Notes under the pieces: generated by a model | The model's input: the letters and a program-made list of their open reading frames with translations, nothing else | Database searches by the model: none | What the model was told of the DNA's origin: nothing | Source: Sedimentisphaerales bacterium | GTDB lineage: Bacteria; Planctomycetota; Phycisphaerae; Sedimentisphaerales; Anaerobacaceae | NCBI GenBank assembly: GCA_030611315.1 | Contig: JAUWPZ010000001.1 | Span: forward strand, 8,640-72,639 | Direction: 5' to 3' | DNA: 64,000 nucleotides | Made by a program: the position numbers and the translations under genes | In this document: piece after piece, positions 1 through 64,000 of the stretch | Position numbering within the stretch: position 1 is the stretch's first letter | Layout: each line of letters begins with the position of its first letter

Positions 1-768
1 CTCAAGGGCTTAGGCACAGCAATGCTGATATATGCCAACGATTACGATGATGAACTTCCGCGTGCGGGCGGCCCAACAACCCAACATGGAAATCTGAAAG
101 ACTGGGCGGCCGCCAACCGATTTGATGCTTTCGACCTGCAGCCCAACGGCTCGCAAGGATATGCAACCATCTCATCCAACTTGTTTCTTTTAGTCAAGTT
201 TGCCGAGGTAACACCCAAATCGTTCCTCTGCAAGGGAGATTCCGGCGTCAAAGAGTTTAAGCTTGGTGACGTCGGCGTTACCAACAAAGAGCTTATTGAG
301 GTCTGGGATTTCGGCCCCAATGCGAGAGAGCACTGCAGCTACACCTATCATTATCCTTTTGGGGCGTTTGCTCTGACCACCTCAACCGAGCCCGGTATGG
401 CGGTGGCGTCCGACCGCAACCCCTGGATAGAAGACCTCGCGGGAGAAACTCAAATCTGGGCCGATTTTGACCCTGTGGACACCGCTCCGACACTGGCCCA
501 AAAGGAAGGAAACGCCATTACCCACCAGGATGACGGGCAAAACGTATTGTTTATGGATGGCCACGTCAACTTTGAAAAACGCGCTTATTGCGCCATCGAC
601 GACGATAACATCTATACCCGTTATCCATCTAACTTCAGTAACATAAATGAAAAGCGTTTGGGCATTCTTCCACCGGGCCCCGAACCGGGGAACAGACAGG
701 ATTCGTACCTGATAAATGACGGGCCCGGCACCAGCGGCGGAACCACGACCACTACCACCGGACGCTGA
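1..768 (+). CDS. DUF1559 / H-X9-DG prepilin-like protein, 5' partial (N-terminus outside window)
   Basis: The frame is open from base 1. The protein is roughly three-quarters identical by eye to the full-length paralog at 5245-6147 (LKG.GTAML.YANDY.DELPRAGGPTTQHG ... HQDDGQNVL.MDGHV.FEKRAYCAIDDDNIYT). Confidence 0.85.
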   Translation, partial: LKGLGTAMLIYANDYDDELPRAGGPTTQHGNLKDWAAANRFDAFDLQPNGSQGYATISSNLFLLVKFAEVTPKSFLCKGDSGVKEFKLGDVGVTNKELIEVWDFGPNAREHCSYTYHYPFGAFALTTSTEPGMAVASDRNPWIEDLAGETQIWADFDPVDTAPTLAQKEGNAITHQDDGQNVLFMDGHVNFEKRAYCAIDDDNIYTRYPSNFSNINEKRLGILPPGPEPGNRQDSYLINDGPGTSGGTTTTTTGR

Positions 769-810
769 CGATAAGCCAGGCAGCCACGCTGCTTTTTGGA
801 TTGTGTACAG

Positions 811-846
811 GCGGCCTTATGCAACAAAGCATAAGGCCGCTTTTTT
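811..846 (+). terminator. Rho-independent terminator
   Basis: A perfect 12-bp stem (GCGGCCTTATGC, loop aacaaa, GCATAAGGCCGC) is followed by TTTTTT, 43 nt after the stop at 768. Confidence 0.85.
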
Positions 847-852
847 AGCATT

Positions 853-1008
853 TCTACCCTTAAGGGTAATAAATTCCCGCGATTGGGATTGTAAATTATT
901 GTTTTAAGGTTACTACCTGCGGCACAAGTACCTAGGGCACAAGTTGCCCGCCCCTATGGGGCAGGCGAACCCGCCGCGGCGGGGGAAATTTCAATCGTGA
1001 GCACTATC
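853..1008 (+). repeat. Intergenic repeat family, copy A (156 nt, expanded)
   Basis: It shares a 5' module (TACCCTTAAGGGTAATAAATTCCCGCGATTGGGATTGTAAATTATTGTTTTAAGG) and a 3' module (GAAATTTCAATCGTGAGCACTAT) with copies at 11922-12039 and 29042-29145. The interior carries extra GC-rich hairpins and two GGCACAAGT motifs. Confidence 0.8.
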
Positions 1009-1060
1009 CTTTATGCTCTCAAAGGTTTTCGGCAGTCATACCCCCGATTTCAATCTATCG

Positions 1061-1402
1061 TCAGTAAGGGGCCTTCCTGCACTGGCAGAGTCTCTCTCCC
1101 ATCAGAATTCTTATGCGCAGCATTCTGTCGCGGTAATTGCTTTGCAGCTCTATGGCTTCTTTTATTCTCGCGGATAGCTCTTCGTCTTTGATGACCACTC
1201 TTATCCACTCGGCCAGCTTCTCCAGATTCAGGCAAGGAAAGCTGTCATTCAATAGATGAACCACCTCTTCAAAACTGTACATTGACGCCCTTATTGCCCC
1301 GGCGCGCCGGCGCACTCGATACCCAATCAGGCGGTCCTCAAATCCGACCTCATCGAGCACTCTGGATACCAGAGATTCATCGGGTTCGGCCAATCTCTGC
1401 AT
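1061..1402 (-). CDS. Hypothetical 113-aa protein translationally coupled to the AOR gene
   Basis: The ATG at 1402 lies 2 nt after the AOR stop (1405-1407). I recognised no family. The ORF-track start at 1429 would overlap AOR. Confidence 0.45.
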   Translation of the reverse strand: MQRLAEPDESLVSRVLDEVGFEDRLIGYRVRRRAGAIRASMYSFEEVVHLLNDSFPCLNLEKLAEWIRVVIKDEELSARIKEAIELQSNYRDRMLRIRILMGERLCQCRKAPY

Positions 1403-1404
1403 AT

Positions 1405-3513
1405 CTACTCCCTGCCAAGTTTGCCGCATTTGTCGAGTTCATCGGCAACATACTTTAACCCCATCGACTCCAGCGTCTTTCCGGCAGGATACCCTGTGGC
1501 CGCATCCCAGCCCTGGAGTTTGTAAAACTTGGTCTTGAATTCTTCAAATTTTTTCCTGTCCACGTACCTGCCAAAAGAGTCGATGTACTGCCATTTCCCA
1601 TTTTTTCTGCCGGGCGAAAAGTGCCTTATATCCATTCCGCGATAAGTGCACGTCCTATCATAAATGAAGCCGGCAAAGTGCACCATGTCCCGGTGCCGGC
1701 CCTGGAGTGTCCAGATGGCGTGGTCGAGGTTCCATATCTTCCTTCCAAGCTCTATGCCGTCAAGGAACGAGAAGTTCTTTCCGGTTACAGCCTTAAAGAA
1801 TTTGGGTTCTGCCTGGCCCGTTGACCCTATTTTCTTCGGGGCATAAACATTAATGAAATCCGGCCAGCTCGCGTCGCAGAACAACGCCGACTGTTTCCAG
1901 AACCTTGTGTAGTATCGGTGCCAGGAGACGAGCTTTGCTATGTGCTCGGAGTACATGTTCTGCGTGCTGTAGTCAAGCATAAGCTCATCGTCCTGAAACG
2001 GAACCATTTTATCGACGTAGATTCTAACAGCTTCTTTCGCCGTCGTCTGCGACTTGCGCCCCTTCAATGCCGCCGGTGTCAAACACGAATGCAGCATGTC
2101 GAAACAATGTTCGTTTATGTCCCTGTCGCCGAGAATTGTTCCATATCCCCATTCGAGCCGGTGCCTTGGGTCCCGGTGCAAAGGTATTCCCCAATAAGGA
2201 AACGGAAGCAACCCGGTTTCCAGGTCTGACGAATCGCCGTCCAATCTGCCCCATTTCTCGGCCGCTCTTACAAAGCCCTCGGCGAGGTCATCGCCACACC
2301 GGCTCTTGCCGCCGCGACCGTCATTCCTGTAAGCGATCATCTTCACCAATTGCTCGACGAACTCGTAGCTCCCGTAACCATCGAAGTCAAGAGGGCAATC
2401 AATCTCTTTTCCCGGCCCCAGAACGCCTAATTTGTAAAGGTCTCTCAGATAAGTAGTGCCATAAATCATTTCGTGTGCATTCAAACCATATTTATTGAGC
2501 AGGTCGGTGGCCCTGCGCTGAATATCGAGAGACTTCGCGTCACAATAGAACATCGTTGCATAGCACATCGCCTCATTACCAAGCCCGCTCTCATATCTCG
2601 CCCGGCAGCCGGAGTGGCAGCCCACACATGCCTGCGGTCGTTGTCCCTCCGTCGGCTTCCAGGAACCACTAGGCCTTCCCCATAATGTCCCGGGCAAAGG
2701 AAGACTCGCGAATCCAGCCCATATCGGACCTTTCTTCAAATTATTAAGGTCAAAAGCATAATTCTGTTTTTGCCACAAACGCGCTTCCAGCAGCGCCTTC
2801 GGGTCGTTGACGTCGATGCCGCCGGTCCCTACCACGCTTATGGCTTTCAGGTTCTTGGAGCCCCAAACGGCCCCAAAGCCGCCCTGGCCCGAACCATTGC
2901 CCGCATCGTGTATCAGGCAGGCCATCCTGCTCAGGTTCTCCCCGGCAGGGCCTGCTGCCAGAACCGCAGGTCTCTGAGTAGTTTTATCCCCCTCTTCACC
3001 ATCTACGCATATCCAGTCTCCATACGCCTGGCTTCCAGCAACGTATTTCCAGATTCTTTTCTGGCAGTCCCAGGTGTCTGTTCCCCATAGCGATAACGGA
3101 CTACAGTCGCTGATGTGAACATTGCTGTTTCTGATGTCAATCCAGACGGGTCTGTCCGCCTTTCCCTCGAGCACTATCCCGTCCCAGCCGGCACACTTAA
3201 GCATCGTGGAAAACCTTCCACCGAAATTGCTTCTTGTGAACCAGCCTATAGGATATGACTGCACTCCAATCCCCTGCACCTCTGTCCTTCCGGCGCCCGC
3301 CGGGACTAAAGTACCGCTCAACGGCGAAGTCATCAATGTAACCACGTTCGCGGGGTCGAATCCGTCGATTGTCTTGTCCTTGACCAGGTCGAAGAAAATG
3401 GCGGAGCCCATTCCGTGTCCGCCGACCCACTGCTCGTAATCAGCGGTGGGTATGGTTGTAACTTTTTTGTCGGTCAGATTGACTCTCAGAATTTTCCCTG
3501 CGTATCCGTTCAT
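1405..3513 (-). CDS. Aldehyde:ferredoxin oxidoreductase family protein (W/Mo pterin enzyme, YdhV-like)
   Basis: The 702-aa protein has the N-terminal MNGYAGKILRVNLT typical of the AOR family. Its length and C-terminal segments (KFFKAVTGK..., KFYKLQGWD...) resemble E. coli YdhV as I recall it. Confidence 0.85.
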   Translation of the reverse strand: MNGYAGKILRVNLTDKKVTTIPTADYEQWVGGHGMGSAIFFDLVKDKTIDGFDPANVVTLMTSPLSGTLVPAGAGRTEVQGIGVQSYPIGWFTRSNFGGRFSTMLKCAGWDGIVLEGKADRPVWIDIRNSNVHISDCSPLSLWGTDTWDCQKRIWKYVAGSQAYGDWICVDGEEGDKTTQRPAVLAAGPAGENLSRMACLIHDAGNGSGQGGFGAVWGSKNLKAISVVGTGGIDVNDPKALLEARLWQKQNYAFDLNNLKKGPIWAGFASLPLPGTLWGRPSGSWKPTEGQRPQACVGCHSGCRARYESGLGNEAMCYATMFYCDAKSLDIQRRATDLLNKYGLNAHEMIYGTTYLRDLYKLGVLGPGKEIDCPLDFDGYGSYEFVEQLVKMIAYRNDGRGGKSRCGDDLAEGFVRAAEKWGRLDGDSSDLETGLLPFPYWGIPLHRDPRHRLEWGYGTILGDRDINEHCFDMLHSCLTPAALKGRKSQTTAKEAVRIYVDKMVPFQDDELMLDYSTQNMYSEHIAKLVSWHRYYTRFWKQSALFCDASWPDFINVYAPKKIGSTGQAEPKFFKAVTGKNFSFLDGIELGRKIWNLDHAIWTLQGRHRDMVHFAGFIYDRTCTYRGMDIRHFSPGRKNGKWQYIDSFGRYVDRKKFEEFKTKFYKLQGWDAATGYPAGKTLESMGLKYVADELDKCGKLGRE

Positions 3514-3568
3514 GCGTCTTCATTTCCCTTGAGTTGAAGTGCCGACAATAGCTGTTCTTCTCTGCCGC

Positions 3569-4285
3569 TCAAGAAATCGGGTATCCCAGCTTCTTCCAGC
3601 TCTTCCCCCTTAGATTGACCTTGTAACCGGCATTTCCTTCCTGAACCGGTATCCTTTTTGTGAACTTGATAGCGCCGACAGGACACACCTCAAGGCAAGC
3701 CTGCTTTCCGCCGGGACCTCCCCCTTTGGGGGACCAATGATATTTAGCATAAGCACAGAGGTCGCACTTTCTACTTTTCATATCACCGTTGAAGTCTTTA
3801 TGGGGGGCGACCAGCGACCTGCTCGGCGTATATGGACACGCTTCTTCGCACAACCCACAACCGATGCATTTGGCAATATCCACGGTTCTGACATTTCTAT
3901 ATTTCGAATCAACTTCAAGCGCTCCATTCGGACACGCCTTGACACAAGCAGGGTCCACACACTGCCTGCATTGCTCGATGGTTATATCGAGCGGCCATTT
4001 CTCAAATGAGTTCTGTATTACCTGTATTCTCGATAAAGTCAGATTCGCCTGTCCCTCATGCACCAACGAACAGGCCAGCATACAGGACAAACACCCCTGG
4101 CACTTTTTGGTATCAACAAGGATGTATCCGACAGACGCCGGGATTCCATCTATCACAATATCCGATGGGGGAGAACAACTACCGAGGCCGCCGCTGACGA
4201 CAACTACCCCCGCAATTTTCAGGAAATCCCTGCGCGGGGTTTGCCCATTGCAATCCCGATGTTGTCCTTCTCGTTGTTCGCTCAT
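3569..4285 (-). CDS. Tat-signal 4Fe-4S polyferredoxin (YdhX-like electron-transfer subunit)
   Basis: It has a twin-arginine motif (RRDFLKIAGVVV) and four Cys clusters (CQGCLSCMLAC, CRQCVDPACVKACP, CIGCGLCEEACP, CDLC...CLEVCP). It sits 55 nt upstream of the AOR gene on the same strand. Confidence 0.8.
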   Translation of the reverse strand: MSEQREGQHRDCNGQTPRRDFLKIAGVVVVSGGLGSCSPPSDIVIDGIPASVGYILVDTKKCQGCLSCMLACSLVHEGQANLTLSRIQVIQNSFEKWPLDITIEQCRQCVDPACVKACPNGALEVDSKYRNVRTVDIAKCIGCGLCEEACPYTPSRSLVAPHKDFNGDMKSRKCDLCAYAKYHWSPKGGGPGGKQACLEVCPVGAIKFTKRIPVQEGNAGYKVNLRGKSWKKLGYPIS

Positions 4286-4560
4286 GGCCGAGGCTACCCA
4301 TTAACCGATATTTCCATACAACCACGCTATCTTTGCCTGGCTGCGCTGCCGAACTCCTTTACCAATAGAATATCAAGTCTGTCCCGATAATTCAAGGTTT
4401 CCGGCCGCTTCTCGAAGGTATTCGAGCCGGAACAGCGACAAAAATTCGATTTTCCCGGTTAATCATCAATCGACCGACAGACCTCAGTCATCTTACGCGT
4501 CTCAAAATAAAGTTGTTCAGTGATATCCCCGATTTTAAGCCGGGAACAACGGTGTTAGGC

Positions 4561-4637
4561 AAATTGTAAAAAATTTTCAAAAAAAATACAAAATTCGACA
4601 TAATTTACTTGACAGAAATGTTACCTTGTGTTATAAT
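4561..4637 (+). promoter_or_regulatory. Near-consensus sigma70-type promoter with A/T-rich UP element
   Basis: TTGACA (4609-4614) and TATAAT (4632-4637) are separated by a 17-nt spacer, with a TGT extended -10 at 4629-4631. A tract of about 45 nt upstream (4561-4608) is A/T-rich. Confidence 0.7.
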
Positions 4638-4681
4638 AGTAATCAGAGAATGGCAGATTTGTAAAAACTTATATTATATAT

Positions 4682-4905
4682 TAAGTCGTCATTATATTCG
4701 GTCTTCATTTCATATCTCAAACCTGCCTTCGGCAAAAAGACTTCTTTTACAATTTGGCTTACGCTATTGCTCCGACAATGGCGCCGCCTGTATGGAGAAT
4801 TGCGCTAAAAGTTCGAAACAGAGACAGGCAGGTCTGAAAAACCTATCATAATCCAAGTCGTCATCATATTTGGTTTTCATTTCATAACCTGAACCTGCCT
4901 ACCGG
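4682..4905. repeat. Two direct copies of a ~50-nt motif, 171 nt apart, in the long leader
   Basis: Copy 1 at 4682-4732 reads AAGTCGTCATTATATTCGGTCTTCATTTCATATCTCAAACCTGCCTTCGG. Copy 2 at 4853-4905 reads AAGTCGTCATCATATTTGGTTTTCATTTCATAACCTGAACCTGCCTACCGG. Confidence 0.8.
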
Positions 4906-5244
4906 AGAAAAGGCCCCTTTTCCAGACCGGCCCGGCTCATTGAGCCGGCAACAGCTTTGAGTGTCCGAAGAACTTTTTTGCGCGAACCATAATGGAAAGA
5001 AACGGTTTTTTGCGTATCTGTTCTAAAACCGACCGTTATAGGCAAAAAAAAGTGAACCAAGGAGATTCGCAAAAAAGAACTGTGCGTTAAATGCTATAAG
5101 TACCCTTGTGGCCGGGATTGTCAGTTTTGTGGACCGGGCAACCGAGGCTCCCGGCAATAAAAAAAAGTACTAATCTATTCAAAAATCAATATGGGCTTAA
5201 AACGGTCGGGCCTGCGAGTCTCCGAATAGTAAAGGAGACAAAAA

Positions 5245-6147
5245 ATGGAACGGAAAAGAAAAGGTTTCACATTAGTTGAGCTGCTGGTCGTTATCGCGAT
5301 CATAGCTCTGCTCATGGGCATTCTGATGCCGGCCCTGGCCAGGGTCAGGCAAATTGCCTTCAGGTTGATCTGCGGAACCAACCTAAAGGGCATAGGCACT
5401 GCAATGCTGGTCTATGCCAACGACTACGAGGATGAACTTCCGCGAGCAGGAGGCCCAACAACCCAACATGGGCCTCTGGCGAACTGGCTGGCCGGCGACC
5501 GACGTACCGCCTTCGGCCTGGGCAACGACGGTTCCGGCGGAAAAGCAACCGTCTCGTCCAACTTCTTTCTTTTAGTCAAGTATGCCGAGGTAACACCCAA
5601 ATCGTTCATCTGCAAGGGCGATTCCGGCGTCGATGAGTTTAAGCTTGGTGACCACGGCGTTACCAACAAAGAGCTTATTGAGGTCTGGGATTTCGGCGAA
5701 TCCAAGAACGACCCTCCAACAAATCGAGAGCATTGCAGCTACTCCTATCATTATCCTTTTGGGCAGTTCGCTCTGACCACGTCATCCGAACCCGGTATGG
5801 CAGTGGCGGCCGACCGCAACCCCTGGATAAAAGACCCTGCGGGAGAAACGCAGATTTGGAACGATTTTAACCCTGCGGACAACGCTCCGACATTGAAACA
5901 AAAGGAAGGAAACGCCATTACCCACCAGGATGACGGGCAAAACGTATTGTATATGGACGGCCACGTAACATTTGAAAAACGCGCTTATTGCGCCATCGAC
6001 GACGATAACATCTATACCTGGTATCCATCCAGCTTCAAAAACATAACGGAAAAGCGCAAGGGCAATCAACCACCGGGAACACCTGGGAATAGACAGGATT
6101 CGTACCTGGCAATTGACGGTCCCGGAGGAATAACGACAACGCGCTAA
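5245..6147 (+). CDS. DUF1559 / H-X9-DG prepilin-type N-terminal cleavage/methylation domain protein
   Basis: The N-terminus has a KGFTLVELLVVIAIIALLMGILMPAL class-III signal/methylation motif. The C-terminus has HQDDGQNVLYMDGHV. An AAAGGAGA RBS lies upstream. Confidence 0.9.
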   Translation: MERKRKGFTLVELLVVIAIIALLMGILMPALARVRQIAFRLICGTNLKGIGTAMLVYANDYEDELPRAGGPTTQHGPLANWLAGDRRTAFGLGNDGSGGKATVSSNFFLLVKYAEVTPKSFICKGDSGVDEFKLGDHGVTNKELIEVWDFGESKNDPPTNREHCSYSYHYPFGQFALTTSSEPGMAVAADRNPWIKDPAGETQIWNDFNPADNAPTLKQKEGNAITHQDDGQNVLYMDGHVTFEKRAYCAIDDDNIYTWYPSSFKNITEKRKGNQPPGTPGNRQDSYLAIDGPGGITTTR

Positions 6148-6190
6148 CGACAAGTCAAGCGGCCAAGTGGTTTTCCCTTCGAACGCCTAC

Positions 6191-6235
6191 GGGCGACCTT
6201 GTGCAGCGGCGGGGCGCAAGGTCGCCCCTTTTTAT
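6191..6235 (+). terminator. Rho-independent terminator
   Basis: GGGCGACCTTG pairs with CAAGGTCGCCC over an 11-bp stem, followed by CTTTTTATT. Confidence 0.8.
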
Positions 6236-6426
6236 TGGCTTAGAGCCTATCCTGAAACCGGAATCTATTGCGGCCGGCTGCAAAGCACGATGAAAAGCGT
6301 TGTCGGCCAAAAAATCGCCGCTGGAGATTTGTTTTTACAGGGCATTTATGTGGGCCGGCATTTTGCGACTTGACGCAAAATGGGAGCCCTGTTAGATTGT
6401 ACGCCTGGATTCTAAGGAGTCAAAAA

Positions 6427-8427
6427 TTGGGACAAACACTCGTCTATAAGATACTTGCCGAACACACGGTTGACGGCAAAATAGCCGCCGGCGAGCAGAT
6501 TGGCATCAGAATCGACCAGACGCTCACGCAGGATGCCACCGGTACAACCGCGTTTTTGCTGTTCGAATCGATGGGGGGGGGCAGGGTCAAGACCGATTTG
6601 TCGGTCAGCTACGTGGACCACAATATGGCCGGGTTCGGGCCGGAGAACCACAACGACCATTTGTACCTTCAAACAATCGCCGCCAAATCCGGAGTTTATC
6701 ACTCGCGGGCGGGCAACGGTATCTGTCACCAGGTCCACTTAGAGCGGTTCGGCAGGCCCGGGGCCACACTATTAGGCAGCGACTCGCATACCCCGACCGG
6801 CGGCGGAATCGGTATGCTGGCGATTGGGGCCGGCGGACTGGATGTGGCAGCAGCCATGGCAGGCGGACCTTTCTACCTGAGCTGTCCGAAGGTCCTCGGA
6901 GTAAAACTTACCGGCCGATTGAACGACTGGGTGGCGGCCAAAGATGTTATCCTGACATTGCTCGGCCAGCTCTCGACAAAAGGCAACGTGGGATGGGTGG
7001 TCGAATACTTCGGCGAAGGTATCGAAACTCTGTCCGTGCCCCAGCGGGCGACAATAACGAATATGGGAGCGGAATTGGGCGTAACAACAAGCATCTTCGC
7101 CAGCGACGAACAAACCAGAAAATTCCTCGCCGCCCAGAAACGAGTTCAGGACTATCAGCCCCTGGCAGCCGATGCGGATGCCGAATACGACCGCCTCATC
7201 GAGATAAACCTGGCCGAGCTTGAGCCGATGGCGGCCTGTCCATCTTCGCCGGACAACGTCAAAACCGTCAGCGAAATTGCCGGAACCGGAACAGGGCAGG
7301 TCGTAATAGGAAGCTGCACCAATTCGAGCTTTGCCGACCTGATGATGGCGGCAAGGACATTAAAGGGCAGAAGTATAAACAATATGGTCGAATTTGCGGT
7401 CGCTCCCGGCAGCAGAGAGGTCCTGAATATGTTGGCGGAAAACGGGGCCTTGGCGGATATGATTTCAGCCGGCGCCAGAATCCTCGAATCGGGCTGCGGG
7501 CCTTGTATCGGCCAGGGCTTTTCGCCGGCGGATGAGGTAGTAAGCCTTCGCACGTTTAACAGGAATTTTCCCGGACGAAGCGGCACAACCGGCGATAAGG
7601 TTTATCTGGTCAGTCCGGAGACGGCGGTCGCTTCGGCCCTGACCGGCAAAATTACCGACCCGCGCGATTTGCCGGAATTGTTTGGTGCCGAATACCCAGG
7701 AATTGGGCTGCCGGACGAATTCGCCGTCGATGACAGTATGATAGAGAAGCCTTTAAGCGAGAAAGAAGCGGCAAAAGCAAGGGTTCTGCGCGGGCCCACA
7801 ATTGTCGTGCCTCAGACGCCGCCGCCATTGCCTGAGAAACTGGCGGCCAAGGTGCTGGTCAAATGCGGCGACAAGATAACCACCGACCATATTATGCCGG
7901 CGGGCACTTTCCTGAAACTGCGCTCAAACGTGCCCGAATACGCAAAAGTGGTCTTCAATTGTTTCAATGAAAAGGGGCGCCCGACGTTTGCCGAGCGGGC
8001 CCTCGAATTAAAACAAAAAGCCATAGCCGGCATCATCGTAGCAGGTGAAAGCTACGGCCAGGGCTCCTCAAGAGAGCACGCCGCACTTTGCCCGATGTAC
8101 CTGGGTATTCGGGCGGTGATTGCGAAAAGCATCGAGAGAATCCACAAAGCCAACTTGATTAACTTCTGCATTGTGCCGCTGACATTCGCCGAGGCGGCCG
8201 ACTACGACAAAATCGAACCAGACGACGAACTTTTAATCGACGACGTGCCCGAAGCGATAAAGAGCAGTAACGAGGTAACAATCGTCCGGCGGGACGGCTC
8301 GTTCGAATTTACGGGCAAGCTGGAGCTTTCCGACAGGGACAGGGAAATTTTACTCTCAGCCGGCCTTTTGAATTATACGCGAACAAAGGGGCAAAGGGAC
8401 AAAGGGGCAAAGGGGCAAAGGGATTGA
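6427..8427 (+). CDS. Aconitate hydratase (~666 aa) with a repeat-encoded C-terminal tail
   Basis: Aconitase motifs are present (GSDSHT, IGSCTNSS, CGPCIGQG, swivel-domain GSSREHAA). The likely start is TTG 6427, 7 nt after AAGGAG. The last ~13 aa (KGQRDKGAKGQRD) are encoded by octamer repeats. Confidence 0.85.
   Translation: MGQTLVYKILAEHTVDGKIAAGEQIGIRIDQTLTQDATGTTAFLLFESMGGGRVKTDLSVSYVDHNMAGFGPENHNDHLYLQTIAAKSGVYHSRAGNGICHQVHLERFGRPGATLLGSDSHTPTGGGIGMLAIGAGGLDVAAAMAGGPFYLSCPKVLGVKLTGRLNDWVAAKDVILTLLGQLSTKGNVGWVVEYFGEGIETLSVPQRATITNMGAELGVTTSIFASDEQTRKFLAAQKRVQDYQPLAADADAEYDRLIEINLAELEPMAACPSSPDNVKTVSEIAGTGTGQVVIGSCTNSSFADLMMAARTLKGRSINNMVEFAVAPGSREVLNMLAENGALADMISAGARILESGCGPCIGQGFSPADEVVSLRTFNRNFPGRSGTTGDKVYLVSPETAVASALTGKITDPRDLPELFGAEYPGIGLPDEFAVDDSMIEKPLSEKEAAKARVLRGPTIVVPQTPPPLPEKLAAKVLVKCGDKITTDHIMPAGTFLKLRSNVPEYAKVVFNCFNEKGRPTFAERALELKQKAIAGIIVAGESYGQGSSREHAALCPMYLGIRAVIAKSIERIHKANLINFCIVPLTFAEAADYDKIEPDDELLIDDVPEAIKSSNEVTIVRRDGSFEFTGKLELSDRDREILLSAGLLNYTRTKGQRDKGAKGQRD
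8384..8423 (+). repeat. Five tandem octamers CAAAGGGR
   Basis: The sequence CAAAGGGG CAAAGGGA CAAAGGGG CAAAGGGG CAAAGGGA forms the aconitase 3' end and abuts the four-helix-bundle gene start. Confidence 0.9.
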
Positions 8428-8798
8428 CGATAAAAACATACAAAAATCTGCTTGTTTGGCAGAAATCAATGAATTTGGTTACAGAAATATACAAGCTGTC
8501 AAAATCGTTTCCTGCAGATGAGATGTATGGATTGACCTGCCAAATCAGACGAAGCGCCATCTCCATTCCAAGCAATATAGCAGAAGGTTCCGGCAGGAAA
8601 TCAACTGCCGACTATATCCGCTTTCTATATATCGCGACTGGTTCACTCTATGAATTACAAACTCAAATAGAAATTGCTTTGAAGCTGGGGTATTTGAAGA
8701 AAACCGACTTTGATAAATTGTACGAATCGAGTAGAGAAATTGAGCGAATGCTCAGCAGCTTGACGAGAAAACTAAATGATGCTGCGCGGGCAGAGTAA
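8424..8798 (+). CDS. Four-helix-bundle protein (23S rRNA intervening-sequence protein / Avd-like family)
   Basis: The N-terminal YKNLLVWQKSMNL, the IPSNIAEGSGRKS motif and the ~124-aa size fit the TIGR02436/PF05635 family as I recall it. The TTG start overlaps the aconitase TGA (GATTGACG). Confidence 0.8.
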   Translation: MTIKTYKNLLVWQKSMNLVTEIYKLSKSFPADEMYGLTCQIRRSAISIPSNIAEGSGRKSTADYIRFLYIATGSLYELQTQIEIALKLGYLKKTDFDKLYESSREIERMLSSLTRKLNDAARAE

Positions 8799-8834
8799 CT
8801 CTGTGCCTCTGCTACTTTGCACCGGCCAAAAATA

Positions 8835-9356
8835 ATGAGTGAGAAAACAATAACCATCTTCGGGGCCGGCAAGGCCGGGGCGGGCGATTCGGCTTTCAAG
8901 CTGGCAGAGAAAGTGGGCGAACTGTTGGCAAAGGCCGGCTTTACCATTGTCAACGGCGGATACGGCGGGACGATGTTGGCCGCAGCAAAAGGAGCGGCCC
9001 AGGCCGGCGGTACAATTATCGGCGTTACGTGCTCAGCCTTCAAGGGCGCAGCGAACGAATATATCAGCCGCCAAATTACCACGGAGTCGCTCGATGAACG
9101 GCTCGATACACTGTTAGAACTGGGCCGGGGATACGTCGTGCTGCCCGGCGGAACGGGAACACTGCTGGAGCTGGCAAAGGTCTGGGAATTAAAAAACAAA
9201 GGCTTTCTCGAAGCGGATAAACCGATTATACTTGTAGGCGGATTCTGGAGGCCGCTGGTCGAACTTCTCGCAAGCGAGGACCCGGACAGCAGCCGATACG
9301 TCAAGTTCGCAGAAGGGCCCGAGCAAGTTGCCGACCTGATTAGCGAACCTTTATAA
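8835..9356 (+). CDS. LOG family (TIGR00730) nucleotide phosphoribohydrolase-like protein
   Basis: It has GGYGGTM and [15 protein letters not shown] (the PGGxGTxxE motif). The ATG is at 8835. Confidence 0.75.
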
Positions 9357-9378
9357 CCTGGCACGTAAAACTTTTGAC

Positions 9379-10491
9379 ATGACTATAAAACCGGCGATTT
9401 TGAATGTGGCGCTCCTGATAAGCGTTTTTTCGATGACAACATCGGGGTTCGCAGCGGACAAGGCCCGCCAAGCCCTGCTGCGGGACGGTTTTGCCCTGAG
9501 GGGCGTCAACGGTCAGGTCAAAAACGCCGAGGGCGGCGAGAAATGGCTGTTTGAACTCGACTCGGACCTGAGCGATGAAGAAAACGTCGTCAAGGCCGGG
9601 ACGAGTCTTCGACTGCTGCCGTCAACAACCCTGGAAAATATTACCGCCGACCTCAAAGAGCGCTCGGCCAACAATTATATGCTCTGGGGCATAGTTACAA
9701 AGTACAAAGGCAAAAACTTCATATTCCCCCTCTATTTCCTGGCGACCATCAAAGCAATCGAGCCGGAAAAACCGGTTAAAGTCCGGCCCAAACAGCAACC
9801 ACAGGAGCAGAAGGCCCCTGAGCAGCCACAGGAATCACAAGATAAATCGAGCGAGCCGAATAATGCCCCACCGGCGCAACAGAGCCAATCAAAACCTGAT
9901 GTCAGTGATGCGAACGGCATCTTGGAGATGCCGAAAGAGATACTCGAAATGCTCGATACCGGGAAAGTTGAACGCCCTGCGAAGTTAAGGCCGGCCCCGA
10001 AACCCAAAAAGCCTACTGTGCCCGATTCGAAACCGGTCGAAGAATCCAAAACCAAGCCTGAGCCTGAGCCTAAGCCTAAGCCTGAGCCTAAGCGCGAGCC
10101 TAAGCCTGAGCCTGAGCCTGAGCCTAAGCGCGAGCCCGAGCCAGAACCTGAGCCTAAGCGCGAGCCCGAGCCAGAACCTGAGCCTGCTAAAGGAGCGAAA
10201 CTAAAGCTGGACCCGATACTGGCCGACAGGACCGCCTTTCTGGTCAAACAGAAAAACGGCCGGTTTGTATTCGCGCTGGACGCCCTTGGGCGAAACGTGC
10301 AGGAGATTTCTCTGCGGCTGCTGCCGTGCGAGGCACTGGAGCTGACCGAGCTGAGACAATCCGCCGCGACCGAGCCTTTGCTATTCAAAATAGCAGGAAT
10401 CAGGACTAAATATAAAGGTAAACATTATCTGCTGCTGCAGAAGGCAACGCGAGTATATAGCCATGGCAACTTCAGGGCGCCAATTTTGTAA
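9379..10491 (+). CDS. Secreted protein with two homologous ~90-aa end domains and a Pro/Glu/Lys-rich linker
   Basis: A signal peptide ends ...[10 protein letters not shown]- and C-terminal segments share SLRLLP...LE...TKYKGK. The central linker is a PEPK low-complexity region. Confidence 0.7.
10053..10185 (+). repeat. In-frame hexanucleotide (CCTGAG/CCTAAG) and ~36-nt tandem repeats
   Basis: These repeats encode [42 protein letters not shown] within the 9379-10491 CDS. Confidence 0.85.
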
Positions 10492-10507
10492 TCAACAGCG
10501 GAATCTT

Positions 10508-10557
10508 CGATTGACGATTGACGATTTCAAGTCGAAAATCTTGAATCGCAAATACGA
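10508..10557 (+). repeat. AATCG-word repeat block (CGATTGA x2.5 plus GTCGAAAATC / AATCGCAAAT)
   Basis: CGATTGACGATTGACGATTTCAAGTCGAAAATCTTGAATCGCAAATACGAAT lies immediately upstream of the hisD RBS. It uses the same vocabulary as the alaS insertion. Confidence 0.7.
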
Positions 10558-10572
10558 ATAAAGGAGCCAACA

Positions 10573-11907
10573 GTGCCCCACGAACTCGACAGAATTCTTA
10601 TCCCCGAATCCCAGTCGGGCTTTGATAAACAATTCAAGGACATCCGTCGGATACTTCTCCACAAAGCAATGTTTGGCGGTTTTGATAAAGAGAGTGAGAA
10701 CAATCGTGATAAGGTCCTCGAGATTATTCGAGATGTTGACGAACAAAGGTATAAAGCTGTAAGAAAATATACAAAAGAATACGATGGGGTTGACATATCG
10801 CGCAAGGAATTCCGTGTGAGCAAAGAAGCTTTGGAGAAAGCTCACAAAGAAATAGACAAAGACCTTTTAGTATCGATTCGAAAAGCGATTAAGAACATAC
10901 GGGAATACCAAACCAAGATTTTTATCGGGAAAAAATCGGACCTGTCGGGAGAAACCGGCATCAGATATACCCCTATCAGAAGAGTTGGTATATGCGTCCC
11001 GGGCGCTTCGGCTCCGCTGCCTTCCACCGTAATAATGACAGCGGTACCTGCTCAAGTGGCAGGCGTGAAGGAAATTGTCGTGATTTCTCCGCCGAGATAT
11101 AACAAGGACATTCATCCGGTAACTTTGGCAGCCTGTTACGAACTGAAAATCGATAAGGTCTATCGGGCAGGCGGTGTGCAGGGAGTAGCAGCTTTGGTTA
11201 CTATCGCCAAGGTAAATAAAATTGTCGGGCCAGGAAATCAATGGGTACAGACGGCCAAGCTGATGGTTTTTGGATATGTCGGCATTGATTCAGTGGCCGG
11301 GCCAAGCGAAGTATTGATAATCGCGAACGATAAGGCCAACCCGGCATGGGTGGCGGCTGATATGCTCAGCCAGGCAGAGCACGCACCGGGCAGTGCGATT
11401 GTTTTTACAGATTCAAACGAAGTCGGCAAGAAAATCCTGGATGAGCTTAAAAAGCAAGCAGGACAATTAAGCAGGGCAAAAGAAACAATTGAATGCCTGA
11501 AAAAATATAGCGCTATCATTGTGTTTGATTCTTTTGAACATATAATTTCATGGGCAAACAATCTTGCGCCGGAACATTTAGAGATTCAATGCGGAGACAA
11601 AAGCAGAGAAATCGCCGACAAAATCAAGAACGCCGGTGCTATATTTATCGGTGATTACAGCCCGGTTGCAGTTGGCGACTATTGGGCCGGGCCAAGTCAT
11701 ACTTTGCCAACGGGAGGAGGGGCGAAATTCTCCAGCGCGCTTACCAGCAATGACTTTATCAAGTCCATAAGCATAATCGAGTACGATAAGGAGAAGCTGG
11801 CCCAAAGCGCCGAGGATATTATTCGGTTGGCGGAAGCTGAAGGTCTCGACGCCCACGCGAAAAGCGTGAAGATAAGACAGCAGAACCAGGCCCGCTCAAA
11901 AAGCTAA
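10573..11907 (+). CDS. hisD: Histidinol dehydrogenase
   Basis: The 444-aa protein has SQAEHAPGS and GDYWAGPSHTLPT motifs. It starts at a GTG after AAGGAG. Confidence 0.9.
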   Translation: MPHELDRILIPESQSGFDKQFKDIRRILLHKAMFGGFDKESENNRDKVLEIIRDVDEQRYKAVRKYTKEYDGVDISRKEFRVSKEALEKAHKEIDKDLLVSIRKAIKNIREYQTKIFIGKKSDLSGETGIRYTPIRRVGICVPGASAPLPSTVIMTAVPAQVAGVKEIVVISPPRYNKDIHPVTLAACYELKIDKVYRAGGVQGVAALVTIAKVNKIVGPGNQWVQTAKLMVFGYVGIDSVAGPSEVLIIANDKANPAWVAADMLSQAEHAPGSAIVFTDSNEVGKKILDELKKQAGQLSRAKETIECLKKYSAIIVFDSFEHIISWANNLAPEHLEIQCGDKSREIADKIKNAGAIFIGDYSPVAVGDYWAGPSHTLPTGGGAKFSSALTSNDFIKSISIIEYDKEKLAQSAEDIIRLAEAEGLDAHAKSVKIRQQNQARSKS

Positions 11908-11921
11908 CTCTCTGCGGCATC

Positions 11922-12039
11922 TATACCCTTCAGGGTAGTAAATTCCCGCGAGTAAGATTGTAACTTATTGTTCTAAAGCCACTACCTGTGGCACAAGTGA
12001 CCCGCGAACAAACGGGAAATCTCAACTGAGAGCACTATA
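11922..12039 (+). repeat. Intergenic repeat family, copy B (118 nt)
   Basis: TACCCTTCAGGGTAGTAAATTCCCGCGA...GATTGTAACTTATTGTTCTAAAG...GGCACAAGT...GAAATCTCAACTGAGAGCACTAT, located 15 nt after the hisD stop. Confidence 0.8.
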
Positions 12040-12045
12040 TCTCAT

Positions 12046-12621
12046 CTAAGGCACAGTCATAGACATAGAAAGCTTGACCAGGCGGTCTTCCTTGAGGGTA
12101 AAAAAGCATCGCCGCTTATTATAGTGCAGGATTGTCATCGAGCCTGCATCAGTAACGCGGTCCGGCCGGCCGTAAGCAGAGGCGATTTGTTCGGCGCCGG
12201 CCCCCATCGCGATACCTTTTTTCGTCGAACCGGCAAAATCGCTGACCTCGGTTCCCGGGGGCAATCCCCCCTTGGCCCAGCAGTCCATGCCCCTGACGCC
12301 CCGGGAAGAATCGACCAAAAAGCTCAGGCCTTTCGAGGCAATATAGTTCAGGCTTATCCCGCCGCCGTCGATTCTGTCGGGCTCTCCGAAGTGCTTTATG
12401 ACCTCTTCTTTTGACATGCCGAACCTGACCGGCCCAATGCCGAGGCCCAATTCAACCACCAACAAATCGCTCCGACCGCCGGCGCCGGTCGGCTGGGATT
12501 GCCGCGGCCCGCGTGCCTCAGGCGGCTCCGGTTCTTTCTTACGACAGCCACACACAGTAACAGCCAAAGCCAGAAGACACAAAACTATGACGGCCCTTTG
12601 TCGATACTTAATGTGGAACAT
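12046..12621 (-). CDS. Putative lipoprotein, unknown function
   Basis: It has a signal peptide with a lipobox-like LAVTVCGC. I recognised no family. Confidence 0.55.
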   Translation of the reverse strand: MFHIKYRQRAVIVLCLLALAVTVCGCRKKEPEPPEARGPRQSQPTGAGGRSDLLVVELGLGIGPVRFGMSKEEVIKHFGEPDRIDGGGISLNYIASKGLSFLVDSSRGVRGMDCWAKGGLPPGTEVSDFAGSTKKGIAMGAGAEQIASAYGRPDRVTDAGSMTILHYNKRRCFFTLKEDRLVKLSMSMTVP

Positions 12622-12729
12622 AACAACCTCCGTTAATTCGGTAATTTTTCAAAACAACTATACCGCTTTATCAGCTGCCGTCAAGGATTCACTTCGTCAC
12701 CCGCTCACAGATGGAAATAGCTCCACCAA

Positions 12730-13749
12730 CTAAACTTCCCAATTGAGTTTTTTCTCATACCGCCAGTAAAACCTGCCCAGAATATGTGCAGTGACGACCA
12801 GCAGGTAGATAGGAAGCAGTCCCAGGAGGTATCCTAAAAGCGGCGTGAAGGCGAATAGCACGCCCGCGACATTGAAAATGAAGACAATTACATAGAGTAG
12901 TATTACCAGGCCGCAATAGGGAAGAAACGTACTGAATATCGAGCCTATCAACAAAATGGGATTAAGCCCGGAGAGGGAATCAAACATTATGACGGCCAGC
13001 AGGCCCATCGGAAAGAAAAACAGAGAGCAGCCAAACAGAGACCAGAAAACAGGGTCTGTCTCGCGACCGCCATAGAAGTAGTAAATGCCTGTGGGCGCGA
13101 GAAAAAGAATATAGCAGCCGCCAATTTGCAGCGCTTGCGAGAACATTTCGCCGAGCCCCGGCGTATCACCGATGGTCTCAGCGGCGCGAATTCCGCCTAA
13201 GGCGCTGTCCTGAATACATCGGGCAAGGTACCAGAAGTAATACAACCCGATGACAATATTTATGAAAAAGCCTGGAATCAATACAAAAAAGCCAAATGGT
13301 CCGAGAAGGCCCGCCATCAGATTAATGAGCAGGGGCACCATTACAATGATAGCAAGCGTTGTCAGGCCGGGCTTGTTTATGGGGTATAGGAATATGTCAA
13401 TGACCCACGGGAGACGACGCTGCGGCGCCGGTTCGGGCCCGGGCGCCCGGTATCCGAGTATAAGCGGCTGCTCTTGCTTATGGTCCAAATCGGAGCTGTC
13501 CAATTCACTTTGTGGTTCGCCGGGCGGTTGCTCAACCGTTGGAGATACATCAAGAAAGTTCAAACCGAGAAGCGGCTTTGCGGCAGTTGTTTCCGGACAG
13601 CCGGAAGTACCGGCGGCAGGTGGGCCCGGGGCAGTCGGGTTTGGAACAATAAGCGAGGCTTTGCATTTCGGGCATCGCCCTTTTTTGCCCGCACGTTCTA
13701 CCGGCAATTTGAATTTCTGGCCGCAATTTGTACAACTGAACCTGAGCAT
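12730..13749 (-). CDS. Zinc-ribbon N-terminus plus multi-pass membrane protein
   Basis: The N-terminus carries CTNCGQKF...CPKCK. A Pro-rich linker follows, then about 6 hydrophobic helices. Confidence 0.6.
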   Translation of the reverse strand: MLRFSCTNCGQKFKLPVERAGKKGRCPKCKASLIVPNPTAPGPPAAGTSGCPETTAAKPLLGLNFLDVSPTVEQPPGEPQSELDSSDLDHKQEQPLILGYRAPGPEPAPQRRLPWVIDIFLYPINKPGLTTLAIIVMVPLLINLMAGLLGPFGFFVLIPGFFINIVIGLYYFWYLARCIQDSALGGIRAAETIGDTPGLGEMFSQALQIGGCYILFLAPTGIYYFYGGRETDPVFWSLFGCSLFFFPMGLLAVIMFDSLSGLNPILLIGSIFSTFLPYCGLVILLYVIVFIFNVAGVLFAFTPLLGYLLGLLPIYLLVVTAHILGRFYWRYEKKLNWEV

Positions 13750-13933
13750 AAGCCCTTACCCATCCGCGATTTAAGCATTTTTCAGACGAATTCCCGGCGA
13801 AAGACCTTAATCCTGTTCAAAAGATGCTATTCAATGCCGTCTCATTAAATAAGACTTGTTGTGAGGTGTTTTTCTTCAAACAAAACCGTTAAATGACGCG
13901 ATTTATTCTGACCGGTCATCGCAATGATGCTAA

Positions 13934-16693
13934 TCAACAAGCCGCCAGTTTTTCTTTCAAGATTTGTGCGGCTTTTGCCAGGGCATCGTCGATTTTTTCC
14001 GGTTTCTTTCCGCCGGCCTGGGCCATTTGCGCTCGCCCGCCGCCCCCGCCGTCAATGAGCGGCGCAACTGCCTTGACCACGTCGCTGGCCTTTATGCCCC
14101 TTTCCACCACGTCGTTGGTCATGCCCACCAAAAGCACGGCCTTGTCGCCGTCAGCAAAGCCCAAAACGATAGCGGCGGATTTCGCCTTCTTCTTGAGCAT
14201 ATCGACAGCCTCACGGGCCTGCTCGATGGAAGTCGGCGAAAGCGGGCCAACGATGATATGAGTTTCGCCGACCTTTTCGCAATCGGCAAGAAGCTGCTTT
14301 GCCTCTGCCATAACGTCAGAGCCGGACTGGCGCGAGGCCGACTTGAGCTCCTTAGAGAGCCTTTTATTTTCCTTCATCAGCCGGCCAATCCTCTCAACCA
14401 GCCCCTCGGAGGGGACCTTCAGCATCAATGAAAGCTCATCGATAATCACGCCGGTCTTTTCGAGATGTTCGGTAAGAGCCGAGCCGGTCAGAGCGGTAAT
14501 TCTGCGCACGCCGGTCGAAATGCTCTCTTCTCTGATTATTTTGAAGCCGCCGATAGAACCCAGTTTATCAACATGAGTACCACCACAAAACTCCAAAGAG
14601 ATTTGCGATTTGCGATTTGCGATTTGCGATTTTAATTCGTCAATCGGCAATTGGAAATCGTCAGCCGGCAATCCGATACCCACCACTCGAACCTCGCTTC
14701 CATACTTCTCACCGAACAACGCCATCGCGCCGAGCTTCTGGGCCTCTTCCCTCGGCATAATGCAGCAGGTTACCGGCAGGTCCTCGGCGATTTTTCCCCC
14801 GACCAAACTCTCAACCTTCTTTAGCTCCTCGGCGCTCGGCGCAGCCGGATAGGTAAAGTCAAACCTCAGATAATCCGGGCCGACGAAACTGCCCTGCTGA
14901 GCCACTGATTCGCCCAGCACCTTCTGCAGCGCCCACTGGAGCAGGTGTGTGGCGGTATGGTTCTTCCTTATCGCATCCCTGTCTTTGCTAACGAACGCTT
15001 CTACCGCCTCTTCGATACCGAACGAGCCTTCGGTAACTCGGCCCCTGTGAATTACGCAGTTGGCTATCTTTGCAGCGCTCTCAACGACAAACTGCCCCTT
15101 ATCCGATTTTATCAGGCCGCAATCACCAACCTGGCCTCCAGCTTCGGCATAAAAGCAGGTTCTCTCAAGGACAAGACCGACCTCGGCGCCGCAGTCGATT
15201 CGCCCCTGCTTTTTGAAACCCTCGTCATCAATCCAGCCGAGGACCTTAGCCTCGCAGCTATCGGTATGATATTTATGCACATCTTCAGTTTCCGGCAGCT
15301 CGGTATCAGCCAATGTCGCCACAAGTGAACTGCTTTTTTGCGCCGCCCTTGCCCGCTGCCGCTGTGCTTCCATCAACTCGTCAAATTTAGCCGTATCGAC
15401 TTTCAGCCCGCGTTCGGCGGCCATGAGCTCGGTCAAGTCAAGCGGAAATCCGTACGTATCATAAAGCTGAAAGGCATCTTCGCCGTTGATGGTCTTGTTG
15501 TCGGCCTTGGCCGCTCGCCCGGCGGCGGAGGCGAATATCTCAATGCCCCTGTCGAGCGTTCTGCCGAAGCTGGCCTCCTCCGATTCGATTACAGTCGAAA
15601 CGTAGTCGGCCCTTTGTCTTATCTCGCCGAACGCATCACCCAGACAGCCAACGACCACCGGCACAAGTTTATAGAGAAACGGCTCGTGCATCCCCAGCTC
15701 CCTGCCGAACCTCGAAGCCCTACGGAGTATTCGACGAATCACATATCCCCGGCCCTCATTAGAGGGCGCCGCCCCGTCGGTTATCGCAAAGGTAAGCGAG
15801 CGAATATGGTCGGATATCACCCGAAAGGCGTTATCGGTTTTGTTGCCTAATTGCGATGTGTACTCGTGGCCGGTGATACTCCCGATAGAATCGATTATCG
15901 GCATGAATAAATCGGTATCGTAGTTGCTCGGTTTGGCCTGCGTCACGGCAACGATTCTTTCCAGGCCCGCACCGGTGTCAACATATTTGGCGCCAAGCGG
16001 CACAAGCTCGCCGTCGCCTTGACGATTGAACTCTATAAAAACAAGGTTCCACAGCTCAATGTACCTCGCACAACCACTATTGACCCGGCATACATGGCCC
16101 GCAACATCCTTCATATCACACATATCAGGCCCCAGGTCGATATGTATTTCACTGCAGGGCCCACAGGGACCAACCTGGCCCATCTCCCAGAAATTATCTT
16201 TTTTACCGAAAGCCAGAACCCTCTCGGCAGGCAGCGACGTAACTTTTGGCCATAGCGCGGCGGCCTCGCTGTCTCGAGGCAGGCCGTCGGCTTCGTCGCC
16301 CGCAAAAACACTCGCCCACAGGCGGTCCGGGTCGATACCCCAGACCTCGGTAAGCAGTTCCCACGCCCACCGGATTGCCTCGGCCTTGAAGTAATCATCG
16401 AACGACCAGTTGCCGAGCATCTCGAAAAACGTGTGGTGATAAGTGTCCTTGCCCACTTCCTCGAGGTCGTTGTGCTTGCCGCTTACCCGCAGGCATTTCT
16501 GGCTGTTGGCTACCCTGCGATGCTCCGGGGGCGCCAGACCCAGGAAAATATCCTTGAACTGATTCATTCCGGCATTGGCAAAAAGCAGCGTCTCGTCGTC
16601 GATGGGCACAATGGGCGAGCTGGGGACAAACACGTGGCCTTTGCCCTTGAAAAAATCTATAAAGTCGCTTCTGACTTGCTTTGCACTTCTCAT
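13934..16693 (-). CDS. alaS: Alanine--tRNA ligase
   Basis: The 919-aa protein has RSDFIDFF...HVFVPSSP at the N-terminus, an editing-domain HTATHLL...CGGTHV, and a C-terminal DHHA1-like GGGGGRAQMAQAGG. Confidence 0.95.
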   Translation of the reverse strand: MRSAKQVRSDFIDFFKGKGHVFVPSSPIVPIDDETLLFANAGMNQFKDIFLGLAPPEHRRVANSQKCLRVSGKHNDLEEVGKDTYHHTFFEMLGNWSFDDYFKAEAIRWAWELLTEVWGIDPDRLWASVFAGDEADGLPRDSEAAALWPKVTSLPAERVLAFGKKDNFWEMGQVGPCGPCSEIHIDLGPDMCDMKDVAGHVCRVNSGCARYIELWNLVFIEFNRQGDGELVPLGAKYVDTGAGLERIVAVTQAKPSNYDTDLFMPIIDSIGSITGHEYTSQLGNKTDNAFRVISDHIRSLTFAITDGAAPSNEGRGYVIRRILRRASRFGRELGMHEPFLYKLVPVVVGCLGDAFGEIRQRADYVSTVIESEEASFGRTLDRGIEIFASAAGRAAKADNKTINGEDAFQLYDTYGFPLDLTELMAAERGLKVDTAKFDELMEAQRQRARAAQKSSSLVATLADTELPETEDVHKYHTDSCEAKVLGWIDDEGFKKQGRIDCGAEVGLVLERTCFYAEAGGQVGDCGLIKSDKGQFVVESAAKIANCVIHRGRVTEGSFGIEEAVEAFVSKDRDAIRKNHTATHLLQWALQKVLGESVAQQGSFVGPDYLRFDFTYPAAPSAEELKKVESLVGGKIAEDLPVTCCIMPREEAQKLGAMALFGEKYGSEVRVVGIGLPADDFQLPIDELKSQIANRKSQISLEFCGGTHVDKLGSIGGFKIIREESISTGVRRITALTGSALTEHLEKTGVIIDELSLMLKVPSEGLVERIGRLMKENKRLSKELKSASRQSGSDVMAEAKQLLADCEKVGETHIIVGPLSPTSIEQAREAVDMLKKKAKSAAIVLGFADGDKAVLLVGMTNDVVERGIKASDVVKAVAPLIDGGGGGRAQMAQAGGKKPEKIDDALAKAAQILKEKLAAC
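14598..14625. repeat. Four tandem heptamers GATTTGC inside alaS
   Basis: On the coding strand the sequence reads AAATCGC x4 and is translated as KSQIANRKSQI. Confidence 0.9.
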
Positions 16694-16761
16694 CGGCGTA
16701 TCTCATACCTCGTACTTAGAAACTGTAACAAAATGAGTTTTCAGTTTGCCCGATAATTCTG

Positions 16762-16804
16762 GATTCCCGCTACCCGCTTTCGCGGGCACAAGCTTCGCGG
16801 GAAT
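16762..16804. repeat. Nested hairpin repeat (ATTCCCGC ... GCGGGAAT type)
   Basis: GATTCCCGCTACCCGCTTTCGCGGGCACAAGCTTCGCGGGAATG lies between the recA stop and the alaS start. It shares ATTCCCGCG and GGCACAAG words with the three-copy element. Confidence 0.65.
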
Positions 16805-16858
16805 GACAGAGAACACACCTTTTTTCTTTCAGATGCTCTTAGTAATTCGCTTGCCGAT

Positions 16859-17905
16859 TCACACAAGGCCCTTGGCAACAAGGATTTTGTTTTTCAGTTC
16901 CCCGCACAAATCCGCATTATCAGCAAGATATTTCTTGGCGATTTCTCTGCCCTGGCCAAGCCGAATATCACCGTAGTTCAGCCAGGCGCCGCTTTTCTGG
17001 ACCACTTCGCAGCCAACAGCCAGGTCGAGCAAATCGCCCTCGTAGCTGATTCCGCTGTCGAACATAATATCGAACTCGGCGTCACGGAAAGGCGGCGCTA
17101 TTTTATTCTTCACCACCCTGGCGCGGACCCTTGAGCCGACGGCGCCGCTGCTGTCCTTTATCGTTGTTATCCGCCGCAGGTCGATTCGGACGGAAGTGTA
17201 AAACTTCAACGCCCTTCCGCCGGTCGTGGTCTCCGGGTTGCCGAACATCACGCCTATCTTCATACGAATTTGATTGATAAACACAAGGGCGGTTCTGCTC
17301 TTGCCAATGACGGCGGTAAGCTTTCTCATCGCCTGGCTCATTAATCTCGCCTGCAAGCCCATGTGGCTGGCGCCCATCTCGCCTTCAATCTCGGCCCTCG
17401 GCGTCAAAGCGGCCACCGAGTCAATAACTATGATGTCCAGCGAATTGGAGCTTATCAGCATCTCGGTAATTTCCAGCGCCTGCTCGCCGGTATCAGGCTG
17501 ACTGACCAGCAGGCTGCCGACATCGACGCCCAGCTTTTTGGCCCAGGTCGTATCAAGGGCATGCTCGGCATCGATAAACGCCGCTACGCCGCCGGCGCGC
17601 TGCGCGTTGGCAATTACATGAAGCGCAAGCGTGGTCTTACCCGACGACTCAGGCCCGAATAACTCGGTTACCCTGCCGCGGGGGATGCCGGGCCCGCCGA
17701 GAGCTATATCAAGCGACAATGAGCCGGTGTTGATGCCCTCAATTCTGGCGTACTTATGCTCGTCCATCTGCATTATTGAGCCCTGGCCGTATTGCTTCTC
17801 TATCTGAGCAATCACACGCTGAAGGGCGGTTTCTTTGCCGGTCTCCCGGGGCTTCAAACGCTCTATTTTGTGTTTGCTTGTTTGGGACGTCTTTGTCTTT
17901 TGCAT
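16859..17905 (-). CDS. recA: Recombinase RecA
   Basis: It has the [12 protein letters not shown] Walker A motif and the canonical RecA core. Confidence 0.97.
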
Positions 17906-17975
17906 TTTTACAACCTCCTGTGTTTCGAATCAGTTTTCATTTCTGTTTTGCATTTTTATTTTTAAACCTTCAGCT

Positions 17976-18542
17976 CTATTGTAGTTTATAATCGCCTAAT
18001 ACGGTATATATCAGCCCTTTCGGCGTCAACTCGCTTTGATAAACGCAGAGCGAATCAGCGGACATCGTGCCGAGCTTGAAATCCCTGTATGCCTCGGTCA
18101 TTTGCGCGAGCTCAAAGCCCGCTCGGGAGTTTCTCACCCTGCAAAGTGTCAGATGTCCCGAGAACTTCCTGTTTTCCTTCGGCCAGCCCGCCGAGGCCAG
18201 TGCCTGCTCAAGGTCCTGCTGCAGCCTTAACAGCTCATCGCTGTCGCCCCCGGCGCCGACCCACAGGACCCTTGCGCTTTTGCCGCCGAAATAGCCGACC
18301 GTTCCCACCTCCAGCTCGAAGTTTTCATATCTACCGGCCACGTCGGCGACGATGCTGCACACATCGACAACCTGCTCGTCCTTTATCTCGCCGAGAAATT
18401 TCAAAGTCAAATGACATACAAGCGGGTTCACCCATTTTGCATCGCTTTTTTTGATATCCACCTTGCTCTGCATCTCTCTTTGCAAATCGGCCAAGCCCTT
18501 TCTAATCTGCTCGTCAATATCTATCGCTATAAATACTCGCAT
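17976..18542 (-). CDS. thpR: RNA 2',3'-cyclic phosphodiesterase (2H phosphoesterase)
   Basis: Two HxTx motifs are present (HLTLKF, HLTLCR). The protein is 188 aa. Confidence 0.8.
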   Translation of the reverse strand: MRVFIAIDIDEQIRKGLADLQREMQSKVDIKKSDAKWVNPLVCHLTLKFLGEIKDEQVVDVCSIVADVAGRYENFELEVGTVGYFGGKSARVLWVGAGGDSDELLRLQQDLEQALASAGWPKENRKFSGHLTLCRVRNSRAGFELAQMTEAYRDFKLGTMSADSLCVYQSELTPKGLIYTVLGDYKLQ

Positions 18543-18555
18543 TTATGCCCGCCGA

Positions 18556-19461
18556 TTAAAAATTTGTCAGTTTTCGCAGGTCTTCAAATCTGCCGTCGAT
18601 ATCGCTTTTGTTTATTGCGCTCAAGCCCTGTAATGAAAAATCAGCAATCGTAAATGACGCTACTACGGTGCCGTACGCAACGGCCGTCTTTAACGTCTCG
18701 AAGTCGGTCCTTTCCTGCTGTGCCAGATAGCCCATAAAGCCGCCGGCAAAGCTGTCGCCGGCCCCGGTCGGGTCTTTCACCTCGGTCGCAGGATAGGCGG
18801 GAAGAATAAACTGCTTGCCATCGGCACCGCACAGCAGCGAACCCGATTCACCCTTCTTGATAACCACAATCGGCGCGCCCATAGCCTGAATCTTCCGGCC
18901 GGCCAGTATCAGGTTGTACTCATCGGCGAGCATCCTCACCTCATCCTCGTTGATTATCAGGCAGTTAATCTTTTTCAGAAGCGCCTTCAAGTCGTCTGTA
19001 TGGCCCTGTATCCAGCAGTTCATCGTATCTGCGGCGACAAATCTCGGCTCCCGGATTTGCTCGAGTAACTGATGCTGAAGCGCCGGTGCGGTATTGGCAA
19101 GAAACACGTACCTGCTGTCGGCGAACACCTCGGGCACCTTCGGCGGCTCTTCCGCCAGAACGTTCAATTCCACACTGTCCGTCGTCCTGTCATCCATATT
19201 CTCGCTGTATGTCCCGGCCCAGCGAAAGGTCCTGCTCTGCCGCCTTACCTCCAGCCCCGCCAAGTCAACGCCCCTGCCTACAAAGACCCGGGCCAACTCA
19301 AACGGGCAATCCGAGCCGATAACGCCCACAAACCTCACAGGCCCGAAAAAGCTCGCCGCCATACTGAAATACACAGCCGAGCCGCCCAGACAATCCTCGC
19401 TGAGACCGTAAGGCGTCCTGACAGTATCAATTCCTATCGAACCGGTTACCAATAACGACAC
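18556..19461 (-). CDS. PfkB-family carbohydrate kinase
   Basis: It has a DPTGAGDSFAGGF motif. The likely start is GTG 19461, 7 nt after GGAGG. The ORF-track TTG at 19500 would overlap gltX. Confidence 0.75.
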   Translation of the reverse strand: MSLLVTGSIGIDTVRTPYGLSEDCLGGSAVYFSMAASFFGPVRFVGVIGSDCPFELARVFVGRGVDLAGLEVRRQSRTFRWAGTYSENMDDRTTDSVELNVLAEEPPKVPEVFADSRYVFLANTAPALQHQLLEQIREPRFVAADTMNCWIQGHTDDLKALLKKINCLIINEDEVRMLADEYNLILAGRKIQAMGAPIVVIKKGESGSLLCGADGKQFILPAYPATEVKDPTGAGDSFAGGFMGYLAQQERTDFETLKTAVAYGTVVASFTIADFSLQGLSAINKSDIDGRFEDLRKLTNF

Positions 19462-19474
19462 TAACAAACCTCCT

Positions 19475-21124
19475 CTATATTTGAGCCTTTCCTTTGACAA
19501 ATTCCACTGTCCAGTCGATCCTCGCCAACGTTTTTTCTTTGCCTAACATTTCCACGGAATCAAATATCGGTGCACTGATGGTACTACCGCAAATCGCGAC
19601 ACGCAGCGGCTGGGCGACCTTGCCCAAACCCACCTGTTTTTCCTCGGCCAAGGAACGCAGTATCGTTTCGATACGCCCGTGAGTGAAATCGTCCGTTACA
19701 GCAAACTTCTCGCGCACCTCAACCAGGACGGCCAGGCCGTCATTTTTCAAAAGAACCTTTTCGACAGCCTTGTCATCATACTCAATTTCATCCCTTTTCA
19801 AAAAGAGAAATCTGCTCTTTCGCTCGATATCAGCCAGCGTCCGGGCACCTTCACAAATTTTAATCAATCTTGAAAGAAGCTCATCGTCGGCTGCAAGCAC
19901 GGGAGAACCAATCAGCTTCAAGTAATCCTTAAAATGCTGAATCAGTTTTTCCGGTGAGGCCATCCTGATGTGCTCGGTATTAAAGGCCAGCAGTTTTTTG
20001 CGGTCGAACAAACTGTTGGATTTGGTCAAACGCGAAAGGTCAAAAGACTCGAGCAGTTGTTCAACCGTCATAATCTCGCGGTCATCCCCCGGGTTCCAGC
20101 CAAGCAGAGCAAGGAAGTTGACGACCGCTTCGGGCAGATAGCCGCTCTTGAAGAAATCCACGATATTGATTTCCGGCAGTTGAACACCGAGAAATTCGGC
20201 CATCGCGTCGATGCTCACCATATCGGGCGTTGTCTTGCCACTTATGAAATCGGCGAACTCTTCGGCGCTGATGTTCCCAATCCCGGCAAGGGCCTCGGCG
20301 CTTATGTCCTGCATAGCCTTGATGGCATTTCGCATGGCCTTCGGCCGCTCGCGCTTGGAGAGCTTTCCGCCGGTGTCGCTGACGGTAACGGACATGTGCG
20401 CGTATTTCGGCGGCGGGGCATCGGCAAACAATGCCCGCCAGAGCGCCTGCTGGCCCGGCGTGTTCATCAGGTGCTCCTGGCCGCGTATGACGTGCGTAAT
20501 CCGCATCAAAAAGTCATCCACCACACACGCGAAGTTATAAGTCGGAAAGCCGTCGCTTTTTTGAATAATAAAATCGCCTATCTCGCCGGGCGCAAAAGTG
20601 ATAACGCCGCGGACCACGTCCCGGACCACCAGCGGCTCGCTGCGAGGAACGGCAAAACGGACCGTAACCGACCTGCCCTCGGCGCGGGCCTTGGCGGCGT
20701 CCGATTCGTCGGGGAACTGCTCCGGCCGGGGATACGCAAAGCCCTTCTTCTCGGCCTCGGCCCGCCTGCGAAGCGCATCGAGCTGCTCGGGCGTATCGAA
20801 GCAATAGTAGGTCTTTTGCTCATCGAGCAGCTTTCGTACGTACCTGTCGTAGATATCCCGGCGCTGCGATTGCAGATAGGGGCCGCTCGGCCCGCCAACC
20901 TCCGGGCCCTCGTCCCACTCTATCCCGAGCCACCGCAAATCGTCCATCACCTGCTGCATGGCCGTGGGGGTATTGCGCTTCTGGTCGGTATCTTCGATTC
21001 GCAGAATAAATACGCCGCCGGCCCTCCGGGCCAGGAGCCAGTTAAAAAGGGCCGTCCGAGCCCCACCAACGTGCAAATAACCCGTCGGAGACGGCGCAAA
21101 ACGCGTTACTACCTGTTCAGACAT
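19475..21124 (-). CDS. gltX: Glutamate--tRNA ligase
   Basis: It has RFAPSPTGYLHVGGARTAL (HIGH) and KLSKR motifs. Confidence 0.93.
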   Translation of the reverse strand: MSEQVVTRFAPSPTGYLHVGGARTALFNWLLARRAGGVFILRIEDTDQKRNTPTAMQQVMDDLRWLGIEWDEGPEVGGPSGPYLQSQRRDIYDRYVRKLLDEQKTYYCFDTPEQLDALRRRAEAEKKGFAYPRPEQFPDESDAAKARAEGRSVTVRFAVPRSEPLVVRDVVRGVITFAPGEIGDFIIQKSDGFPTYNFACVVDDFLMRITHVIRGQEHLMNTPGQQALWRALFADAPPPKYAHMSVTVSDTGGKLSKRERPKAMRNAIKAMQDISAEALAGIGNISAEEFADFISGKTTPDMVSIDAMAEFLGVQLPEINIVDFFKSGYLPEAVVNFLALLGWNPGDDREIMTVEQLLESFDLSRLTKSNSLFDRKKLLAFNTEHIRMASPEKLIQHFKDYLKLIGSPVLAADDELLSRLIKICEGARTLADIERKSRFLFLKRDEIEYDDKAVEKVLLKNDGLAVLVEVREKFAVTDDFTHGRIETILRSLAEEKQVGLGKVAQPLRVAICGSTISAPIFDSVEMLGKEKTLARIDWTVEFVKGKAQI

Positions 21125-21324
21125 AGCTTACGATTCCCCAACAGCCGTAAGATTTCCCAAAAATCACAGGTTAAGCTATCATAAGACCATTGTCAAGCCC
21201 CAGATTGGTCGTTGACGCATTTGCATCTGGTCAACAGACAAGTCGACGAATTTCCTGCTGTCAATTTTGTAGAGTATAGCTATAATGGCGCTAGAATGCA
21301 GCGTTGGTACTCAGGAGAATTATT

Positions 21325-21618
21325 GTGAACAAACAAGCGGTCCTAACACGTCTTAAGGGCAGTATCGAGGAAATCCGGCGGCGTTTTGGCGTCAGGACCC
21401 TCGCAGTATTTGGGTCGATTGCTCGCGATGAGGCGGCCGACAACAGCGATGTGGATGTGCTGGTTGTATTTAATCAAAGGGCCACTTTCGATATATATAT
21501 GGACTTGAAATTCTACTTGGAGGAGCTGCTTGGCATGTCAGTTGACCTTGTAACCGATAAGGCGCTTCGCCCACAAGTTAGACAGGCAATTGAACAGGAA
21601 CTTATTAATGTCGCGTAA
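21325..21618 (+). CDS. mntA: MNT-type nucleotidyltransferase antitoxin
   Basis: It has a [18 protein letters not shown] (GS...DxD) motif. It starts at a GTG after AGGAGA. Confidence 0.8.
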
Positions 21619-21949
21619 TGAGACAATGTATTTACAGGATATCACCGGGTGCTGCGAAAAGATTTTGCGGTTCACTCAGGGTCTCAGCCAGTCCGATTTG
21701 ATACAGGACGAAAAAACCCATGATGCAGTCGTTCGCAATCTTGAGATTATAGGCGAAGCTGCCAAGCATATTTCCGATGAGCTCAGAGTCCAACTGCCGG
21801 ACGTCGAATGGCGAAAAACCGCGGGAATGAGAGACATGCTCGCTCACGCCTATTTCGGAATTGACAATGATATTTTGTGGGATGTTGTGCAAAACAAAAT
21901 CCCGCAATTAGGCAAATCAATAAGTGTGTTTCTCAACAAATCAAGGTAG
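21608..21949 (+). CDS. hepT: HEPN (DUF86) toxin
   Basis: It carries the R-x4-H motif RDMLAHAYF. The ATG overlaps the MNT stop by 11 nt. Confidence 0.8.
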
Positions 21950-21957
21950 AAGAAAAA

Positions 21958-23679
21958 GTGCCAAACACCGAACAGGATGACAGCAACAAGCAAAACACTG
22001 ATAATACCCGGCTTGATTTTGTTCGCCAGATTGTAGCGGAAGATTTGAAGGCCGGCAAATGGGACGGGCGGGTCGTTACGCGCTTTCCGCCCGAGCCAAA
22101 CGGCTATCTGCATATTGGACACGCTAAGAGTATCTGCCTTAACTTCGGCATCGCAGCCGAATTCGGCGGACAATGCCACCTGAGATTCGACGACACCAAT
22201 CCGGAAAAAGAGGAGCAGGAATACGTCAACTCCATCATCGAGGACGTTCGCTGGCTTGGCTGGGACTGGAATGAACATTTGTATTACGGCTCGGACTACT
22301 TCAAGCAGATGTACGAGTACGCCGTGCAGCTCATCAAAAAGGCCAAGGCCTACGTCTGCGACCTGACGGCCGAGCAGACAAGAGAGTATCGCGGCACCCT
22401 CACCGAGCCGGGAAAGAACAGCCCTTATCGCAGCCGCTCCATCGAGGAAAATCTCGACCTATTCGAGCGGATGCGGGCGGGCGAATTCCCCGACGGCTCG
22501 CGGACCCTGCGGGCGAAAATCGATATGTTACACCCCAACCTGAATATGCGCGACCCTGTTATGTACCGCATCCTCCACGCGGCCCATCACCGCACGGGCG
22601 ATAAGTGGTGCATCTACCCGATGTACGACTGGGCGCACGGGCTCGAAGACTCCGTCGAAAAGATTACCCACTCGATATGCACGCTCGAATTTGAAAATCA
22701 TCGGCCGTTGTACGACTGGTTCCTCGACGAACTGGACGTCTATCACCCCCGGCAGATTGAATTCGCACGACTTAATCTGACCTACACCGTGATGAGCAAG
22801 CGCAAGCTCCTGCAGCTCGTACAGGCCGGCCACGTCAACGGCTGGGACGACCCGCGGATGCCGACCATAGGCGGCCTTCGCAGACGAGGCTATTCGCCGC
22901 AGGCCATCCGGGAATTCTGCAAACGCATCAGCGTGAACAAGTTCAACAGCACCGTCGATATCGCACTGCTCGAGCACTGCCTCCGGGAAGACCTCAACAA
23001 GACCTCCCCACGCGTGATGGCCGTGCTTAGGCCCCTCAAAGTCATCATCGACAACTTCCCCGAAGGCCACGTCGAACAGCTCGACGCCGTTAATAATCCG
23101 GAAGACCCCGCCGCCGGCACGCGAAAGGCTCCCTTCTCGCGGGAGCTGTATATCGAGCGGGAAGATTTTATGGAGGACCCGCCGAAGAAGTTCTACCGCC
23201 TGGCACCCGGACGTGAGGTTCGGCTGCGATATGCGTATTTCGTTACGTGCAGAGACGTGGTCAAGGACAAAGACGGCCAAATAATCGAGCTGCATTGCAC
23301 GTATGACCCGGCCACGCGGGGCGGGGACGCTCCGGACGGACGCAAGGTCAAGGCAACACTGCACTGGGTTTCAGCCGCGCACGCCCTCGAAGCCGAGGTG
23401 CGATTGTATGATAACCTCTTTAACAGGGAGAATCCCGACAATGTGCCCGAAGGCGCCGACTTCAAATCCAACCTGAAGGCAAACTCGCTGGAAACGCTCA
23501 CCTCCTGCCGAGTCGAACCGTCCCTTGCCGGCGCCGAAGCGTCAAGTCGATACCAGTTCGAGAGGCTCGGCTATTTCTGCGTCGATTCGGACAGCTCAAA
23601 AGACAAGCTCGTATTCAACCGGACCGTACCCCTGCGCGATACGTGGGCCAAAATCCAGAAAGCACAGAAGAAAAAATAG
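21958..23679 (+). CDS. glnS: Glutamine--tRNA ligase
   Basis: It has [18 protein letters not shown] and VMSKRKL motifs. The likely start is GTG 21958, just after the HEPN stop. Confidence 0.92.
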
Positions 23680-23747
23680 GCGGATTTGATTTAACGCCGG
23701 CAATCCCCCATTGAGCCCGCATTAAAAATCACCCTCGGTGCAGATTA

Positions 23748-24551
23748 TCAGCCGAAGATTTCTTGGAATTTCTCTGCGATATCGGGGCTTTCGCAGAGCG
23801 ACTGGCCTATAAGGACCGCCTTTACCCCCGCGGCCTTCAGCTTCGCCACGTCGGCGCGCGATTTTATCCCGCTCTCGGCAACCAACTCGTTTGTATTTTC
23901 GACAAGCTCCGCCAATCGGCTGGTCGTATTCAAATCTACCTGCATCGTCGTCAGGTTGCGATTGTTGATTCCAAGAACGCTATATCCTTTTTTAGGAAAG
24001 CCAATCAGACTACGAACCCCTAAGAGCGTATCGGCCTGATGCACTTCCAGCAGAACCGTCAGCGTCAACTCGGCCGCCGCTATCATCATATCCATCAGCT
24101 CACCGGGCTTGACGGCCTCGGCAAGCAACAATATCGCATCGGCGCCGGCTGCACGGGATTCGTAAACCTGCCAGATATCAACGATAAAATCCTTTCGAAG
24201 GACGGGCAAATCAACCGCATCTCTTACCTGCTTGATGTATTCGAGCCGGCCCTGAAAATATTTCTCGTCGGTAACAACGCTGATGGCCTCGGCGCCGCAT
24301 CCGGCATACGTTTGCGCAATCGCCACAGCGTCAAAATCCTCACGAATGACCCCGGCCGACGGCGAGGCCTTCTTGACCTCCGCGATGACGTTTATGCCGC
24401 GCTCGCTCGGAGCCGTGACGGCCTTGTAGAAGTTGCGGCACTTGGGCATCGAGCGGACCTGTTCTTTCAACTGCTCAAGAGGCCTCCGCAACTGTCGAAG
24501 CCTTACTTCGACCCTTTTGTCGGCAATAATTTTATCTAATATATTCGCCAA
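23748..24551 (-). CDS. trpC: Indole-3-glycerol-phosphate synthase
   Basis: It has the IAEVKKASPSAGVI motif. The protein is 267 aa. Confidence 0.9.
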   Translation of the reverse strand: MANILDKIIADKRVEVRLRQLRRPLEQLKEQVRSMPKCRNFYKAVTAPSERGINVIAEVKKASPSAGVIREDFDAVAIAQTYAGCGAEAISVVTDEKYFQGRLEYIKQVRDAVDLPVLRKDFIVDIWQVYESRAAGADAILLLAEAVKPGELMDMMIAAAELTLTVLLEVHQADTLLGVRSLIGFPKKGYSVLGINNRNLTTMQVDLNTTSRLAELVENTNELVAESGIKSRADVAKLKAAGVKAVLIGQSLCESPDIAEKFQEIFG

Positions 24552-24583
24552 TTTAGTTTACTCTTCAAACTCTGCGCGTATTA

Positions 24584-24627
24584 CGTGTCTCGTGGTTCGT
24601 GGTTCGTGGTTCGATTCACGAGATACG
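24584..24627. repeat. Hairpin whose loop is (GTGGTTC)x3
   Basis: An 11-bp stem (CGTGTCTCGTG with CACGAGATACG, including one G-T pair) encloses the heptamer repeats at 24592-24612. It lies between the DUF1844 gene stop and the trpC start. Confidence 0.75.
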
Positions 24628-24638
24628 CGTAACGATTT

Positions 24639-25028
24639 CTATCCCGCGATATCGACATAGCCCATACGAAGCTCACCAAGAGTTTTTTCGAGGACACCTT
24701 CCTCTTCTTTTGTCAAATTGCCCCTGGTCTTTTCCTGGAGAGCCTCGAGCATATCGATGTTGTATTTTGCCAGCATCAAATCCGGCTCTTTCTTTTCCTG
24801 CCCCTTTACCTGCAGCAGACCTAAAGAAAATAACGCCTGCGTCGCGAGCATGCTTATCAGCGCGGCAAAATCACCCTTCGGCAAAGGCCCGCGGGGCTTA
24901 CTCTCCTCCTGTTTCTCGGCTTTCTCGGCCTTTTCCTGCTCGGCCAAAATCTCCTTTTCCCGCTGAGCCTCTTCCTTCCAGTCCTTGTCGATTATTATTT
25001 TTTTCTCTTCTTTTTCTTCATCAGCCAT
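24639..25028 (-). CDS. DUF1844 domain protein
   Basis: It has an acidic Lys/Glu N-terminus, then GDFAALISMLATQALFSLGL and KTRGNLTKEE...LRMGYV, as recalled for DUF1844. Confidence 0.65.
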   Translation of the reverse strand: MADEEKEEKKIIIDKDWKEEAQREKEILAEQEKAEKAEKQEESKPRGPLPKGDFAALISMLATQALFSLGLLQVKGQEKKEPDLMLAKYNIDMLEALQEKTRGNLTKEEEGVLEKTLGELRMGYVDIAG

Positions 25029-25060
25029 AATTCACAAACCTCACAATTTCTGTTTTTCTT

Positions 25061-25543
25061 TCATTTGCGATACTTTTTCATACTCCTGTCGACATCCCGT
25101 TTCCGCTGGCGCTCGGCAATCGTTTGTCGCTTGTCGTACTGTCTCTTGCCCCTGGCCAGGGCCAGCTCTATCTTTGCCAGGCCTCTGTCATTGAAATAAA
25201 TCCGCAGCGGCACAAACGTAAAGCCCCGCTGTTCGAGCCTGGTCCTTATCCTGTGAATTTCCTGCTTGTGCAGCAGCAGTTTTCTCTTTCTGGTCGGCTC
25301 GTGATTATATATGCCGCCCTGCTGGTACTGGGCGATTGTGGCGCCGACGAGCCAGCACTGCTCATTATCGACCCTCGCGTACGAGCCGTCAAGGTCTGCC
25401 TGAGAGGCCCGCAGCGATTTGACCTCCGTGCCCCGCAGTGCAAGCCCGGCCTCGAACCTCTCGACAAGCTCGAAGTTTCTGTAAGCCTTCTTATTGACCG
25501 CCACAGAGCCGCCTTTTTTGTCCTTTTTTGATTTCGCTGCCAT
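25061..25543 (-). CDS. smpB: SsrA-binding protein
   Basis: It has NKKAYRNFELVERFEAGLALRGTEVKSLR. The ATG is at 25543. Confidence 0.92.
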   Translation of the reverse strand: MAAKSKKDKKGGSVAVNKKAYRNFELVERFEAGLALRGTEVKSLRASQADLDGSYARVDNEQCWLVGATIAQYQQGGIYNHEPTRKRKLLLHKQEIHRIRTRLEQRGFTFVPLRIYFNDRGLAKIELALARGKRQYDKRQTIAERQRKRDVDRSMKKYRK

Positions 25544-25630
25544 TTGCGCTATGATAGCCGCAGAAGAAGAACTTTGCAAGTGCACAGCGACAAAGAAGTC
25601 TTTGGCCTGTTATATCGAAATATCCAAATC

Positions 25631-27301
25631 CTACCTGCTGCCCTTGCCGGCAGGTTTTTTCTTTTGTTTCTTTTTCTGCAGCTCGTCCCACGGCGTAACA
25701 AAACTGCGCTTCGCCCACGCGCGGTAAAGGGCAGTCAGCTCTTCGACAACCTCCGGATGCTCGGCGGCTGCGTTTTTTGTCTCTGTGCGGTCGGCCTCCA
25801 TATCGTACAGCTCCCAACCGCCGGGGTATTTTGAGACCAGTTTCCACTTACCTCTGCGCACGGCCCGATTGCCCTCGTGCTCCCAGTAAATCGCCTCGTG
25901 GCCCGGCCTCTCCCGACCCTCGAATATCGGCAGCAGGCTCCTGCCCTCAAGGGCGATTATCTCTTTGCCTTTGAAAGCCTTCGGATAAGCGGCGGCGCCA
26001 ATATCACAGCAGGTAGCCATAATGTCGATAACGTGGCCCGGCTGGCTGGTCAGCCCTCCTCGCTTTTTGATGACCGCAGGCCAGTGGGCGATAAGGGGCG
26101 TAGCTATTCCGCCTTCGTGCACCCAGTGCTTGTACAGCCGAAACGGCGTGTTCGAGGCATTGGCCCAGGAAAGACCATAACTGGAAAAAGAATCGTCCGT
26201 CCCAATCCTGCCCTTTGTCCGGTCGAAGCCCCATATTCCACCCTCGGCGCAGCCGCCGTTGTCGGCCAAAAACAGAATCAGAGTATTCTCAAAGACCCCA
26301 AGCTCCTTGAGCTTTTCGACGAGTCGGCCGATGCCCTGGTCCACGCGGTCTATCTGGGCGGCATAAATGGCCATCTTCGTATCCATCAATTCCTTTTTGT
26401 CCTGCTCGACCTGGTCCCACGCCTGGGCCTTTTCGTCGCGGGCGGTTATAGGCCAGCCCTTTCTCACGATACCCATCTTTATCATTCGGGCATGCCGCTC
26501 GGCACGCATCGCATCCCAGCCCTTCATATATTTACCCTTGTACTTGGCAATATCCTGCTCCAGCGCCTGCAGGGGCCAATGCGGTGCGTTATGGGCGAGA
26601 TAGAAGAAGAAGGGTTCTTTTCTTTGCACGGCTTCTTCGATAAACCTGATTCCATAATCCGTCCACGCGTCCGTACTGTGCCATCCCTCGGGCATCGGTC
26701 CGCTCTGTCGCGTGTGGACTGCTTCGTTGTCCAGCACAACCGACCGGCCCGCCGTGGGCCTGAAGTAGAATCCGCCGCCTTCAGGCACGCCATAGAACCG
26801 GTCAAAGCCGCGCTGCAAAGGCCACCAGTTCGTATCCTTCGCTCCCACGTGCCACTTGCCCGTGGCGAACGTGCAGTAGCCGGCCGGCTTTAGCGCCTCG
26901 GCGATAGTAACGCAGTTCTTATTCAAATGCCCTATATAACCCGGCACGCCATAGTCGGAAGTCATGTGTCCAATGCCCGCCTGGTGCGAGTATAAGCCGG
27001 TCAGCAGGGACGCCCGTGTCGGACAGCAGCGGGCCGTGTTGTAAAACTGCGTAAAGCGCAGCCCATTTGCAGCCAACCGGTCCAGGTTGGGCGTGCGAAT
27101 CTCGCCGCCATAACAGCCGATATCCGAGTACCCCATATCATCACACATAATAACGATGATGTTGGGCTTGCCCGCAGATACTTTGGTTCGCCCCGGTGTC
27201 CCGGCGTTTGTGCACCCCGGAATCGAAAACACCGTCGCACAAAAACCGACCGCCTTCAAAAAATCTCGTCTATTAATGTTTTCCTTCACAATGTTCTCCA
27301 T
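25631..27301 (-). CDS. Arylsulfatase-family protein (Cys-type, Tat signal)
   Basis: It has an RRDFLKAVG Tat motif, the ARCCPTRASLLTG formylglycine motif, and a Lys-rich C-terminal tail. Confidence 0.9.
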   Translation of the reverse strand: MENIVKENINRRDFLKAVGFCATVFSIPGCTNAGTPGRTKVSAGKPNIIVIMCDDMGYSDIGCYGGEIRTPNLDRLAANGLRFTQFYNTARCCPTRASLLTGLYSHQAGIGHMTSDYGVPGYIGHLNKNCVTIAEALKPAGYCTFATGKWHVGAKDTNWWPLQRGFDRFYGVPEGGGFYFRPTAGRSVVLDNEAVHTRQSGPMPEGWHSTDAWTDYGIRFIEEAVQRKEPFFFYLAHNAPHWPLQALEQDIAKYKGKYMKGWDAMRAERHARMIKMGIVRKGWPITARDEKAQAWDQVEQDKKELMDTKMAIYAAQIDRVDQGIGRLVEKLKELGVFENTLILFLADNGGCAEGGIWGFDRTKGRIGTDDSFSSYGLSWANASNTPFRLYKHWVHEGGIATPLIAHWPAVIKKRGGLTSQPGHVIDIMATCCDIGAAAYPKAFKGKEIIALEGRSLLPIFEGRERPGHEAIYWEHEGNRAVRRGKWKLVSKYPGGWELYDMEADRTETKNAAAEHPEVVEELTALYRAWAKRSFVTPWDELQKKKQKKKPAGKGSR

Positions 27302-27307
27302 ATCGTA

Positions 27308-29032
27308 TCACTTATTCTTCTTTTTGGGTCTTTTTACAGGCCAGGGCTGGACGCCGACTCTTTTGGCCCAGCTTTCCCACAGAGTCTTCAACTGGGCGAC
27401 TTTTTGCGGATGCTTGTCGGCGAGGTTATTCAACTCGGTCCGGTCGGCATCGAGGTCATACAGCTCCCACTGGCCCGGATGCCTTGAAACCAGCTTCCAG
27501 TTGTCTTTTCGCACGGCCCGGTTGCCTTCGTGCTCCCAGTATATCGCTTCGCGCTCAATCGGTTTGTTATCAAAGGCCGGCGCCAGGCTCCTGCCTTCCA
27601 TCGGGTATATCTTGTTGCCCTTGTATTCAGCCGGATAATTCGCACCGGATAAATCCACGCACGTCGCCATGATATCGATAAGGTGTCCGGGCTGCGCGCG
27701 AAGCTCGCCCTGGGCCTTTATGCCCCCCGGCCAGTGAGCTACCAAAGGCGTGGATATACCTCCTTCGTGGACCCAGTGCTTGTACAGCCTGAACGGCGTA
27801 TTGGAGGCGTTCGCCCAGGCTTTGCCGTAGGCGATATACGTATCGGCCGGGCCGGGCATTACTCCATAGCCCGTCCGCACGGGCCGACCGTCGCGCGTCA
27901 CCGCCGGCTGCATCCTCGTCTGCAGCTCGTCCCTGCCCATCGGCTTGAGGACGACAGGCCTGGATGGGTCGGGCTTGACCGCTCCGCGGCTGCCGTATTC
28001 CTCCGCGCAGCCGCCGTTGTCGGCCAAGAAGAAAACCAGCGTGTTATCGAATTTCCCCGTCCGCTTTAACGCCCGGACGATGCGCCCGACGCCCTGGTCC
28101 ATACAATCGACCATCGCCGCATATACTTCCATCCGCCGCTCGAACCATTCCTTGTCCTTGGCCTCTTCCCACGGCGCAACTGCCTCATCGCGAGGCGTAA
28201 TCTTCCACTTACTATCGACAATCCCCATCTCAATCATCCGCTTGTGCCGCTCGGCGCGAAGGGCGTCCCAGCCACCTGCATAACGCCCTTTATACCTGGC
28301 GATATCCTGCGGCTTGGCGTGCATAGGCCAGTGCGGCGAGGTGTAGGCAACATACATAAAGAACGGATTTTCTCCTTTATGCTCGCTGATGAACTTCGAA
28401 GCGTTATCACTGATAGCGTCGGTATAGTAGAAGTCCTTGCTGCCGGGGACTATTTGCGTGTTGTCGCGTGTCAGGGTATTCGGGTCGTAGAAGCTCCCTG
28501 CCCCGTGAATCGTGCCGAAGAAACGGTCGAATCCGCGCTGACGAGGCCAGTTGTGCTTGTCGCCATCGGGCTTGGTGGATTTGGTCACATGCCACTTGCC
28601 GCTCATATACGTCGAATAACCCGCTGTCTTGAGGGCCTCCGCGATAGTAACACAGCGATTACTCAGCTCGCCTCGATAGCCGTCATAGCCGTAGTCGCCC
28701 ATCATGTGTCCGACGCCGGCCTGGTGCTGGTAGAGACCGCTCATCAGCGACGCCCTTGTCGGGCAGCAGCGGGCGGTGTTGTAGAACTGCGTAAAGCGCA
28801 GGCCCCCGGCGGCAAGCTCGTTGAGGTTCGGCGTGTTGATTTCACCGCCGTAACAACCTATATCGGAAAATCCCATATCGTCGGCCATCATTACGATTAT
28901 GTTCGGCCGCTTGCGCTTGGCCGTGGAGGTCTGAGAAGCGCTAATACAACCCGGCATCGCCAAAGTCGCCGCCCCAATGCCCATGGTCTTCAAAAAATCA
29001 CGGCGTGTGTAACTAATTGCATTCATATCCAT
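27308..29032 (-). CDS. Arylsulfatase-family protein (Cys-type, Tat signal), paralog
   Basis: It has RRDFLKTMG and ARCCPTRASLMSG motifs. It lies 6 nt upstream of the second sulfatase. Confidence 0.9.
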   Translation of the reverse strand: MDMNAISYTRRDFLKTMGIGAATLAMPGCISASQTSTAKRKRPNIIVMMADDMGFSDIGCYGGEINTPNLNELAAGGLRFTQFYNTARCCPTRASLMSGLYQHQAGVGHMMGDYGYDGYRGELSNRCVTIAEALKTAGYSTYMSGKWHVTKSTKPDGDKHNWPRQRGFDRFFGTIHGAGSFYDPNTLTRDNTQIVPGSKDFYYTDAISDNASKFISEHKGENPFFMYVAYTSPHWPMHAKPQDIARYKGRYAGGWDALRAERHKRMIEMGIVDSKWKITPRDEAVAPWEEAKDKEWFERRMEVYAAMVDCMDQGVGRIVRALKRTGKFDNTLVFFLADNGGCAEEYGSRGAVKPDPSRPVVLKPMGRDELQTRMQPAVTRDGRPVRTGYGVMPGPADTYIAYGKAWANASNTPFRLYKHWVHEGGISTPLVAHWPGGIKAQGELRAQPGHLIDIMATCVDLSGANYPAEYKGNKIYPMEGRSLAPAFDNKPIEREAIYWEHEGNRAVRKDNWKLVSRHPGQWELYDLDADRTELNNLADKHPQKVAQLKTLWESWAKRVGVQPWPVKRPKKKNK

Positions 29033-29041
29033 TTTCTCCTT

Positions 29042-29145
29042 GTATAGTGCTCACGATTGAAATTTCTCGTTTGTTCGCGGGCAAGTAACCTTAAAACAAT
29101 AATTTACAATCCTAATCGCGGGAATTTATTACCCTTAAGGGTATA
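29042..29145 (-). repeat. Intergenic repeat family, copy C (104 nt, minimal)
   Basis: The reverse complement reads TACCCTTAAGGGTAATAAATTCCCGCGATTAGGATTGTAAATTATTGTTTTAAGGTTACTTGCCCGCGAACAAACGAGAAATTTCAATCGTGAGCACTATACA. Its 3' end abuts the AAGGAGA RBS of the sulfatase gene. Confidence 0.8.
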
Positions 29146-29173
29146 AAATAATCAAACGCCCCAACTAACTTTC

Positions 29174-29524
29174 TCAACCAGCTCCTCTGTGGAGCAGCAA
29201 CTGATGAAATATAGCGGCGATAAGCCAGACTGCGAAACTCGCGCAAAGCACTATCTTAAGCGGCAACTGCCTGCGAAAGCATAAATAGGCCGCGAGAAAA
29301 AACAAAACACTCGGCACAATGCCCCACAAGGCGCCCCTAGTGTAATCGGTCATCAGCTTGACATCGCCCGGATTATCCAGATACAGCCAGATAAGCACGA
29401 GAAGGCCCGTCAACGGCATCACTGCAATCAGGCCGGCTAACGTCGGCATTTTTTGCCTGCCCGCCAACCAACTGCAAAAAGCAATAACGCACAGGCTTAT
29501 CAATAACTTGATAACAAATCGCAT
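29174..29524 (-). CDS. Small 4-TM membrane protein (DUF3147-like?)
   Basis: A hydrophobic ~116-aa product starts at ATG 29524. The family call is tentative. Confidence 0.5.
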   Translation of the reverse strand: MRFVIKLLISLCVIAFCSWLAGRQKMPTLAGLIAVMPLTGLLVLIWLYLDNPGDVKLMTDYTRGALWGIVPSVLFFLAAYLCFRRQLPLKIVLCASFAVWLIAAIFHQLLLHRGAG

Positions 29525-29635
29525 AACAACACTGAAATTTACATCACCACACAGACGGAACAAAGAGAACCAAAAAAATACAGGCACCTCCTGCGCCGTC
29601 CCTTTGTCATCCCAAGCGCAGCCGAGGGTTCTCTT

Positions 29636-30067
29636 TTACTTGATAAACCTGATACTGACGGGATAACGATAAGGCTCTCCCTTATTGGCCTTGACGGTAG
29701 CGAGGACGCAAAAGACTATGTTCCCAATCACAACCGCCATCAGCATGAAAAATCCGATGCACACCATAGTCAAAATCGCAGAGACGAACAACGCAATACA
29801 AACGGTAATCTGGAAATTCAGGGCCTCTTTGCCGTGCTCATCGACAAACGGGTCTTCGTCCTTCTTTATCAACCAGATAATCAAAGGCGCAAGAAAACCG
29901 GTAAAAATCGCCAAAAGATGGCACAGCATCGCCCACATTCGGGCATCCTTGCTGACCTCCCGGCTTTCTTGAGCACTTTCGACCTGTTCGGCATCAGCAG
30001 CCTGTTCCGCCTGGCTGCCGCTGGAACTTTCTTCTGCTTCTTGTGAGGCTTGTTCTTCTTCTACCAT
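29636..30067 (-). CDS. DUF4870-like membrane protein with acidic N-terminal tail
   Basis: The core reads ARMWAMLCHL...LIIWLIKKDEDPFVDEHGKEALNFQI...ANKGEPYRYPVSIRF. A ~40-aa Glu/Gln/Ser/Ala tail precedes it. Confidence 0.7.
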   Translation of the reverse strand: MVEEEQASQEAEESSSGSQAEQAADAEQVESAQESREVSKDARMWAMLCHLLAIFTGFLAPLIIWLIKKDEDPFVDEHGKEALNFQITVCIALFVSAILTMVCIGFFMLMAVVIGNIVFCVLATVKANKGEPYRYPVSIRFIK

Positions 30068-30211
30068 AGTACAACTCCTTTCTATTGGGGCCTCAAAACG
30101 CCCTTTATTTTCTCACGTGGCCGCTTAACTTATATTCGACCCGACAAATCGGTTCTGACCTTCTGTAAAGGCCGCTCAAAGCAACCCTCTTTGGTCAAAC
30201 CGAGAAAATTT

Positions 30212-30715
30212 TCACTTAAAAAACCGGATACATAACGGATAGCGATAATGCTCGCCGTTGTTGGCCTTGAACGCCGCTATCAGCAAAAATACCAGGTTGA
30301 AAATCACCACCACCGGCAGCAGGACTGCGCCGATACACGTCAAGCACAGCACTAATGAGTAAATCCCAATGGAAATCTGAAAGTTGACCGCCTCCCTGCC
30401 CTGCTCATCGGCGAACGGAAATTGATCTTTCTTTATCTGCCAGATAATCAACGGCGCAATAATGCTCCCGACGACAGGGATTACAGGTAGTAAGCCGGCA
30501 AGTCCGCCAAGATGACAGAACATAGCCCACTGACGAGCGTCACTGCCGGACTCTGTCGATTTAGCAGCAGCCGTCTTTTTAGCTTTTACAGGCTTTTCAG
30601 CAGCGACGGCCTTCTTGGATTTACTTGCGGTCTTTTTCGTCTTTTTGACGGCCTTCTTCGCCTTTTTTACAGCCTTTTTTGTTGCCTTTTCAGCGGCCTT
30701 CTTTTTCTTCGCCAT
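30212..30715 (-). CDS. DUF4870-like membrane protein with Lys/Ala-rich (histone H1-like) N-terminal tail
   Basis: The core reads ARQWAMFCHL...LIIWQIKKDQFPFADEQGREAVNFQI...ANNGEHYRYPLCIRF. A ~60-aa AKKA-type tail precedes it. The ATG is at 30715. Confidence 0.7.
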   Translation of the reverse strand: MAKKKKAAEKATKKAVKKAKKAVKKTKKTASKSKKAVAAEKPVKAKKTAAAKSTESGSDARQWAMFCHLGGLAGLLPVIPVVGSIIAPLIIWQIKKDQFPFADEQGREAVNFQISIGIYSLVLCLTCIGAVLLPVVVIFNLVFLLIAAFKANNGEHYRYPLCIRFFK

Positions 30716-30777
30716 ACTCCGACTCCCTATGATTATTTTATATTGACTGAGCAAACAGCCTTCTTTGCAACAACCCT

Positions 30778-31413
30778 CTACAAATCTCCGAGATAAGATT
30801 TGACATGTTCATCGTTTAGAAATATAAGGCTCAATACGCCGGCAACTATACTCACCCAGGCTGCTAATGTAACTATTGCAACAATTTCCAAAATAGGAAT
30901 AACACGCAAAGTTAACGGGCGTTTAGGCTTTTCCCTCAATAAGTTAATTCCTGAGACAATCTCAACAACGCCGAAAGGAATCAGGACGAGAGGAAAAACA
31001 AGCCAATAAAGCAAAAATCCGGCCAATACGTTGCAAACGCCGGAGCCTAATCGCATGCCGCCAATCACGATAAGTTTACCAGGTTTGGGAATTGCCGTCT
31101 CGGTCTGCTCAAGGATTTCGACCTGCTCGGCGGCTTCGCCCTGTTGTGTCAGGTCGCCGCTGCCGGCTTTTTTCACCTTTCGCCGGGTGTGCTTCTTCAC
31201 GGTTTTGGGCCGTTGTGCTCGGGCATCGGGGCCGTCCTTTGTCGCCTTTCGCTGGGTGCGCTTCTTCGCAGTTTTGGGCCGTTGTGCTCGGTCATCACTA
31301 CCGGCTTTTTTCGCCTTTCGCCGAGTTCGCTTCTTCGCGGTTTCCTGCTGATGCGCTCGGTCATCGCTGTCGGCTTTTTTCGCTCTTTGCTGGGTTTGCT
31401 TGGCCTTCGCCAC
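30778..31413 (-). CDS. Membrane protein with tandem-repeat basic N-terminal tail
   Basis: There are about three 23-aa repeats (KKAGSDDRAQRPKTAKKRTQRKA) followed by ~4 hydrophobic helices. It starts at a GTG. The underlying ~69-nt DNA repeats lie at ~31150-31400. Confidence 0.6.
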   Translation of the reverse strand: MAKAKQTQQRAKKADSDDRAHQQETAKKRTRRKAKKAGSDDRAQRPKTAKKRTQRKATKDGPDARAQRPKTVKKHTRRKVKKAGSGDLTQQGEAAEQVEILEQTETAIPKPGKLIVIGGMRLGSGVCNVLAGFLLYWLVFPLVLIPFGVVEIVSGINLLREKPKRPLTLRVIPILEIVAIVTLAAWVSIVAGVLSLIFLNDEHVKSYLGDL

Positions 31414-31537
31414 AGTCTAATTCCCTTCAACAAGGCTACTGTTGACCCGATAAACCAGTTGTTCTTTTAACAAAGGCTCCCCGAACCGTCAAGGGTAAAA
31501 AATCCCATCAAGTAACCCCTTTTTCCCTTTCGGCTGC

Positions 31538-33505
31538 TCAGGGACGCCGACCGGCGCCGCTGACATCTATCGGCTTTATGCCGAGCTTTCCCACTGGCGA
31601 CCCGGCGCCGAATATAACCCTGCCCTTGTCGAACTCGACAAGGAGCGGGTCGGCAAACAAGTTCCCATTCTCCGGCTCCAGTTGATACGAGCCCTTCCGG
31701 TTGTAACGCTCCAGTTTATTGCATTGAATTCTGCCCTCTGCGCTGAACAGGATGTTGTTCTTAAGCGTCCTGATACCTTCTGGATTGTCCAGTACGATTT
31801 TGCCCTTCGCGTAAACAACGTTTTTCTCGAAGACGTAGCCGGAGGACATGGGGAACGTGAACCTCGCATCTTCGTCGCTGACAAAAACATTGTTGCGGAT
31901 GATATTGTTCTTGGCCATGTGGTTGTGCGAAGGCCTGACAACGCCGAACGACAGATTGCCCTCGACCAGACAGCCCTCGGACCGCTCGTCAAGGTAGTAA
32001 GCCGAGGCGCCATAGCCGCCGGTGTCGATAATGTCACGAATGAAATTGCCCCGCAGGACAAGGCCCTTGCCCGCAAAGCAATAGATGCCGCCGCCGTCGT
32101 GCAGCTCCTGCATCGCGTGATATATCAGGTTGCTCTCGATTCGGTTGTTCTCCCCGCCGCAGTTTACCGCTGTGTAGGGCGTCTCGTGTATCTCGTTATG
32201 GATTATCCTGCAATCCCTGCCGCCGCCCTGCATCGCTATTGCACTCGGATAGGTAAGCCCGATATCGTGGATGTGGTTATCGCTGACAACGGCTGCTGTC
32301 CCGCTGCACCTGATGCCGCAGGCGCCGGTGTGGTGAACGTGGCACCTTTCGATTCGCAGCCGCGTTCCCGATGCCTTGATGCCCTGGCCCCCAACGTTGA
32401 CTATCTCCAGTCCGACAAATCGGCAGTCCTGGGCGGAACTGACCGACAACGCCCCGGCGAACTTTCCAGCGCCGAAGCCGCCGGCCTTGAGCGGTGTGGT
32501 CGTTACCGAAAGCGTCAGGCCGCGAATCGTTATATTTTCAGCCGGCTTGCCCCGCGAGCCCTCTATCCGAATTATCGTCTCGATGGTCGGGGCAAAAGCA
32601 ACTGCCCTGCTCATGTCTTCGGCGTCCAAAGGCTGGTAAACCAGCTTGCCGGCAGTGCGGTCGAGATACCACTGCCCCGGCTCGGTCATCCCCTCGCGAA
32701 CATTCCAGATGACGTACTTCTTGACGCCGAACGCACCCGGCGGATGACCGGTCTGGCCGGCAAAGGTCAGCGTCCGGGATTCCGTGTCCATCGCGGAAAG
32801 CCCAACCATCGACTCGTCCCACATATGATAAACGGTTATCTCGACGTTATTGATGTCGAGCCAGGGCCCGATGTCCTCGGAGCGGTATTTCAATGTTGTC
32901 AGCTCTTCGCCGGTCGGTTTGCGCTTCCACCCGCCGCCCGTACTGGTCATCCAGGGCACATCGAAGCTGCTAAGGTGTGCGAATGTGCCTTCTTTTGGCA
33001 GCCTGGCACGCCGGCAAAACCGCCCGTTCACCACCAGAGCGCGGAAGTCCCACTTCTTCTCCCTGACCTCGGGCAGGGCGATTGAGTAAAACTTCCCGCC
33101 GTCTTTTTTCCAGCCGCCGATTTTCCTGCCGCCGTAGAGAACAACCTTCGCCCCCGGGGCCGATTCGATGGTCAAGCCGGAATCTTTATCGCTGAGCACA
33201 AGCGGTTCGTCGAAGAAATACTGCCCGGCCCGAACCACGACCTTACGCGGCCGTTTCGTACCAAGCTGCCTCGCCGCCCGGCAGGCGGCATCGAGAGTAG
33301 CGAAAGGGCCGTCCGTCCCCTGAGCGTTGGCCCCGGATAATCGGCCCGACCAGGAATCGCTGCCGTTTGGCCCAACAAAGAAAATCTCCGCCTCGGCGGA
33401 ACTCAACGCGTGGGTCTGGCGAGCCCCAAAGCCCGCTAAAGCAATCAGCAAAAGCCCGCCTGCGCCCCAAAAAACCCGGCTTCTCGACGTTTCGGCTTTT
33501 CGCAT
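31538..33505 (-). CDS. Right-handed parallel beta-helix repeat protein (secreted)
   Basis: Repeated N.I.N/G..I.. turns are visible (NHIHDIG, IIHNEIHET, IESNLIYHA, LRGNFIRD). A signal peptide follows ATG 33505, which has an AAGGAG RBS. Confidence 0.7.
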   Translation of the reverse strand: MRKAETSRSRVFWGAGGLLLIALAGFGARQTHALSSAEAEIFFVGPNGSDSWSGRLSGANAQGTDGPFATLDAACRAARQLGTKRPRKVVVRAGQYFFDEPLVLSDKDSGLTIESAPGAKVVLYGGRKIGGWKKDGGKFYSIALPEVREKKWDFRALVVNGRFCRRARLPKEGTFAHLSSFDVPWMTSTGGGWKRKPTGEELTTLKYRSEDIGPWLDINNVEITVYHMWDESMVGLSAMDTESRTLTFAGQTGHPPGAFGVKKYVIWNVREGMTEPGQWYLDRTAGKLVYQPLDAEDMSRAVAFAPTIETIIRIEGSRGKPAENITIRGLTLSVTTTPLKAGGFGAGKFAGALSVSSAQDCRFVGLEIVNVGGQGIKASGTRLRIERCHVHHTGACGIRCSGTAAVVSDNHIHDIGLTYPSAIAMQGGGRDCRIIHNEIHETPYTAVNCGGENNRIESNLIYHAMQELHDGGGIYCFAGKGLVLRGNFIRDIIDTGGYGASAYYLDERSEGCLVEGNLSFGVVRPSHNHMAKNNIIRNNVFVSDEDARFTFPMSSGYVFEKNVVYAKGKIVLDNPEGIRTLKNNILFSAEGRIQCNKLERYNRKGSYQLEPENGNLFADPLLVEFDKGRVIFGAGSPVGKLGIKPIDVSGAGRRP

Positions 33506-33718
33506 ATACAGCTCCTTATTCGATTTCGGATAATCAACCATCACCCGGCGAGGGGACAGCCCTGTTTCTAACAAAAACCGCGCAAAGAAAAAAGTGCAAA
33601 ATCGAATCCGCAACTCAATAACTGCAAAAAAAGGGTTTGCCAAAAGCGCTGCTCTCTAGTAAGATATTCAGCACACGAGATGGAATTACACTTAACTTTT
33701 GGCTTATCGCGGTAGGTT

Positions 33719-34507
33719 ATGGACGTAACTGAAAATGTCATCCCGGCCTTGTTGCTCACCACAATCGCGGGGCTCTCCACGGGCATAGGCAGCGCCATCG
33801 CATACTTCATCAAAAAGCCCAAAATCGTCTATCTTTCGTTCTCACTGGGGCTCTCCGCCGGCGTAATGATATACATATCCTTTATGGAACTGCTGCCGGA
33901 CGCCATCGAATCCATTGGCCAGCTCCGGGGCCTGGCGGCCTTTTTCGTCGGCATCGGCTTCATCGCGCTAATAGATTTGCTCGTACCCGAAGCCGAGAAT
34001 CCGCATGAATTTCAAGGCATCGACGAGCCTACCGCCCCGCACGCCCGTGCTAAATTGATGAGGACCGGCCTGATGACCGCGCTGGCCATCGGAATCCACA
34101 ATTTCCCGGAAGGGCTGGCCACGTTCGCAACGGCTCTCAGCAGCATCCGGCTCGGCGTATTCATCGCGATAGCCATCGCAATACACAATATCCCCGAGGG
34201 AATCGCCGTCTCGGTGCCCATCTTTTACGCAACATCGAATAAAAACAAGGCCTTCGCCTACTCATTCCTCTCCGGCGTGTCCGAGCCGGTCGGAGCCATC
34301 ATCGGTTATCTGATATTGATGCCCTTCCTTACCCCGGCCATCCTCGCGGCCCTTCTGGCGTTCATCGCCGGCGTGATGATATACATCTCCCTCGACGAGC
34401 TGCTGCCAATGGCCTACCGCTACGGCCACGGACACCTCGTCATCGGCGGAATAGTCGCTGGAATGCTCATTATGGCAATCAGCCTGCTGATGCTTAACTT
34501 GTCCTAA
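33719..34507 (+). CDS. zupT: ZIP-family zinc transporter
   Basis: It has HNFPEGLATF and HNIPEGIAVSVP motifs. The protein is 262 aa. Confidence 0.88.
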   Translation: MDVTENVIPALLLTTIAGLSTGIGSAIAYFIKKPKIVYLSFSLGLSAGVMIYISFMELLPDAIESIGQLRGLAAFFVGIGFIALIDLLVPEAENPHEFQGIDEPTAPHARAKLMRTGLMTALAIGIHNFPEGLATFATALSSIRLGVFIAIAIAIHNIPEGIAVSVPIFYATSNKNKAFAYSFLSGVSEPVGAIIGYLILMPFLTPAILAALLAFIAGVMIYISLDELLPMAYRYGHGHLVIGGIVAGMLIMAISLLMLNLS

Positions 34508-34552
34508 TCGCCCTCCAAAAGCAGACAGAAAGCAAGTAATGCCTCGCTCGAA

Positions 34553-35515
34553 TCAACCTGCCGGTTCTCTGATTTGGCGGCAGAATTTGCCCATCAGCTC
34601 CATTGCCTTAGTCATTTTCTCGGCTGAGCCGTCCATTTTCGCGTATGCATCGACCAGCTCAAGCAGTTCCGCCGCCGGGGCAACCTGCCCATACCGATGC
34701 GCAGTATTGACAATCGCCGCATCCAGCCCATACTCCATCGCCTTGGCTGCGTACGCCCTGCAGATGCCTATTTTTCGCCCCGGCAAATCACGCATGCAGT
34801 TGCTGACCCCGAGCGAGCAGTGCACGCCCTGCATATCCGTCTCGCTCTTGATTTTCTTTATCGTCTCGAACGCCCGGTACGTATAGCCCGGCACGCCCGG
34901 CTCCATCGGCATATCTATCGCCAGCGGAAATACGGTCGAATCGAAGAATATCTCGCCGGGCTCAAAGCCGTATTCACCGACCGCCTTGTCATAAATCCGC
35001 TTCGCTAAGCAATATAATTCATCAACCGAGTGCGAGCCGCCCGGGCCGACAGGCGCTTCTTCACTGACCAGCAGCCCAATCAGGGCAAAGTCGAAATCCC
35101 TTTTTAACGGCAGCATATCGTCCACCGTGTAAACTTTCACCGAATTTATCAAAGGCTGCCCGACCTGCTCGGAAGTATTGTACCACTCCTTCAAGCCGGC
35201 CGTTAAACAATCATCGTTACTGCTGTCCACGCAGACCGGCGCCCCATTGCCCCATCTGCGGACCATCCGGACGTATTCGACCATCATATCAACTATAACC
35301 TGCGGGTCATCCTCGCCGAATGCGTCGAGATTGACCGCAATGTAATCGGCGCCATCGCTCACCTGCGATTCAATCAGGCCCTTGATGTAATTCAGCGGCT
35401 CGCTCGCCGACGAATAGGCATCGGGCCCCAGCTTACTCAACTGCTTCATAACCCTACCGGTCTTCGGAATTGACCCGTGGACCGATTCGCCGATTGTTAT
35501 CAATGGATTTTTCAT
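34553..35515 (-). CDS. Pterin-binding (DHPS-like) domain protein, methyltetrahydrofolate methyltransferase-like
   Basis: It is a 320-aa TIM-barrel-like protein with ADYIAVNLDAFG and GVHCSLGVSN segments reminiscent of MeTr/MtrH-type proteins. The call is tentative. Confidence 0.45.
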   Translation of the reverse strand: MKNPLITIGESVHGSIPKTGRVMKQLSKLGPDAYSSASEPLNYIKGLIESQVSDGADYIAVNLDAFGEDDPQVIVDMMVEYVRMVRRWGNGAPVCVDSSNDDCLTAGLKEWYNTSEQVGQPLINSVKVYTVDDMLPLKRDFDFALIGLLVSEEAPVGPGGSHSVDELYCLAKRIYDKAVGEYGFEPGEIFFDSTVFPLAIDMPMEPGVPGYTYRAFETIKKIKSETDMQGVHCSLGVSNCMRDLPGRKIGICRAYAAKAMEYGLDAAIVNTAHRYGQVAPAAELLELVDAYAKMDGSAEKMTKAMELMGKFCRQIREPAG

Positions 35516-35779
35516 TCTGCCGTCCTTACGAAAAAAAATAAGCCGGGACTAAAAATGTATGCTGCAAACACAATGCTTCCCATTTCTTTTCTTTCTCACG
35601 ACCGCTGATTGTACACAGGCCCGGTTTCTCCGGCAAGAAGCAATCGCCGCATTCGCAATAGCGCTCGAAAGATAAACACCGCCCGCAACCAAAACATGCA
35701 ACTGATATTTCAATCAGGTCAGCCGACGAAATGGTACATGTTCCACACACTCACCGCCGGAGTTCCTTATAATCTGTAT

Positions 35780-36190
35780 TTACAAACACTTACAAATCGC
35801 AGGGTCTTCTTCGTGCGCCATATTCGGCCTTGCGGCAACCTGAATTTTCGCTCCTGCGAGCACTTCGGTATTGTGGATAACCTGTTGATAACTCAAAATC
35901 TGACCCGCTCCAGCGGACTTCTCAGCTATTCTCAAGATACCAGCCACAATATTTGGCCTTTTTCGCCGACATCCCACCAGCCCGCTCCATACCTGCCTTT
36001 CAGCCCACAAACCCTTTTTGGCAAACAAGTTACATTTCCCGACAATTTCGTGCCACAAAGTCGCCTCTGCCGGACCAATCTCAGACCACAAATATCCTAC
36101 ATTTTCCCAATTTTGGCAATGGTTCACCAACAAATACCTTTGTTCGTGGATAATTCTGGGAAAAGCCCGCCTAAAATCCCGGCCAACCAT
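35780..36190 (-). CDS. Hypothetical protein (136 aa)
   Basis: Its composition is more protein-like than the overlapping plus-strand frame. I recognised no family. Confidence 0.3.
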   Translation of the reverse strand: MVGRDFRRAFPRIIHEQRYLLVNHCQNWENVGYLWSEIGPAEATLWHEIVGKCNLFAKKGLWAERQVWSGLVGCRRKRPNIVAGILRIAEKSAGAGQILSYQQVIHNTEVLAGAKIQVAARPNMAHEEDPAICKCL

Positions 36191-36430
36191 AAGCGTCCGC
36201 CCTGGCCCAAATCCAAAAACCGTGGTAAAAACCTATGTCCGGTCCCGGTTTTTCCCCGCGGTTTTTCTTTGGTCCGTCTGAACCGCCGCGCCAAGCGCCT
36301 TTGCGGCGGTATCTCGTTATATTCCAACCGATTTGAGAAAAATCTTACAACTTTTTGCTGGTTTTTGCGCACGTGCGCCTATAATGATGAAACGATAATC
36401 GCCGCAGGCGGCACGTTGAAAGGACCAACA

Positions 36431-36937
36431 ATGGTATCTCTGAAAAACACATCCTTGATAACGCTGTTTTGTATTTCCCTCATCGGCCAGGGCTGCAAAA
36501 CACCGGCAGCAAAGCCGATAGCGCCGGACGACAAGCTCGCCTGGAGCAAACCGACCTGGGGCCGGGCCGTCGAAGGTCTGCAGTGCCGACTAAGGCCCGA
36601 CAAACGCACCTGGCAGACAAGCCAAATCCCGACCTTCAGGCTGGACATACACAACCGGGGCAAGCGCGTGTTCGCTTTTTTACCGTCCCATCGGCTGCAG
36701 CTCTGCCAAATTCAGTTCGATGATAAATGGCATCATTGGCCGAGCCCTGTTATGATTGACAGCGCCGTTTGGCCCATCGCCCCGGGCGCTCAGCTCAACG
36801 ACATCCCCATTACGTTGCACAAACGTTTCGGAATTAACCTTGCCCCCGGCAAACACATCGTGCGCGTCGCCTTTGCCCCCGAGGGGGTCCGGGCCGTAAG
36901 CAATCCCGTGGGAATCAATATCTTAGCGAGTGACTAA
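36431..36937 (+). CDS. Putative lipoprotein (168 aa)
   Basis: ATG 36431 is followed by a signal peptide with a lipobox (LIGQGC). The upstream part of the 442-aa ORF looks non-coding. Confidence 0.55.
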   Translation: MVSLKNTSLITLFCISLIGQGCKTPAAKPIAPDDKLAWSKPTWGRAVEGLQCRLRPDKRTWQTSQIPTFRLDIHNRGKRVFAFLPSHRLQLCQIQFDDKWHHWPSPVMIDSAVWPIAPGAQLNDIPITLHKRFGINLAPGKHIVRVAFAPEGVRAVSNPVGINILASD

Positions 36938-37002
36938 CGGCCTGACCGGCCAAACGCGAGCGGCTCCGATATGAGGCGCTGCCTCCACGGCAATCACGGA
37001 GA

Positions 37003-38805
37003 TTACTTCTTCTCCCTGCCTGCCAGAAAATCGAACACATCATACAAAAGCCCTTGCGCATAAGGCCCCTCGAGCAGCCCGAACCAAACATACAGCACCC
37101 GCTGGCCGTTGCCGCTTTCTGAGTAGGCAATCCCATCACCAAGGTCACCGCCGCTGCCGTCGCGCAGCTTCAAAAGCGAAATGTACCCGCCGTCTTTCTC
37201 TCGCGGGACAAAAGGCCGCCACCGCAGGTCCCCCGTCCGTGGAAACGCAAACCGCTCCGGTAAGTGCCGCAGCATACGCCCCGGCTGAACAAACGTTAGC
37301 TCCGCGTCAGACGCCGGCCTTTCCCATCCTCTCCCGAAAGTCAGCCCGAACCTCTCGCCGGTGCGCACCGTCTTGCCGTCCTCGTCGTAATAAAAAGGCC
37401 ACGGCATCGAAGGCAAAACCGCCAGAGTCCCGCCTTCGGCCAAATAACGGCTCAGCGCCTCATCCACATCACCGATCTTCCTGACGGTCCGGCGATAACT
37501 CTCGCCCGCACAATACAAAACCATCCCGAAGCTGTCCGCCGTCAGCTTGCCGCCTGCCACGTCCTCCCAGCTCAAAATCTCTATATCCGCACCCAAATCC
37601 ACCAGCCACCAAAAAGCCATCGAATCCGCATCGGCCAGCACGCCAATCTTCACGCCGGAAAGCTTGCTCTTTAATCGGGCCTTTTCATCAGCCGATATAC
37701 CCCCGGAATCAACTACTCTGTGGATGCTTCGCTTTTTGGCCTTAAAACGCCCGGCAAATTCACCCGTAATCTCAAGGTATTTATCACCATACTCAACCGA
37801 CGGTTCAATCTCGCTGCCCTCGTGCCACTCGTTGAAGCTCGTTATCAGTATCCAGTGCGGGTCCGCCTTGATGGCCTCTTCCCACTGCACACGATAAAGC
37901 TCCCCGCCGTACCGCTTCACCGCGAGACCGGGTTTGCGGATTTTCGTGTCGTCGTAGCCGGGAATCACCGTTAAAGTACTTATCCTCCCGGCCTCATCCG
38001 CTAATTGCACCCAGGACCGATACGTGCCGCCAGCCCACTTGCGCAGCTCGACCGGTTTCACCCCGCGAAGCGACCCGGCCGTGTTATACGTGTGGACGCC
38101 GTCAAAAACCCGCGCACAGCCAAAGCTGAACTTATCGCCAATCGCCGCGATACCCGGGTCGTATCTTTCATTTATCAGCCTTATGGCCTCAAACCAGCCA
38201 GTCAGCCCGAGCTGCCCAAGGGCTCGGCCATACACAAACACCACACCCCTGCCGCCGACCTTAAGATAAGCAGCATGACTACTGTATTTGTTCAGGACCT
38301 TGACAATATCGTCCGCCGCCGCCTGGGGCGTTCGGGGCCTCGGCACGGCCTCGTAGTAAATGCACGCCTTCAGCCCATGACGCCGGCAGCGGTCGAGAAT
38401 CTTCTCCATCGCACGGTCAGAGTAACTATCATGCCCCCACCAACTGACGATAAACGTATCAATCCCGGCGTGCCGGGCCCATCGGCAGTGCTGGTCAATG
38501 AGCTTGCGGTCGTGTGAATCATAAGCCCCGAGAACTGGATAGTTGGTGCTCGCCGCGATATCTTTACCGGCGGCATCGATACGGCCCCAGTGCATCGTCC
38601 TGCCCGCACCCCCGGGCCCGTCAGCCGTGCCGTACCACGGATAATAGAACGTCATAATTCTTCGCGAAACCTCGCCGTCCTGCCGCCCACCGCGGCCACG
38701 CAAGACCTCGACTTCCATCCCTGCACTCCCATTCGCAGCCAACACAACGCCGGCAAATACGAATAATAGCAGCCCGAAGTAAGTGTTTCTGTGTGTTCCA
38801 GTCAT
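37003..38805 (-). CDS. Secreted glycoside-hydrolase-like protein (GH99-like N-terminal domain?)
   Basis: FYYPWYG...HWGRI...LGAYDSHD...AGIDTFIVSWWG resembles the GH99 family as I recall it. ATG 38805 is preceded by AGGAGA and followed by a signal peptide. Confidence 0.45.
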   Translation of the reverse strand: MTGTHRNTYFGLLLFVFAGVVLAANGSAGMEVEVLRGRGGRQDGEVSRRIMTFYYPWYGTADGPGGAGRTMHWGRIDAAGKDIAASTNYPVLGAYDSHDRKLIDQHCRWARHAGIDTFIVSWWGHDSYSDRAMEKILDRCRRHGLKACIYYEAVPRPRTPQAAADDIVKVLNKYSSHAAYLKVGGRGVVFVYGRALGQLGLTGWFEAIRLINERYDPGIAAIGDKFSFGCARVFDGVHTYNTAGSLRGVKPVELRKWAGGTYRSWVQLADEAGRISTLTVIPGYDDTKIRKPGLAVKRYGGELYRVQWEEAIKADPHWILITSFNEWHEGSEIEPSVEYGDKYLEITGEFAGRFKAKKRSIHRVVDSGGISADEKARLKSKLSGVKIGVLADADSMAFWWLVDLGADIEILSWEDVAGGKLTADSFGMVLYCAGESYRRTVRKIGDVDEALSRYLAEGGTLAVLPSMPWPFYYDEDGKTVRTGERFGLTFGRGWERPASDAELTFVQPGRMLRHLPERFAFPRTGDLRWRPFVPREKDGGYISLLKLRDGSGGDLGDGIAYSESGNGQRVLYVWFGLLEGPYAQGLLYDVFDFLAGREKK

Positions 38806-38962
38806 AGTTCTCCTCATGTTACGAAAGTAATGGCTCCTGCAAAATTGCATAACTTATTGTGATAGTGCCTGTCAGCATTCACCATTGAAGCGCCAAAAGG
38901 CTATTGTTCTGTCAAGGCCCAACTGATGGATTGTCATTCCTCAAATTATACTTGACAGAACA

Positions 38963-40015
38963 CTATTCATTCATCGAAAAACCAATTTTTTCTCTCAGCG
39001 CTCGACAGGCCGCTGCCGGGTCACCGACCCCGGTCGCCGCAGAACACACCGCTACCGCTTTAGCACCGGCCCCCAAAACCTCTTCGATATTGTCCGCCGT
39101 TATCCCGCCAATGGCAACATGGCCGATACCGGTACCGGCAAGCTCTTTCGTCGCCTCCCGGACATACCCCAGCCCGACGGGCTGGATAGTGGGCTTTGTC
39201 TCGGTAGCAAAAACCGGCCCTAAACTAACGTATGTAGGGCGCTGCTCGCAGGCGGCACGCAACTGTTCGAGCGAATGCGTGCTCCTGCCCACAATCAACG
39301 GAACCAACTGAAGCCCGCGGGCGCACTCGATAGATAAATCATTTTGACCAAGATGCACACCGTCCGCTCCGGCCCCGACCGCGATATCGACCCGGTCGTT
39401 GATTATGCTCAAGACCCCACAATCCCTGCAGAGCCTCACAAATTCGCCGGCAAGAGCGAATAACGTATCATCTGCAATATCTTTCGCCCGCAGTTGAATA
39501 CAATCAGCGTCGCCGGCTGCGCACTTGTAAGCCAACGAAATAACCTCTGCCGGTAAATTGCTGCTGATTATCACGTACAGCACGACCCGCCTGAATTTCT
39601 CGGCCGGCTCACTGAAGACAACAATGTCCTTTTCGAGCGTATAAGCATCGAATCGCAGCTTCTCGATTGCCTCGGCCACGGGTTTGTCCAGCATCTGCGC
39701 CATCTCTGCCAGCGCCCGAAGCGCCTCTGTCAGCCGTTTGCATCCGGCAATAAAGCAATCCCGCAGTTCGCCCCGCGTAAGTTGCTCACTGACAGTCTTT
39801 CCGACGCCAACGTCGCCAGGTACGTCCCTGCTTGAGATAAGCCGGCCGGTATCAAGCCTGTCAATAGCCGTACATAGCTCGTGCCGAAGCTGCCTGGCCC
39901 GCTCGGTCAATGCAGCCGAATTCAATGCGAATCTGCAATATTCCTCTACCATCCGAACCGCCTCCCGGGCACGGTTGAAATTCGCATCTATAATCCTGTA
40001 AACTGCACGTTCCAT
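38963..40015 (-). CDS. thiE: Thiamine-phosphate synthase with N-terminal extension domain
   Basis: The C-terminal half has GADGVHLGQNDL and ...GGI motifs. The N-terminal YRIIDANFNRAREAVRMVEE domain matches the long (cyanobacterial-type) ThiE form. Confidence 0.75.
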   Translation of the reverse strand: MERAVYRIIDANFNRAREAVRMVEEYCRFALNSAALTERARQLRHELCTAIDRLDTGRLISSRDVPGDVGVGKTVSEQLTRGELRDCFIAGCKRLTEALRALAEMAQMLDKPVAEAIEKLRFDAYTLEKDIVVFSEPAEKFRRVVLYVIISSNLPAEVISLAYKCAAGDADCIQLRAKDIADDTLFALAGEFVRLCRDCGVLSIINDRVDIAVGAGADGVHLGQNDLSIECARGLQLVPLIVGRSTHSLEQLRAACEQRPTYVSLGPVFATETKPTIQPVGLGYVREATKELAGTGIGHVAIGGITADNIEEVLGAGAKAVAVCSAATGVGDPAAACRALREKIGFSMNE

Positions 40016-40723
40016 AGCTGTGTTTATTATACAAGACAAGACGGCCGTTGAGTAGCCAAAATTCCCAATCCGGCCGATTCACTGCGTCATCCCCCGCAAA
40101 AGCTTGTCGCTTTACACTAAAACCCGCCATCCCTACGAAAGTCTGTCGTCCTCGCGAAAGCAGGGAATCCCAAACACTACTTGCATGCACCGGCCTCCCC
40201 CCGGCGCAAAGGAAAACGGAGTCGCCCCTCCTCCGGAACGACCCCGTGCGTATATTATTATCAAAACCAGCAACGCTGATTTTGGTTCCTTCAAAAAACC
40301 GGGCGGACATACCCTCCTCCATATTAGTTATGTTTAAGCCGTCCGCCTAATATTTCGAGTATTAAAGAACAAAACTTACTTTTACGCAAAAAATGTGCCA
40401 ACAACGAACAATAAATCCAAAGACCAACACCAGATATCACCTAAGCAATTACTACAAAAACAGTTACATCTGTGTTTTAAGCGGTCCTATAAGAAATAAT
40501 ATGTTCACTATTTTGACGCTGTGTTGCTTTCTTGCAACACCACAAGCGCCCAATTACTCTGTATTCACACAATATTTTGGCGCAAAGTGCGAAACAGCTT
40601 AGAAAATCACATAATGTTTACGAAAAACAACGTGGTTGTGAACTATGAACATTAAGGAATAGTTGGACGGCTGGAACGCAACGCTTGGTATGTCGAGTCA
40701 TAGAAAAACTACTCGCCAGACGT

Positions 40724-42730
40724 TCAATTCTTCCCTAAAGGCCGGTATTCCGCCCTCAGGAAGACACGGTTGGTCCACCGGCAAAACCACCGGCCGTACA
40801 GCATCTCCTCGCCGGGGCACTGCCGGTCAAGCCGAAAAACACTGTTCTTGCGCCATGCAGTGATCTCTTCGGCAATTGCCTCTGCCTGCTCTTCGGGTAG
40901 TTCAAGCCGGACCACCTCAAATGGGTCGGCGTCCAAGTCATAAGCGTACGCTATTTTTGTCGTGGGGTTGTAAAAGAGCTTGTGATTGCCCTCAACAAAG
41001 CCTGCAGGCCCCTCATGCATCCAGCCCGAGAAATAGACCTTGCGGGCCCGCGGAGGTTGCGCCAATATATCATGGCCGTCAAAATCGCCGTCTTTTATCT
41101 CGAAGCCCAGCAGTCCCAGAAGCGTCGGCGTCAAATCGACAGAACTGACAGCTTCAGCAACTTTGGCGCCAGGCTGAACTGAGGACCCGGCTCGCAAACA
41201 AAAAGGGATACGCAGCACCTCCTCGAACACTATCCTTTCGTGTCCGAGGAGCCCATGCTCGCCGAACGCCTCGCCGTGATCACCCACGACGCAAAAAACA
41301 GTCTTGTCCACAAGGCCCAATCTGTCAAGCTCCCCGTCCAGCGCTTTTAAGAATCCATCAGTGTAAGCAATGGACTGCTTATAGCGGTCAATCGGCTCGT
41401 CGGCAGGCTCGCCATACCACTCTGGAACCTCGTACGGGTCGTGAGTAACCGAGCAAAGGGCCGTCAAAAAAAATGGTTTGTCGTCCCGTTGTATCCACTC
41501 GATGATGTATTTTAGCATCCTGAACTCATCACAGGCCAGATAACCCAAAAAGCCGTTTGGGTCGGGCAAATCGTCTCTCGACCAGAACTCATCAAAGCCC
41601 AAATTGTGGACCAGCCCGGGCCGCGACTCAAAATTCCCTTTCGCTGATTGAAAAAACGCCGTGCGATAACCCAGTTCTTCTCGAAGGGCCGTTGCAAGAC
41701 TCGCATAAGGTTTGACTGCCGGAACCGCTTCAGCAAGGTCCTCGGATGCCGAAGGAAATTGTCCCGTCAAAAGCGCAAACAATGCTTTCGTGGTATGGGT
41801 CACCGAAGAACGGGCGTTTGTGAATTCAACTCCCTGCCCGGCCAGCTCCGCCAGAAACGGCGTCAGGTCATTCGCCTCTGGTCTTTCAAGGCCAACCGTG
41901 CTATCCAGGCCGGTCCCAGCCAGCGAAGTGTACCTGTACTGTACGCCCTCGAGCACAACTACCAGCACGTTTTGTCTTGTCGGTCGCGGCTTCAATGCGA
42001 GCCGCACCTGATCAAAGTAGGGGACCTGCCGCTTCGACTCCTCGAATCGGCGGCGAAAAAGACTTACAACCGCTTTATACTGGGCATTATACCGCATCCC
42101 CGTTGAAGCGATGTGCGGCGAGCCGCGATGTTCTGTCACGCCGCGAATTATAACGGCCAGGAAGATAACAGTAAGAGTAATAAGTATTTTCTTGGCAAAG
42201 CGCTGGTGGTTGTAATTTGGCAGCACTGGCCTTACTAAAACACAAAAGAAAAACGTAAGCGCTACGGCACTTGGCGCCAGCAGTGCCACGGTGGACTTCG
42301 GCGCCGCCGCAAGATTAGAACCAATTATGCCCAGTGAGTTAATAGGGTCGCGAAGTAAAGGTAAAAGGACAGTTGGTAAGACTTGTGTCCCGGTTCTTAT
42401 CAGCCAGCCTGCGTTTATAACCGACCACGTACACACAAGAGCTGCGAAAACAGTAACCGCCCGGACAATCCACCGGCGAGGCCGGCAAAAACAAATAGTC
42501 GCCAAGATTACCTCAATCCCTAACAATACAGATATATCAGAAAGAACCCAGTCAAAGTGTTGGTTCGCAAGACTGCAACGAAGAGAGTGGAAGAATTTAA
42601 CCACCAGAGTACAAAAGATAGCGCTGAACATAATAACAGTATAAGCGCGAGGAGCTAAAAGGTTATACAGCCGGTAAATAGACAAAACGTCTCTTGGCCC
42701 CTTTCTGAATTTTGCTTGCTTAATACCCAT
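40724..42730 (-). CDS. LTA-synthase/phosphoglycerol-transferase-like membrane sulfatase-fold protein
   Basis: About 5 N-terminal TM helices are followed by an alkaline-phosphatase/sulfatase fold (VVLEGVQ, VVGDHGEAFGEHG). Confidence 0.75.
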   Translation of the reverse strand: MGIKQAKFRKGPRDVLSIYRLYNLLAPRAYTVIMFSAIFCTLVVKFFHSLRCSLANQHFDWVLSDISVLLGIEVILATICFCRPRRWIVRAVTVFAALVCTWSVINAGWLIRTGTQVLPTVLLPLLRDPINSLGIIGSNLAAAPKSTVALLAPSAVALTFFFCVLVRPVLPNYNHQRFAKKILITLTVIFLAVIIRGVTEHRGSPHIASTGMRYNAQYKAVVSLFRRRFEESKRQVPYFDQVRLALKPRPTRQNVLVVVLEGVQYRYTSLAGTGLDSTVGLERPEANDLTPFLAELAGQGVEFTNARSSVTHTTKALFALLTGQFPSASEDLAEAVPAVKPYASLATALREELGYRTAFFQSAKGNFESRPGLVHNLGFDEFWSRDDLPDPNGFLGYLACDEFRMLKYIIEWIQRDDKPFFLTALCSVTHDPYEVPEWYGEPADEPIDRYKQSIAYTDGFLKALDGELDRLGLVDKTVFCVVGDHGEAFGEHGLLGHERIVFEEVLRIPFCLRAGSSVQPGAKVAEAVSSVDLTPTLLGLLGFEIKDGDFDGHDILAQPPRARKVYFSGWMHEGPAGFVEGNHKLFYNPTTKIAYAYDLDADPFEVVRLELPEEQAEAIAEEITAWRKNSVFRLDRQCPGEEMLYGRWFCRWTNRVFLRAEYRPLGKN

Positions 42731-43183
42731 GGCGTGTCAAAATACTACAATCATAGCCAATTAGCAAGCAGCTTTAGTAAAATGCGGTGCACTAAATTAC
42801 AGCACAGAAAGGGGCATGGTGTGGTGGTTGTAATAATATAGAATATAGTAAAGAAATATTAGTATTGGTAGTAGTATAGCTTGTTATTTTGTGATATCCT
42901 GAGCAAAGCAGCGAGCTAAGCCCTTTTCTGGTAGTGGGTTAGAGAATAGGGATGTTAGAAGTTTTCTGTGCGCAAGCTGTGAGGTTGGCGGTGAAATTAT
43001 CCGGGGAAAGTAACAACCAGTTGGCCCGCTGAATTTTGCCTGTTAACTTCTATGTAACTTAACACATATATCACAAGATTTTCTGGCGCGTGTGACTACG
43101 TATCAGGAACAATAGCCGCCTTTGATATTGGAAATCCGCAGGCTCTGGAGGTTAAATTTCCTTGGCTCTTTAAAAAAATAAAC

Positions 43184-43213
43184 TTGACAGCTTAGTTAAG
43201 CAGGCAACAATAT
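43184..43213 (+). promoter_or_regulatory. Putative marR promoter with embedded inverted repeat (candidate operator)
   Basis: TTGACA lies at 43184-43189, with a CAATAT-like -10 about 18 nt downstream. The inverted repeat GCTTA-GT-TAAGC (43190-43201) sits in the spacer. Confidence 0.45.
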
Positions 43214-43251
43214 ACATACGAACAATATAAAAATGAAACAAGGAGACCAGG

Positions 43252-43755
43252 ATGACGCTTGAAGATGAATTAGGCCTGCAAAAACCGGTGGCCTTGCTGG
43301 GCCACAAGGCTCTGTTGAGCATGTGCTATACAGCTTCACGTTTAAGAAAAAAGGCCGGCGAATTCTTCCGCCCTTTCACTCTTACAGACGTCCAGTTTAA
43401 CCTTATGATGCTCCTGAAACACCAGAGCGGTAATAAGAAGGGGTTAAGTCAGGTACAGCTAAGCAACATGATGCTTGTCAACCGTGCGAATATAACCTCG
43501 CTCGTGGATCGGATGGAGACAGCGGGCCTTGTCGCCCGGACGCCTGCGCCGTCTGATAGAAGGACGAATATAATAAAGCTGACCACCCGGGGCAAAAAGC
43601 TGCTTGAGAGGGTCGAGCCGATGTACGCCAGGGAGGTAGAAGGAATAATGGCCGCCCTAAAAGAGCCTGAACAGAAAAAACTGATAGCAATGCTAGAAAA
43701 AATAAGGTCAAACATCGGTGATTCAAATGGGAAAAAGAAGGCTCCGAAAACGTAG
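43252..43755 (+). CDS. MarR-family transcriptional regulator
   Basis: It has a winged-HTH segment (LSQVQLSNMMLVNRANITSLVDRMETAGLVARTPAPSDRRTNIIKLT). An AAGGAGA RBS lies upstream. Confidence 0.88.
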   Translation: MTLEDELGLQKPVALLGHKALLSMCYTASRLRKKAGEFFRPFTLTDVQFNLMMLLKHQSGNKKGLSQVQLSNMMLVNRANITSLVDRMETAGLVARTPAPSDRRTNIIKLTTRGKKLLERVEPMYAREVEGIMAALKEPEQKKLIAMLEKIRSNIGDSNGKKKAPKT

Positions 43756-43793
43756 GAAAGGAAGATTCTCTTGAGGCAAAGCAAAGACTATAA

Positions 43794-45308
43794 ATGAGCA
43801 CAGAGCAATGGACATGTAGGTTGACCGGCGCTGCCAGCGGATTATTGCTGGCTATTCCATATTTTTGGCCGCTTGCGGCACCGTTACAATTAGTAGCCCT
43901 GCTTCCGATTTTCTACCTAGGTTCTCGCCGGGCGACCACCCGCCGACAGATACTTATAGCCGGTGCTTATATGGGGATTTTATATGTGATGCCCCAAGCT
44001 ATCTTGCTTCGGATGCCTGCCTGGATTACGGTGGCCCTGTTGTTGGAGCTAACTATTTTAATGACTGTTTTTGCCTGCTGTTGCCACAGGATTCTTGCAG
44101 GCTCAACAGTGGCAGGCGCGCTGGCGGTGGGGGCCTCGCTGGTTGTGCTTGACTGGGTGAATATTACTGCGGTTCCTATATGGAGCATGGCGCAGTCGAT
44201 TGTTCGCCCGTGGTCCCGATATCCGAGCTTGATTTCATTCGTTTGTGTGACCGGCCTTACCGGTATTGCGTTTCTGTTGGGCACATTACAGGGACTGTTC
44301 ATAAACATCACTGGTTGCCCGAAACGGCGATATCGCTCGCTTATTGCGATTGTTTTCATTGTTTTGGTTTTCGGAGGGGCCAATGTGATTGTTCGATACC
44401 CCAAGTCGGCGGGTGAGCTTAAGGTTGCGGCGATAGGTTGGACAGATGGCGGCCCTGGGGATAGTGCCGACACTTCTTCTCCGGCGGGTTTCGATTCTTT
44501 ATATGCAGGACCAATAGCAAAAGCGGCTGGGCAGGGGGCACGGCTTATTGTTTCGCCGGAACTGGGCTTCTATTGCGGGGCCGGAACTCGTGAAAAATGG
44601 CTCGAGCGGTTTCGGGATGTTGCGAGTCACCATAATGTTTTTCTTGCTATCGGATTTTTCAGCGGCGCGCGACAGGAAAACCGCCTTTTGTTCATGGGTC
44701 CCGACGGTCGGGTGATGAGCGAATATACTAAGACGCACCTTACTCCATTTGAAGACTTCCGCAAGGGCAACGGCGAGCTGGCAATCATTGATGTTGATGG
44801 AGTGCAAATTGGCGCTATGATTTGCCAGGATGACAATTTTACGGACATATCGCGCCGCTATGGGAACAAGGGCGTTTCTTTGGTGGCGGTTCCGACGCTG
44901 GATTGGTCAACTGTGAAAAGCGCCCACTTACAAAGTAGTATTCACCGCGCTATCGAGTCGCGCTATGCGGTTGTCCGCGCTGGAATTAATGGGATAAGCG
45001 CAATTATTTCGCCGACGGGCGAGGTTATTGATAAAATGGATCATTTAGAGAAGGGCCCCGGAATTATCATTGCTGATGTTCCTTTGTATTCAGGCAGAAC
45101 GCTCTTTAGCATGGCCGGCCATTGGCCGGTCTTGCCGAGCGTTGTATTCCTTCTGGCTTATTTAGCCAAAGGCTTTTATACAACAAGACTGCATGGCAAA
45201 CTCGACACAGGGTGTTCTGAGGGAGATATTGAACAGGGCAACGAACCAGCCCTGGAGCAGAATAGCGAAGTAAGGCCGGCTGGGCCGGAAGGATTGTGTC
45301 TCGTTTAG
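43794..45308 (+). CDS. Apolipoprotein N-acyltransferase-like membrane CN-hydrolase
   Basis: About 6-7 N-terminal TM helices are followed by a nitrilase-superfamily domain. The E/K/C triad candidates are VSPELGF, KTHLTPFED and AMICQDD. There is a C-terminal TM helix. Confidence 0.7.
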   Translation: MSTEQWTCRLTGAASGLLLAIPYFWPLAAPLQLVALLPIFYLGSRRATTRRQILIAGAYMGILYVMPQAILLRMPAWITVALLLELTILMTVFACCCHRILAGSTVAGALAVGASLVVLDWVNITAVPIWSMAQSIVRPWSRYPSLISFVCVTGLTGIAFLLGTLQGLFINITGCPKRRYRSLIAIVFIVLVFGGANVIVRYPKSAGELKVAAIGWTDGGPGDSADTSSPAGFDSLYAGPIAKAAGQGARLIVSPELGFYCGAGTREKWLERFRDVASHHNVFLAIGFFSGARQENRLLFMGPDGRVMSEYTKTHLTPFEDFRKGNGELAIIDVDGVQIGAMICQDDNFTDISRRYGNKGVSLVAVPTLDWSTVKSAHLQSSIHRAIESRYAVVRAGINGISAIISPTGEVIDKMDHLEKGPGIIIADVPLYSGRTLFSMAGHWPVLPSVVFLLAYLAKGFYTTRLHGKLDTGCSEGDIEQGNEPALEQNSEVRPAGPEGLCLV

Positions 45309-45347
45309 AATGGTCGATTCTAATTATGAGGAATTTGATAGGCTGCG

Positions 45348-48300
45348 ATGAAAAAAGCAAAGATTGATAAAATAGACTTGTTTGTTGGTTTTGATGTCGG
45401 GAGTAGTTTCATCCATTATGCGGTTCTTGATGGGGATAGAAAAGTCGTATTTTCACCTGCGCCGATAATGCACTTTGCTAATCCCATCGGAGCAGTAAAA
45501 GAAGCATGGCGGGACATCACGAAAAAGCTCGGCAAGGCCAACATAAGGAATACCGCCTTTACAGGAAGCGGCGCCGAATCTTTCCCCAGGGTTCTGAAGG
45601 GCGTAACTTACGTTTTTGACAGCGTGGCTATTCCCAAAGGGGTGGAGGCAACACAGCCGGCGGCAAAGTACATATTCCACATAGGGGCAAAAGACTCGTA
45701 CTTCTTCAATCTAAAAGAAGTCAACGGCAGGAAGATTATCCAGGAATGGAAAACGGGCACCAAGTGCGGAGGCGGCTCCGGAACGCTGATAGAAAAGCAG
45801 TGCAGAAGATTGTTTGAGGGCCAGGTCCCCAATCCAAAACTAAAAGACACCGCAAAGGCAAAAAACGAGGCCGAAAAAGAAAAAATCAGAGTTAATAACC
45901 GCAAAAAACTACAGGGAAGACTTGAAGAAATGTACCGCAGGGCCGAGGAAGAAGCGGAGAAATCAAAAGAGCCGAGCGAGTTCCTCGCCAGATGCGGCGT
46001 TGTTATTCAATCCGATTTGATACACAAGCAAAACGAGGGCGCGACAAGGGAAGATAATTTAGCCGGGCTTTTTAAGACGGTCGCAAGAAATTTCAAGATT
46101 GACGTCCTCGGCGCAAGGCAGATCAACAACACCGGCGATGGTGCTGTCGCAACCGGTGGTGTTATGGCCAATGCTCTTATAAGGAAAAATCTGGAGGAAT
46201 TTCTCGGAATTTCCATAACCAGGCCCGAGCATTACCACAACATAGCGGCCGTGGGCGCAGCGGCGAAGGGTATAGAGGAGAACAACAGCGTTGTCTTCGA
46301 TGCCGAACAGCTCGACAAGGTCGCCCGGTACAGCCGGGAGAAAAGGCAGTACGGCCCAGCTCTTTCACAGTGCCTCGAAAATGTAAATGAAAAAAGCCAA
46401 TCCCTGGAAGAAGAAATACAGGAGAAAACGGAAGTAGTGCTCGGGATAGACGGAGGAAGCACTACGACAAAAGGGGCTTTGGTTGAGTTAAAAACAGGCA
46501 GGCTCCTCGATAAACTTTATATTAAAACCCACGGGAATCCGGAGCAGTCTCTAAAAAACGTCTTAAAGTACCTGAGCCGGCACAAAGACAGGGTTATTGT
46601 CAGGGGCGTTGGTGCTACCGGTTCTGCGAGGAAGCTGTACGAGAAGATTTTAGTCGGCAAGAAGAAGGCCGAGCGGTTGGCACAACAATCGATTGAAATC
46701 ACGGACAAAATAACCGATGAAATTACCTGCCACGCTCTTGGCGTTAAGTATTGCAATCCGGAGGTTGACACCATTTTCGAGGTGGGCGGCCAGGACATGA
46801 AGTTCACCAGTTTCGCCAAAGACGGAACGGTCAAAGAGGCGAAAATGAACTATAGCTGCCAGGCCGGCTCGGGACAGACCCTCGATAATATGGCCGACGT
46901 GATAAATCTGAACGTGGAGAATACCCTGCAGGCCGCCGCGCTTCGGGCGGACAGGGTCCCGATAATCGATTCGACCTGCGGCGTTTTTATGGAGATGGAT
47001 GAGAACAGGCTCATCGCCGAGGGCTTCAGCAAAGATGAAATCGCCGCCGCGATAATTCGAGGGACGGCCGCGAGTTATTACTTTAAGTTTGTTGGCGGCG
47101 CTCAGCATGTCGGAGAAAAATGCTCAGCCCAGGGCGGCCCGCCTCTGGGAAAAGCCTTTCTCGCCGCACTTGCCCAGGTAACGGAAAAACAAATAGAAGC
47201 CTATCCTCACAGGGAGATGTTCGGCGCATGGGGCCAGGCCCTGGACATTATTGAAAACATAAAACGCCTGGACGAGAAGGGCAAAAAGCATGAATCCGCG
47301 TTCAGAGGGTGGGGCCTGGTAGATATGCCTTTTGAAAAGCAGAAGATTTCCTGCCGGGAGCTGTTCAAGGAAAAGACCTGCGGCGTCAGAGATTGCCAGC
47401 TCGAAGTGTTTTCCATCGAGGATGATAAAATAATCACAGGGGGCTTCTGTCCCAGGGGAAATTCGGAGTCGGTCAAAAAACCGAAAACCAATTATGTTGA
47501 GAAATACCATAAAATATTCGAAAGGCACTTTAAGCTTCAGGGGGCCTTGCTGAAAGAAATATCCTCTACGAAGATAGACAGAAAATCGGTAAAAACCGTC
47601 GGCGTTAAAAGGAGCACCGCAACGCTTGGCGAGAAAGGAATCTGGAGCGCCGCCCTTTTGAGAAGGCTCGGCTTTTATCCTGTGATATCGCCGAGAAGTG
47701 ATAAGGAAATCGCGAAAATCGGAGTCGATAATTCGAGAACGGAGTTTTGTATAGCGAGGAAGCTCGCAACCGGACACGCCTCGGTATTGAACGCCGAGCC
47801 GAATATAGAGTACTTGTTTAATCCGAGTTTTATCGAGCAGAGAAAAGACGACCCCCCGGACCTGAAATACTGTATCTACACGGAGTCCGAAGGCTATATC
47901 CTCAACGATGTCCTATCCCTCGATAAGAGCAAGCAGATAAATCCAATCCTGCACTTCGGAGATGTGCCGCTTCTTGTTCGTGAATTAAAAAAGGAGTTTC
48001 GTCGATTGGGATTCGGGCTCACGAATAGACAGATAACAAATGCAATTCGGTGCGCAGAGAAGGCCGAGAGCGAATTCAAAGATGAGCTTTATAGAGAGGG
48101 CGATAAATTCCTGGACAAAATCGAGAAAGAAGACATAAAGGCCTACGTCGGCATTGGAAGGGATTACGTCCTGCTCGACCCCGAGGCAAGCTCGAACTCG
48201 GGAGCTATGTTCTCTCAGATAAGGGGATTGGATTACATACCGCAGCTCTTTTTGGAGCATAAATTCGCTGATATAGACCTTGGTGATGTCGTGGAGAACG

Positions 48301-49937
48301 AGTTTTGGGTGCAGAGCGTGAAGATTCTTCAGGCCAATTTGTTTGTGGCGCAGCATCCTAATTTGTTTGCTATAAGAATGATGAACTTCGCCTGCGGCCC
48401 GGACAGCCTGAAAATTTACCAGGAAGAAAAAATCCAGCAGGCGGCGGGCAAGCCCGTCCTTGTTTTGTTGACGGATGCGCAAACCAATAACGCCCCCTTT
48501 GTAACGAGGACCGAGGCCCACGAGAGGGTCGTAAGCCAGAGCAGGCGCAGAGACGTGAGAATCGAAAGAATAAAAAAATATTCGAACGACGGCAACGAAA
48601 AGAGAATATGGCTCATCCCGTATATGGGCAACAGCAGCTTCGTCGGGGCCGCGGGAATAAGGCACTTCGGCGTAAAGAGCCAGGTCTTGCCGACCAACAC
48701 GCAGAGAGGCTACGAGATAGCAAGGAAGTACATCTACACGGAGGTTTGCCATCCCCTTAAGGGAGTTGTCGGCGATGCACTTGCGTTCCTCGAAAGCCAG
48801 ATCGAGGCGAAAGGCAGGCAGTATGTTGAAGATAACTATCTTGTTATGCTCCCGACAACGAGCGGCCCATGCAGGTTCGGAAAGTATGTGGAGGTGCTTA
48901 GAGATTTTATGAACCGCGAAGGGCTGGAAAAAGTTCCGGTCGTGGGCCCATCTTCGGAAACGGATTATTTCGACATACCTTTTTCAGACGATTCCGGCTC
49001 ATCTCCGGGAATGAAAATGCAGAAAATACTGTTCAAGGGAATGAAGGCGTCAGACTTGCTCGAGGATATTACCTTGAGATTTCGTCCGTACGCTGAAGAT
49101 AAGAGCAAGGTGGATGAATTAAAAAAGCAGAGAATGGGCAGGCTGGAAAAAGTTGTGGAAAAGGGCGCCAAAATGGACGACATCCTTGAATGGGGAAGAA
49201 AAACGGTCTCCCTGTTCAAAGCCGCCAACCCGCAAAATCACGAGAGATTCCCTCTTGTTCTTTACATAGGCGAGATTTATATGAGGCAGCACGACCCTTA
49301 TACTAATTTTGTAATTGAGCGGCTGGAAGATAAGAATCTGGAATTGGTGAGGGACCCGGTAACTGATTGGCTGGACTATGTCAACCAGATGAACCAGAGA
49401 AACTCGAAAAGGGACATAGGATTAAGGCTTAGAGAATTCAACTTGAGCCGGTTGATGAAGGTGCTGAGAAAATACGCCAAGTCTTTCATCAAGGGGAAAT
49501 ATATGTCAACCGTTGAGCGGAAAATAGCCGAGCCGTTTCACGAAGTGCTCTCCGGCAGACACGCCCTTCCGAAGCCGATAGAAATAATCGAAACTCTGGA
49601 AAAGCAGCACGAAGGTCACGGCAACATCGAAGGCGAATCACCGCTGAGCACCGGAATAGCTTATCATTTTATGCACGATTTGACCAGGCCCGAAAACGGC
49701 GCCTATATATCGGGAATATTCCACGTGGGCCCTTTCACCTGCATGCAGGAAGGAGTCGCAACGGCAAAAATAGAGGCGATGGCCAAGGAGCTGAGAAAGA
49801 AAAAACCGGACCTGGTATTCCCAATCATACACGCCTTTTTCGGCGATTCGCCCAGCGCAAATCTCGATTCGGAAATCGCGGTTTTCACAGAGCAGTGTTA
49901 CCAGAAACAAGAAATATTGAAAGAAAAGTACGGATGA
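45348..49937 (+). CDS. Fusion of two BcrAD/BadFG activase ATPase modules with a DUF2229 / 2-hydroxyacyl-CoA-dehydratase-like half (PlsA/PlsR- or Ger-like)
   Basis: Module 1 spans aa ~1-310 (GFDVGSS, KCGGGSGTLIEKQ, ARCGVVIQSDL). Module 2 spans aa ~363-640 (GIDGGSTTTKG, SCQAGSGQTLDNM, STCGVFMEMDE). The C-terminal ~880 aa carries NFACGPDS, SGPCRFGKY and GPFTCMQE. Confidence 0.7.
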   Translation: MKKAKIDKIDLFVGFDVGSSFIHYAVLDGDRKVVFSPAPIMHFANPIGAVKEAWRDITKKLGKANIRNTAFTGSGAESFPRVLKGVTYVFDSVAIPKGVEATQPAAKYIFHIGAKDSYFFNLKEVNGRKIIQEWKTGTKCGGGSGTLIEKQCRRLFEGQVPNPKLKDTAKAKNEAEKEKIRVNNRKKLQGRLEEMYRRAEEEAEKSKEPSEFLARCGVVIQSDLIHKQNEGATREDNLAGLFKTVARNFKIDVLGARQINNTGDGAVATGGVMANALIRKNLEEFLGISITRPEHYHNIAAVGAAAKGIEENNSVVFDAEQLDKVARYSREKRQYGPALSQCLENVNEKSQSLEEEIQEKTEVVLGIDGGSTTTKGALVELKTGRLLDKLYIKTHGNPEQSLKNVLKYLSRHKDRVIVRGVGATGSARKLYEKILVGKKKAERLAQQSIEITDKITDEITCHALGVKYCNPEVDTIFEVGGQDMKFTSFAKDGTVKEAKMNYSCQAGSGQTLDNMADVINLNVENTLQAAALRADRVPIIDSTCGVFMEMDENRLIAEGFSKDEIAAAIIRGTAASYYFKFVGGAQHVGEKCSAQGGPPLGKAFLAALAQVTEKQIEAYPHREMFGAWGQALDIIENIKRLDEKGKKHESAFRGWGLVDMPFEKQKISCRELFKEKTCGVRDCQLEVFSIEDDKIITGGFCPRGNSESVKKPKTNYVEKYHKIFERHFKLQGALLKEISSTKIDRKSVKTVGVKRSTATLGEKGIWSAALLRRLGFYPVISPRSDKEIAKIGVDNSRTEFCIARKLATGHASVLNAEPNIEYLFNPSFIEQRKDDPPDLKYCIYTESEGYILNDVLSLDKSKQINPILHFGDVPLLVRELKKEFRRLGFGLTNRQITNAIRCAEKAESEFKDELYREGDKFLDKIEKEDIKAYVGIGRDYVLLDPEASSNSGAMFSQIRGLDYIPQLFLEHKFADIDLGDVVENEFWVQSVKILQANLFVAQHPNLFAIRMMNFACGPDSLKIYQEEKIQQAAGKPVLVLLTDAQTNNAPFVTRTEAHERVVSQSRRRDVRIERIKKYSNDGNEKRIWLIPYMGNSSFVGAAGIRHFGVKSQVLPTNTQRGYEIARKYIYTEVCHPLKGVVGDALAFLESQIEAKGRQYVEDNYLVMLPTTSGPCRFGKYVEVLRDFMNREGLEKVPVVGPSSETDYFDIPFSDDSGSSPGMKMQKILFKGMKASDLLEDITLRFRPYAEDKSKVDELKKQRMGRLEKVVEKGAKMDDILEWGRKTVSLFKAANPQNHERFPLVLYIGEIYMRQHDPYTNFVIERLEDKNLELVRDPVTDWLDYVNQMNQRNSKRDIGLRLREFNLSRLMKVLRKYAKSFIKGKYMSTVERKIAEPFHEVLSGRHALPKPIEIIETLEKQHEGHGNIEGESPLSTGIAYHFMHDLTRPENGAYISGIFHVGPFTCMQEGVATAKIEAMAKELRKKKPDLVFPIIHAFFGDSPSANLDSEIAVFTEQCYQKQEILKEKYG

Positions 49938-50206
49938 GGGCATCACGCTCTCAGGGCTTGGTGTTTATCGTGGCTGTGAAATTGTTGGGTTTCAATCGGT
50001 TGGCTTATATAAGGCTTTGTGTTGTAAGTAGTTACAAGCGGCAAGTCACCGCGATTTTTTGTGGATAAGCTGTTACATTATCGGTGAATTTGCCCGGCAG
50101 GACAGACTAAGGTGCTCTCGTCTGTCCGGCGTGGCCAAACAGGTTCACTGTTGCGAACAAACGCCGTCGAGTTTTGCCTCAGAGCCGAATCGTTTCGCTC
50201 CGCACG

Positions 50207-50689
50207 TCAGTTTATTTTCTTTAGCAGCTCTTTTCTGGCCTGGACTCGAAGCTTGGCGTTTTCGTAGCGTCTCTTTTCCTGCTCTGTTTCGGCCAGTATC
50301 GCGGGGACCGGTGTCGGCTTCTTATTCTCGTCCAGCGCCACAAACGTCAAATGCGCAGTCGTGGCTATGGCCTTGCGGCCGCTGTATGGCTCTTCCCTGA
50401 TGACCCGGACGCCGACTTCCATTGACGATCGGCTGACGTAATTTACGCTGGCCTTGAGGGCGACGTGGTCGCCGATTCGGATGGGCTCCTTGAAGGCGAG
50501 CGAGTCGATACCGGCGGTAACGACTTCCCTGCCGCAGTGTCTCTGTGCCGCCATTGCCGCCACCATATCAATCCACGCCATAATCACGCCTCCGAACGCC
50601 GTGCCGTGAGGATTGGCCTGATGGGGCATAAGTAAATATCTTGTTTCTACCGAGCTTTGGCTGGGGCTTTTGCCCTTTTCATCTTTCAT
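50207..50689 (-). CDS. Acyl-CoA thioesterase (hotdog fold, YciA-like)
   Basis: It has the MPHQANPHGTAFGGVIMAWIDMVAAMAA motif. Confidence 0.8.
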   Translation of the reverse strand: MKDEKGKSPSQSSVETRYLLMPHQANPHGTAFGGVIMAWIDMVAAMAAQRHCGREVVTAGIDSLAFKEPIRIGDHVALKASVNYVSRSSMEVGVRVIREEPYSGRKAIATTAHLTFVALDENKKPTPVPAILAETEQEKRRYENAKLRVQARKELLKKIN

Positions 50690-50713
50690 TGTTCAGATAC
50701 CCGTTAGTTCTGT

Positions 50714-51301
50714 CTAAAATTCCACTTTCGGCACTTCCGTCTTTGCCTGCTCGCTGGCCTCGAAATACTCCACCGGCTCCACGCCCGCCTTTTTGCAGAA
50801 GAATGAGCCGAAGTACTGCCGATGGTACGAATTCAACTGCTTGGCCGCCTCGTTATACCTCGTCCGGGCGACCGCTATCCGGTTTTCTGTCCCTTCCAGG
50901 GCGACCTGAAGGTCTCGAAAATTATCACTGGCCTTGAGCTGGGGATAGTTCTCCTGAAGCATCAGGAGCCGTGAGAGAAATCCTCCGAGCTCGTTCGATG
51001 CCGATATCTTCTCTGCCCTCGAGCCGGCCTGGAAATACTTCTCCCTGGATTTTGCGATGTTCTCGAACAGGTCTTTTTCGTGTGTCGCGTACCCCTTGAC
51101 CGTGTTCACAAGGTTCGGTATCAGCTCGAGCCGACGCTGCAGGGCGGCGTCGATGTCCGCCCAGCCCTTTTCCGCAGCTTGTTCGAGGTTGACGGCCTTG
51201 TTGTAGCCGCCGATATACCACAGGAATACCCCAAGACCTACTAACGCCAGAACTACCAATATCCCGACTAATACGACCCATCCCTTTGCGTTGTTTCTCA
51301 T
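50714..51301 (-). CDS. lemA: LemA family protein
   Basis: An N-terminal TM helix is followed by YNKAVNLEQ...RRLELIPNLVNTVKGYA..HEK. Confidence 0.85.
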   Translation of the reverse strand: MRNNAKGWVVLVGILVVLALVGLGVFLWYIGGYNKAVNLEQAAEKGWADIDAALQRRLELIPNLVNTVKGYATHEKDLFENIAKSREKYFQAGSRAEKISASNELGGFLSRLLMLQENYPQLKASDNFRDLQVALEGTENRIAVARTRYNEAAKQLNSYHRQYFGSFFCKKAGVEPVEYFEASEQAKTEVPKVEF

Positions 51302-51331
51302 TTTATTACGCCTCCATAATTTGTTTTTGCT

Positions 51332-52129
51332 TTACCAGCCTCCGCTTGCACCACCGCCTCCGAATCCGCCGCCCATACCACCGCCGAATCCCCCGAACCC
51401 GCCGCCGAAGCTGCCTCCTCCGAATGAGCCGCTCCTGCCGTAGCCGCCGTGCCCACCGAATCCTCCGAACATAAACGGCAGGAAAAACAGCCACCCCCCT
51501 CCTCGGCCCCTGCCGCTTAGTATCAAAAGGAGAAATATCAACGGAATTATAGCGCCGCCGCAGCACGGAAGTCCTCTTCTTCCGTATCTCGCGGTAGGTA
51601 CGGGTTTTAATTTTGGCATGCCGGTCAGGCTGACACCCAAATGGCTGGCTATTTTTTGAACAACGGTCAAATTGGCCTGGTGGATTCCCCGGCTGAAATC
51701 TGATTTTTTGAGGAACGGGACCAAAACCTCTCTGCCCACTCGGCCGCAGTACTGGTCTGTCACGAATCCCTCTAATCCGTACCCGGTCTCGAAACGGTAC
51801 CTTTTCTCTTTCACCGCCAGAGTGAAGAGCATTCCATTGTCTTTGCCTTTCTGGCCCAGCTTCCATTTCTCAGCTAGTTCGATTGAAAACTGCTCAATCG
51901 CGAGTCCACCGGTTGTTTGGACGGTCAGAATGATATATTGCACGCCGGTCTTTTGCTCCAGCTCCTGAAGTATGCCGTTGAGCGACTTTTCATCGGAGCC
52001 GTTTATCACGTTGGCGTAATCCTCGACGTAGTGACGGGGCATCGGCAGGTCGGACTGCGCGAAGGCAGGCCGGGACACGCCCAATATTACCGATAGAGCC
52101 CCCATCAAAATGACCGGGAGTAGTCGCAT
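51332..52129 (-). CDS. TPM-domain protein (YgcG-like) with Gly-rich C-terminus
   Basis: It has a signal peptide, a TPM-like core, a TM helix, and a GGGSFGGGFGGFGGG tail. It is adjacent to lemA. Confidence 0.75.
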   Translation of the reverse strand: MRLLPVILMGALSVILGVSRPAFAQSDLPMPRHYVEDYANVINGSDEKSLNGILQELEQKTGVQYIILTVQTTGGLAIEQFSIELAEKWKLGQKGKDNGMLFTLAVKEKRYRFETGYGLEGFVTDQYCGRVGREVLVPFLKKSDFSRGIHQANLTVVQKIASHLGVSLTGMPKLKPVPTARYGRRGLPCCGGAIIPLIFLLLILSGRGRGGGWLFFLPFMFGGFGGHGGYGRSGSFGGGSFGGGFGGFGGGMGGGFGGGGASGGW

Positions 52130-52131
52130 AA

Positions 52132-52911
52132 TCAGACCTCAAGCTCGTCAACAATCTCGGCCAGCCGGTCAACGGCTGCATAGACCGATTCGAACGCACT
52201 TGCCGTTTCGGTTTCACTCAGGCTGGCCTTCTCGTGCCGCCACTTTCCTGCGGTCCTCAGAGAATCCGTATCGACTGAAAATTCATCCGCTGCTTTACTG
52301 AAGGTCGCCTCGGCTGTCTTGGGCCGCTCGATATCTTTGAGCCAAAGCATCGCACGCAGCAGCGGCACCAGCCCCTTTGCCGTAGAGATAAGAATGTCGC
52401 GTACGATTTTCTTGTTGGCCGATGCGGCAATATACCCCTGCCTTAATCTGATGAGCGTGGCCTTTAACTCACGCTCGCATTGAAGGCGGACGTCTTTTTT
52501 ATCAAAGCTCAGTGCGGCAAAAGGGTCCTCGCCCAATATCGTCTCGTGGTTTAGCTGAAAGTCCAGCAGCTCGACGCCGAATACGTCGCGTGACCGTTCG
52601 ATGTAAGATTTCGTCATAAGCACCGGCGGCGAAATCCTCTTTCTGCTCATTGGCCTGGTCAGAGAAGCGATAGGCCTGAGCGAATCCAGCCTTTGCCTGC
52701 CGAGGACGACGACGGTATTGATATCGCTGCCGGCCTTGAAATCCTCCGTCAGGCTGCTGCCGACTACCGTAATACTCTCCAGATTCTCGCCCAGCTCTTC
52801 TTTGAGCTTCTCCGCAAAGGCCTTTACTCGTTCGCGGACCTCAGCACGCAAAGCATCTAATTTCAGAGTTTTTTTGTTATCAGTCATCTCATTTACCCCA
52901 TGGCTCTTCAA
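52132..52911 (-). CDS. Nucleotidyltransferase-fold protein with degenerate catalytic motif
   Basis: VVGSSLTEDFKAGSDINTVVV carries a GS motif, but it reads SDIN where DxD is expected. A helical C-terminal domain follows. Confidence 0.5.
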   Translation of the reverse strand: MKSHGVNEMTDNKKTLKLDALRAEVRERVKAFAEKLKEELGENLESITVVGSSLTEDFKAGSDINTVVVLGRQRLDSLRPIASLTRPMSRKRISPPVLMTKSYIERSRDVFGVELLDFQLNHETILGEDPFAALSFDKKDVRLQCERELKATLIRLRQGYIAASANKKIVRDILISTAKGLVPLLRAMLWLKDIERPKTAEATFSKAADEFSVDTDSLRTAGKWRHEKASLSETETASAFESVYAAVDRLAEIVDELEV

Positions 52912-52922
52912 GAGAAATACTA

Positions 52923-53813
52923 CTACTTCATCGCGATGATTTTATCGATGCGCTCGGAAAGGTCGGTCAGATAAGCCTCGTCGCCGCCTCCTAATTCGGT
53001 AGTAAGGAAGTCATTGTAGCCGATTTCGTTCAGCGCACGGCGAACCTCGAGCCAATTTACATCGCCCTCGAGCAGGGTCTTCCACTCATAGCCTTTGCGC
53101 TTGAAGTCCTTCAGATGGATTTTGACGATGCGTTTGCCGAGCGTGCGGAGCCAGTCCTGTGCGTACCCGTAAATAATCACATTGCCCACGTCGAAGTAGG
53201 CCTTGAGCCACGGGCTGTCGAATTCGTCCACGTACCGCGCGAATTCCAGCGGACTCAGCAAAAACTTATTCCAAACGTTCTCGACCGCGATTATCACGTT
53301 CAGCTCCTTCGCCAGCGGCAGCAGCTTGCGGATATGCTCCTGCGACCGCTTGTAAGCGTCCCCGTACCCCACCTTTTCCGTGACTATCGCAGGCACCAGC
53401 AGCACCACTCCCGCCCCCAGTGCTTTGGCGCTGCGAAGGGCGGTTTCCATTCCCGCCAGACCCCTCTTAATGACCTCGGGCCTCGGGTCGGAAAACGGCG
53501 CCCCCCATCCCCCGTAAACGATTGAATGAATCGGTACTCCCGCCTCGCTTGCCAGTTTGCCGCGCTGCTTTGCTGCATCAAGGTCCGACATCGGATTACC
53601 CTCGATACCCTCGTAGCCGCACTTGCGCGCCAGCTTGAATTTGTCTGCGTCGGAAAGCTGCTTTGGCAGCATCCCTAATTGAAGCGATTTTCGCAGTCCA
53701 GCGCCCTTTTGCCCCGCCTTGGCCGGCATGGGCCGGCCCAACAGGGCCGTCCCGGCTGTGACCGCTGCCGTGTACTTCAGAAAACTACGACGTCCTAAAT
53801 TGTTCTCTTTCAT
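52923..53813 (-). CDS. Sugar phosphate isomerase/epimerase (xylose isomerase-like TIM barrel), Tat signal
   Basis: It has an RRSFLKYTAAVTAG Tat motif. The TIM-barrel segments are typical of this family. Confidence 0.7.
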   Translation of the reverse strand: MKENNLGRRSFLKYTAAVTAGTALLGRPMPAKAGQKGAGLRKSLQLGMLPKQLSDADKFKLARKCGYEGIEGNPMSDLDAAKQRGKLASEAGVPIHSIVYGGWGAPFSDPRPEVIKRGLAGMETALRSAKALGAGVVLLVPAIVTEKVGYGDAYKRSQEHIRKLLPLAKELNVIIAVENVWNKFLLSPLEFARYVDEFDSPWLKAYFDVGNVIIYGYAQDWLRTLGKRIVKIHLKDFKRKGYEWKTLLEGDVNWLEVRRALNEIGYNDFLTTELGGGDEAYLTDLSERIDKIIAMK

Positions 53814-54232
53814 AACTCTTGCTCCTAACTGTCAAATAAACCGGTCGATTATGCCCGGCACGTAACTCGTTATGCACCACGTTCTGCCTCCGGTACTCTG
53901 CATAATATAACAGTTTGCCTGAATAGTCCAGGTTGTAAAAAAACGAATTCATCGCAGCAAAGCTTCTCTTCCGTCCCGGCAATCCGCCCCCGGCAGAAAG
54001 CGGCTCTTTGGCATAGATTTTTGCCGCAACCGACGTTTCGGACTGCGACACCGGGGTCCGGCATTATGTTGTTTGCCTTTTTTATCGGCTGGTCCCATAA
54101 AAAGATAAAGTTTTTCGACTTTCTTTGCCGAATAGTAGGAAGGGTACTTACCCTTTAACAACGCTGAAAAGGCGTTTTGCTACAGCGAAAAGGGGTTTTT
54201 CAAGCTGTCGTTTTAGAGGCTGGAGTTAAACT

Positions 54233-55510
54233 ATGAGAACCGTAGCGATTGTCAATCAAAAAGGTGGTTGTGGCAAGACGACTGTATCGATAAACCTGGC
54301 CAGCGCCCTTGCCGGCTTGGGCCAGAAGATACTGCTCGTCGATATGGATCCGCAGTCCCATTGTGCGGTTGGCCTTGCCGTGCCCGAAGAGCAGATTGAG
54401 CAGAGCATCTACGATGTACTGATAAGCAGAAGCAGAAACGAGCCGATTAGGCTGGCGGAAATGCTTTGGCAGATCAGCGACAAGCTGGAGCTGGCGCCTG
54501 CAAGCATAGACCTTTCTGCGTTCGAGCAGCAGATGGCCGGACTTGCCGAACGTGAGAGTTGCTTGAAAAATGTCCTGGACGAAGTAAAGAGCGAATATGA
54601 CTACGCAATAGTCGATTGCCCTCCCGCCGTGGGGCTGCTGACCTTCAATGCTTTAAGAGCGGCCACCGATGTTATCGTCCCCGTCGAGACCGGCTACTTT
54701 GCCCTCCACGGGCTCAGCAAGCAGCTCGAAACCTTGAGCATACTTTGCAAACGATGCACGCAGCAAGTCGATGTCAGGGTCCTGGCGAGTATGTATGATA
54801 TAAGGACAAAGATGGCACGGGAGATTCTGGCGGAATTGCGAGACCACTTCTCCGACATAATGTACGATACAATCGTTAATTTCAATACTAAAATCAAAGA
54901 GGCCTCCAGCTTCGGCCAGCCCATCAGCGAATACGATTCCGCCAGCAAAGGCCGGAAGGATTTTCAGGCACTGGCCGAAGAAATTTTAGGCTCACAGGCC
55001 GAACAGCAGCGCCATGAAATCGTCAACTCACTGGCAGGCCAGCTCGAATCCATCAGCGCCACCGCCGATGAGCTGCTGCAGGCGGCGAAAACTCCTATAC
55101 AAGGCGTTCCTGCCCCGCAACAAACAGAGCAGCCAATCCCAACGGAACAACCAATCCCAGTACAGGACATCAAAACCCGGAATCCTGAAGAACCGGAGCC
55201 TGTAAGTATCGACACCAAGCTGTCCGAGTATTACGGCGTCAACCAGATGAATGATGCCGTGGTGTTCGTAACGCTCTACCCGCGAGCCGAGAGCGTGCAG
55301 ATTGCCGGCGACTTTAATAATTGGCAGCCGTTACATACGCAGATGCACAAGGTGGGCAGCGGCGGCGTCTGGCAGACGAAGATAAAGCTCCCTCAGGGCA
55401 AATATCGCTATCGGCTGGTTGTTGACGGCCAGTGGCAGCAGGATCCGTATAATGAAATGGCCGAATTGAATCCATTCGGCGGATTTAACTCGGTCGTCGA
55501 GGTAAAATAA
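54233..55510 (+). CDS. ParA/Soj-like ATPase fused to C-terminal CBM48/AMPK-beta-like glycogen-binding domain
   Basis: The N-terminus has the deviant Walker A NQKGGCGKTT. The C-terminal ~85 aa read VVFVTLYP.AESVQIAGDFNNWQP..M.K...GVWQTKIKLPQGKYRYRLVVDGQWQQDPYN. Confidence 0.75.
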   Translation: MRTVAIVNQKGGCGKTTVSINLASALAGLGQKILLVDMDPQSHCAVGLAVPEEQIEQSIYDVLISRSRNEPIRLAEMLWQISDKLELAPASIDLSAFEQQMAGLAERESCLKNVLDEVKSEYDYAIVDCPPAVGLLTFNALRAATDVIVPVETGYFALHGLSKQLETLSILCKRCTQQVDVRVLASMYDIRTKMAREILAELRDHFSDIMYDTIVNFNTKIKEASSFGQPISEYDSASKGRKDFQALAEEILGSQAEQQRHEIVNSLAGQLESISATADELLQAAKTPIQGVPAPQQTEQPIPTEQPIPVQDIKTRNPEEPEPVSIDTKLSEYYGVNQMNDAVVFVTLYPRAESVQIAGDFNNWQPLHTQMHKVGSGGVWQTKIKLPQGKYRYRLVVDGQWQQDPYNEMAELNPFGGFNSVVEVK

Positions 55511-55522
55511 CATTTAACCGCA

Positions 55523-55552
55523 CCGCGCCTCGAACTTCGGGGCGCGGCCTTT
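55523..55552 (+). terminator. Probable terminator hairpin
   Basis: CCGCGCCTCGAA pairs with TTCGGGGCGCGG and is followed by CCTTTC, 13 nt after the parA-like stop. The T-tract is weak. Confidence 0.5.
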
Positions 55553-55833
55553 CAAATCCGTGGCGTTTTCAGCCTCTTTTCCATCCATTTGGTGTATTCT
55601 GCTCTGCTAAAAAATGAACGCCCGAAGCCTTTTGTCCGATTTCCAGCGGCTCTCTGTCCTTTATTTTTTTATTTTTTGCTTTACAAAAGCGTCCGATAAG
55701 GTTATAATTCCCCACTGCATAAACCTGATTTTCGGAAAATCTGGACATTATGCTGCGCCCACAGGAGGAGTTCTGTGCCCTGTGAAAACATGAATTAGAC
55801 TTGTGGGTCTTGTACGTAAGGATTGAGGGTTGG

Positions 55834-56523
55834 ATGAGAATGGACGCTCGCGCTCGAAAATGGATTTTTGTAGTTGTTGCCATCGTGGTTGGTGTTGGTT
55901 CTGCTGTTTTTGCCGGCTCGGTCAATATTTATCGCAGTAACTTCGACCTGCTCATTCCCTCGCCGGATGACCCGAATAGCCAGTTCGGTAAGGGCCGGAT
56001 GACCGACGCTGTAATAGAGGTCCCCGACTCCTTTTTAATCCGGGATGTTGATGTCGTCGTCGCTCTAACGCACGAGAGTTTTTTCGACCTGGAGATTATC
56101 CTTCAAAGCCCTGACGGGACGAATGTACTCTTAAATCCCGCTGGCAATTTGGCATTCCTCGTGGAGGACGAAGGTGGTGGGTTTAAGCCTGTAGGCGGTT
56201 CAATTGATATGTTTTTCGATGATGAAGCCGACGTATCGATTGAGCAGGCGGCTGAACCGTTTGTCGGGCCATATAGGCCGGTTGAGGGCTTGTCCGGGTT
56301 TGACGGGGAGGAAGCTTACGGCCTCTGGCGCCTGCGGATTAACGATTGGTGGCAGGATGATATCGGCAGCCTTCAAAGAGTGGAGCTTATGATAACAATT
56401 CCGGAGCCAGCCACAGTAATACCCTTGCTCCTCGGCGCAATTCTGTTGCGTTTATACAAGAGGTGGCGCCTCCCTCCCACCACACGACCGGTATTGCCGG
56501 ATTATCACAGCTGCATCAATTAG
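55834..56523 (+). CDS. Proprotein-convertase P-domain protein with PEP-CTERM anchor
   Basis: It has a signal peptide, a P-domain-like segment ([30 protein letters not shown]), and a C-terminal [24 protein letters not shown]. Confidence 0.7.
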
Positions 56524-56831
56524 GACTGGGTCAATGTCTTTATCTGTTCAGCCAATATCTGGAACAGGCGCACCGAAGCATAGCAGAGTACGGCAGTAAG
56601 CAGGATGACGATGACCGTTAGGACGAGTTTTGTAGTTTTTTTATAGCGCGGATTGAACCATACCAATGGCAGGGCCAACGGCCCAACGCACAAAAGCCCA
56701 ATCACCACCGAATACGTTGAGAAATACCATTTTGTCTTTGGCTTATCGGGTTTTTCGAGAAATTCACCGCAGTAACGGCACTTCACTGCCGCATCCTGAA
56801 TCTCTTCGGCGCAATAAGGACAATTCTTCAT
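56520..56831 (-). CDS. Zinc-ribbon plus 2-TM small membrane protein
   Basis: It has [11 protein letters not shown]...CRYCGEF followed by two hydrophobic helices. Confidence 0.55.
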
Positions 56832-56993
56832 AAACCACCCTTTTTCAGAAACAGCCTTTTCCTCTGTCCTTTCCTTCACGAGGACGTACAATAAGACAAA
56901 TCTCGTGTTCTGTCAATACCGGGTGCCGGGTTTATCTTAACGGTGTTATGGAAGACGCTATTATTTTTGGCACAGGAGAAAGGTTCAGACGGC

Positions 56994-58667
56994 ATGATTT
57001 GCAAAGGAAAACAAAGGCTGCTGTTTATTTCGGCGGTTTTAGCTTTAGCCTGGAATCTATCGATTGGGCCGGGTGTCCGGGCGGATGAGCAAACCAAACA
57101 GTACCGGACGGCGGACTGGGTGGGCAGTAACTACACTCCGGCATACTGCGTGAACACGGTGCAGCTTTGGCACGATTTCAGGCCGAAAGTTATCGAGAGA
57201 GAGCTTGCGGCGGCGCGGAAATACTTTGGGCTGACAACGCTGCGGGTTTATCTTCACAATATAGTTTTCGACGCCGAGAAAGACAAAATGCTCGCGCGCA
57301 TCGAGAAATTTCTGGAGATTTGCAATAAGAACGGCATTAAGCCCGGATTTGTTTTTTTCTGTGACTGCTGGAACCGCAAGGGAGTAACTATCGAATCGGC
57401 CCGGCCGGTCAAGGGACGCCACAATGGACGATGGGCTGCATGCCCTCAGGATGTCGAGCGCACCGAAGAGAACATGCCGAAGTTCAAAGCCTACATTCAG
57501 GACGTGATACGTCCCCATCGCAGAGATGCGCGTGTGCTTTGGTGGGAGATTTTTAACGAGCCGAGACTAAAGCCGCAGGACGGCCATAGGTCATTCAGCT
57601 CACAACTGCGGGAGCTCGGTTATAAATGGGCCAAAGAATTGCGGCCTGTTCAGCCGGTTATTGCATGCTGGGACGACCATTCGTGGACGGATATTGTTGA
57701 TGCGCACAATTACTCGGGCGACTTCAGCAAGTGGGACAGGCAGGCCCAGTTAAATCCGGCGAAAGGGACCGTATTTACCGAGGCCGGGGCCCGCTGGTAT
57801 GCCCCCAGGCCGAGCAACGGCGAGCCCGTTGAGGTCATCAGTTGGCTCGAATCGCGCAAGGCCGCGAATAAGCATGTGCCGGGCGTGTATCTGTGCTGGG
57901 AGCTGATGGCGGGCAATTCAAACTGCCGCTGGTACTGGGGGACCAAAGACAACAGCCCTGAGCCGACGGTGCCTTGGTGCGGATTGATGTGGCCGGACTG
58001 CACCCCGGTTTCGCTGGCCGAGGCCGAGGCGATTAGCCGTTATACCGGCGGCCAAAAGCGGGCATTATTTTTTGAGGATTTTCAGGGCGGGCGGGAGCAA
58101 ATTTATCGCACGGACGGATACGAGTGGGCTACCTACGAAAGCGGCGGCTCCGGCCTGGATAACGTCTTGGCTCTGGGGGCTGATGTCAAGATGGTCGTTG
58201 GCGACCCGGATTGGGGCGATGTTGTGCTCGAGGGCGTTGTCATGCTGAGGGAAAGTAAAGGCAGCGCCGGGCTGATATTCCGCGTAAATAACGCGGCGGC
58301 GGGGAGAGACCGGATGCAGGGCTATTATGTTGGATTCGATACCGAGAGACTTTACCTTGGAAAAATGAACAACAATTGGCGGGAGCTGGCGCGTTTCGAA
58401 CTGTCCGAGCTGGACTGCAAGGTGGTGCCGGGCGTGTGGAACCAGATTCGGATTGCGGCTATCGGGGACCGTATCAAGGTATGGTTTAACCGGATGCACC
58501 CTTCGGCTGACGGCGACCGCGGCCTGAGAATTGATTATACCGACAGCAAAAGCCCAATCCGGTCGGGCAGACTCGGCGTTCGCACGCATAATGTAACCGC
58601 GTGGTTCGACAACATTGTGGTCCTGCCCGCCGGGGCCTGTTCGAGCGATGTTCTCGGCCAATGGTGA
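56994..58667 (+). CDS. Glycoside hydrolase (GH5-like TIM barrel, NEP motif) fused to DUF1080/LamG-like domain
   Basis: It has a signal peptide and a WWEIFNEP acid/base-type motif. The C-terminus has GLIFRV...WFDNIVVLP, typical of DUF1080. Confidence 0.6.
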   Translation: MICKGKQRLLFISAVLALAWNLSIGPGVRADEQTKQYRTADWVGSNYTPAYCVNTVQLWHDFRPKVIERELAAARKYFGLTTLRVYLHNIVFDAEKDKMLARIEKFLEICNKNGIKPGFVFFCDCWNRKGVTIESARPVKGRHNGRWAACPQDVERTEENMPKFKAYIQDVIRPHRRDARVLWWEIFNEPRLKPQDGHRSFSSQLRELGYKWAKELRPVQPVIACWDDHSWTDIVDAHNYSGDFSKWDRQAQLNPAKGTVFTEAGARWYAPRPSNGEPVEVISWLESRKAANKHVPGVYLCWELMAGNSNCRWYWGTKDNSPEPTVPWCGLMWPDCTPVSLAEAEAISRYTGGQKRALFFEDFQGGREQIYRTDGYEWATYESGGSGLDNVLALGADVKMVVGDPDWGDVVLEGVVMLRESKGSAGLIFRVNNAAAGRDRMQGYYVGFDTERLYLGKMNNNWRELARFELSELDCKVVPGVWNQIRIAAIGDRIKVWFNRMHPSADGDRGLRIDYTDSKSPIRSGRLGVRTHNVTAWFDNIVVLPAGACSSDVLGQW

Positions 58668-58781
58668 GGCGCAGATGGCCGGTGGAAATTATGTTTTTTT
58701 CACTTGATTGGCGGAAGAAAAATAGTTAGAAAAATATGGCCTGAGAATAATTACCCGACGACATTTTTTCAGAGGTGCAAG

Positions 58782-59246
58782 ATGAGAGTGATAGAATTAC
58801 TGGACAAGTCCGGGGTAAAGTACGAAGTTACCGAACACCCGCCTGCCTTTACGGCGCAACAAATGGCGGCGGCCGAACATGAGCCGGGACAGTATGTGGC
58901 CAAGCCGGTCGTCATCAAAGCCGACGGCGAGTACGTTATGTGCGTTCTTTCGGCGTGTTACAAAATTGACCTGAAAGCGCTGAAGAGTCAAATTGGCGCC
59001 GAATCAGTCGAATTAGCCGAGGAAAAGGACATCGGAAAGATATTTGACGACTGTGAGCTGGGAGCCGAGCCGCCTTTTGGCAACTTGTATGATTTGCCCA
59101 CTATTATGGACAAGGCCCTGGAGGGGGACGACCATATCACGTTCCAGGGCGGCACACACGACAAGGCGATACGGATGAGTATGGCTGATTACCGAAAGCT
59201 GGTTGAGCCTAAGGTGCTCGAATTCAGCTACCATGTAGCCTCGTGA
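58782..59246 (+). CDS. YbaK/EbsC-like aminoacyl-tRNA deacylase domain protein
   Basis: The ~154-aa protein has LLDKSGVKYEVTEHPPAFTAQQ...AEPPFGNLY. The ATG at 58782 follows AGAGGTG. Confidence 0.6.
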   Translation: MRVIELLDKSGVKYEVTEHPPAFTAQQMAAAEHEPGQYVAKPVVIKADGEYVMCVLSACYKIDLKALKSQIGAESVELAEEKDIGKIFDDCELGAEPPFGNLYDLPTIMDKALEGDDHITFQGGTHDKAIRMSMADYRKLVEPKVLEFSYHVAS

Positions 59247-59515
59247 TTGGCACATAGCCGATAGAAGAGCGTGTTACGTATTGGGTGTGGGTGATTCCTG
59301 TCGCCTCGTGTGCATCTTATACGGATGCCGCTCAAAGCAAGCCGGGGCGGAAAAAGCCCACGGTCGAACGGCCGGTTCAATCGCTATCAGCCCAGGTCTT
59401 AAGACAATTCTTTTCCCGACCGGGCATTGTGACACCGGGATTTTGTGGAACTTTACCCCTTGTTGGTTGTATAGAAAAGGTAGAAGCAATTAGTCCTTGG
59501 TTCGGATTGCATTTA

Positions 59516-59935
59516 ATGACGCAGGAAATAGAGGTCATAGGCAAAGTGCTGGAAGGCGATATCGAATCTTTCAGGTTCTTGCTGGAAAGATATGAAAGGC
59601 CGGTTGTCAGGATGATAAGAAACATAACCTTCGACAAAGAATCCTGCGAGGACATCGCTCAGGATGTGTTCCTGACAGCCTACAAAAAGCCGGCGTCTTT
59701 CGACCCCGCCCGCAGCAGGTTTTCAACATGGCTGTTTACCATTGCTAAGAACAAGAGCATAAATGCGTTAAAAAAGAAAAAACCGCTTTCAATGAGCGAG
59801 CTGCCTCAAAAGAGCTGTTCGCATGACCCCTCGGAAGGTATGGCACAAAAGGAATTCTTTGGCAAATTAGACACGGCATTGCGAGCCCTATCCTTTATCC
59901 GATTTCGTCGTCGAGCCAGGCGAGCAGCTCTTTGA
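59516..59935 (+). pseudogene. Truncated ECF sigma factor (region 2 only)
   Basis: The sigma-2 signature DIAQDVFLTAY...FSTWLFTIAKNKSINALKK is present, but no region 4/HTH follows. The 3' end runs 41 nt into the convergent aminotransferase gene. Confidence 0.5.
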
Positions 59936-60983
59936 GGTCGTCGAGCGTGATATCGCCCATGTGAGCGATTCGGAAGGTCTCTTCCTTGAGCTTGCCGTAG
60001 CCGTTGCCGAAGATTGTATTGTGCTTTTGCTGTATCGCGTTAATCGTTTCGGCCACGTTGATGCCTCGCGTATTTTTTATTGTCGTCAGGGTGTTTGAGG
60101 CGTATCGCTCGTCGCAGAAGAGTTCAAATTTCTCCTTCGCCCAGCCCCTTACAAAATCGCCCATCTCTTTGTGCCGCCGCCAGACGTTCTCCATGCCCTC
60201 TGCGAGCAGTTTTTCACACTGGTAGTTCAGGGCCATAATGTGCGGGATGTTGGGCGTTACGAGGGTTTGATTTTTTTCCGCGGCTTTCGCCCAGAGCTCG
60301 AAATTGAAATAATATCCTTTTGCGGGGACGTTTCTGCTTTTTTCGAGGGCGCGGTTGCTGACCACGGCCACCGCCAGTCCGGGCGGAATAGCGAAGGCCT
60401 TCTGGACCGAGGCGAAGACGACGTCCCAGCCAAGCTCATCGAATTTCATAGGCAGGGCGACCATGGCACTGACCGCATCGACGAAAACAAGCACATCAGG
60501 GTACTTCTCTTTCATCATAGCGCTGATTTCGTGGACGGGATTTGTCAAGCCGGTGCTCGTCTCGTTGTAAACTATTGTGATGGCGGCGTATTTGCCGGTA
60601 GCGAGTTTTTCGTCGAGCATCTCGGGCAGGACGGGCTTGCCCCAATCGACTTTCAGCTCATCGACGCCTCTGCCGCAGCTTTCGACGATGGAGGCCCATT
60701 TGTCGCTGAAGGCGCCGCAGCAGGTTGACAGGACGACCTCGTCGGGCCCAACGCAATTGCGAATGGCGGCCTCCCATATCCCCGATGCTGAGGAGGTGGA
60801 CAAAAAGACGTTCTGCTCCGTGAAGAGGATTTTCTTGAGCATATCGACCGTTTGGCCGTGCAGTTGAGTGTACTCTTTGCCGCGATGCCCCAGCGTCGGA
60901 CGCGCGAGCTGCTGCAGAACGTCGTCGTTGACCTTTACCGGGCCGGGAATAAATAATCTCGGCGGGTTCTTCCAATCTACCAT
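59895..60983 (-). CDS. Class V aminotransferase (serine-pyruvate / phosphoserine aminotransferase-like)
   Basis: The 362-aa protein has a PLP-lysine context SVQKAFAIPPG. Confidence 0.8.
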   Translation of the reverse strand: MVDWKNPPRLFIPGPVKVNDDVLQQLARPTLGHRGKEYTQLHGQTVDMLKKILFTEQNVFLSTSSASGIWEAAIRNCVGPDEVVLSTCCGAFSDKWASIVESCGRGVDELKVDWGKPVLPEMLDEKLATGKYAAITIVYNETSTGLTNPVHEISAMMKEKYPDVLVFVDAVSAMVALPMKFDELGWDVVFASVQKAFAIPPGLAVAVVSNRALEKSRNVPAKGYYFNFELWAKAAEKNQTLVTPNIPHIMALNYQCEKLLAEGMENVWRRHKEMGDFVRGWAKEKFELFCDERYASNTLTTIKNTRGINVAETINAIQQKHNTIFGNGYGKLKEETFRIAHMGDITLDDLKELLAWLDDEIG

Positions 60984-61005
60984 ATACGGTCTCCCGCAAA
61001 AAGAG

Positions 61006-62334
61006 TCATAATTTGTTAATCGTCAGACCCGCGAATATTTTCGGATAGAAATAAGTCGATTTTTGCGGCATCCTTTCGCCGGCGTCCGTAACCTTTATAA
61101 GCTGCTGCATTTTTACCGGGTTCATAAAAAAGGCAGCCTGTTTTTGTCCCGCATCCACCTGTGCTGTCGATTCATCAATGGCGTTCGGGGTGTCTTTGAC
61201 GTATTGAAGATAGCCGCCTTCGGCCAATTTATCCTCGTCGATGCCGAGAAGCCCTTCGAGGATTAGTTTATGCAGGATAGAAACGTCGAGACTTCTCCAG
61301 GCCGAGCTCATATTCGGCACGAGAGAATCCATCGTGCGTTTGTCTTTCAGGACTGCTACATAGAAGGCGTTGTCCGGGCCGTAGAGACCGAATGCGTTTC
61401 TGTCGTTGTCGAACTCGGCCTTCATTTGTGCGAGGGCTTGCTGCCTTGCGTGCGTTTTGGTCTCTGGCGAATCGAACTGCAGCTTTGTAACCTCGAAATT
61501 TTCACTGAGGTCGGTAATTAATTTTTCGATATTGAATGTTTCGAGATTGCCGACGAGGCGGTGCGTAGCCAGGACAACGAGTCCTTCCTGGCGGGTGTTC
61601 GCAAGGGCCATCATTTGATATTGAGCCGCCGCCTTGCCGCTTTCTTTGGCGTAAGTCAGGCCCGTTGTATAGCGGTGATGGCCGTCGGCGATAATGCAGC
61701 TCTTGTCGCTCATCATTTGAACTATGGCGCCGATATCTTCCTTGGCGGTTATCGCGAAGAGCCGGTGCCTGACAGTTTCAACCTTCGATTTTCGATTTCC
61801 AATCTCCGTTTTGCAATCGATAATCGGCGTTCGTAAATCGCCAATGATTTTGTCTGCTGTCCCCTGCGGGTCTTCGTAGAGACAAAAAGGCAGGCCGAAT
61901 ATGGCGGAGGTCGCCCTGTTGAGGTTGAGCCTGTCAACTATCGGTTCATTGAGGACCTGTTCGTGGGGCCTGACGATTTGGCCGAATTCTTCGAGTTTCG
62001 CAAGGGCAATGAAGCTCGAGCGCTCAAATTCGGCCCCGCCCAATTGAAAGTTCTGGATGTAGGCGTAAATGGTCTCGGCAGGGTCCTGCTTGAGGGCGCC
62101 TTTTTCCGTCCAGTTATTGAGATACTCGGCGGCCCGGGTGTATTGATTATTGTCGCCGTTGTCGGATGGACGGGTTTTGCCTTTGATTATTCGCACGATA
62201 TTATACTCGCTCTTTTCATAGAGCTGCTGCTGCCGGGCGGTGTCGATTACATCATACGGAGGGGTGATGCAGTCGCCCACGTCGCCGACTACGGCGGCAT
62301 CGAATCTGAACGCTCTGAACGGCTTAATTTCCAT
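61006..62334 (-). CDS. DUF1015 domain protein
   Basis: It has the N-terminal IKPFRAFRF...ITPPYDVI and ADGHHRY. Confidence 0.8.
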   Translation of the reverse strand: MEIKPFRAFRFDAAVVGDVGDCITPPYDVIDTARQQQLYEKSEYNIVRIIKGKTRPSDNGDNNQYTRAAEYLNNWTEKGALKQDPAETIYAYIQNFQLGGAEFERSSFIALAKLEEFGQIVRPHEQVLNEPIVDRLNLNRATSAIFGLPFCLYEDPQGTADKIIGDLRTPIIDCKTEIGNRKSKVETVRHRLFAITAKEDIGAIVQMMSDKSCIIADGHHRYTTGLTYAKESGKAAAQYQMMALANTRQEGLVVLATHRLVGNLETFNIEKLITDLSENFEVTKLQFDSPETKTHARQQALAQMKAEFDNDRNAFGLYGPDNAFYVAVLKDKRTMDSLVPNMSSAWRSLDVSILHKLILEGLLGIDEDKLAEGGYLQYVKDTPNAIDESTAQVDAGQKQAAFFMNPVKMQQLIKVTDAGERMPQKSTYFYPKIFAGLTINKL

Positions 62335-62340
62335 TTCTCT

Positions 62341-62375
62341 CGTATTGCGTATATCGTATTGCGTATTGCGTTCTG
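62341..62375. repeat. About five tandem heptamers CGTATTG (two degenerate)
   Basis: CGTATTG CGTATAT CGTATTG CGTATTG CGTTCTG lies 6 nt upstream of the DUF1015 start codon and ~190 nt from the Y1 transposase-like gene. Confidence 0.85.
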
Positions 62376-62495
62376 AAAATTACAGAAGCAGGAATGATAC
62401 CAAGGAAAAGGCAGATTGTCAAATAGACTGGGAATATTTAGCTCTTTCGCCTGGCTTTTTTGGCTTTCTTTCCCGAAGCGGGCTTGTTGTATAGA

Positions 62496-63037
62496 CCCCG
62501 AAGCAGGCTTCGGGGCTAAACAGTGTTGCATATCGTTAGATTCGCGGATACCATTGGTCTTATGGGGAAGATGATTGGGTATATGGTGACGTGGACGACA
62601 TACGGGACGTGGTTGCAGGGTGATGAAAGAGGATACGTGCGGGATGGAAAAGTGCTGCCGTCAGATGCAGGACTCGAAGAGGCAAATAGAAAACTGCAAA
62701 AGTTCAGGCCTGTTCGTCTAACACCTAAGCAGAAAAGGGTCGTCGAAGAGGCTGTGCTCAAAGAGGCAGAACGAATCGGGCAGGAGATACTTGCGCTTGC
62801 GGTTTGCTCGAATCATGTTCATCTTGTGGCCGGCAAAGGGAAAGAGTCAATAGAGAATGCCGTGTCCCGGTATAAAAATGTGTCGTCCGGTGCCCTGAAA
62901 AAAACGGGATTGACAAAAAGGATATGGACGCGCGGTTTTGACAAGAGGTTCTGTTTCAGTGGTGAACAACTCGAGCAGAAAATCGAATATGTTCGTCGTC
63001 ACGACAAAATCGGTTAGCCCGCAGGCCAGCCTGCGGG
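62496..63037 (+). mobile_element. Hairpin-flanked IS200-like (HUH Y1) cassette
   Basis: The left hairpin is CCCCGAAGC-AG-GCTTCGGGG (62496-62515). The right hairpin is CCCGCAGGC-CA-GCCTGCGGG (63018-63037), immediately after the stop. Both have the same 9-2-9 architecture. Confidence 0.6.
62562..63017 (+). CDS. IS200-like / RAYT-like HUH tyrosine (Y1) transposase family protein
   Basis: It has GYMVTWTTYGTWLQGDERGYV and the HUH motif NHVHLV. The product is ~151 aa from ATG 62562. Confidence 0.65.
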   Translation: MGKMIGYMVTWTTYGTWLQGDERGYVRDGKVLPSDAGLEEANRKLQKFRPVRLTPKQKRVVEEAVLKEAERIGQEILALAVCSNHVHLVAGKGKESIENAVSRYKNVSSGALKKTGLTKRIWTRGFDKRFCFSGEQLEQKIEYVRRHDKIG

Positions 63038-63043
63038 TGAAGA

Positions 63044-64000
63044 CTAAATGGACTTTTTCTTTTTTGCGAGGTATTCGTTCATTGCGGCGGCGGCGATCCG
63101 GCCCTGGCCCATTGCAAGGATAACGGTTGCGGCGCCGAGGACAATGTCTCCGCCGGCGTAAACGCCTTCCAGTAATGTCTTGCAATTCTCATCGACGACA
63201 ATGTTTCCCCACTTGTTGAACTCCAGGCCGGGCGTGGTCTGGCGGATGAGTGGATTTGCGGCGTTGCCGATTGCGATAATCACGGTGTCGAGGCCGATTC
63301 TGAACTCTGAGCCTTCGATGGGGATAGGCCTTCTGCGGCCGGAGTCGTCGGGCTCGCCGAGGCGATACTTGAGGCATTCGATTCCGGTAACACGGCTGTT
63401 GTCGTCGCCGATTATTCGTTTTGGGCTTTGCAGAATATGAAATTCGACGCCCTCTTCTTTTGCGTGGTGTACTTCTTCGACTCTGGCGGGCATCTCCTTT
63501 TCGGTCCTTCGATAAACCAGATAAACTTTTTCGGCTCCGAGCCTGACGGCCGTTCTGGCTGAGTCCATAGCAACGTTGCCACCGCCTATGACGGCGACTT
63601 TCTTCGATTGGACAATGGGGGTGTCGGCGCTTTTTCCGAAGTCGTAGGCCCTCATAAGATTTGCGCGCGTGAGATATTCGTTGGCGCTGAATACGCCGAT
63701 AAGCGATTCGCCTTCGATGCTCATAAATCTGGGCAGGCCCGCCCCGACTCCGATATAAACGGCGTCGAATCCGTCCTCTTTCATTAGTTGCTCGATGGCC
63801 CTTGTTCTTCCGACGATGAAGTTGCAGACGATTTTGACGCCCATTTTTTCGAGTGTGTCGATTTCCCGCTGGACGATTGCCTTGGGTAGTCTGAATTCCG
63901 GGATTCCATACACCATCACGCCTCCGGTCTTATGGAAGGCCTCGAATATGGTAACGTCGTGGCCGGCCCTTCTGGTATCCGCTGCTGCGACGATGCCGCC
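63044..64000 (-). CDS. Glutamate synthase small-subunit-like NAD(P)H oxidoreductase (GltD/SudA-like), 5' partial
   Basis: It has YGIPEFRLPK and VAVIGGGNVAMDSARTA. The frame stays open to the window edge (…HDVTIFEAFHKTGGV…). Confidence 0.8.
   Translation of the reverse strand, partial: GGIVAAADTRRAGHDVTIFEAFHKTGGVMVYGIPEFRLPKAIVQREIDTLEKMGVKIVCNFIVGRTRAIEQLMKEDGFDAVYIGVGAGLPRFMSIEGESLIGVFSANEYLTRANLMRAYDFGKSADTPIVQSKKVAVIGGGNVAMDSARTAVRLGAEKVYLVYRRTEKEMPARVEEVHHAKEEGVEFHILQSPKRIIGDDNSRVTGIECLKYRLGEPDDSGRRRPIPIEGSEFRIGLDTVIIAIGNAANPLIRQTTPGLEFNKWGNIVVDENCKTLLEGVYAGGDIVLGAATVILAMGQGRIAAAAMNEYLAKKKKSI

Follow-up and report, generated by a model that had tools for sequence, protein, structure and literature searches.

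A short sequence recurs in three intergenic places along a 64-kb stretch of DNA, and the question raised by this locus is whether it works as an RNA, moves as DNA or serves as a protein-binding site. The stretch, called the window throughout, comprises positions 8640-72639 of contig C15 in a 3.70-Mb assembly (221 contigs, 93% complete) of a Phycisphaerae-type MAG from a cold seep. The original prediction had left these options side by side. That of a non-autonomous mobile element is strongly supported: there are about 176 copies, patchily distributed, with a 2-bp target duplication, and nested insertions as well as empty sites were found. With a probability of roughly 87%, we are dealing with a MITE of the Correia/RUP type whose movement depends on a transposase that acts in trans and makes 2-bp staggered cuts in its target.

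The three copies of the window, A, B and C, exist as originally described and align over their full length apart from internal insertions. All of them open with TACCC-TTNA-GGGTA, the hairpin of copy B being changed in the loop only, and the interiors were also read correctly, with two GGCACAAG units and two GC-rich hairpins in copy A, one unit in copy B and a minimal copy C. The coordinates given at that time located the copies and in addition took in the 2-bp target duplications. Copy A proper (855-1006, + strand) is 152 nt long and consists of a 99-nt backbone with two units of module M1, module M2 and module M3. It begins with the left-end palindrome TACCC-TTAA-GGGTA (855-868, +), whose 5-bp stem is invariant across copies while the loop varies, and continues with M1 as two tandem 15-nt units, TACCTGCGGCACAAG and TACCTAGGGCACAAG (914-943, +), M2 as a 15-nt insert CCCCTATGGGGCAGG forming a GC-rich hairpin (951-965, +), M3 as CCGCCGCGGCGGGG instead of AAACGG, adding 8 nt and the palindrome CCCGCCG/CGGCGGG (971-984, +), and a right-end module GAAATTTCAATCGTGAGCACTA that is conserved in all copies (985-1006, +). 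The form GAAATTTCAATCGTGAGCACTAT, quoted earlier as the common 3' module, does not apply to copy B, which differs from it at 4 positions. The duplication around copy A is TC, a non-canonical target, present at 853-854 and again at 1007-1008 (both +). Copy B proper (11924-12037, +) has 114 nt, made up of a second-subfamily backbone and one M1 unit (11983-11997), and lies between TA at 11922-11923 and TA at 12038-12039 (both +). Copy C proper (29045-29143, - strand, the element running from 29143 to 29045) is the basic 99-nt form, a bare backbone, with TA at its 5' end (29144-29145, -) and at its 3' end (29043-29044, -).

Copies A and B occupy convergent spacers, A after a DUF1559 gene and B after hisD. 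Directly behind the DUF1559 gene, positions 808-846 (GGCGGCCTTATGC...GCATAAGGCCGCTTTTTT) contain a GC-rich hairpin with a T-run after it; as judged from its sequence, it looks like the intrinsic terminator of this gene, with copy A inserted just past it. Copy C lies 3 nt upstream of AAGGAG (29036-29041), the ribosome-binding site of a Tat-signal sulfatase gene (27308-29032). The order on the minus strand is the CACTA end, TA, one base, AAGGAG and then the sulfatase ATG, the duplicated TA thus being 1 nt away from the ribosome-binding site.

The description as a three-copy element holds for the window and fails for the whole assembly, in which blastn with the three copies as queries found 183 loci and an nhmmer profile found 176, including 153 of full length. 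This whole-genome count, proposed earlier as a check against local debris, showed that the boundaries of the 176 loci, which are spread over more than 100 contigs, are sharp and identical. Loci within 300 nt of a contig end numbered 26, against 6.3 expected, which indicates that the element breaks the assembly and that the true copy number is probably higher. The runs holding the window are cold-seep and marine-sediment metagenomes, and in the source-like run X1 the summed contig depth was about 3,500 over the element and about 16 on its flanks, a difference of about 200-fold. Dozens of different flank sequences begin exactly at the element ends in metagenome contigs. Two copies, at C29:10522 and C161:16072, have near-identical flanks on both sides and belong to a larger region that is duplicated or was assembled twice.

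Essentially all copies are intergenic. Overlaps with crude ORFs (15 cases) touch only the ends of ORFs of 92-160 aa or the edge of a contig, so that the element is non-coding by this measure. Spacers of each type were hit about as often as expected from their total length (tandem, 73 observed and 69 expected; convergent, 22 and 19; divergent, 22 and 29). In tandem spacers, 48 copies were co-oriented with the genes and 25 were opposed (p = 0.0095, with crude gene calls).

The build of the element is modular. Its basic form has 99 nt, opens with TA-CCC, closes with CAC-TA and extends from the left end TACCCTTNAGGGTA to the right end GAGCACTA, with TA outside. Single copies range from 99 to 171 nt, longer loci being nested or adjacent copies, and their lengths are quantised (99, 107, 114, 122, 129, 137, 144, 152, 159 and 167 nt). 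These classes are accounted for by three optional internal modules on the 99-nt backbone. M1 is the 15-nt unit TACCTGTGGCACAAG, present genome-wide as 0-3 tandem units between GGTTAC and TTGCCCGCG. M2 is a 15-nt insert with the hairpin GCCCGCCCC-TAT-GGGGCAGGC, found in the length classes of 129 nt and above and absent from the others. M3, in which CCGCCGCGGCGGGG with its palindrome takes the place of AAACGG, gives the +8 classes of 107, 122, 137, 152 and 167 nt. At least three backbone subfamilies coexist, together with mosaics, and the same modules were found on different subfamilies; differences in modules would most likely have arisen through slippage, template switching and recombination between copies.

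Terminal inverted repeats had been reported absent. However, the two halves of the element form a degenerate inverted repeat, the consensus being self-complementary in register at 26 of 49 positions, while shuffled sequences gave 12.8 +/- 3.1 matches and none of 20,000 reached 26. Among the terminal 25 nt, 16 are complementary, and the repeat contains a perfect AAATTCCCG/CGGGAATTT block. The repeat is imperfect and weaker than in classical MITEs, and the extreme tips (TACCCTT and TAGTGCT) have only TA in common, a point that counts against the MITE assignment. MITEs by definition have no transposase of their own. Both earlier grounds for doubting mobility, the lack of inverted repeats and the lack of a transposase, therefore fall away.

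A second dispersed repeat was noticed at 16760-16810 of the window and at about 30 other places in the genome (among them C34:1324, C47:14090, C62 and C152). It is a hairpin of the form GGATTCC(C/T)GC-[TACCCGC]n-TTTC-[GCGGGCACAAG(C/T)TT]n-CGCGGGAATGACA in which the number of internal units varies, and it has the word GGCACAAG in common with module M1. By our own estimate this word is expected about 113 times in the genome; it occurs 315 times. Free-standing arrays of TACCTA(N)GGCACAAG-like 15-nt units were seen on C15 (outside the window), C37, C55, C183 and C186, and since these lie outside any copy of the element, the M1 unit is not confined to it. Truncated copies on C108 and C208 break in or just after the M1 unit, and the one on C108 runs into the right arm of the second repeat.

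The element is mobile, and its boundaries and the 2-bp duplication can be read from insertion sites of several kinds. Inspection of the flanks, which had been suggested earlier, was informative: in 119 full copies, the dinucleotide just outside TACCC...CACTA was TA on both sides almost without exception, and when the own genome was pooled with other genomes, 169 of 200 copies had TA/TA flanks. Both flanks were other than TA in seven copies, and in four of these they formed identical pairs (GA/GA twice, TC/TC in copy A and TG/TG once). Beyond the dinucleotide, the target flanks showed a symmetric AT-rich preference, roughly WWTT-TA-AAW, which is itself roughly palindromic. Insertions into other copies gave the same boundaries: on contig C44, the TTGTAAATT of a host element has become TTG-TA-[TACCC...CACTA]-TA-AATT, and L081 contains a similar nested case.

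Empty sites were found by comparing the window with Logan contigs of other metagenomes. For copy C, a 785-nt contig from X9, a subsurface metagenome from another study, matches 28752-29042 and 29144-29638 and lacks exactly the 101 nt between them; the joint (29042 to 29144) leaves skipped ends TA..TA with 2 letters that fit either side, and the same joint was present in X5. For copy A, a 1215-nt X9 contig covers 688-854 and 1011-1600, skips 156 nt and keeps one TC. For copy B, an X5 contig passes directly from 11921 to 12038, leaving out 116 nt, and 3 letters are common to both sides; this case is weaker, having only 45 nt on the short side. The lengths skipped at copies C and B, 101 and 116 nt, equal the element plus 2 bp. 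In their flanks, the empty-site contigs depart from the window sequence at roughly 6-10% of positions, and thus a related population lacks all three insertions.

Among relatives, the element has multiplied in lineage-specific bursts. It was present in 9 of 41 genomes, the own genome and 8 of 40 relatives, all of other genera. About 115 candidate loci (about 76% identity) were found in one genus and about 21 in another family of the order, the rest of the positive genomes having 1-10, so that the distribution is patchy and burst-like, the counts in this comparison running from about 181 candidate loci in the own genome down to between 0 and 21 in all relatives but the one with about 115. A scan for exact patterns, with one genome per species, gave among the matches listed MAGs titled Phycisphaerae, Sedimentisphaerales, Anaerohalosphaeraceae, Planctomycetota and 'Pirellulales'. 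Among the same listed matches, 60 of 81 complete copies were exactly 99 nt long, and the ends were conserved with positions 29-59 free to vary. Other lineages carried different hairpin inserts in the variable centre (121-nt and 139-nt forms). Also among the matches listed were copies in MAGs of Cloacimonadota (L053) and Aegiribacteria (L070, L086), which could be either mis-binned Phycisphaerae contigs or the result of transfer between phyla. Short derivatives were seen in other MAGs, namely a 57-nt form in which the left end is joined directly to the right end, and a 68-nt form with a different GC-rich hairpin core (L108; L047, L057). In the literature, we found no description of this element family and no paper linking MITEs with Phycisphaerae or with elements of such kind in Planctomycetes, and a large MITE census (PMC11602168) does not mention Planctomycetes.

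The observations fit a simple scheme. A DDE-type transposase acting in trans would bind the conserved ends (positions 1-28 and 60-99), cut its target with a 2-bp stagger and integrate the element, and repair of the stagger would leave the 2-bp target duplication. The target would be AT-rich, roughly palindromic WWTT-TA-AAW in intergenic DNA, the duplicated 2 bp being almost always TA. To our knowledge, IS630/Tc1-mariner and the IS427 group of IS5 are the only prokaryotic families with 2-bp TA duplications, and for this reason an enzyme of one of these types is the best guess, none that matches having been found here. The element is short, has many dispersed copies with a target-site duplication and filled/empty polymorphism, and ends in imperfect terminal inverted repeats. 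It shares the hallmarks described for bacterial MITEs, TA at the termini, a target-site duplication and a length below 200 bp (PMC2229807). The strict TA target and the 2-bp duplication are those of IS630/Tc1-mariner-type elements such as RUP; ends like those of a resident IS630 element were not found.

Against the MITE reading stands the result that an autonomous element with the same ends did not appear in the own assembly, at the IS630-like loci of relatives, behind left ends in the listed MAGs or on viral contigs. Left and right ends lying 0.5-5 kb apart in the own assembly proved to be neighbouring MITEs only, with no gene enclosed. Among the matches listed, none of 94 left ends in other MAGs led into a gene, and the apparent orphan left ends turned out to be deletion derivatives (of 57 and 68 nt), copies that had diverged, or ends cut off at a contig edge. 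BLAST matches to the left end only in G034 and G036 comprised four regions, two of which were diverged MITE copies and two of which did not match the end patterns. The viral contigs searched held neither copies of the element nor an autonomous element with these ends.

Candidate enzymes also failed to track the element. Of the 9 genomes with the element, 4 had genes for IS630-type DDE_3 proteins, as did 16 of the 32 without it, showing no association; the IS630-like loci of relatives lacked element-like ends, and near DDE_3 genes only chance matches of at most 13 nt were seen. The assembly contained no IS427-type transposase. The DDE_3 remnants on C36 and C117 were considered as a source and rejected, as they are degenerate and their surroundings share nothing with the element ends. 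The remnant on C117 (C117:3564-4708, corresponding to L127:1014-2158) is an IS630-like transposase whose HTH and DDE parts lie in separate ORFs, its 3' end being truncated by an apparent IS3-family OrfA, and the contig ends there. A missing autonomous partner is weak evidence against the MITE reading, since MAGs assemble insertion sequences poorly. The 48:25 co-orientation bias is not predicted by purely neutral insertion, and, the gene calls being crude, it is as it stands the one observation that such insertion does not explain. Given this bias, the element might have some RNA-level effect as a secondary matter.

The co-orientation bias could be explained if the element were more than a passenger and its modules were functional cargo, a protein-binding or RNA-processing site spread next to genes, with a mobilising enzyme of a type not yet linked to TA-duplicating MITEs. 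The main candidate for such cargo is TACCTGTGGCACAAG, the 15-nt unit, which another genus carries at the identical internal position, as seen in a Phycisphaerae SG8_4 MAG (L056, L103, L114), and whose word GGCACAAG is found in the second hairpin repeat family and in the free-standing arrays as well. If true, this proposal would account for the 2:1 bias; we consider it unlikely.

A smaller chance still, and a poor one, is given to a main role as RNA, either as a small RNA with structure or as a cis-acting element of UTRs (terminator, stabiliser or leader), the element having spread because it was useful and the hairpin and modules representing RNA structure. This was one of the options offered at the outset, and several observations speak for it besides the orientation bias. 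All three copies of the window come after a co-oriented gene, the 5' hairpin is invariant, and the long-range AAATTCCCG/CGGGAATTT pairing is possible in 86% of cells. However, the arrangement seen in the window does not extend to the genome, where all four orientations relative to the neighbours occur. The Rfam scan proposed earlier matched no family, with no match at the gathering score over the whole window and none at E <= 1 over copy A. RNAalifold, applied to 91 and to 58 distinct 99-nt copies, kept only the invariant 5-bp terminal hairpin, with a covariation term of 0; part of the invariance of columns 1-27 in the cross-genome alignment stems from the retrieval of the loci, for which the search pattern spanned these columns. 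A defined 19-pair structure (terminal hairpin, AAATTCCCG stem and GTAAG/CTTAC stem) had 86.5% of its cells paired, a value reached with shuffled partners in 54 of 500 cases and thus not better than shuffling gives, and its covariation score was reached by 61 of 500 shuffles and was not significant. Folding energy was about 1 standard deviation below that of shuffles on both strands (z about -1), and mutual information between columns tracked the subfamilies with no helix signal. The duplications and empty sites, moreover, show that the element spread through transposition and not through the descent of a gene.

In favour of an RNA, two metatranscriptome runs contained a few contigs with pieces of the element, but these are of low depth, run into other flanks and represent read-through at most. 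Expression signals within the element were also considered. An intrinsic terminator in M2/M3 was rejected because no T-run follows on either strand, and a sigma-54 promoter in M1 (TGGCAC...TTGC) because the GG-to-GC spacing is 2 nt too short. For an outward sigma-70 promoter formed by the element end and TA, a TATAAA-like -10 can form, but reading of the sequence revealed no -35 at 16-18 nt.

Other modes of movement were weighed against the same insertion data. HUH/Y1 elements insert 3' of a 4-5-nt target and do not duplicate it. A REP/REPIN-like or IS200/IS605-derived palindromic element (PATE), moved as single-stranded DNA by a Y1 HUH transposase (RAYT/TnpA) that recognises a terminal hairpin, would fit the presence of a perfect hairpin at one terminus only, followed in most subfamilies by GTAG. 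The genome also encodes 3-5 Y1_Tnp proteins (IS200/RAYT-type, HUH). One of them is in the window, a 164-aa ORF at 62523-63017 (+) with a weak Y1_Tnp match of 30 bits, and neither repeat family occurs within 1.5 kb of it. Against this origin, which appears slightly less probable than the RNA, 2 bp are duplicated here, including TC/TC, GA/GA and TG/TG, with a single copy in the empty sites; the target preference is symmetric around TA; the dominant subfamily in the genome is without GTAG; and no copy of the element was found within 1.5 kb of any of five Y1_Tnp loci.

Instead of a repair duplication, the TA flanks could also represent the core at which a site-specific recombinase (a serine, tyrosine or guide-RNA IS110-type enzyme) carries out crossover. 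Recombination at a core dinucleotide too leaves the same dinucleotide on both sides, and no DDE partner was found. Yet beyond TA only a weak AT-rich consensus was seen, unlike the 10-14-nt targets of IS110-type enzymes or att sites, the identical non-TA flanks fit duplication of any 2 bp that are cut and not a required core match, and about 176 dispersed sites argue against site specificity. This is the least probable of the enzymatic alternatives. An attC/integron-like site was rejected as well, the copies being dispersed, not arrayed, and having a target duplication. Local duplication debris or chance resemblance, for which nothing speaks beyond the first impression of three copies, is excluded by the number, spread and sharp boundaries of the loci and by their presence in many other genomes.

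Taken as a MITE, the element resembles several known repeat families in build. Correia elements can sit in 5' leaders and between operon genes, and an IHF site, promoters and RNase III processing are known for them; we know of no cognate transposase identified for these elements. Correia/NEMIS elements of Neisseria are alike in being non-coding sequences of about 100-155 bp with hundreds of intergenic copies, in having a terminal TA and a TA target duplication, and in falling into size classes according to an internal segment, 107 and 155 bp in Correia (PMC2229807). The likeness is one of kind only, as sequence and host phylum differ on inspection. In Correia elements the terminal inverted repeats are clean and span about 24-26 bp, whereas here the tips are degenerate and a perfect 9-bp block is subterminal; a single 50-bp segment there compares with three separate optional modules here. 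RUP of Streptococcus pneumoniae, mobilised by IS630-Spn1, is similar in size (about 107 bp) and copy number (about 100), inserts at TA, and has highly similar copies, suggesting recent activity (PMC2229807). The ends of RUP, however, match a resident IS630-family element, whereas for the IS630-like genes of this genome and its relatives the ends are unrelated to those of the element and no co-occurrence with it was seen.

The modular build has a parallel in BOX of the pneumococcus, which is composed of modules as BOX A-Bn-C, with constant end modules and internal units that vary in number; BOX is not known to us to have a target-site duplication or terminal inverted repeats. Enterobacterial ERIC carries inserts at fixed internal sites and has orientation-dependent effects on mRNA (PMC2229807). 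The sequences of both BOX and ERIC are unrelated to that of the element. The REP/REPIN-RAYT system is comparable in its short palindromic intergenic repeats of high copy number and in the presence of Y1 transposase genes in the genome, but REPINs are without target duplication and cluster around a RAYT gene, neither of which holds here.

The element thus adds a new family to a kind of mobile DNA that is already well known. It is neither a new sort of RNA nor a new regulatory system, and it opens no new class of system. Which transposase moves it is a concrete puzzle. Most of the copies are likely to be neutral passengers, and some lie at positions where expression could change, such as copy C in front of the sulfatase ribosome-binding site or copies between operon genes. 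The copies of the window are also markers of very recent insertion, all three being absent from a population whose flanks are roughly 90-94% identical. For annotation, the element makes up about 0.5% of the genome, with similar shares in related Phycisphaerae MAGs. Since it breaks assemblies and seeds spurious short ORFs, a model of the family would make for better gene calls and binning in a sediment lineage about which little is known.

Follow-up and report, generated by a model that had tools for sequence, protein, structure and literature searches.

A heptamer-built loop cassette in the alanyl-tRNA synthetase gene of a Sedimentisphaerales bacterium, probably exchanged between alaS lineages

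How does a tandem repeat whose unit is not a multiple of three nucleotides come to lie, in frame, within an essential aminoacyl-tRNA synthetase gene? The question is raised by alaS in a 64,000-nucleotide stretch of DNA from a Sedimentisphaerales bacterium of the Planctomycetota (hereafter, the window), in which an earlier note had described an in-frame, repeat-derived insertion of about 66 nt and likened it to the Rickettsia palindromic elements (RPEs). The gene and its repeat segment comprise the following features:

13934..16693, minus strand: alaS, the sole alanyl-tRNA synthetase (AlaRS) gene of the genome, intact, 919 aa (open reading frame and translation)
14595..14672, minus strand: type-1 cassette of 78 nt, residues 675-700 (LPADDFQLPIDELKSQIANRKSQISL), which in a DNA alignment with P0003/L031 replaces an ancestral loop of 39 nt (13 aa) between ...ATCGG and GGAGTT...
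14633..14672, minus strand: left arm of the cassette, made of degenerate inverted words (ATTGCCG GCTGACG ATTTCCA ATTGCCG ATTGACG AATTA) and read LPADDFQLPIDEL
14600..14632, minus strand: right arm of the cassette, encoding KSQIANRKSQI and consisting of a perfect (AAATCGC)x4.7 array in coding-strand orientation

A genome search returned one match to alaS, with zero stops; the top PDB matches of its product are AlaRS, and its precomputed Pfam domains are tRNA-synt_2c, tRNA_SAD and DHHA1. The tandem GATTTGC heptamers had been correctly read as translated in frame: the array is exact over 4.7 units (14600-14632), runs head-to-tail inside the 919-aa frame, and gives ...VRVVGIG LPADDFQLPIDELKSQIANRKSQISL EFCGGTH... 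across the array. A two-unit GATTTGC seed, with at most one mismatch, has three overlapping matches, against 0.06 expected from shuffles. An assembly artefact is ruled out: an independent second assembly, which differs by 6 SNPs over 2760 nt, has the identical cassette and array, and about 20 further assemblies speak against it too. It had also been argued that a change of one heptamer would shift the alaS frame. The logic is right; two independent assemblies with identical arrays are a weak check of it. The array was not seen to vary in copy number, either between these two assemblies or across about 20 lineages, and the type-1 cassette has 26 codons in 19 of the 21 bearers listed (the remaining two, with 24 and 17, are also in frame). 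The alaS copies presumably stay at 26 codons because the frame would tolerate length changes only in multiples of 3 nt, that is, of three heptamer units.

The in-frame repeat segment of the earlier note is real, but it measures 78 nt and not about 66, and it is not a plain insertion, since it replaces 39 nt of native sequence. The loop has 26 aa with the cassette and 13 aa in its ancestral form, so that on balance 39 nt, or 13 aa, are gained. The closest view of the ancestral state comes from P0003/L031, a cassette-less gene 94% identical to the alaS of the window, whose flanks are collinear with it up to the same junctions. The P0004/P0029 pair shows these junctions too, and in all the replacement has identical junctions in three bearer/non-bearer pairs with 91-94% gene-wide nucleotide identity. 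The short spacing given in the earlier note for the two AlaRS motifs holds: the VRVVGIG-EFCGGTH segment has 13 aa in 28 of 29 relatives (family and order), and among solved structures the archaeal AlaRS 3WQY and 2ZZE have only 2-4 residues there. Alignment to the archaeal structures would place the cassette at a tight beta-turn of the editing domain, just ahead of the zinc-binding CGGTH motif. An AlphaFold model of the whole protein was poor (mean pLDDT 61, pTM 0.31) and served solely as a hint to local secondary structure.

CGATTKN words make up the left arm of the cassette and NAAATCG units its right arm; between the two arms lies a loop of about 10 nt that contains no ORF. In a codon table of six bearers, all six lineages share the unvarying core TTG CCG ATT GAY GAA TTA AAA. 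The right arm is (AAATCGA)n in relatives, AAATCGC x4 in the window and AAAACCG x2 in L040; the repeat unit has thus changed in all copies of an array, a concerted change. The two arms pair in P0004 (RNA z = -3.3, DNA z = -2.3), whereas in the window copy they are unpaired (RNA z = +0.2, about 0) and its hairpin potential is lost. The hairpin is weak in L040, L042 and L046. We considered that the cassette might have replaced the tip of a pre-existing hairpin, as in rRNA intervening sequences, and rejected this, the ancestral loops being inconsistently structured (z from -2.3 to +1.4).

The cassette is not private to this genome. Bearers of its type-1 form span at least 17 alaS lineages and are not a clade: an AU test rejects their monophyly (delta lnL 1522, p = 3e-5), and the bearer and non-bearer states require 14 changes on a tree of 47 tips. 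The cassette pattern is found in just 3 of the 401 species genomes of the order, with 398 lacking it. A segment of the same length and unrelated sequence throughout the phylum, which would have made this a lineage-specific loop, is contradicted by these 3 species of 401, by the 13-aa segment of nearly all relatives, and by the short loop of a gene 94% identical. Scans of 185,579 species genomes and of the JGI metagenome collection place all exact matches to the core, except one, within alaS. We therefore rejected a high-copy element, the core being almost confined to alaS in both scans; a phage vector was also rejected, as the core is in no viral contig. No second full-length copy was found in the genome of the window, and one extra copy is known from genome G154, where a near full-length, non-coding version (71 nt, one unit fewer) with the same ends lies between genes. 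The junctions in alaS (...ATCGG/ATTG...CTTT/GGAG) and in G154 (...TATGG/ATTG...CTTT/ACAT) show no duplication. The terminal inverted repeats and target-site duplication by which a MITE is recognised are absent from both, and alaS loses 39 nt of its target.

Type 1 is not the only occupant of this site. At least five different heptamer-built cassettes are found at the one AlaRS loop, and three loop alleles occur side by side in a group of genes that are 92-94% identical (P0058, P0014, P0038). The type-2 cassette is an unrelated heptamer hairpin (z = -3.3 to -3.4) in the same loop.

Do the cassettes share the history of the genes that carry them? Nucleotide identity between bearers is 82-95% in the cassette and 72-89% gene-wide. 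Where the amino acid is the same, the codons of six bearers are identical at a frequency of 0.91 within the cassette and 0.60 elsewhere in the gene; the cassette has no fewer amino-acid differences (0.25 vs 0.20 elsewhere). The type-2 cassette behaves alike (0.88 vs 0.51). That synonymous sites differ far less between cassettes than between their host genes argues for lateral spread, and the presence of one cassette in many unrelated alaS lineages indicates that it moves between genomes independently of the host gene. Judging from these codon comparisons, the cassette appears younger than its host genes, although the low synonymous divergence could partly reflect constraint on the DNA instead of youth. 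Flanking DNA hardly follows: synonymous similarity is raised only at codons -10 to -1 (0.60 vs 0.41), with no excess on the right side. As far as the junctions themselves, the flanks of the window copy have their nearest match in the cassette-less sister. A tree built from 100 aa to either side of the loop scatters the bearers about as much as the whole-gene tree does (14 vs 15 changes). Co-transfer of large flanks was therefore discarded, as neither the nearest neighbours of the flanks nor this tree group the bearers, and any conversion tracts would have to be extremely short in at least 14 events. The alaS genes of the clade are recombination mosaics, in which blocks of 100% identity stand beside blocks of 78-88%.

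The window holds further heptamer repeats:

10508..10557, plus strand: non-coding stretch of the CGATTGA/AATCG word family in the 5' leader of hisD (10573..11907), with the words CGATTGACGATTGACGATTTC...GAATCGCAAAT
24590..24613, plus strand: intergenic heptamer array, (TCGTGGT)x3.4
62341..62371, plus strand: heptamer array, (CGTATTG)x4.4, in the leader of a DUF1015 gene and adjoining an IS200-like Y1 gene (62523-63017)
8384..8798, plus strand: PF05635 gene (8424-8798), 23S rRNA IVS-protein-like with a four-helix bundle; the array (CAAAGGGG)x4.9 ahead of it supplies aconitase with its C-terminal tail

The stretch upstream of hisD bears out the earlier observation that the cassette shares its word vocabulary with non-coding DNA. 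Related repeats are by no means missing elsewhere in the genome, a result that would have told against a repeat origin: it contains 87 period-7 islands (0-13 for the other periods between 4 and 12) and tandem NAAATCG units at 28 loci. Exact arrays of at least three copies number 54 at period 7 and 2-5 at periods 5, 6, 8 and 9, and period 7 is about tenfold over-represented. The excess is also seen in genomes G031 and G154 and is absent in G016. Matches to part of the cassette reach at most 46 nt, and related modules lie at C93:7228-7294 and C126:5766-5838. At least 12 arrays are deep inside genes and in frame; dozens of different units coexist, and arrays pair as inverted arms. Besides alaS, at least 10 other housekeeping genes have in-frame heptamer arrays (Pfam identities were obtained for 10 host proteins), among them those for IleRS, MurD, MurE, MurF, MnmE, RecG, MutL, WaaA and LpxK. 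As for alaS, the arrays are present in some orthologues and not in others, which was shown for IleRS and two sites of MurD. The alaS module is thus one of a class of heptamer arrays and array palindromes abundant in this and other Sedimentisphaerales. A literature search for heptamer repeats in Planctomycetes returned nothing specific.

Some members of this class carry a gene. The PF05635 gene at 8424-8798 is a gene-bearing relative of the hairpin modules: both inverted arms survive around its syntenic copy in G154, and inverted heptamer arrays bracket eight of the nine PF05635 genes examined in the genome. Genomes G000, G031, G154 and G016 have 11, 8, 7 and 1 PF05635 copies, 9.4, 11, 4 and 0 period-7 islands per 400 kb, and 5, 5, 3 and 0 Y1_Tnp genes, respectively. 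In a test for a REP/RayT relationship, none of the five Y1 genes of the genome adjoins the cassette. A link to the Y1/IS200 gene of the window was rejected as well, its flanking hairpins being unrelated GC stems and not heptamer arms.

We consider it probable (about 0.62) that residues 675-700 of this AlaRS are encoded by a 78-nt heptamer hairpin module of single origin that moved between alaS lineages, probably by short-patch recombination, and that persists as a tolerated passenger. The cassette would have arisen once and later passed between alaS genes of different lineages, apart from the rest of the gene. Very short-patch homologous recombination is the most probable route; its anchors may have been the near-invariant DNA to either side, which encodes AMALFGEKYG (left) and EFCGGTH (right). 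In the lineage of the window, slippage or conversion within the array would then have homogenised the right arm from AAATCGA to AAATCGC and thereby destroyed the complementarity of the hairpin. The cassette is most likely a passenger that the enzyme tolerates, probably neutral, and not an adapted part of it. The recombination step has its difficulties: besides the extreme shortness of the tracts that it would need, the lineage of the window yielded no donor whose flanks match, and recombination between DNAs of 72-89% identity is normally rare.

Could the module instead move by itself? A gene-less, non-autonomous hairpin might be copied by a trans-acting factor, candidates being the PF05635 four-helix-bundle proteins or a Y1/RayT-type transposase, and home repeatedly to the alaS loop, taking the place of the native segment with no need of flanking homology. 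In favour of such a module, at least 14 independent lineages have razor-sharp, identical junctions, past which hardly any flanking DNA has hitch-hiked, and G154 has a copy with matching ends in an unrelated site between genes. Different heptamer cassettes also strike the same AlaRS and MurD loops in different lineages, eight of nine PF05635 genes sit between inverted heptamer arrays, and both PF05635 copy number and Y1_Tnp counts follow the period-7 load. This correlation, however, is based on four genomes, and no PF05635 gene among those examined has CGATTK/AAATCG arms. The near confinement of the core to alaS is unlike a proliferating element, neither target duplication nor terminal inverted repeats are present, and we know of no transposition chemistry that replaces a 39-nt target segment. 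On balance we regard such a module as unlikely. The same low credence goes to its wider form, in which heptamer-array hairpins would be a class of self-propagating DNA in Sedimentisphaerales and other phyla, with PF05635 (IVS-protein/Avd-like) gene cassettes as autonomous members; members without a gene would reach tolerant sites, loops of essential enzymes among them, through templated copying that needs no homology. If this were true, the type-1 and type-2 alaS cassettes would act as 'homing' alleles of the loop, written over the native one in naive alaS genes.

Selection offers two further accounts, both quite improbable. The loop cassettes (13 aa, type 1, type 2 and others) might be functional alleles kept by balancing or diversifying selection, for instance because they evade an AlaRS binder encoded by a phage or toxin, or because the mRNA hairpin is regulatory; three alleles in genes 92-94% identical, and at least five cassettes at one loop beside the editing-site zinc motif, would suit this. 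The peptide, however, is no more conserved than recency explains, the hairpin decays freely, and like inserts in many unrelated enzymes fit tolerance better than a function specific to AlaRS. Slightly less credible still is a 26-aa loop that is ancestral, inherited vertically and repeatedly lost, its similarity being due to purifying selection on DNA or peptide. Cassette divergence does climb roughly with host divergence, and the core is invariant in six lineages. But the short loop cannot be regenerated from a cassette allele, so that every 'loss' also needs an import from outside. The rarity of the pattern in the order and the rejected monophyly of the bearers speak against it too, the hairpin is not maintained, and frequent amino-acid changes with rare synonymous ones are the opposite of selection at the peptide level. 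Finally, slippage of a native CAAATCG or AAAATC word, separately in each lineage, could have expanded the loop in place, and relatives do have CAA ATC G or AAA ATC, equal to one array unit, at the conserved loop Ile. All bearers, however, share a non-repetitive left arm, both junctions and a derived ISL end, none of which can recur from different ancestral loops; the shared arm and junctions effectively refute this origin.

How does the cassette compare with known systems? RPEs are in-frame, selfish palindromic repeats in Rickettsia, according to the summaries in two reports (PMC10969869, PMC1779305). The earlier comparison with RPEs is supported and can be extended, the alaS insert being a palindrome-like module, in frame and patchy among orthologues, in a genome where at least 10 other genes are affected. 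Both are short palindrome-like repeats read in frame in conserved, often essential genes, at loops tolerated by the protein; both are patchy between close relatives and hit many genes per genome. They have no sequence relationship, however: the cassette consists of tandem 7-nt units and has 78 nt against about 100-150 nt for an RPE. Unlike RPEs it replaces native sequence, and it is nearly confined to one gene, with a wider word family dispersed. Its host is a free-living Planctomycetota bacterium, whereas that of RPEs is obligately intracellular.

Long heptanucleotide simple sequence repeats (SSRs) include STRR in Calothrix/Nostoc, GGGAATC in Xanthomonas and TAACTGA in Beggiatoaceae (PMC4692102, PMC4679880; Mrazek et al. 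2007 as cited there). This genome resembles the STRR-type cases in its over-representation of period 7, in arrays of about 3-6 units that are mostly intergenic or near gene starts, and in suspected slippage. The repeats described in these papers are intergenic or depleted in coding sequence, whereas here at least 12 arrays are intragenic and in frame, inverted-arm pairs occur, and one array palindrome behaves as a laterally moving allele. The ORF-bearing intervening sequences of 23S rRNA (PF05635/S23p cassettes, for example in Coxiella; PMC4990558) share with the cassette a long inverted-repeat stem, replacement of the native tip, a patchy lateral distribution and sharp boundaries; in some copies the type-1 and type-2 arms pair as such a stem does, and the same layout surrounds eight of nine PF05635 genes. 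The alaS cassette differs in having no ORF of its own (no four-helix-bundle gene), in lying within a protein-coding gene and in being translated, not excised. With phase-variable contingency loci it shares perfect tandem repeats, inside a reading frame, whose unit length is not divisible by 3, so that one unit more or less shifts the frame. Here, however, the host gene is essential and single-copy, the copy number was not seen to vary, and the array is what is left of an element arm and not a switch.

A translated repeat module that moves laterally can, as this case shows, reside in an aminoacyl-tRNA synthetase that is essential and encoded by a single gene copy; a protein loop can thus act as a swappable cassette site with at least five heptamer-built alleles. 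Annotation and phylogenomics can draw two lessons: such segments should be masked, and the alaS of this clade is a recombination mosaic. Because the age of the cassette can be compared with that of its host genes, it offers a clean, datable case for the poorly understood heptanucleotide repeats of bacteria, and ties them to hairpin modules and to the genes of PF05635 IVS proteins.

The assembly (3.70 Mb, 221 contigs) has a single alaS gene, whose product finds its best PDB matches in the catalytic and editing domains of alanyl-tRNA synthetase (AlaRS):

13934..16693, minus strand: alaS, alanyl-tRNA synthetase, 919-aa ORF

Within this ORF, at 14600-14632 on the plus strand, lies (GATTTGC)x4.7 with zero mismatches, continued by degenerate period-7 words to about 14673; a two-unit seed has 3 matches at this array versus 0.06 expected by chance. 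As an earlier note had claimed, the array is in the alaS reading frame, where it is translated as KSQIANRKSQI (context ...VRVVGIG-LPADDFQLPIDELKSQIANRKSQISL-EFCGGTH...), and its words are indeed shared with the leader of hisD (10573..11907), which contains CGATTGACGATTGACGATTTC...GAATCGCAAAT at 10508-10557. The peptide vocabulary of this alaS stretch also appears in a DUF1015 ORF (61006..62334, minus strand), with a short AATCGAA x2.1 array in frame at 61784-61798, read ...GNRKSKVE....

In 28 of 29 AlaRS genes from the family and order of this organism, which source names place in the Sedimentisphaerales (Planctomycetota), VRVVAIG and EFCGGTH are separated by 13 aa with the consensus AExxxxIxxAFSR. 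Since the aligned strands of archaeal AlaRS structures are only 2 (3WQY) or 4 (2ZZE) residues apart, the site is a beta-turn, adjoining the zinc-binding CGGTH motif. This loop is probably surface-exposed, to judge from the alignment and from how much the site varies in length (the AlphaFold model is poor). Outside the loop, the metagenomic AlaRS P0003, with a 13-aa loop, shares 94.2% of amino acids and 94% of nucleotides with the window's gene. Collinearity of the two DNAs runs to ...ATCGG on the left and resumes at GGAGTT... on the right; in between lie 78 nt in the window (14595-14672) versus 39 nt in P0003. The junctions are identical in two other pairs, P0004/P0029 and P0014/P0058. The segment is therefore a cassette that replaces native sequence and adds 13 codons net, and not the 66-nt insertion proposed previously: the native turn of alaS has been replaced by a discrete, translated module built of heptamers.

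On the coding strand, this type-1 cassette consists of the words ATTGCCG, GCTGACG, ATTTCCA, ATTGCCG, ATTGACG and AATTA, followed by AAATCGC x4.7 and TCTCTTT. Its left arm is made of CGATTKN-type words, the inverse of the NMAATCG units of the right arm. The two arms pair in P0004 (RNA -27 kcal/mol, z = -3.3; DNA z = -2.3); the right arm of the window is (AAATCGC)n, not (AAATCGA)n, and its hairpin signal is lost (z about 0), other copies being intermediate. The unit is altered in every copy of the window's array, and two adjacent units are altered (AAAACCG) in L040, the alaS of a relative: a case of concerted evolution within the array.

About 20 of the 120 best AlaRS matches have the type-1 cassette (consensus LTTDDFRLPIDELKSK[VI]ENRKSKISL), bearers being enriched there because matches are ranked on the queried region; only 3 of 401 species genomes from the order show the pattern. 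For every bearer there is a relative that lacks the cassette, at 78-96% amino-acid identity; identity among the bearers themselves is only 71-93%, except for two near-duplicate sequences (99%). On the gene tree the trait requires 14-15 changes, and a single clade of bearers is rejected by the AU test (delta lnL 1522, p = 3e-5). DNA identity is 82-95% between cassettes versus 72-89% between host genes. Codons for the same amino acid are identical in 91% of cases in the cassette versus 60% in the remaining gene, and amino-acid differences are no rarer in the cassette (25% versus 20% elsewhere in the gene). Such high synonymous similarity with ordinary amino-acid divergence implies that the cassette coalesces later than the host genes, without peptide-level selection. 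The module is common to unrelated alaS lineages and is younger than those lineages. The additional synonymous similarity of bearers covers only codons -10 to -1 on the left flank, and there is none to the right of the cassette. The genes themselves are mosaic in this clade, with blocks of 100% identity beside blocks of 78-88%; two pairs of alaS sequences from related metagenomic lineages (L032 and L033, L040 and L038) are strong recombination mosaics, in which the 100% nucleotide-identity stretches run for several hundred bases and alternate with 78-88% stretches. An independent assembly, ERZ4219663, has an identical cassette, with 6 SNPs in 2760 nt. The previous argument that gain or loss of one heptamer would shift the frame holds logically: 26 codons are kept in 19 of the 21 type-1 bearers listed, and the shortened cassettes of the other two (24 and 17 codons) are both in frame.

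The same loop also hosts a second, unrelated heptamer cassette, type 2 ((E)QKTEDRGQRTENLTSDFRHLTS), in five scattered lineages. Its two arms, (CAGARGA)n and the inverted (ACTTCTG)n, lie on either side of a centre, and it folds as a hairpin (z about -3.3). One type-2 bearer has 94% DNA identity to a type-1 bearer, and type 2 too is younger than its hosts (0.88 versus 0.51). Other alaS genes have (CTCAAAA)n at this site (P0092), (AGCGGAC)3 followed by AACGCTG/TACCCTA words (G005), or a further, different insert (P0108).

In scans of species-genome and metagenome collections, the type-1 core is almost confined to alaS, and it is absent from the viral contigs searched. The window's genome has no further full-length copy; tandem NAAATCG units occur there at 28 loci, and two modules share the cassette's architecture:

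C93:7228-7294: same-architecture module
C126:5766-5838: same-architecture module

The exception outside alaS is a 71-nt copy in another genome, G154, with one unit fewer and the same ends (ATTGAC...AAAATCTCTTT). It is located in a convergent intergenic region, 8 nt past an unrelated gene's stop codon; a non-coding copy like this can vary by a single unit.

How did one module reach so many alaS lineages? We infer a single origin of the cassette and its spread via very short conversion tracts, which would be anchored on the near-invariant loop flanks encoding AMALFGEKYG and EFCGGTH. The main rival is copying by a homology-independent, factor-mediated process. It is favoured by the extremely sharp junctions and by the intergenic G154 copy; the near restriction of the cassette to alaS and its lack of any transposition signature speak against it. 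The cassette is probably a tolerated passenger. It acts like a Rickettsia palindromic element, the comparison drawn in the earlier note, but is unrelated to these elements. It resembles rRNA intervening sequences in architecture and patchy replacement, but has no ORF. Its building blocks belong to the heptanucleotide long SSRs, which are known but unexplained (PMC4692102, PMC4679880); in the papers searched, no such elements are described from Planctomycetota.

Genes with PF05635 (the 23S rRNA IVS-protein family) have 11 matches in the window's genome, one copy in G016, and any match at all in just 1 of 14 control genomes. Inverted heptamer arrays, with a different unit for each, flank 8 of the 9 copies examined, and copies in relatives are likewise flanked. 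One lies in the window:

8424-8798: PF05635 four-helix-bundle gene, behind the octamer array forming the aconitase tail

At this locus (8384-8798), (CAAAGGGG)x4.9 encodes the KGQRDKGAKGQRD tail with which the aconitase ORF (6268-8427) closes, and this ORF overlaps the start of the PF05635 gene; the syntenic copy in G154 has kept both inverted arms, whereas the window's downstream arm has decayed. Y1_Tnp genes number 5 in the window's genome, 5 in G031, 3 in G154 and 0 in G016. The PF05635 and Y1 links are associations in a few genomes and do not amount to a mechanism. A ValRS-like class I synthetase of the window's genome (C140:17931-21017) contains, in frame and within the envelope of its catalytic domain, a RayT/IS200-like Y1 transposase domain (Pfam Y1_Tnp at 25.2 bits, above cut-off; aa 328-400). 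Three metagenomic AlaRS (P0101, P0104, P0031) have a like insert, which lies between tRNA-synt_2c and tRNA_SAD and finishes with translated, REP-like repeats (THGQDA..., DTHGRDAHATSP x3). It seems that a transposase gene resides in frame within aminoacyl-tRNA synthetase genes.

The alaS module is part of a genome-wide class of arrays that colonises other housekeeping genes as well. Exact arrays with three or more copies number 54 at period 7 versus 2-5 at periods 5, 6, 8 and 9, and degenerate islands 87 versus 0-13 at other periods, with highly diverse units. Islands lie at 5' ends of genes in 34% of cases versus 12% of random positions and are depleted in gene interiors, as estimated from crude ORF calls. 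Twelve are nevertheless deep within long ORFs, and in-frame arrays occur in IleRS, MurF, MurE, MurD, MnmE, RecG, MutL, WaaA, LpxK and DnaX (Pfam identities). Alignment to relatives identifies as insertions one segment of IleRS (+23 aa) and two of MurD. The two loops of MurD (gene at C158:23966-25591) are insertion hot spots, with different heptamer inserts there in G010 (L109) and G026 (L112); the inserts read THNAQRTTH...PTRYEIRDTRY in the window's genome, ...PTQYVVRNTQY in G010 and RRKTEDRGQKTDGG... in G026. MnmE of the window's genome has at least four heptamer-derived segments. A length of 4.6-4.7 units (32-33 nt) recurs in several unrelated arrays (among them alaS, C51, C93, C105, C126, C158 and C191), in what seems a modest excess over other lengths. 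At 24584-24627 of the window, (TCGTGGT)x3.4 lies in the loop of a hairpin between mutually complementary flanks, gcgcgtattacgtg and cacgagatacgcg, themselves made of heptamer words.

The period-7 excess extends to G031 (11 islands per 400 kb), which belongs to a different family of the order, and to G154 (4). A 400-kb sample of G016, a genome from the window's own family that is complete at 2.27 Mb, has 0 period-7 islands, and this lineage could act as a natural 'clean' control for the repeat class.

Follow-up and report, generated by a model that had tools for sequence, protein, structure and literature searches.

Enzymes of the PlsA/Ger family, whose architecture has been described previously (PMC13159169, PMC12838417), contain a BBD core that is reported as conserved in all ether-lipid producers (PMC13159169). 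Homologues of Ger have already been reported in MAGs of Phycisphaerae (PMC13159169, PMC11868695), and alkyl-ether and alkenyl-ether producers are not separable by sequence (PMC11868695). Genes for plasmalogen synthases may be adjoined by a small transcription factor; upstream of the pls gene of Enterococcus faecalis this is a TetR regulator (PMC9702350), and a TetR gene also lies immediately downstream of the Collinsella homologue. The apolipoprotein N-acyltransferase Lnt produces lyso-PE, which is recycled by LplT-Aas (PMC11416262). A literature search returned nothing on ether lipids in Sedimentisphaerales or on Lnt in Planctomycetes, and for MarR together with plasmalogen synthase it gave no true match ('marrow' matches only).

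Here we describe a locus at which these two enzyme families meet. It lies in a 64,000-nucleotide stretch of DNA (hereafter the window) from what appears to be an anaerobic bacterium of the Phycisphaerae that resembles Sedimentisphaerales, and it encodes a MarR-family regulator, an Lnt-like protein and a PlsA/Ger-family giant. The giant, here called type A, is a single polypeptide in which two activase domains precede reductase/dehydratase-type domains, an arrangement shared with PlsA-PlsR of Clostridium perfringens and its single-gene counterparts in Enterococcus, Listeria and Bifidobacterium (PMC12838417), and like plasmalogen synthase genes it is accompanied by a small regulator. It differs from these systems in sharing 23% identity with its homologues in Listeria and Collinsella, genera reported as plasmalogen makers (PMC9702350, PMC12291448), and in having no HGD-D match; the regulator is MarR rather than TetR, an Lnt-family gene sits between regulator and enzyme, and a second giant paralogue (type B) is present in the same bacterial order. 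Ger of Thermotoga maritima and Desulfatibacillum alkenivorans was compared by architecture, not through a reference Ger sequence: the BBD core and an anaerobic lifestyle are shared, whereas the small H/D domains that follow the core in Ger were not detected in the type A giant.

The Lnt-like protein resembles E. coli Lnt in its overall fold (TM about 0.7 over about 515 columns) and in its E-K-C triad, but it is 18-22% identical and falls under the NCBIfam lnt cut-off, and the ybeZYX-lnt type context of E. coli (ybeX beside lnt) is replaced by a MarR operator and by lipases or a giant reductase. The regulator resembles FabT-like autoregulated MarR lipid regulators in being a winged-helix MarR encoded by the first gene of an operon that it probably controls, in the repeated short elements over the -35/-10/start region and in an NCBIfam match to FabT, albeit a weak one; it differs in operator sequence and gene set. 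We propose that the MarR-autoregulated three-gene operon is probably one lineage-specific configuration of a wider MarR lipid-remodelling regulon in anaerobic Phycisphaerae.

Results

The marR, Lnt-like and giant genes look like a three-gene operon

The open reading frames assigned to the trio in a first-pass annotation of the window were all exact (Table 1), and the gaps of 38 nt between marR and the Lnt-like gene (43756-43793) and 39 nt between the Lnt-like gene and the giant (45309-45347) were reproduced. A scan of both short gaps found no terminator-like site. The genes lie on the same strand, the window contains one operator-type promoter, and synteny is kept within a clade (see below). 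By this anatomy the three genes look like an operon and would be co-transcribed. The GC content of the genes (49-52% versus 52.6% for the window) gives no compositional sign that the operon was acquired horizontally.

Table 1. Features of the locus, in window coordinates.
Feature	Position	Strand	Domain or content
LtaS-like gene, divergent neighbour	40724..42730	-	N-terminal membrane anchor and sulfatase-fold domain
AT-rich divergent intergenic region	42731..43251	.	39.5% GC
Sigma-70-like promoter and putative MarR operator	43184..43229	+	Promoter match, weight-matrix score
MarR-family regulator, 167 aa	43252..43755	+	PF01047/PF12802
Divergent Lnt-family membrane acyltransferase, 504 aa	43794..45308	+	CN_hydrolase
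Type A PlsA/Ger-family giant, 1529 aa	45348..49937	+	Two activase ATPase domains, DUF2229, long C-terminal part
YciA-like hotdog acyl-CoA thioesterase, convergent with giant	50207..50689	-	4HBT, E=1e-20
LemA-family gene, conserved neighbour	50714..51301	-	PF04011, E=2e-52

Domain searches also recovered the flanking genes as annotated, namely a divergent sulfatase/LtaS-like gene and a convergent 4HBT thioesterase gene. The LtaS-like protein matches PF00884 (E=6e-42), the closest relatives of solved structure are VP1736 (E=8e-24) and LtaS (E=5e-13), and its hydrophobic segments fall within residues 26-200. In 30 of 58 loci the type A giant is preceded by an orthologue of this gene in divergent orientation. 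Among the 43 loci with enough sequence, the thioesterase gene follows the type A giant in convergent orientation in 24 and a LemA gene is nearby in 21; the LemA gene probably lies outside the unit. The spacer between the divergent genes is 521 bp long and AT-rich as described (39.5% GC versus 52.6% for the window). Because a search of positions 40000-51500 against Rfam gave no match at E<=0.1, the spacer is not explained by a riboswitch or sRNA; the marR promoter-operator is its only strongly conserved block among orthologous loci.

The putative operon encodes a divergent Lnt-family protein and an expected PlsA/Ger-family enzyme

The Lnt-like protein contains a CN_hydrolase domain (PF00795, E=8e-24) and has hydrophobic segments within residues 17-200. 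Against TIGR00546 (lnt) it scores 88.6 bits, under the cut-off of 132.9, and its orthologue at locus L163 scores 85.7 bits. When an AF2 model of the protein (pLDDT 86.6, pTM 0.85) was used as a Foldseek query against the PDB, the top 24 matches were all full-length Lnt (TM 0.64-0.72 over 505-542 columns). The protein shows the complete Lnt layout, with a polytopic membrane domain ahead of the CN-hydrolase domain and a helix at the C terminus. An alignment with E. coli Lnt (hhalign, 97.6% probability) places the catalytic triad E256, K313 and C344 on E267, K335 and C387, and this triad is invariant in 25 family members. Here, the C-Y-E of Lnt is replaced by the invariant family motif C344-[QH]-D346-D347-N348, such that Q and a gap stand opposite E. 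coli Y388 and E389 in the hhalign alignment. Mutagenesis work has established that Y388 and E389, beside the catalytic cysteine, are essential in E. coli Lnt. The family HMM detected no second Lnt-family ORF in the 64-kb window or in the fetched loci, a sample too small to be decisive. Taken from fold and catalytic residues, the gene product is a divergent Lnt-family membrane protein with predicted acyltransferase activity.

The type A giant contains a BBD core composed of BcrAD_BadFG domains at residues 13-305 and 365-632 and DUF2229 at 752-958. Within residues 960-1529 no Pfam match, to HGD-D or otherwise, was found, and a fold search with the C-terminal 878 residues gave BzdNO as a weak top match (E=3e-3, TM 0.22/0.39). 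The protein is collinear over its full length with the single-gene homologues of Listeria and Collinsella, its C-terminal region following the Listeria homologue to about residue 1488. The type B giant is 26% identical to type A and collinear with it over the full length; it is nearer to the Listeria and Collinsella homologues than type A (27-29% identity) and has faint HGD-D matches. Nine cysteines, including C1016, C1134, C1175 and C1465, are invariant across both types. The giant is expected, from its sequence, to act as a PlsA/Ger-family enzyme.

The Lnt-like gene and the giant are paired within one clade

An Lnt-like gene adjoins the type A giant at nine loci (the window, L165, L162, L001, L004, L006, L008, L064 and L072), across which identity of the Lnt-like protein ranges from 94% down to 49%. 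A marR gene precedes the pair at seven of them, i.e. at all those with contigs reaching that far. In a neighbour-joining tree the giant-linked Lnt-like genes form one clade, with the proviso that the trees were made from short or saturated proteins. The order MarR, Lnt-like protein, giant recurs at L163/L164, where the giant is type B and the locus adjoins dnaN-dciA-gyrB, not an LtaS-like gene. The synteny anticipated in the first-pass annotation is kept in one Sedimentisphaerales-like clade but is absent from the 69 other loci anchored on the same giant, none of which contains the Lnt-like gene; conversely, only 4-6 of 73 Lnt-anchored loci contain the giant, so that a general pairing of the two genes does not hold.

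Most Lnt-like genes are found without a giant, their neighbours being lipases, LplT-Aas-like fusions and genes for PE synthesis. At 24 of 59 Lnt-like loci a neighbouring gene encodes a lipase, a hydrolase or an LplT-Aas-like protein, and psd and pss lie divergently upstream at 5-6 loci. The clustering with MFS-PlsC-AMP-binding fusions (LplT plus Aas) in related loci matches the known link in which the lyso-PE left by Lnt is recycled by LplT-Aas. Contrary to what had been suggested, the MarR is not dedicated to the pair: members of the same MarR family stand at the head of Lnt-lipase-LplT/Aas clusters and of giant-only operons, and orthologues with 50-87% identity precede Lnt-like clusters as well as either giant paralogue. 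Like type A, the type B giant has been seen alone, with the operator only, as MarR-giant and as MarR-Lnt-giant. Numerous giants, of type A and type B alike (L175, L178 and most of the 58 type A loci that lack marR), have neither marR nor the operator motif described below, and the regulon is therefore not universal.

A conserved promoter and putative operator precede marR and related lipid genes

The TTGACA promoter previously noted ahead of the trio is present, with its -35 element at 43184-43189; its 10/12 match and promoter-like score are the best in 8.2 kb. Because the number of promoter-like sites (10 found versus 7.7 expected from shuffles) is not above chance, the significance of this promoter comes from its conservation and not from the scan. 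The inverted repeat GCTTA-GT-TAAGC, which had been put forward together with the promoter, does occur immediately downstream (43190-43201), but as a conserved operator element it was rejected: all five arm pairs are complementary in the window only, the commonest values across 36 distinct orthologous promoters are 2-3 of 5, and what is conserved is the TTAGTT core within the palindrome (43192-43197). Two copies of AACAATATA follow at 43206-43214 and 43221-43229.

Upstream of marR, a promoter-operator motif of ~46 nt is conserved at 36 distinct loci (TTGACA-N2-3-TAGTT...ATAATATA.ATAT.AAC(A/T)AT) and overlaps the promoter of marR itself. Against a weight matrix built from these 36 distinct orthologous sites, for which 8.7 bits is the 99th percentile of random 400-nt windows, the site in the window scores 44 bits and is the single site above 14 bits in the 64 kb. 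Sites outside the matrix set precede Lnt-like genes (L009, L026, L059, L163) and lipase genes (L013, L012, L039, L042). They are also found ~150 nt ahead of six type A giants without an adjacent marR (12.9-32.6 bits) and ahead of type B giants without marR (L174, 30 bits; L176/L177, 28 bits). In MAG GCA_964510545.1, marR is located at an Lnt-lipase-LplT/Aas cluster (L017) and an operator-like promoter stands before the type B giant (L177). At L014, the ORF behind an operator-like site (266-709) shows neither a Pfam match nor any similarity to MarR.

The MarR protein contains a winged-helix domain at residues 44-104 (PF01047, E=2e-11; PF12802, E~1e-11) and matches no NCBIfam equivalog for a named MarR, its scores all lying far under the cut-offs. 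From the recurrence of the motif, the TAGTT and AAC(A/T)AT elements are likely to be the MarR operator. The regulated lipid module that had been proposed is partly supported: what the loci have in common is the MarR with its promoter-operator, both conserved and tied to lipid genes, whereas a fixed two-enzyme pathway is not supported.

Discussion

According to the model that we favour, transcription would begin from the sigma-70-type promoter at 43184, with TAGTT and AAC(A/T)AT held in the spacer and start region, and MarR probably holds this promoter off until a lipid-derived ligand frees it. The operon would then supply two enzymes, both expected to have membrane glycerolipids as substrates. 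If Lnt topology is followed, the Lnt-fold enzyme would have its active site outside the cytoplasmic membrane, where it may transfer an acyl chain from a phospholipid to an amine acceptor and leave a lysophospholipid. The giant, presumably cytoplasmic and ATP-driven, is expected to reduce glycerolipids at sn-1, turning the ester into an ether. Elsewhere, the same MarR and operator would control Lnt-like genes with GDSL and alpha/beta lipases, LplT-Aas-like fusions and DUF2339 proteins, or either giant paralogue by itself.

It is conceivable that the pairing is fortuitous, the Lnt-like gene being a housekeeping apolipoprotein N-acyltransferase gene that travels with its MarR and landed by the giant in one lineage, without functional coupling. 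The scarcity of the pair in both surveys points in this direction, as do the full Lnt fold and E-K-C triad and the finding of one Lnt-like locus per species genome scanned (bar one MAG with two, possibly a mixed bin), and the LplT-Aas-like neighbours are compatible with ordinary Lnt chemistry (PMC11416262). We nevertheless consider chance adjacency unlikely: the trio is kept while the Lnt-like protein diverges to 49% identity, the same order is found where the giant is the 26%-identical paralogue and the chromosomal surroundings differ, and the operator precedes giants at loci, and in one genome, in which marR is elsewhere. Moreover, a housekeeping gene under a MarR-type operator would be an unusual arrangement. 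The opposite proposal, made in the first-pass annotation, was that the two enzymes act sequentially on one substrate under a private MarR to form an ether-linked and/or N-acylated lipid or lipoprotein anchor. It is consistent with the operon anatomy, with the recurrence of the gene order with two giant paralogues, with the altered active-site neighbourhood that is invariant in the Lnt-like family, and with the fact that the sn-1 acyl ester of glycerophospholipids is targeted by both enzyme families (PMC11416262, PMC13159169). However, most members of either family are found without the other, the MarR is common to lipase/LplT-Aas clusters and giant-only operons, and the product is not inferable from sequence; we regard this proposal as very improbable, and a new Lnt-plus-reductase pathway is not established.

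A separate doubt concerns the giant. Were type A a divergent member of the 2-hydroxyacyl-CoA dehydratase/benzoyl-CoA reductase superfamily acting on another substrate (e.g. acyl-CoA) rather than a glycerolipid ester reductase, the lipid reading of the operon would depend on the Lnt-like gene only. The low identity to type B and to the homologues from Listeria and Collinsella, to which type B is itself nearer, would fit such a divergence, as would the missing HGD-D match, the weak structural matches of the C-terminal part and the conserved, convergent acyl-CoA thioesterase gene; two paralogues in one order also suggest functional divergence. Set against this are the collinear full-length alignment with single-gene PlsA-type homologues, the presence of the BBD core reported for all ether-lipid producers (PMC13159169), the nine invariant cysteines, and conserved neighbours that are membrane-lipid enzymes (LtaS-like and Lnt-like), and on balance we think it improbable that type A is not an ester reductase.

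The lineage-specific operon within a wider MarR regulon remains our preferred reading. A more far-reaching version of it, offered as speculation with a rather small chance of being right, is that a single MarR regulon coordinates all enzymes touching the sn-1 acyl ester of membrane glycerolipids: two paralogous reductases that form ethers from the cytoplasmic side, lipases alongside a specialised Lnt-family transacylase (C-[QH]-D-D-N), and lysolipid-repairing LplT-Aas fusions. In the lineage of the window, the Lnt-like gene might then be co-transcribed with the reductase because ether formation removes Lnt acyl donors, or because the Lnt-like enzyme N-acylates an acceptor derived from an ether lipid, giving an undescribed lipid or lipoprotein anchor.

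The paper that defined Ger noted that the gene is often carried without production of the lipid and that the triggering conditions need work (PMC13159169). What triggers bacterial ether-lipid synthesis is an open question, and a conserved MarR with a recognisable operator before two Ger/PlsA-family paralogues provides a concrete route to it. Since this MarR also heads Lnt-family, lipase and LplT-Aas clusters, it ties the formation of ether lipids to the turnover of lysophospholipids, in a phylum with a little-understood cell envelope and with a bearing on possible sources of sedimentary ether-lipid biomarkers (PMC11868695).

Anatomy of the locus

The genes for the MarR regulator (167 aa), an Lnt-family acyltransferase (504 aa; Lnt-like) and a giant PlsA/Ger-family protein (1529 aa) form an operon-like arrangement with intergenic gaps of 38 and 39 nt, and no terminator-like hairpin was found in either gap. 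Every gene coordinate of the first-pass annotation was matched in the ORF list, and the divergent spacer it had described as AT-rich (42731-43251) indeed has 39.5% GC versus 52.6% for the window; an Rfam search of this spacer gave no match. In comparison with solved structures, the LtaS-like protein matched VP1736 and LtaS.

Past the LtaS-like gene, window 37003-40039 (minus strand) contains a ThiD2/TMP-TENI thiamine gene and a GH99-family glycosidase gene, which appear unrelated to the lipid genes; their order is also kept in L165, a relative 94-97% identical to the window. The giant-thioesterase interval of L165 (L165:16151-17634) has ~1.2 kb of extra DNA compared with the window's 270 nt (49938-50206); the extra DNA contains an ORF (154 aa) that falls in no known family.

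Features of the window locus and of related loci (L numbers, loci from other genomes or metagenomes)
Feature	Position or locus	Strand	Remarks
LtaS-like gene	40724-42730	-	Pfam Sulfatase; weaker LtaS and EptA matches; divergent from trio
MarR	43252-43755	+	Pfam/NCBIfam, E=2e-11
Lnt-like gene	43794-45308	+	CN_hydrolase, E=8e-24
Giant	45348-49937	+	two BcrAD_BadFG domains and DUF2229
Thioesterase	50207-50689	-	4HBT; convergent with giant
LemA	50714-51301	-	beyond thioesterase
MFS_1-PlsC-AMP-binding single-gene fusions	L002, L013, L014, L017, L059, L167:10852-14253, L168:580-3846		adjoin Lnt-like gene
Phosphatidylserine decarboxylase and CDP-alcohol phosphatidyltransferase	L002, L007, L017, L018, L059, L167:5623-7260		divergent from marR
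Type B, MarR-Lnt-giant	L163/L164
Type B, MarR-giant	L173		MarR 66% identical to window's
Type B, giant with operator only	L174, L176/L177
Type B, giant with neither MarR nor operator	L175, L178

The Lnt-like protein and the giant

The Lnt-like protein belongs to a large family in Phycisphaerae/Sedimentisphaerales MAGs, with remoter members in Myxococcota. Its AlphaFold model, for which 25 family members were used, is confident (pLDDT 86.6, pTM 0.85). In the PDB, every one of the model's 24 best matches is a full-length Lnt of E. coli or P. aeruginosa (E ~1e-16, TM ~0.7, 17-20% identity), while soluble nitrilases matched the catalytic domain alone. Profile comparison with E. coli Lnt gave 97.6% probability. 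Residues E256, K313 and C344, invariant across the family, align with catalytic E267, K335 and C387 of the E. coli enzyme, whereas the two residues after the catalytic cysteine differ (C-Y-E in E. coli, an invariant C-[QH]-D-D-N in the family), and the score against TIGR00546 lnt (88.6 bits) falls under the NCBIfam cut-off of 132.9. Together, the structure matches, aligned triad, changed motif and sub-threshold score indicate that the protein is an Lnt-fold enzyme with an intact triad, on a divergent branch below the curated equivalog threshold. At L063:9938-11426 and at L072:1297-2618 and 2653-7147 the Lnt-like gene is split into two reading frames, as is the giant at L072, which means a pseudogene or a faulty assembly.

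In the giant, two activase domains precede DUF2229; this BBD core has been described for PlsA and for Ger, the glycerol ester reductase (PMC13159169), and the protein shares its Act1-Act2-Red1-Red2 layout with single-gene plasmalogen synthases (PMC12838417). Its alignment with the single-gene homologues from Listeria, Collinsella and Haliovirga is collinear from end to end (23% identity). Residues 960-1529 had no Pfam match; the top match of a model of residues 652-1529 was the BzdNO module of benzoyl-CoA reductase, a weak one. Downstream of these PlsA-type homologues lie a soluble CN-hydrolase family gene (Listeria, three genes away; L170:9705-10074), a TetR gene (Collinsella, immediately adjacent; L171:7433-8122) and two alpha/beta hydrolases (Haliovirga, L172:7887-10335). 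TetR also adjoins the pls gene of E. faecalis (PMC9702350), whereas the regulator in the window is MarR.

Gene neighbourhoods of the two enzymes

We surveyed 80 metagenome loci whose giants are orthologous to that of the window (type A), at 71-79% identity. An LtaS-like gene was found divergently upstream at 30 of 58 loci, and a convergent thioesterase and LemA downstream at 24 and 21 of 43, respectively, whereas the Lnt-like gene was absent from all 69 loci with room upstream; the type A giant thus has its steadiest neighbours in the LtaS-like gene and the pair of thioesterase and LemA. MarR lay directly 5′ of the giant, with no Lnt-like gene, at 12/69 loci.

Scanning one genome per species yielded 80 Lnt-like loci. 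Among the 73 with downstream room, the giant followed the Lnt-like gene at four by a strict count and at six by inspection (L001, L004, L006, L008, L064, L072). Among the nearest Lnt-like relatives, four (53-58% identity) lack the giant and three others (94%, 74% and 60%) carry it. In simple neighbour-joining trees, the method used throughout, giant-linked Lnt-like genes were monophyletic and giant-linked MarRs formed one clade nested among Lnt-linked MarRs; MAG bins may be mixed, as one MAG gave two Lnt-giant loci. Synteny of the trio holds at the level of a clade and is not supported as a general pairing; at the type A giant the Lnt-like gene is an insert limited to one clade.

A MarR orthologue (50-73% identical) was present upstream on the same strand within 4 kb at 34/69 Lnt-like loci. 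The genes between or after the two vary around a common theme: GDSL lipases (16 loci for the main cluster), alpha/beta hydrolases, a PF00151-like lipase, DUF2339 membrane proteins and, at a few loci, a radical SAM protein. Fusions of MFS_1, PlsC acyltransferase and AMP-binding domains adjoin Lnt-like genes, often with a DUF2339 protein and a lipase. They resemble LplT plus Aas, which recycles the lyso-PE left when Lnt takes the PE sn-1 acyl chain and for which fused forms are known, uncharacterised (PMC11416262). Of 59 Planctomycetota-type loci, 24 have one or more neighbours of the lipase, hydrolase or LplT-Aas-like kind. At five to six Lnt-like loci, phosphatidylserine decarboxylase and CDP-alcohol phosphatidyltransferase genes are divergently upstream, which places PE synthesis genes and the MarR promoter in one intergenic region. 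Many MAGs labelled 'uncultured Pirellulales' (L001, L002, L007, L013, L017 and others) carry loci collinear with and close to those labelled Sedimentisphaerales/Phycisphaerae, and the former label is probably wrong.

A second giant paralogue, putatively under the same regulator

At L163/L164 the order MarR, Lnt-like, giant is retained with an Lnt-like protein 60% identical to the window's, while the giant (type B; ~1460 aa, L163:9664-14043, faint HGD-D matches) is just 26% identical, and the locus lies beside dnaN-dciA-gyrB. These genes, near the replication origin, adjoin type B at five of six distinct loci (L163, L173, L174, L176-L178). Type B is widespread in the window's bacterial order (70-77% identity among >100 proteins) and is nearer to the Listeria/Collinsella homologues (27-29%, 483-554 bits) than type A is (23%, 234-244 bits). 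The arrangements found at its loci are those also seen for type A. The giants (26% identity) split long before their adjoining MarRs (66-71%); MarR, alone or together with the Lnt-like gene, has therefore shifted from one member of the gene set to another instead of being inherited in place.

A conserved promoter-operator

TTGACA followed by GCTTA-GT-TAAGC is present from 43184 onward, as first annotated, and ranks first among the promoter-like sites of an 8.2-kb stretch; such sites were no more numerous there than in shuffles. The inverted repeat failed as a conserved operator: its arms are fully complementary in the window only, pairing at mostly 2-3 of 5 positions elsewhere, and it overlaps a conserved TAGTT while its own symmetry is not conserved.

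Upstream of marR at 36 distinct loci the elements are TTGACA, 2-3 nt, TAGTT, then ATAATATA.ATAT.AAC(A/T)AT, the last spanning the -10 and start region; this block is by far the best-conserved part of the spacer. The downstream operator part is a perfect palindrome in some loci (e.g. ATAGTTTATATATAAACTAT in L010) and in the window a direct repeat of AACAATATA (43206-43214 and 43221-43229). By a weight matrix of the 36 sites (background 99th percentile 8.7 bits in random 400-nt windows), the window site scored 44 bits, and no further site above 14 bits was found in the 64-kb window. Sites outside the training set were located between marR and the Lnt-like gene (L009, L026, L059, L163), 5′ of lipase genes (L012, L013, L039, L042), 149-161 nt before six marR-less type A giants (12.9-32.6 bits) and before marR-less type B giants (28-30 bits). 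In MAG GCA_964510545.1, marR and a 41-bit site head an Lnt-lipase-LplT/Aas-DUF2339 cluster (L017), and on another contig (L177) a 28-bit site lies 186 nt before a type B giant. These data show a conserved promoter-operator common to marR, Lnt-like, lipase and giant genes. At L014:224-709 a 25.5-bit operator-like site is followed by an ORF of 147 aa, which adjoins the Lnt-like gene on its upstream side. This ORF matches no Pfam family, shows no similarity to MarR and may encode either a highly diverged regulator or some small protein unrelated to it.

Proposed mechanism and alternatives

We consider it somewhat probable that MarR, Lnt-like, lipase and giant genes constitute a regulon, organized as an operon in the window, and are less confident of the specific enzyme activities. 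MarR would bind the conserved elements and repress its own promoter until freed by a lipid-derived ligand, with MarR, Lnt-like gene and giant co-transcribed. The Lnt-like enzyme may transfer an acyl chain from phospholipid to an amine acceptor, leaving a lysolipid, as suggested by family chemistry and by the LplT-Aas, lipase and PE-synthesis neighbours. By family membership, the giant would reduce the glycerolipid sn-1 ester to an alkyl or alkenyl ether, outcomes not separable by sequence (PMC11868695). The sn-1 ester is the target of both the Lnt and PlsA/Ger families (PMC11416262, PMC13159169), which provides a rationale for common control and does not in itself prove coupling.

A housekeeping Lnt placed beside the giant by chance would fit the rarity of the pairing; however, it leaves unexplained both the recurrence with a second giant paralogue and the shared operator, and we regard it as unlikely. 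The dedicated two-enzyme pathway originally proposed is consistent with the operon and with the changed active-site motif of the Lnt-like protein, but in each family the majority of members are found apart from the other family, and we consider it distinctly improbable. There is a small chance, compatible with the other readings, that the type A giant acts on another substrate, given its divergence and the conserved acyl-CoA thioesterase nearby.

Each part is of known kind (MarR autoregulation and the Lnt, PlsA/Ger and LtaS families), and Ger homologues were already reported in Phycisphaerae (PMC11868695). A new pathway joining Lnt-like enzyme and reductase is not established, and all functions assigned here are putative. 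Our literature search returned no MarR with a conserved operator joining Ger/PlsA-family genes, an Lnt-family gene, lipases and LplT-Aas fusions, and no report of two deeply diverged giant paralogues within one bacterial order. The finding makes the regulation of bacterial ether-lipid synthesis accessible to testing.

Follow-up and report, generated by a model that had tools for sequence, protein, structure and literature searches.

A single-chain PlsA/Ger-family protein from a side branch of the family in a Sedimentisphaerales genome

In anaerobic bacteria, the PlsA/Ger family converts ester-linked membrane lipids into ether lipids. A 64,000-nucleotide stretch of a Sedimentisphaerales genome, referred to here as the window, contains a very long gene that an earlier note described as an activase fused to its own radical enzyme, a PlsA/PlsR- or Ger-like candidate for ether-lipid synthesis. 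Does this gene encode a complete, self-activating member of the family, and is a membrane lipid its likely substrate?

Gene and domain organization

45348..49937, plus strand: PlsA/Ger-family gene, 1529 aa (intact ORF; two PF01869 matches and PF09989; >2300 homologues)

The gene is an unbroken reading frame with an ATG start, in which 1529 codons encode 1529 aa. It is real, intact and complete, and encodes a PlsA/Ger-family protein of the "BBD" architecture. More than 2300 homologues were retrieved, the closest sharing 96% identity. The parts follow the BBD order, with two PF01869 modules, a Cys4 linker, a DUF2229 domain (Red1) and a PlsR-equivalent domain (Red2):

45384..46262, plus strand: Act1, activase module 1, aa 13-305 (PF01869; GFDVGSS; C140 and C216)
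45810..45983, plus strand: aa 155-212, Lys/Glu-rich charged stretch of Act1 (flanked by cluster cysteines C140 and C216)
46440..47243, plus strand: Act2, activase module 2, aa 365-632 (PF01869; GIDGGSTTTKG; C504 and C544)
47352..47450, plus strand: Cys4 linker mini-domain with C669, C678, C683 and C701 (cysteine invariance)
47565..48548, plus strand: Red1, reductase domain 1, aa 740-1067 (DUF2229 with NFACGPDS tail; Cys triad C801/C842/C1016)
48549..49934, plus strand: Red2, reductase domain 2 (PlsR-equivalent), aa 1068-1529 (Cys triad C1134/C1175/C1465)

All nine motifs quoted earlier from the sequence were located in the protein. The phosphate-1 motif of the first ASKHA module, GFDVGSS, lies at aa 14-20, and its counterpart in the second module, GIDGGSTTTKG, at aa 366-376. 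The remaining seven each contain a conserved cysteine: KCGGGSGTLIEKQ (aa 139-151, C140), ARCGVVIQSDL (aa 214-224, C216), SCQAGSGQTLDNM (aa 503-515, C504), STCGVFMEMDE (aa 542-552, C544), NFACGPDS (aa 1013-1020, C1016), SGPCRFGKY (aa 1172-1180, C1175) and GPFTCMQE (aa 1461-1468, C1465). The protein contains 14 of the 14 family-invariant cysteines, four in the activase half, four in the linker and three in each reductase domain; invariance was judged over 32-76 diverse family members. The Pfam and NCBIfam matches, including the acyl-CoA dehydratase activase model TIGR00241 (148.6 bits, cut-off 125.4), exceed their cut-offs and are not due to chance.

The activase half

Two complete ASKHA ATPase modules had been proposed for the N-terminal half, and both were recovered. 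PF01869 matches Act1 with 42.4 bits and Act2 with 91.4 bits, each above the gathering score of 31.5. Act2 is related to HgdC (1hux, phmmer E 4.6e-21) and HadI (4eht, E 7.1e-19), and C504 and C544 fall on the two HgdC cysteine motifs in the alignment with HgdC. Act1 matches MbdP (9gai_C, E 1.3e-39) when the family profile is compared with PDB sequences. The AlphaFold model of the activase half (pLDDT 91.4, pTM 0.83) gives a consistent picture, with Act2 superimposing on 4eht_A at a target TM-score of 0.86 and an rmsd of 2.6 Å in Foldseek. Sequence and fold matches of this half comprise HadI, HgdC, MbdQ/MbdP and DCCP-R. C140, C216, C504 and C544, two per module, are invariant across 76 family sequences and are predicted ligands that could bridge one [4Fe-4S] cluster.

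The Lys/Glu-rich insert described for Act1 was borne out in character and reduced in size. A charged stretch does exist at aa 155-212, with K/E/R/D making up 48% of its residues vs 29% in the entire protein. The C140-C216 spacing is 77 residues; for most family members it is 39-41, and within the protein's own clade 56-77. Relative to homologues, the net insertion thus amounts to about 36-38 residues rather than about 60 aa, and it is clade-specific. A long helix is predicted within the charged stretch at aa 174-204 (pLDDT about 87-96).

Linker and catalytic half

The linker cysteines C669, C678, C683 and C701 are all invariant across 76 diverse family members. The region is modelled as a small beta-hairpin with lower confidence (pLDDT 62-77), and probably forms a site for a metal or an Fe-S cluster.

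A DUF2229 domain had been expected in the C-terminal part, and PF09989 indeed matches aa 752-958 with 113.8 bits (cut-off 29.4). The expected match to PF06050 (HGD-D) was not obtained, even at E ≤ 10. In relatives, PF06050 gives sub-threshold matches of 50-75 aa (17-25 bits vs the cut-off of 28.4), located at the NFxCGPDS and PFxCMPG segments. A D-component of the PF06050 HGD-D type was rejected on this basis. Red2 alone has no family match in a Pfam search. The C-terminus of Fusobacterium PlsA aligns to aa 1067, and the start of Fusobacterium PlsR aligns at aa 1068; Red1 thus ends where PlsA ends in split systems, and the PlsA|PlsR gene boundary corresponds to aa 1067/1068. The cysteine triads of Red1 and Red2 are each invariant across the family. 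Profile comparison of Red1 with Red2 by hhalign (probability 98.4%, E 6e-15) pairs their three cysteines, indicating that the two domains are paralogues that arose by internal duplication.

The model of the catalytic half (C-terminal 890 aa; pLDDT 89.2, pTM 0.88) has significant PDB fold matches only to DCCP (7yyl_A, E 7e-5) and BzdN/BzdO (8s02, E 3e-4 to 7e-4), all of them catalytic subunits and each with probability 1.0; beyond rank 7 the Foldseek list is noise (E ≥ 0.016, probability ≤ 0.44). At the fold level, the modelled catalytic half thus belongs to the HAD/BCR/DCCP superfamily, and its proposed kinship with D-components finds a basis in these matches. The family profile matched no catalytic-subunit chain among PDB sequences, DCCP included. 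The idea of one chain combining an HgdC-type activator with its own HAD/BCR-like catalytic part is therefore borne out by the two PF01869 modules, the invariant cluster cysteines, the catalytic-subunit fold and the PlsA|PlsR boundary.

Family membership and phylogeny

Membership of the 1529-aa protein in the PlsA/Ger family in the broad sense, with the standard BBD architecture, is supported. The BBD core is reportedly conserved in all alkyl-ether producers (PMC13159169), and Ger homologues had already been described from Phycisphaerae MAGs (PMC11868695). The single-chain fusion is the ordinary architecture here and not remarkable in itself, because plsA is also found as a single gene in Enterococcus, Lactococcus, Bifidobacterium and Listeria (PMC12838417).

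In the neighbor-joining tree, the protein is placed in a well-separated clade (bootstrap 50/50) with members from Sedimentisphaerales/Phycisphaerae, Synergistota and Petrotogaceae. Cultured carriers of this clade are Petrotoga, Defluviitoga, Acetomicrobium flavidum and 'Bacterium M3-1'. A Brocadiia homologue (P0149) is placed in the main family, outside the clade. The protein does not group with the characterised aromatic or 2-hydroxyacyl-CoA enzymes. Clade members have the motif KCGGGSG / SCQAGSG where the family has CAAGTGSF, and T1053-R1054 and both Cys triads of the catalytic half are shared with the lipid-acting family. Identity to the bulk of the family is about 26-27%; this low value, the 22% identity to Listeria PlsA and the separate clade count against the lipid reading. 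The newer point is the separate clade with its Act1 helical insert, a clade that has no characterised member.

Genomic context

43252..43755, plus strand: MarR-family regulator (Pfam MarR)
43794..45308, plus strand: Lnt-like membrane CN-hydrolase, apolipoprotein N-acyltransferase family, sub-threshold (Pfam CN_hydrolase)

The CN-hydrolase gene separates the MarR gene from the large gene, with gaps of 38-39 bp on its two sides. The MarR gene is probably the first gene of the transcription unit containing the large gene; the best sigma-70-like site, TTGACA-16-AACAAT at 43184-43211, is weak evidence for this. Of 85 related loci, 16 have a co-oriented MarR gene immediately upstream. The CN-hydrolase scores 88.6 bits with TIGR00546 (lnt), below the cut-off of 132.9, and at related loci is found only in a 96%-identical relative (L004). 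No conserved partner genes were seen across the related loci, as expected for a self-sufficient enzyme. The commonest neighbour is a YciA-like acyl-CoA thioesterase (32/85 loci, opposite strand, variable distance), which could suggest a CoA-ester substrate. The 64-kb window encodes AFOR and ferredoxin and looks like part of the genome of a strict anaerobe.

Proposed function

We consider it probable, at roughly 60%, that the gene encodes a self-contained, oxygen-sensitive, ATP-driven Fe-S radical reductase of the PlsA/Ger family that makes an ether lipid from a glycerolipid acyl ester. Glycerolipid esters are the substrates of both PlsA/PlsR and Ger, which alone among proteins of this architecture have been characterised experimentally (PMC13159169, PMC12838417). 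In the proposed mechanism, the N-terminal ASKHA modules would form a pseudo-dimer holding one bridging [4Fe-4S] cluster through C140, C216, C504 and C544. ATP hydrolysis would push a low-potential electron from this cluster to the catalytic half, possibly via the Cys4 linker site. Red1 and Red2 would be arranged like HgdA/HgdB or BcrB/BcrC, each with a three-Cys [4Fe-4S] cluster, and the catalytic half would reduce the acyl ester carbonyl of a glycerolipid through a ketyl-type intermediate. Under anoxia the product may be a membrane lipid with either an alk-1-enyl ether (plasmalogen) or an alkyl ether bond. The earlier note left the substrate unassigned. The analysis establishes the domain architecture, the conserved ligand cysteines, the fold relationships and broad family membership, while the binding of clusters, the path of electrons, a lipid as substrate and the kind of product (alkyl ether, alkenyl ether or another) are inferred. 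According to the field, product type is not readable from sequence (PMC11868695, PMC13274423), and no lipid data for organisms carrying the clade were found in the literature.

It is possible, if rather unlikely, that this self-activating radical machinery has a target other than a membrane lipid, such as an acyl-CoA, another soluble (thio)ester or an aromatic compound, and that the clade branched off from the PlsA/Ger architecture with a distinct function. The deep split from PlsA and the main family, the clade-specific Act1 insert and the replacement of CAAGTGSF would fit such a shift, as would the nearby thioesterase, a Zn-alcohol dehydrogenase directly upstream in Defluviitoga and the NCBI name of the relatives ('acyl-CoA dehydratase activase-related'). 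However, the thioesterase is missing from most loci, and the neighbourhood contains no CoA-transferase, CoA-ligase, fermentation or aromatic-degradation genes. All invariants of the catalytic half, including T1053-R1054 and both triads, are common to the lipid-acting family, and no characterised protein of DUF2229 architecture uses a CoA ester.

Far less probable is a DCCP-like protein that carries its own DCCP-R in fusion and reduces small molecules in an ATP-dependent manner. Foldseek ranks DCCP first for the catalytic half, and the activase modules match DCCP-R (7yyl_E), but the target TM-score is only 0.46-0.48 at 11-12% identity, and the family-profile sequence search recovered no DCCP chain. 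BzdN/BzdO match nearly as well, so the DCCP match reflects the superfamily fold and not a specific relationship. The arrangement of the cysteines also differs, with the six catalytic cysteines distributed 3 + 3 over two paralogous domains (about 330 aa and about 460 aa).

Nothing was found in favour of an inactive relic or a mis-assembled chimera, a reading effectively refuted by conservation: the reading frame is intact, full-length orthologues with 74-96% identity keep every ligand cysteine in >100 independent assemblies, and related contigs show synteny of the flanking genes.

Comparison with known systems

In DCCP/DCCP-R (PDB 7yyl), DCCP is structurally the closest match to the catalytic half, a likeness that holds at the fold level only, and DCCP-R matches the activase modules. 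DCCP has all six cysteines within one chain of about 420 aa, and DCCP and DCCP-R are separate proteins, whereas the cysteines here are spread over two domains of a single chain.

The 2-hydroxyacyl-CoA dehydratases (HgdAB+HgdC, HadBC+HadI) and class I benzoyl-CoA reductases (BcrABCD, BzdNOPQ, MbdONPQ) resemble this protein in activator fold, in both cluster-cysteine motifs, in the fold of the catalytic superfamily (BzdN/BzdO) and in having two paralogous catalytic subunits or domains with one Cys triad each. They differ in having separate subunits, homodimeric or heterodimeric activators and CoA thioester substrates. PF06050 is undetectable in this protein, and no PDB catalytic-subunit chain is matched by sequence.

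The plasmalogen synthase PlsA/PlsR (C. perfringens CPE1194/1195; single-gene PlsA of E. faecalis, L. cremoris, B. longum and Listeria) has the same part order, Act1-Act2-linker-Red1 | Red2. Listeria PlsA and Fusobacterium PlsA+PlsR align with this protein end to end, and all ligand cysteines align, but identity is only 22% and 21%, respectively. Those two share 46% identity and form their own clade (bootstrap 50/50). Validated PlsA proteins share 41-55% mutual identity (PMC12838417), vs 21-22% here; together with the different clade (bootstrap 50/50 each), this speaks against a close PlsA orthologue.

Ger, the glycerol ester reductase or 'modified PlsA' of T. maritima (Tmari_0479) and D. alkenivorans (SHJ90043) (PMC13159169), was expressed anaerobically in E. 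coli in that study and is compared here through its described architecture. Its C-terminal part reportedly carries small PF06050 and PF09989 segments (BBDHDDH / BBDHDHDH), whereas none were found in this protein at E ≤ 10, and this protein carries the additional ~37 aa inserted between C140 and C216. Each protein is one chain in which two PF01869 modules precede PF09989 and a further cysteine-bearing C-terminal region, and the hosts in both cases are strict anaerobes. They also share the BB architecture that is heuristically tied to alkyl-ether production (PMC13274423). Collectively, the 1529-aa protein is a real but unsurprising member of the PlsA/Ger family, located on a side branch.

Domain architecture and predicted structure of the large protein

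The large gene (45348-49937, + strand) was confirmed to be an uninterrupted reading frame of 1529 codons with an ATG start, as the earlier note had described it, and all nine sequence motifs quoted there (9/9) were found where it had placed them. Two PF01869 (BcrAD_BadFG) domains were identified by Pfam at aa 13-305 (42.4 bits) and aa 365-632 (91.4 bits), together with PF09989 (DUF2229) at aa 752-958 (113.8 bits), all above the gathering score. The protein also passes the cut-off for NCBIfam TIGR00241, "acyl-CoA dehydratase activase". Its two HgdC-type activase modules are termed Act1 and Act2, and its catalytic domains Red1 (aa 740-1067) and Red2 (aa 1068-1529), Red2 being the PlsR-equivalent. 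Pfam has no match for the C-terminal 528 residues, even at E ≤ 10, and PF06050 gave no match in the C-terminal part in a Pfam search at this threshold. In relatives, PF06050 appears only as sub-threshold matches of 50-75 aa at the NFxCGPDS and PFxCMPG segments.

AlphaFold2 models were obtained for aa 1-660 (pLDDT 91.4, pTM 0.83) and aa 640-1529 (pLDDT 89.2, pTM 0.88). The best PDB match of the first model is HadI (4eht_A; TMt 0.86, rmsd 2.6 Å), and further top matches are HgdC, MbdQ/MbdP and DCCP-R. The significant PDB matches of the second model are catalytic subunits only, namely DCCP (7yyl, E 7e-5) and BzdN/BzdO (8s02, E 3e-4 to 7e-4); matches past rank 7 are noise (E ≥ 0.016, probability ≤ 0.44). 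These fold matches bear out the proposal that the C-terminal half is related to HAD/BCR/DCCP catalytic components. The kinship is at superfamily level only, because a search of PDB sequences for the catalytic half with a family profile matched only activators and the PF06050 matches are all sub-threshold.

Conserved cysteines and internal duplication

Fourteen invariant cysteines were identified in the protein from alignments of 32-76 diverse homologues.

Invariant cysteines by region, from the alignment of homologues
Act1: C140, C216
Act2: C504, C544
Linker: C669, C678, C683, C701
Red1: C801, C842, C1016
Red2: C1134, C1175, C1465

The alignment partners of C504 and C544 are the two HgdC cysteine motifs. 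In HgdC, the two motif cysteines ligate the [4Fe-4S] cluster bridging the dimer. The cluster cysteines of Act1 are spaced 77 residues apart in this protein, 56-77 in its clade (proteins from Sedimentisphaerales/Phycisphaerae, Synergistota and Petrotogaceae) and 39-41 in most of the family. The charged stretch reported earlier at aa 155-212 is present, with 48% K/E/R/D, and the net insertion amounts to ~36-38 residues rather than the 60 proposed. This insert is modelled by AlphaFold2 as a long confident helix (aa 174-204) and may alter activator docking or regulation.

Profile-profile comparison matched aa 740-1067 with aa 1068-1529 (probability 98.4%, E 6e-15), and the three cysteines of Red1 pair one-to-one with the three of Red2 in this alignment. 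The match and the paired cysteines show that the catalytic part is an internal duplication, like HgdA/HgdB or BcrB/BcrC. The PlsA|PlsR boundary of the two-gene system in Fusobacterium maps to aa 1067/1068. Some relatives encode the catalytic half alone, without activase modules (representatives of ~650-860 aa). One of them, cluster representative P0126 (857 aa), shares 37% identity with aa 651-1526 and was seen repeatedly at this length on contigs as long as 30 kb; some of these shorter sequences are pieces of full-length proteins.

Relatives and phylogenetic placement

The protein has more than 2300 homologues, of which the best 120 share 74-96% identity, are 1525-1618 aa in length and come from assemblies of Planctomycetota, Sedimentisphaerales or Phycisphaerales. 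At least 573 relatives were found in GTDB species genomes, and the best 80 of these are from planctomycete MAGs nearly throughout (61-79% identity). Nearly all Sedimentisphaerales seem to carry the large gene. After the planctomycetes come a Synergistaceae MAG, a Thermotogota MAG and 'Bacterium M3-1', with 46-48% identity. Using the Thermotogota copy as query added the cultured carriers Defluviitoga, two Petrotoga strains and Acetomicrobium flavidum. Among the planctomycete MAGs, many carry the label 'Pirellulales' though their relatives are Sedimentisphaerales. Copies with 67-76% identity were also seen on contigs labelled Chloroflexi, Cloacimonadota, Clostridia or Acidobacteriota (L012, L023, L050, L055 and L079), for which mis-binning or generic labelling is more likely than gene transfer.

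The catalytic half was also searched against 1.84 billion cluster representatives. Identity drops steeply, from 72% in its own cluster to 30-43% in a handful of clusters and 25-30% in ~70 full-length representatives (~1360-1440 aa). In neighbour-joining trees, the protein groups with the few 30-43% clusters and with Synergistota and Petrotogaceae proteins (bootstrap 50/50), and this clade stands apart from the main family, which takes in Brocadiia, Elusimicrobia, Aerophobetes and Zixibacteria proteins. Looking up the clusters of 30 representatives returned MAG labels only (Synergistaceae, Brocadiia, Elusimicrobia, Aerophobetes, Zixibacteria), and Thermotoga was not found among the thermophile-like representatives chosen by charged-versus-polar composition bias. 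The Listeria single-gene PlsA and the Fusobacterium PlsA+PlsR, sharing 22% and 21% identity with the window protein, form a further clade (neighbour-joining, bootstrap 50/50). These PlsA anchors come from PLSDB, where several entries filed as plasmids, L086 (NZ_LR134399.1) and NZ_CP030101.1 among them, are in fact whole chromosomes or large parts of one; a Listeria monocytogenes entry of 2.9 Mb is an example, and such entries supplied the named PlsA sequences.

Gene neighbourhood

The window is unremarkable chromosomal DNA from an anaerobe and encodes an aldehyde:ferredoxin oxidoreductase with ferredoxin, aconitase, HisD, AlaRS, RecA, GluRS/GlnRS, sulfatases and glycoside hydrolases. Rfam and tRNA scans detected no RNA genes in its 64 kb.

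Features of the window discussed in the text
1405-4285 (-), aldehyde:ferredoxin oxidoreductase gene adjoining a poly-ferredoxin gene
9379-10491 (+), 370-aa ORF, sole Pfam match the trypanosome PARP family, sub-threshold
19475-21124 (-) and 21877-23679 (+), two adjoining divergent class Ic aminoacyl-tRNA synthetase genes
40724-42730 (-), 668-aa protein with a C-terminal sulfatase/alkaline-phosphatase-superfamily domain, weak LtaS and EptA-like matches
43794-45308 (+), Lnt-like CN-hydrolase membrane protein of 504 aa resembling apolipoprotein N-acyltransferase Lnt, between the MarR gene and the large gene
50207-50689 (-), YciA-like 4HBT acyl-CoA thioesterase, convergent to the large gene
54233-55510 (+), fusion of a ParA/MinD-type P-loop ATPase (AAA_31, CbiA) with a C-terminal CBM48/AMPK glycogen-binding module

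On the same strand, a MarR regulator gene and then the Lnt-like gene lie 5' of the large gene, with gaps of 38-39 bp. The Lnt-like protein scores 88.6 bits against TIGR00546, under the cut-off of 132.9. The acyl chain that Lnt removes from a phospholipid is the one at sn-1, whose bond PlsA/Ger enzymes modify. Besides the window, the Lnt-like gene adjoins the large gene only in the 96%-identical relative L004 (1/85 related loci), and the pairing may be coincidence. MarR is adjacent in 16/85 loci, and a homologue of the YciA-like thioesterase lies 3' on the opposite strand, at variable distance, in 32/85. A conserved operon partner was rejected on these counts. An LtaS/sulfatase-like membrane protein is divergently encoded upstream in 28 of the 85 loci; the sulfatase-domain protein of the window could be a lipid head-group transferase. 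The Synergistota and Thermotogota loci share no neighbours with the window locus. Since neighbours vary across loci, no gene is an obligatory partner of the enzyme, in keeping with an activator and reductase that are self-contained.

The aldehyde:ferredoxin oxidoreductase and poly-ferredoxin pair fits a strictly anaerobic host. The ATPase-CBM48 fusion also occurs at a syntenic position in the related locus L002, and the class Ic synthetase pair comprises one GluRS-like protein with Anticodon_2 and one GlnRS-like protein. The trypanosome PARP match of the 370-aa ORF (aa 216-273; 32 bits, cut-off 100) is presumably caused by a low-complexity acidic repeat region. Radical SAM genes were observed a few kb from the homologue in 'Bacterium M3-1' (L084, 2493-4025, +; with a SPASM domain) and in a complete Phycisphaerales genome (L001, 14801-15946, -).

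Predicted function and comparison with known systems

The domains, the folds and the Fusobacterium split point support the earlier note's reading of the protein as an activator joined to its own HAD/BCR-like part and as a PlsA/PlsR- or Ger-like candidate. Most probably the enzyme uses ATP to drive the radical reduction of a glycerolipid ester to an ether, a function to which we assign a probability of about 0.6. The main rival, in which identical radical machinery would act on a different ester substrate, is somewhat unlikely. That the deeply separated clade represents a third functional type, with other regiochemistry (e.g., an sn-2 ether), another class of lipid or an ester substrate other than a lipid, is doubtful. 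A literature search found no lipid data for clade carriers (Petrotoga, Sedimentisphaera).

Ether lipids of bacteria and branched GDGTs serve widely as markers of environment and palaeoclimate, yet little is known of the anaerobes that produce them. Anoxic sediments and digesters commonly harbour Sedimentisphaerales. Should the product be a lipid, the planctomycetes that abound in sediments would be possible sources of ether lipids or of precursors of brGDGTs where oxygen is absent, and if the clade makes ether lipids, a large uncultured producer group would be added. Petrotoga, Defluviitoga, Acetomicrobium and 'Bacterium M3-1' are its cultured test organisms. The deep divergence of the clade could help to find sequence features deciding between alkyl and alkenyl products, which at present are not distinguishable from sequence (PMC11868695; PMC13274423).

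Earlier studies report homologues of Ger from the PVC group (PMC13159169) and, specifically, from Phycisphaerae MAGs (PMC11868695). Given the PlsA and Ger literature, neither the single-chain fusion nor its presence in Planctomycetota is new. What is new here is modest, namely a clade that diverges deeply, has an Act1 insert of its own and contains no characterised member, and the overall result is a sound annotation refinement, not a discovery. The Act1-Act2-Red1-Red2 layout is common to C. perfringens PlsA/PlsR and the single-gene PlsA of Enterococcus, Lactococcus and Bifidobacterium (PMC12838417), and the window protein has the same order. Ger of T. maritima and D. alkenivorans makes 1-O-alkyl glycerol ethers under anoxia only (PMC13159169). 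Compared by its published description, Ger has in common with the window protein the BBD core, that is, two PF01869 activation modules and PF09989 in one chain.
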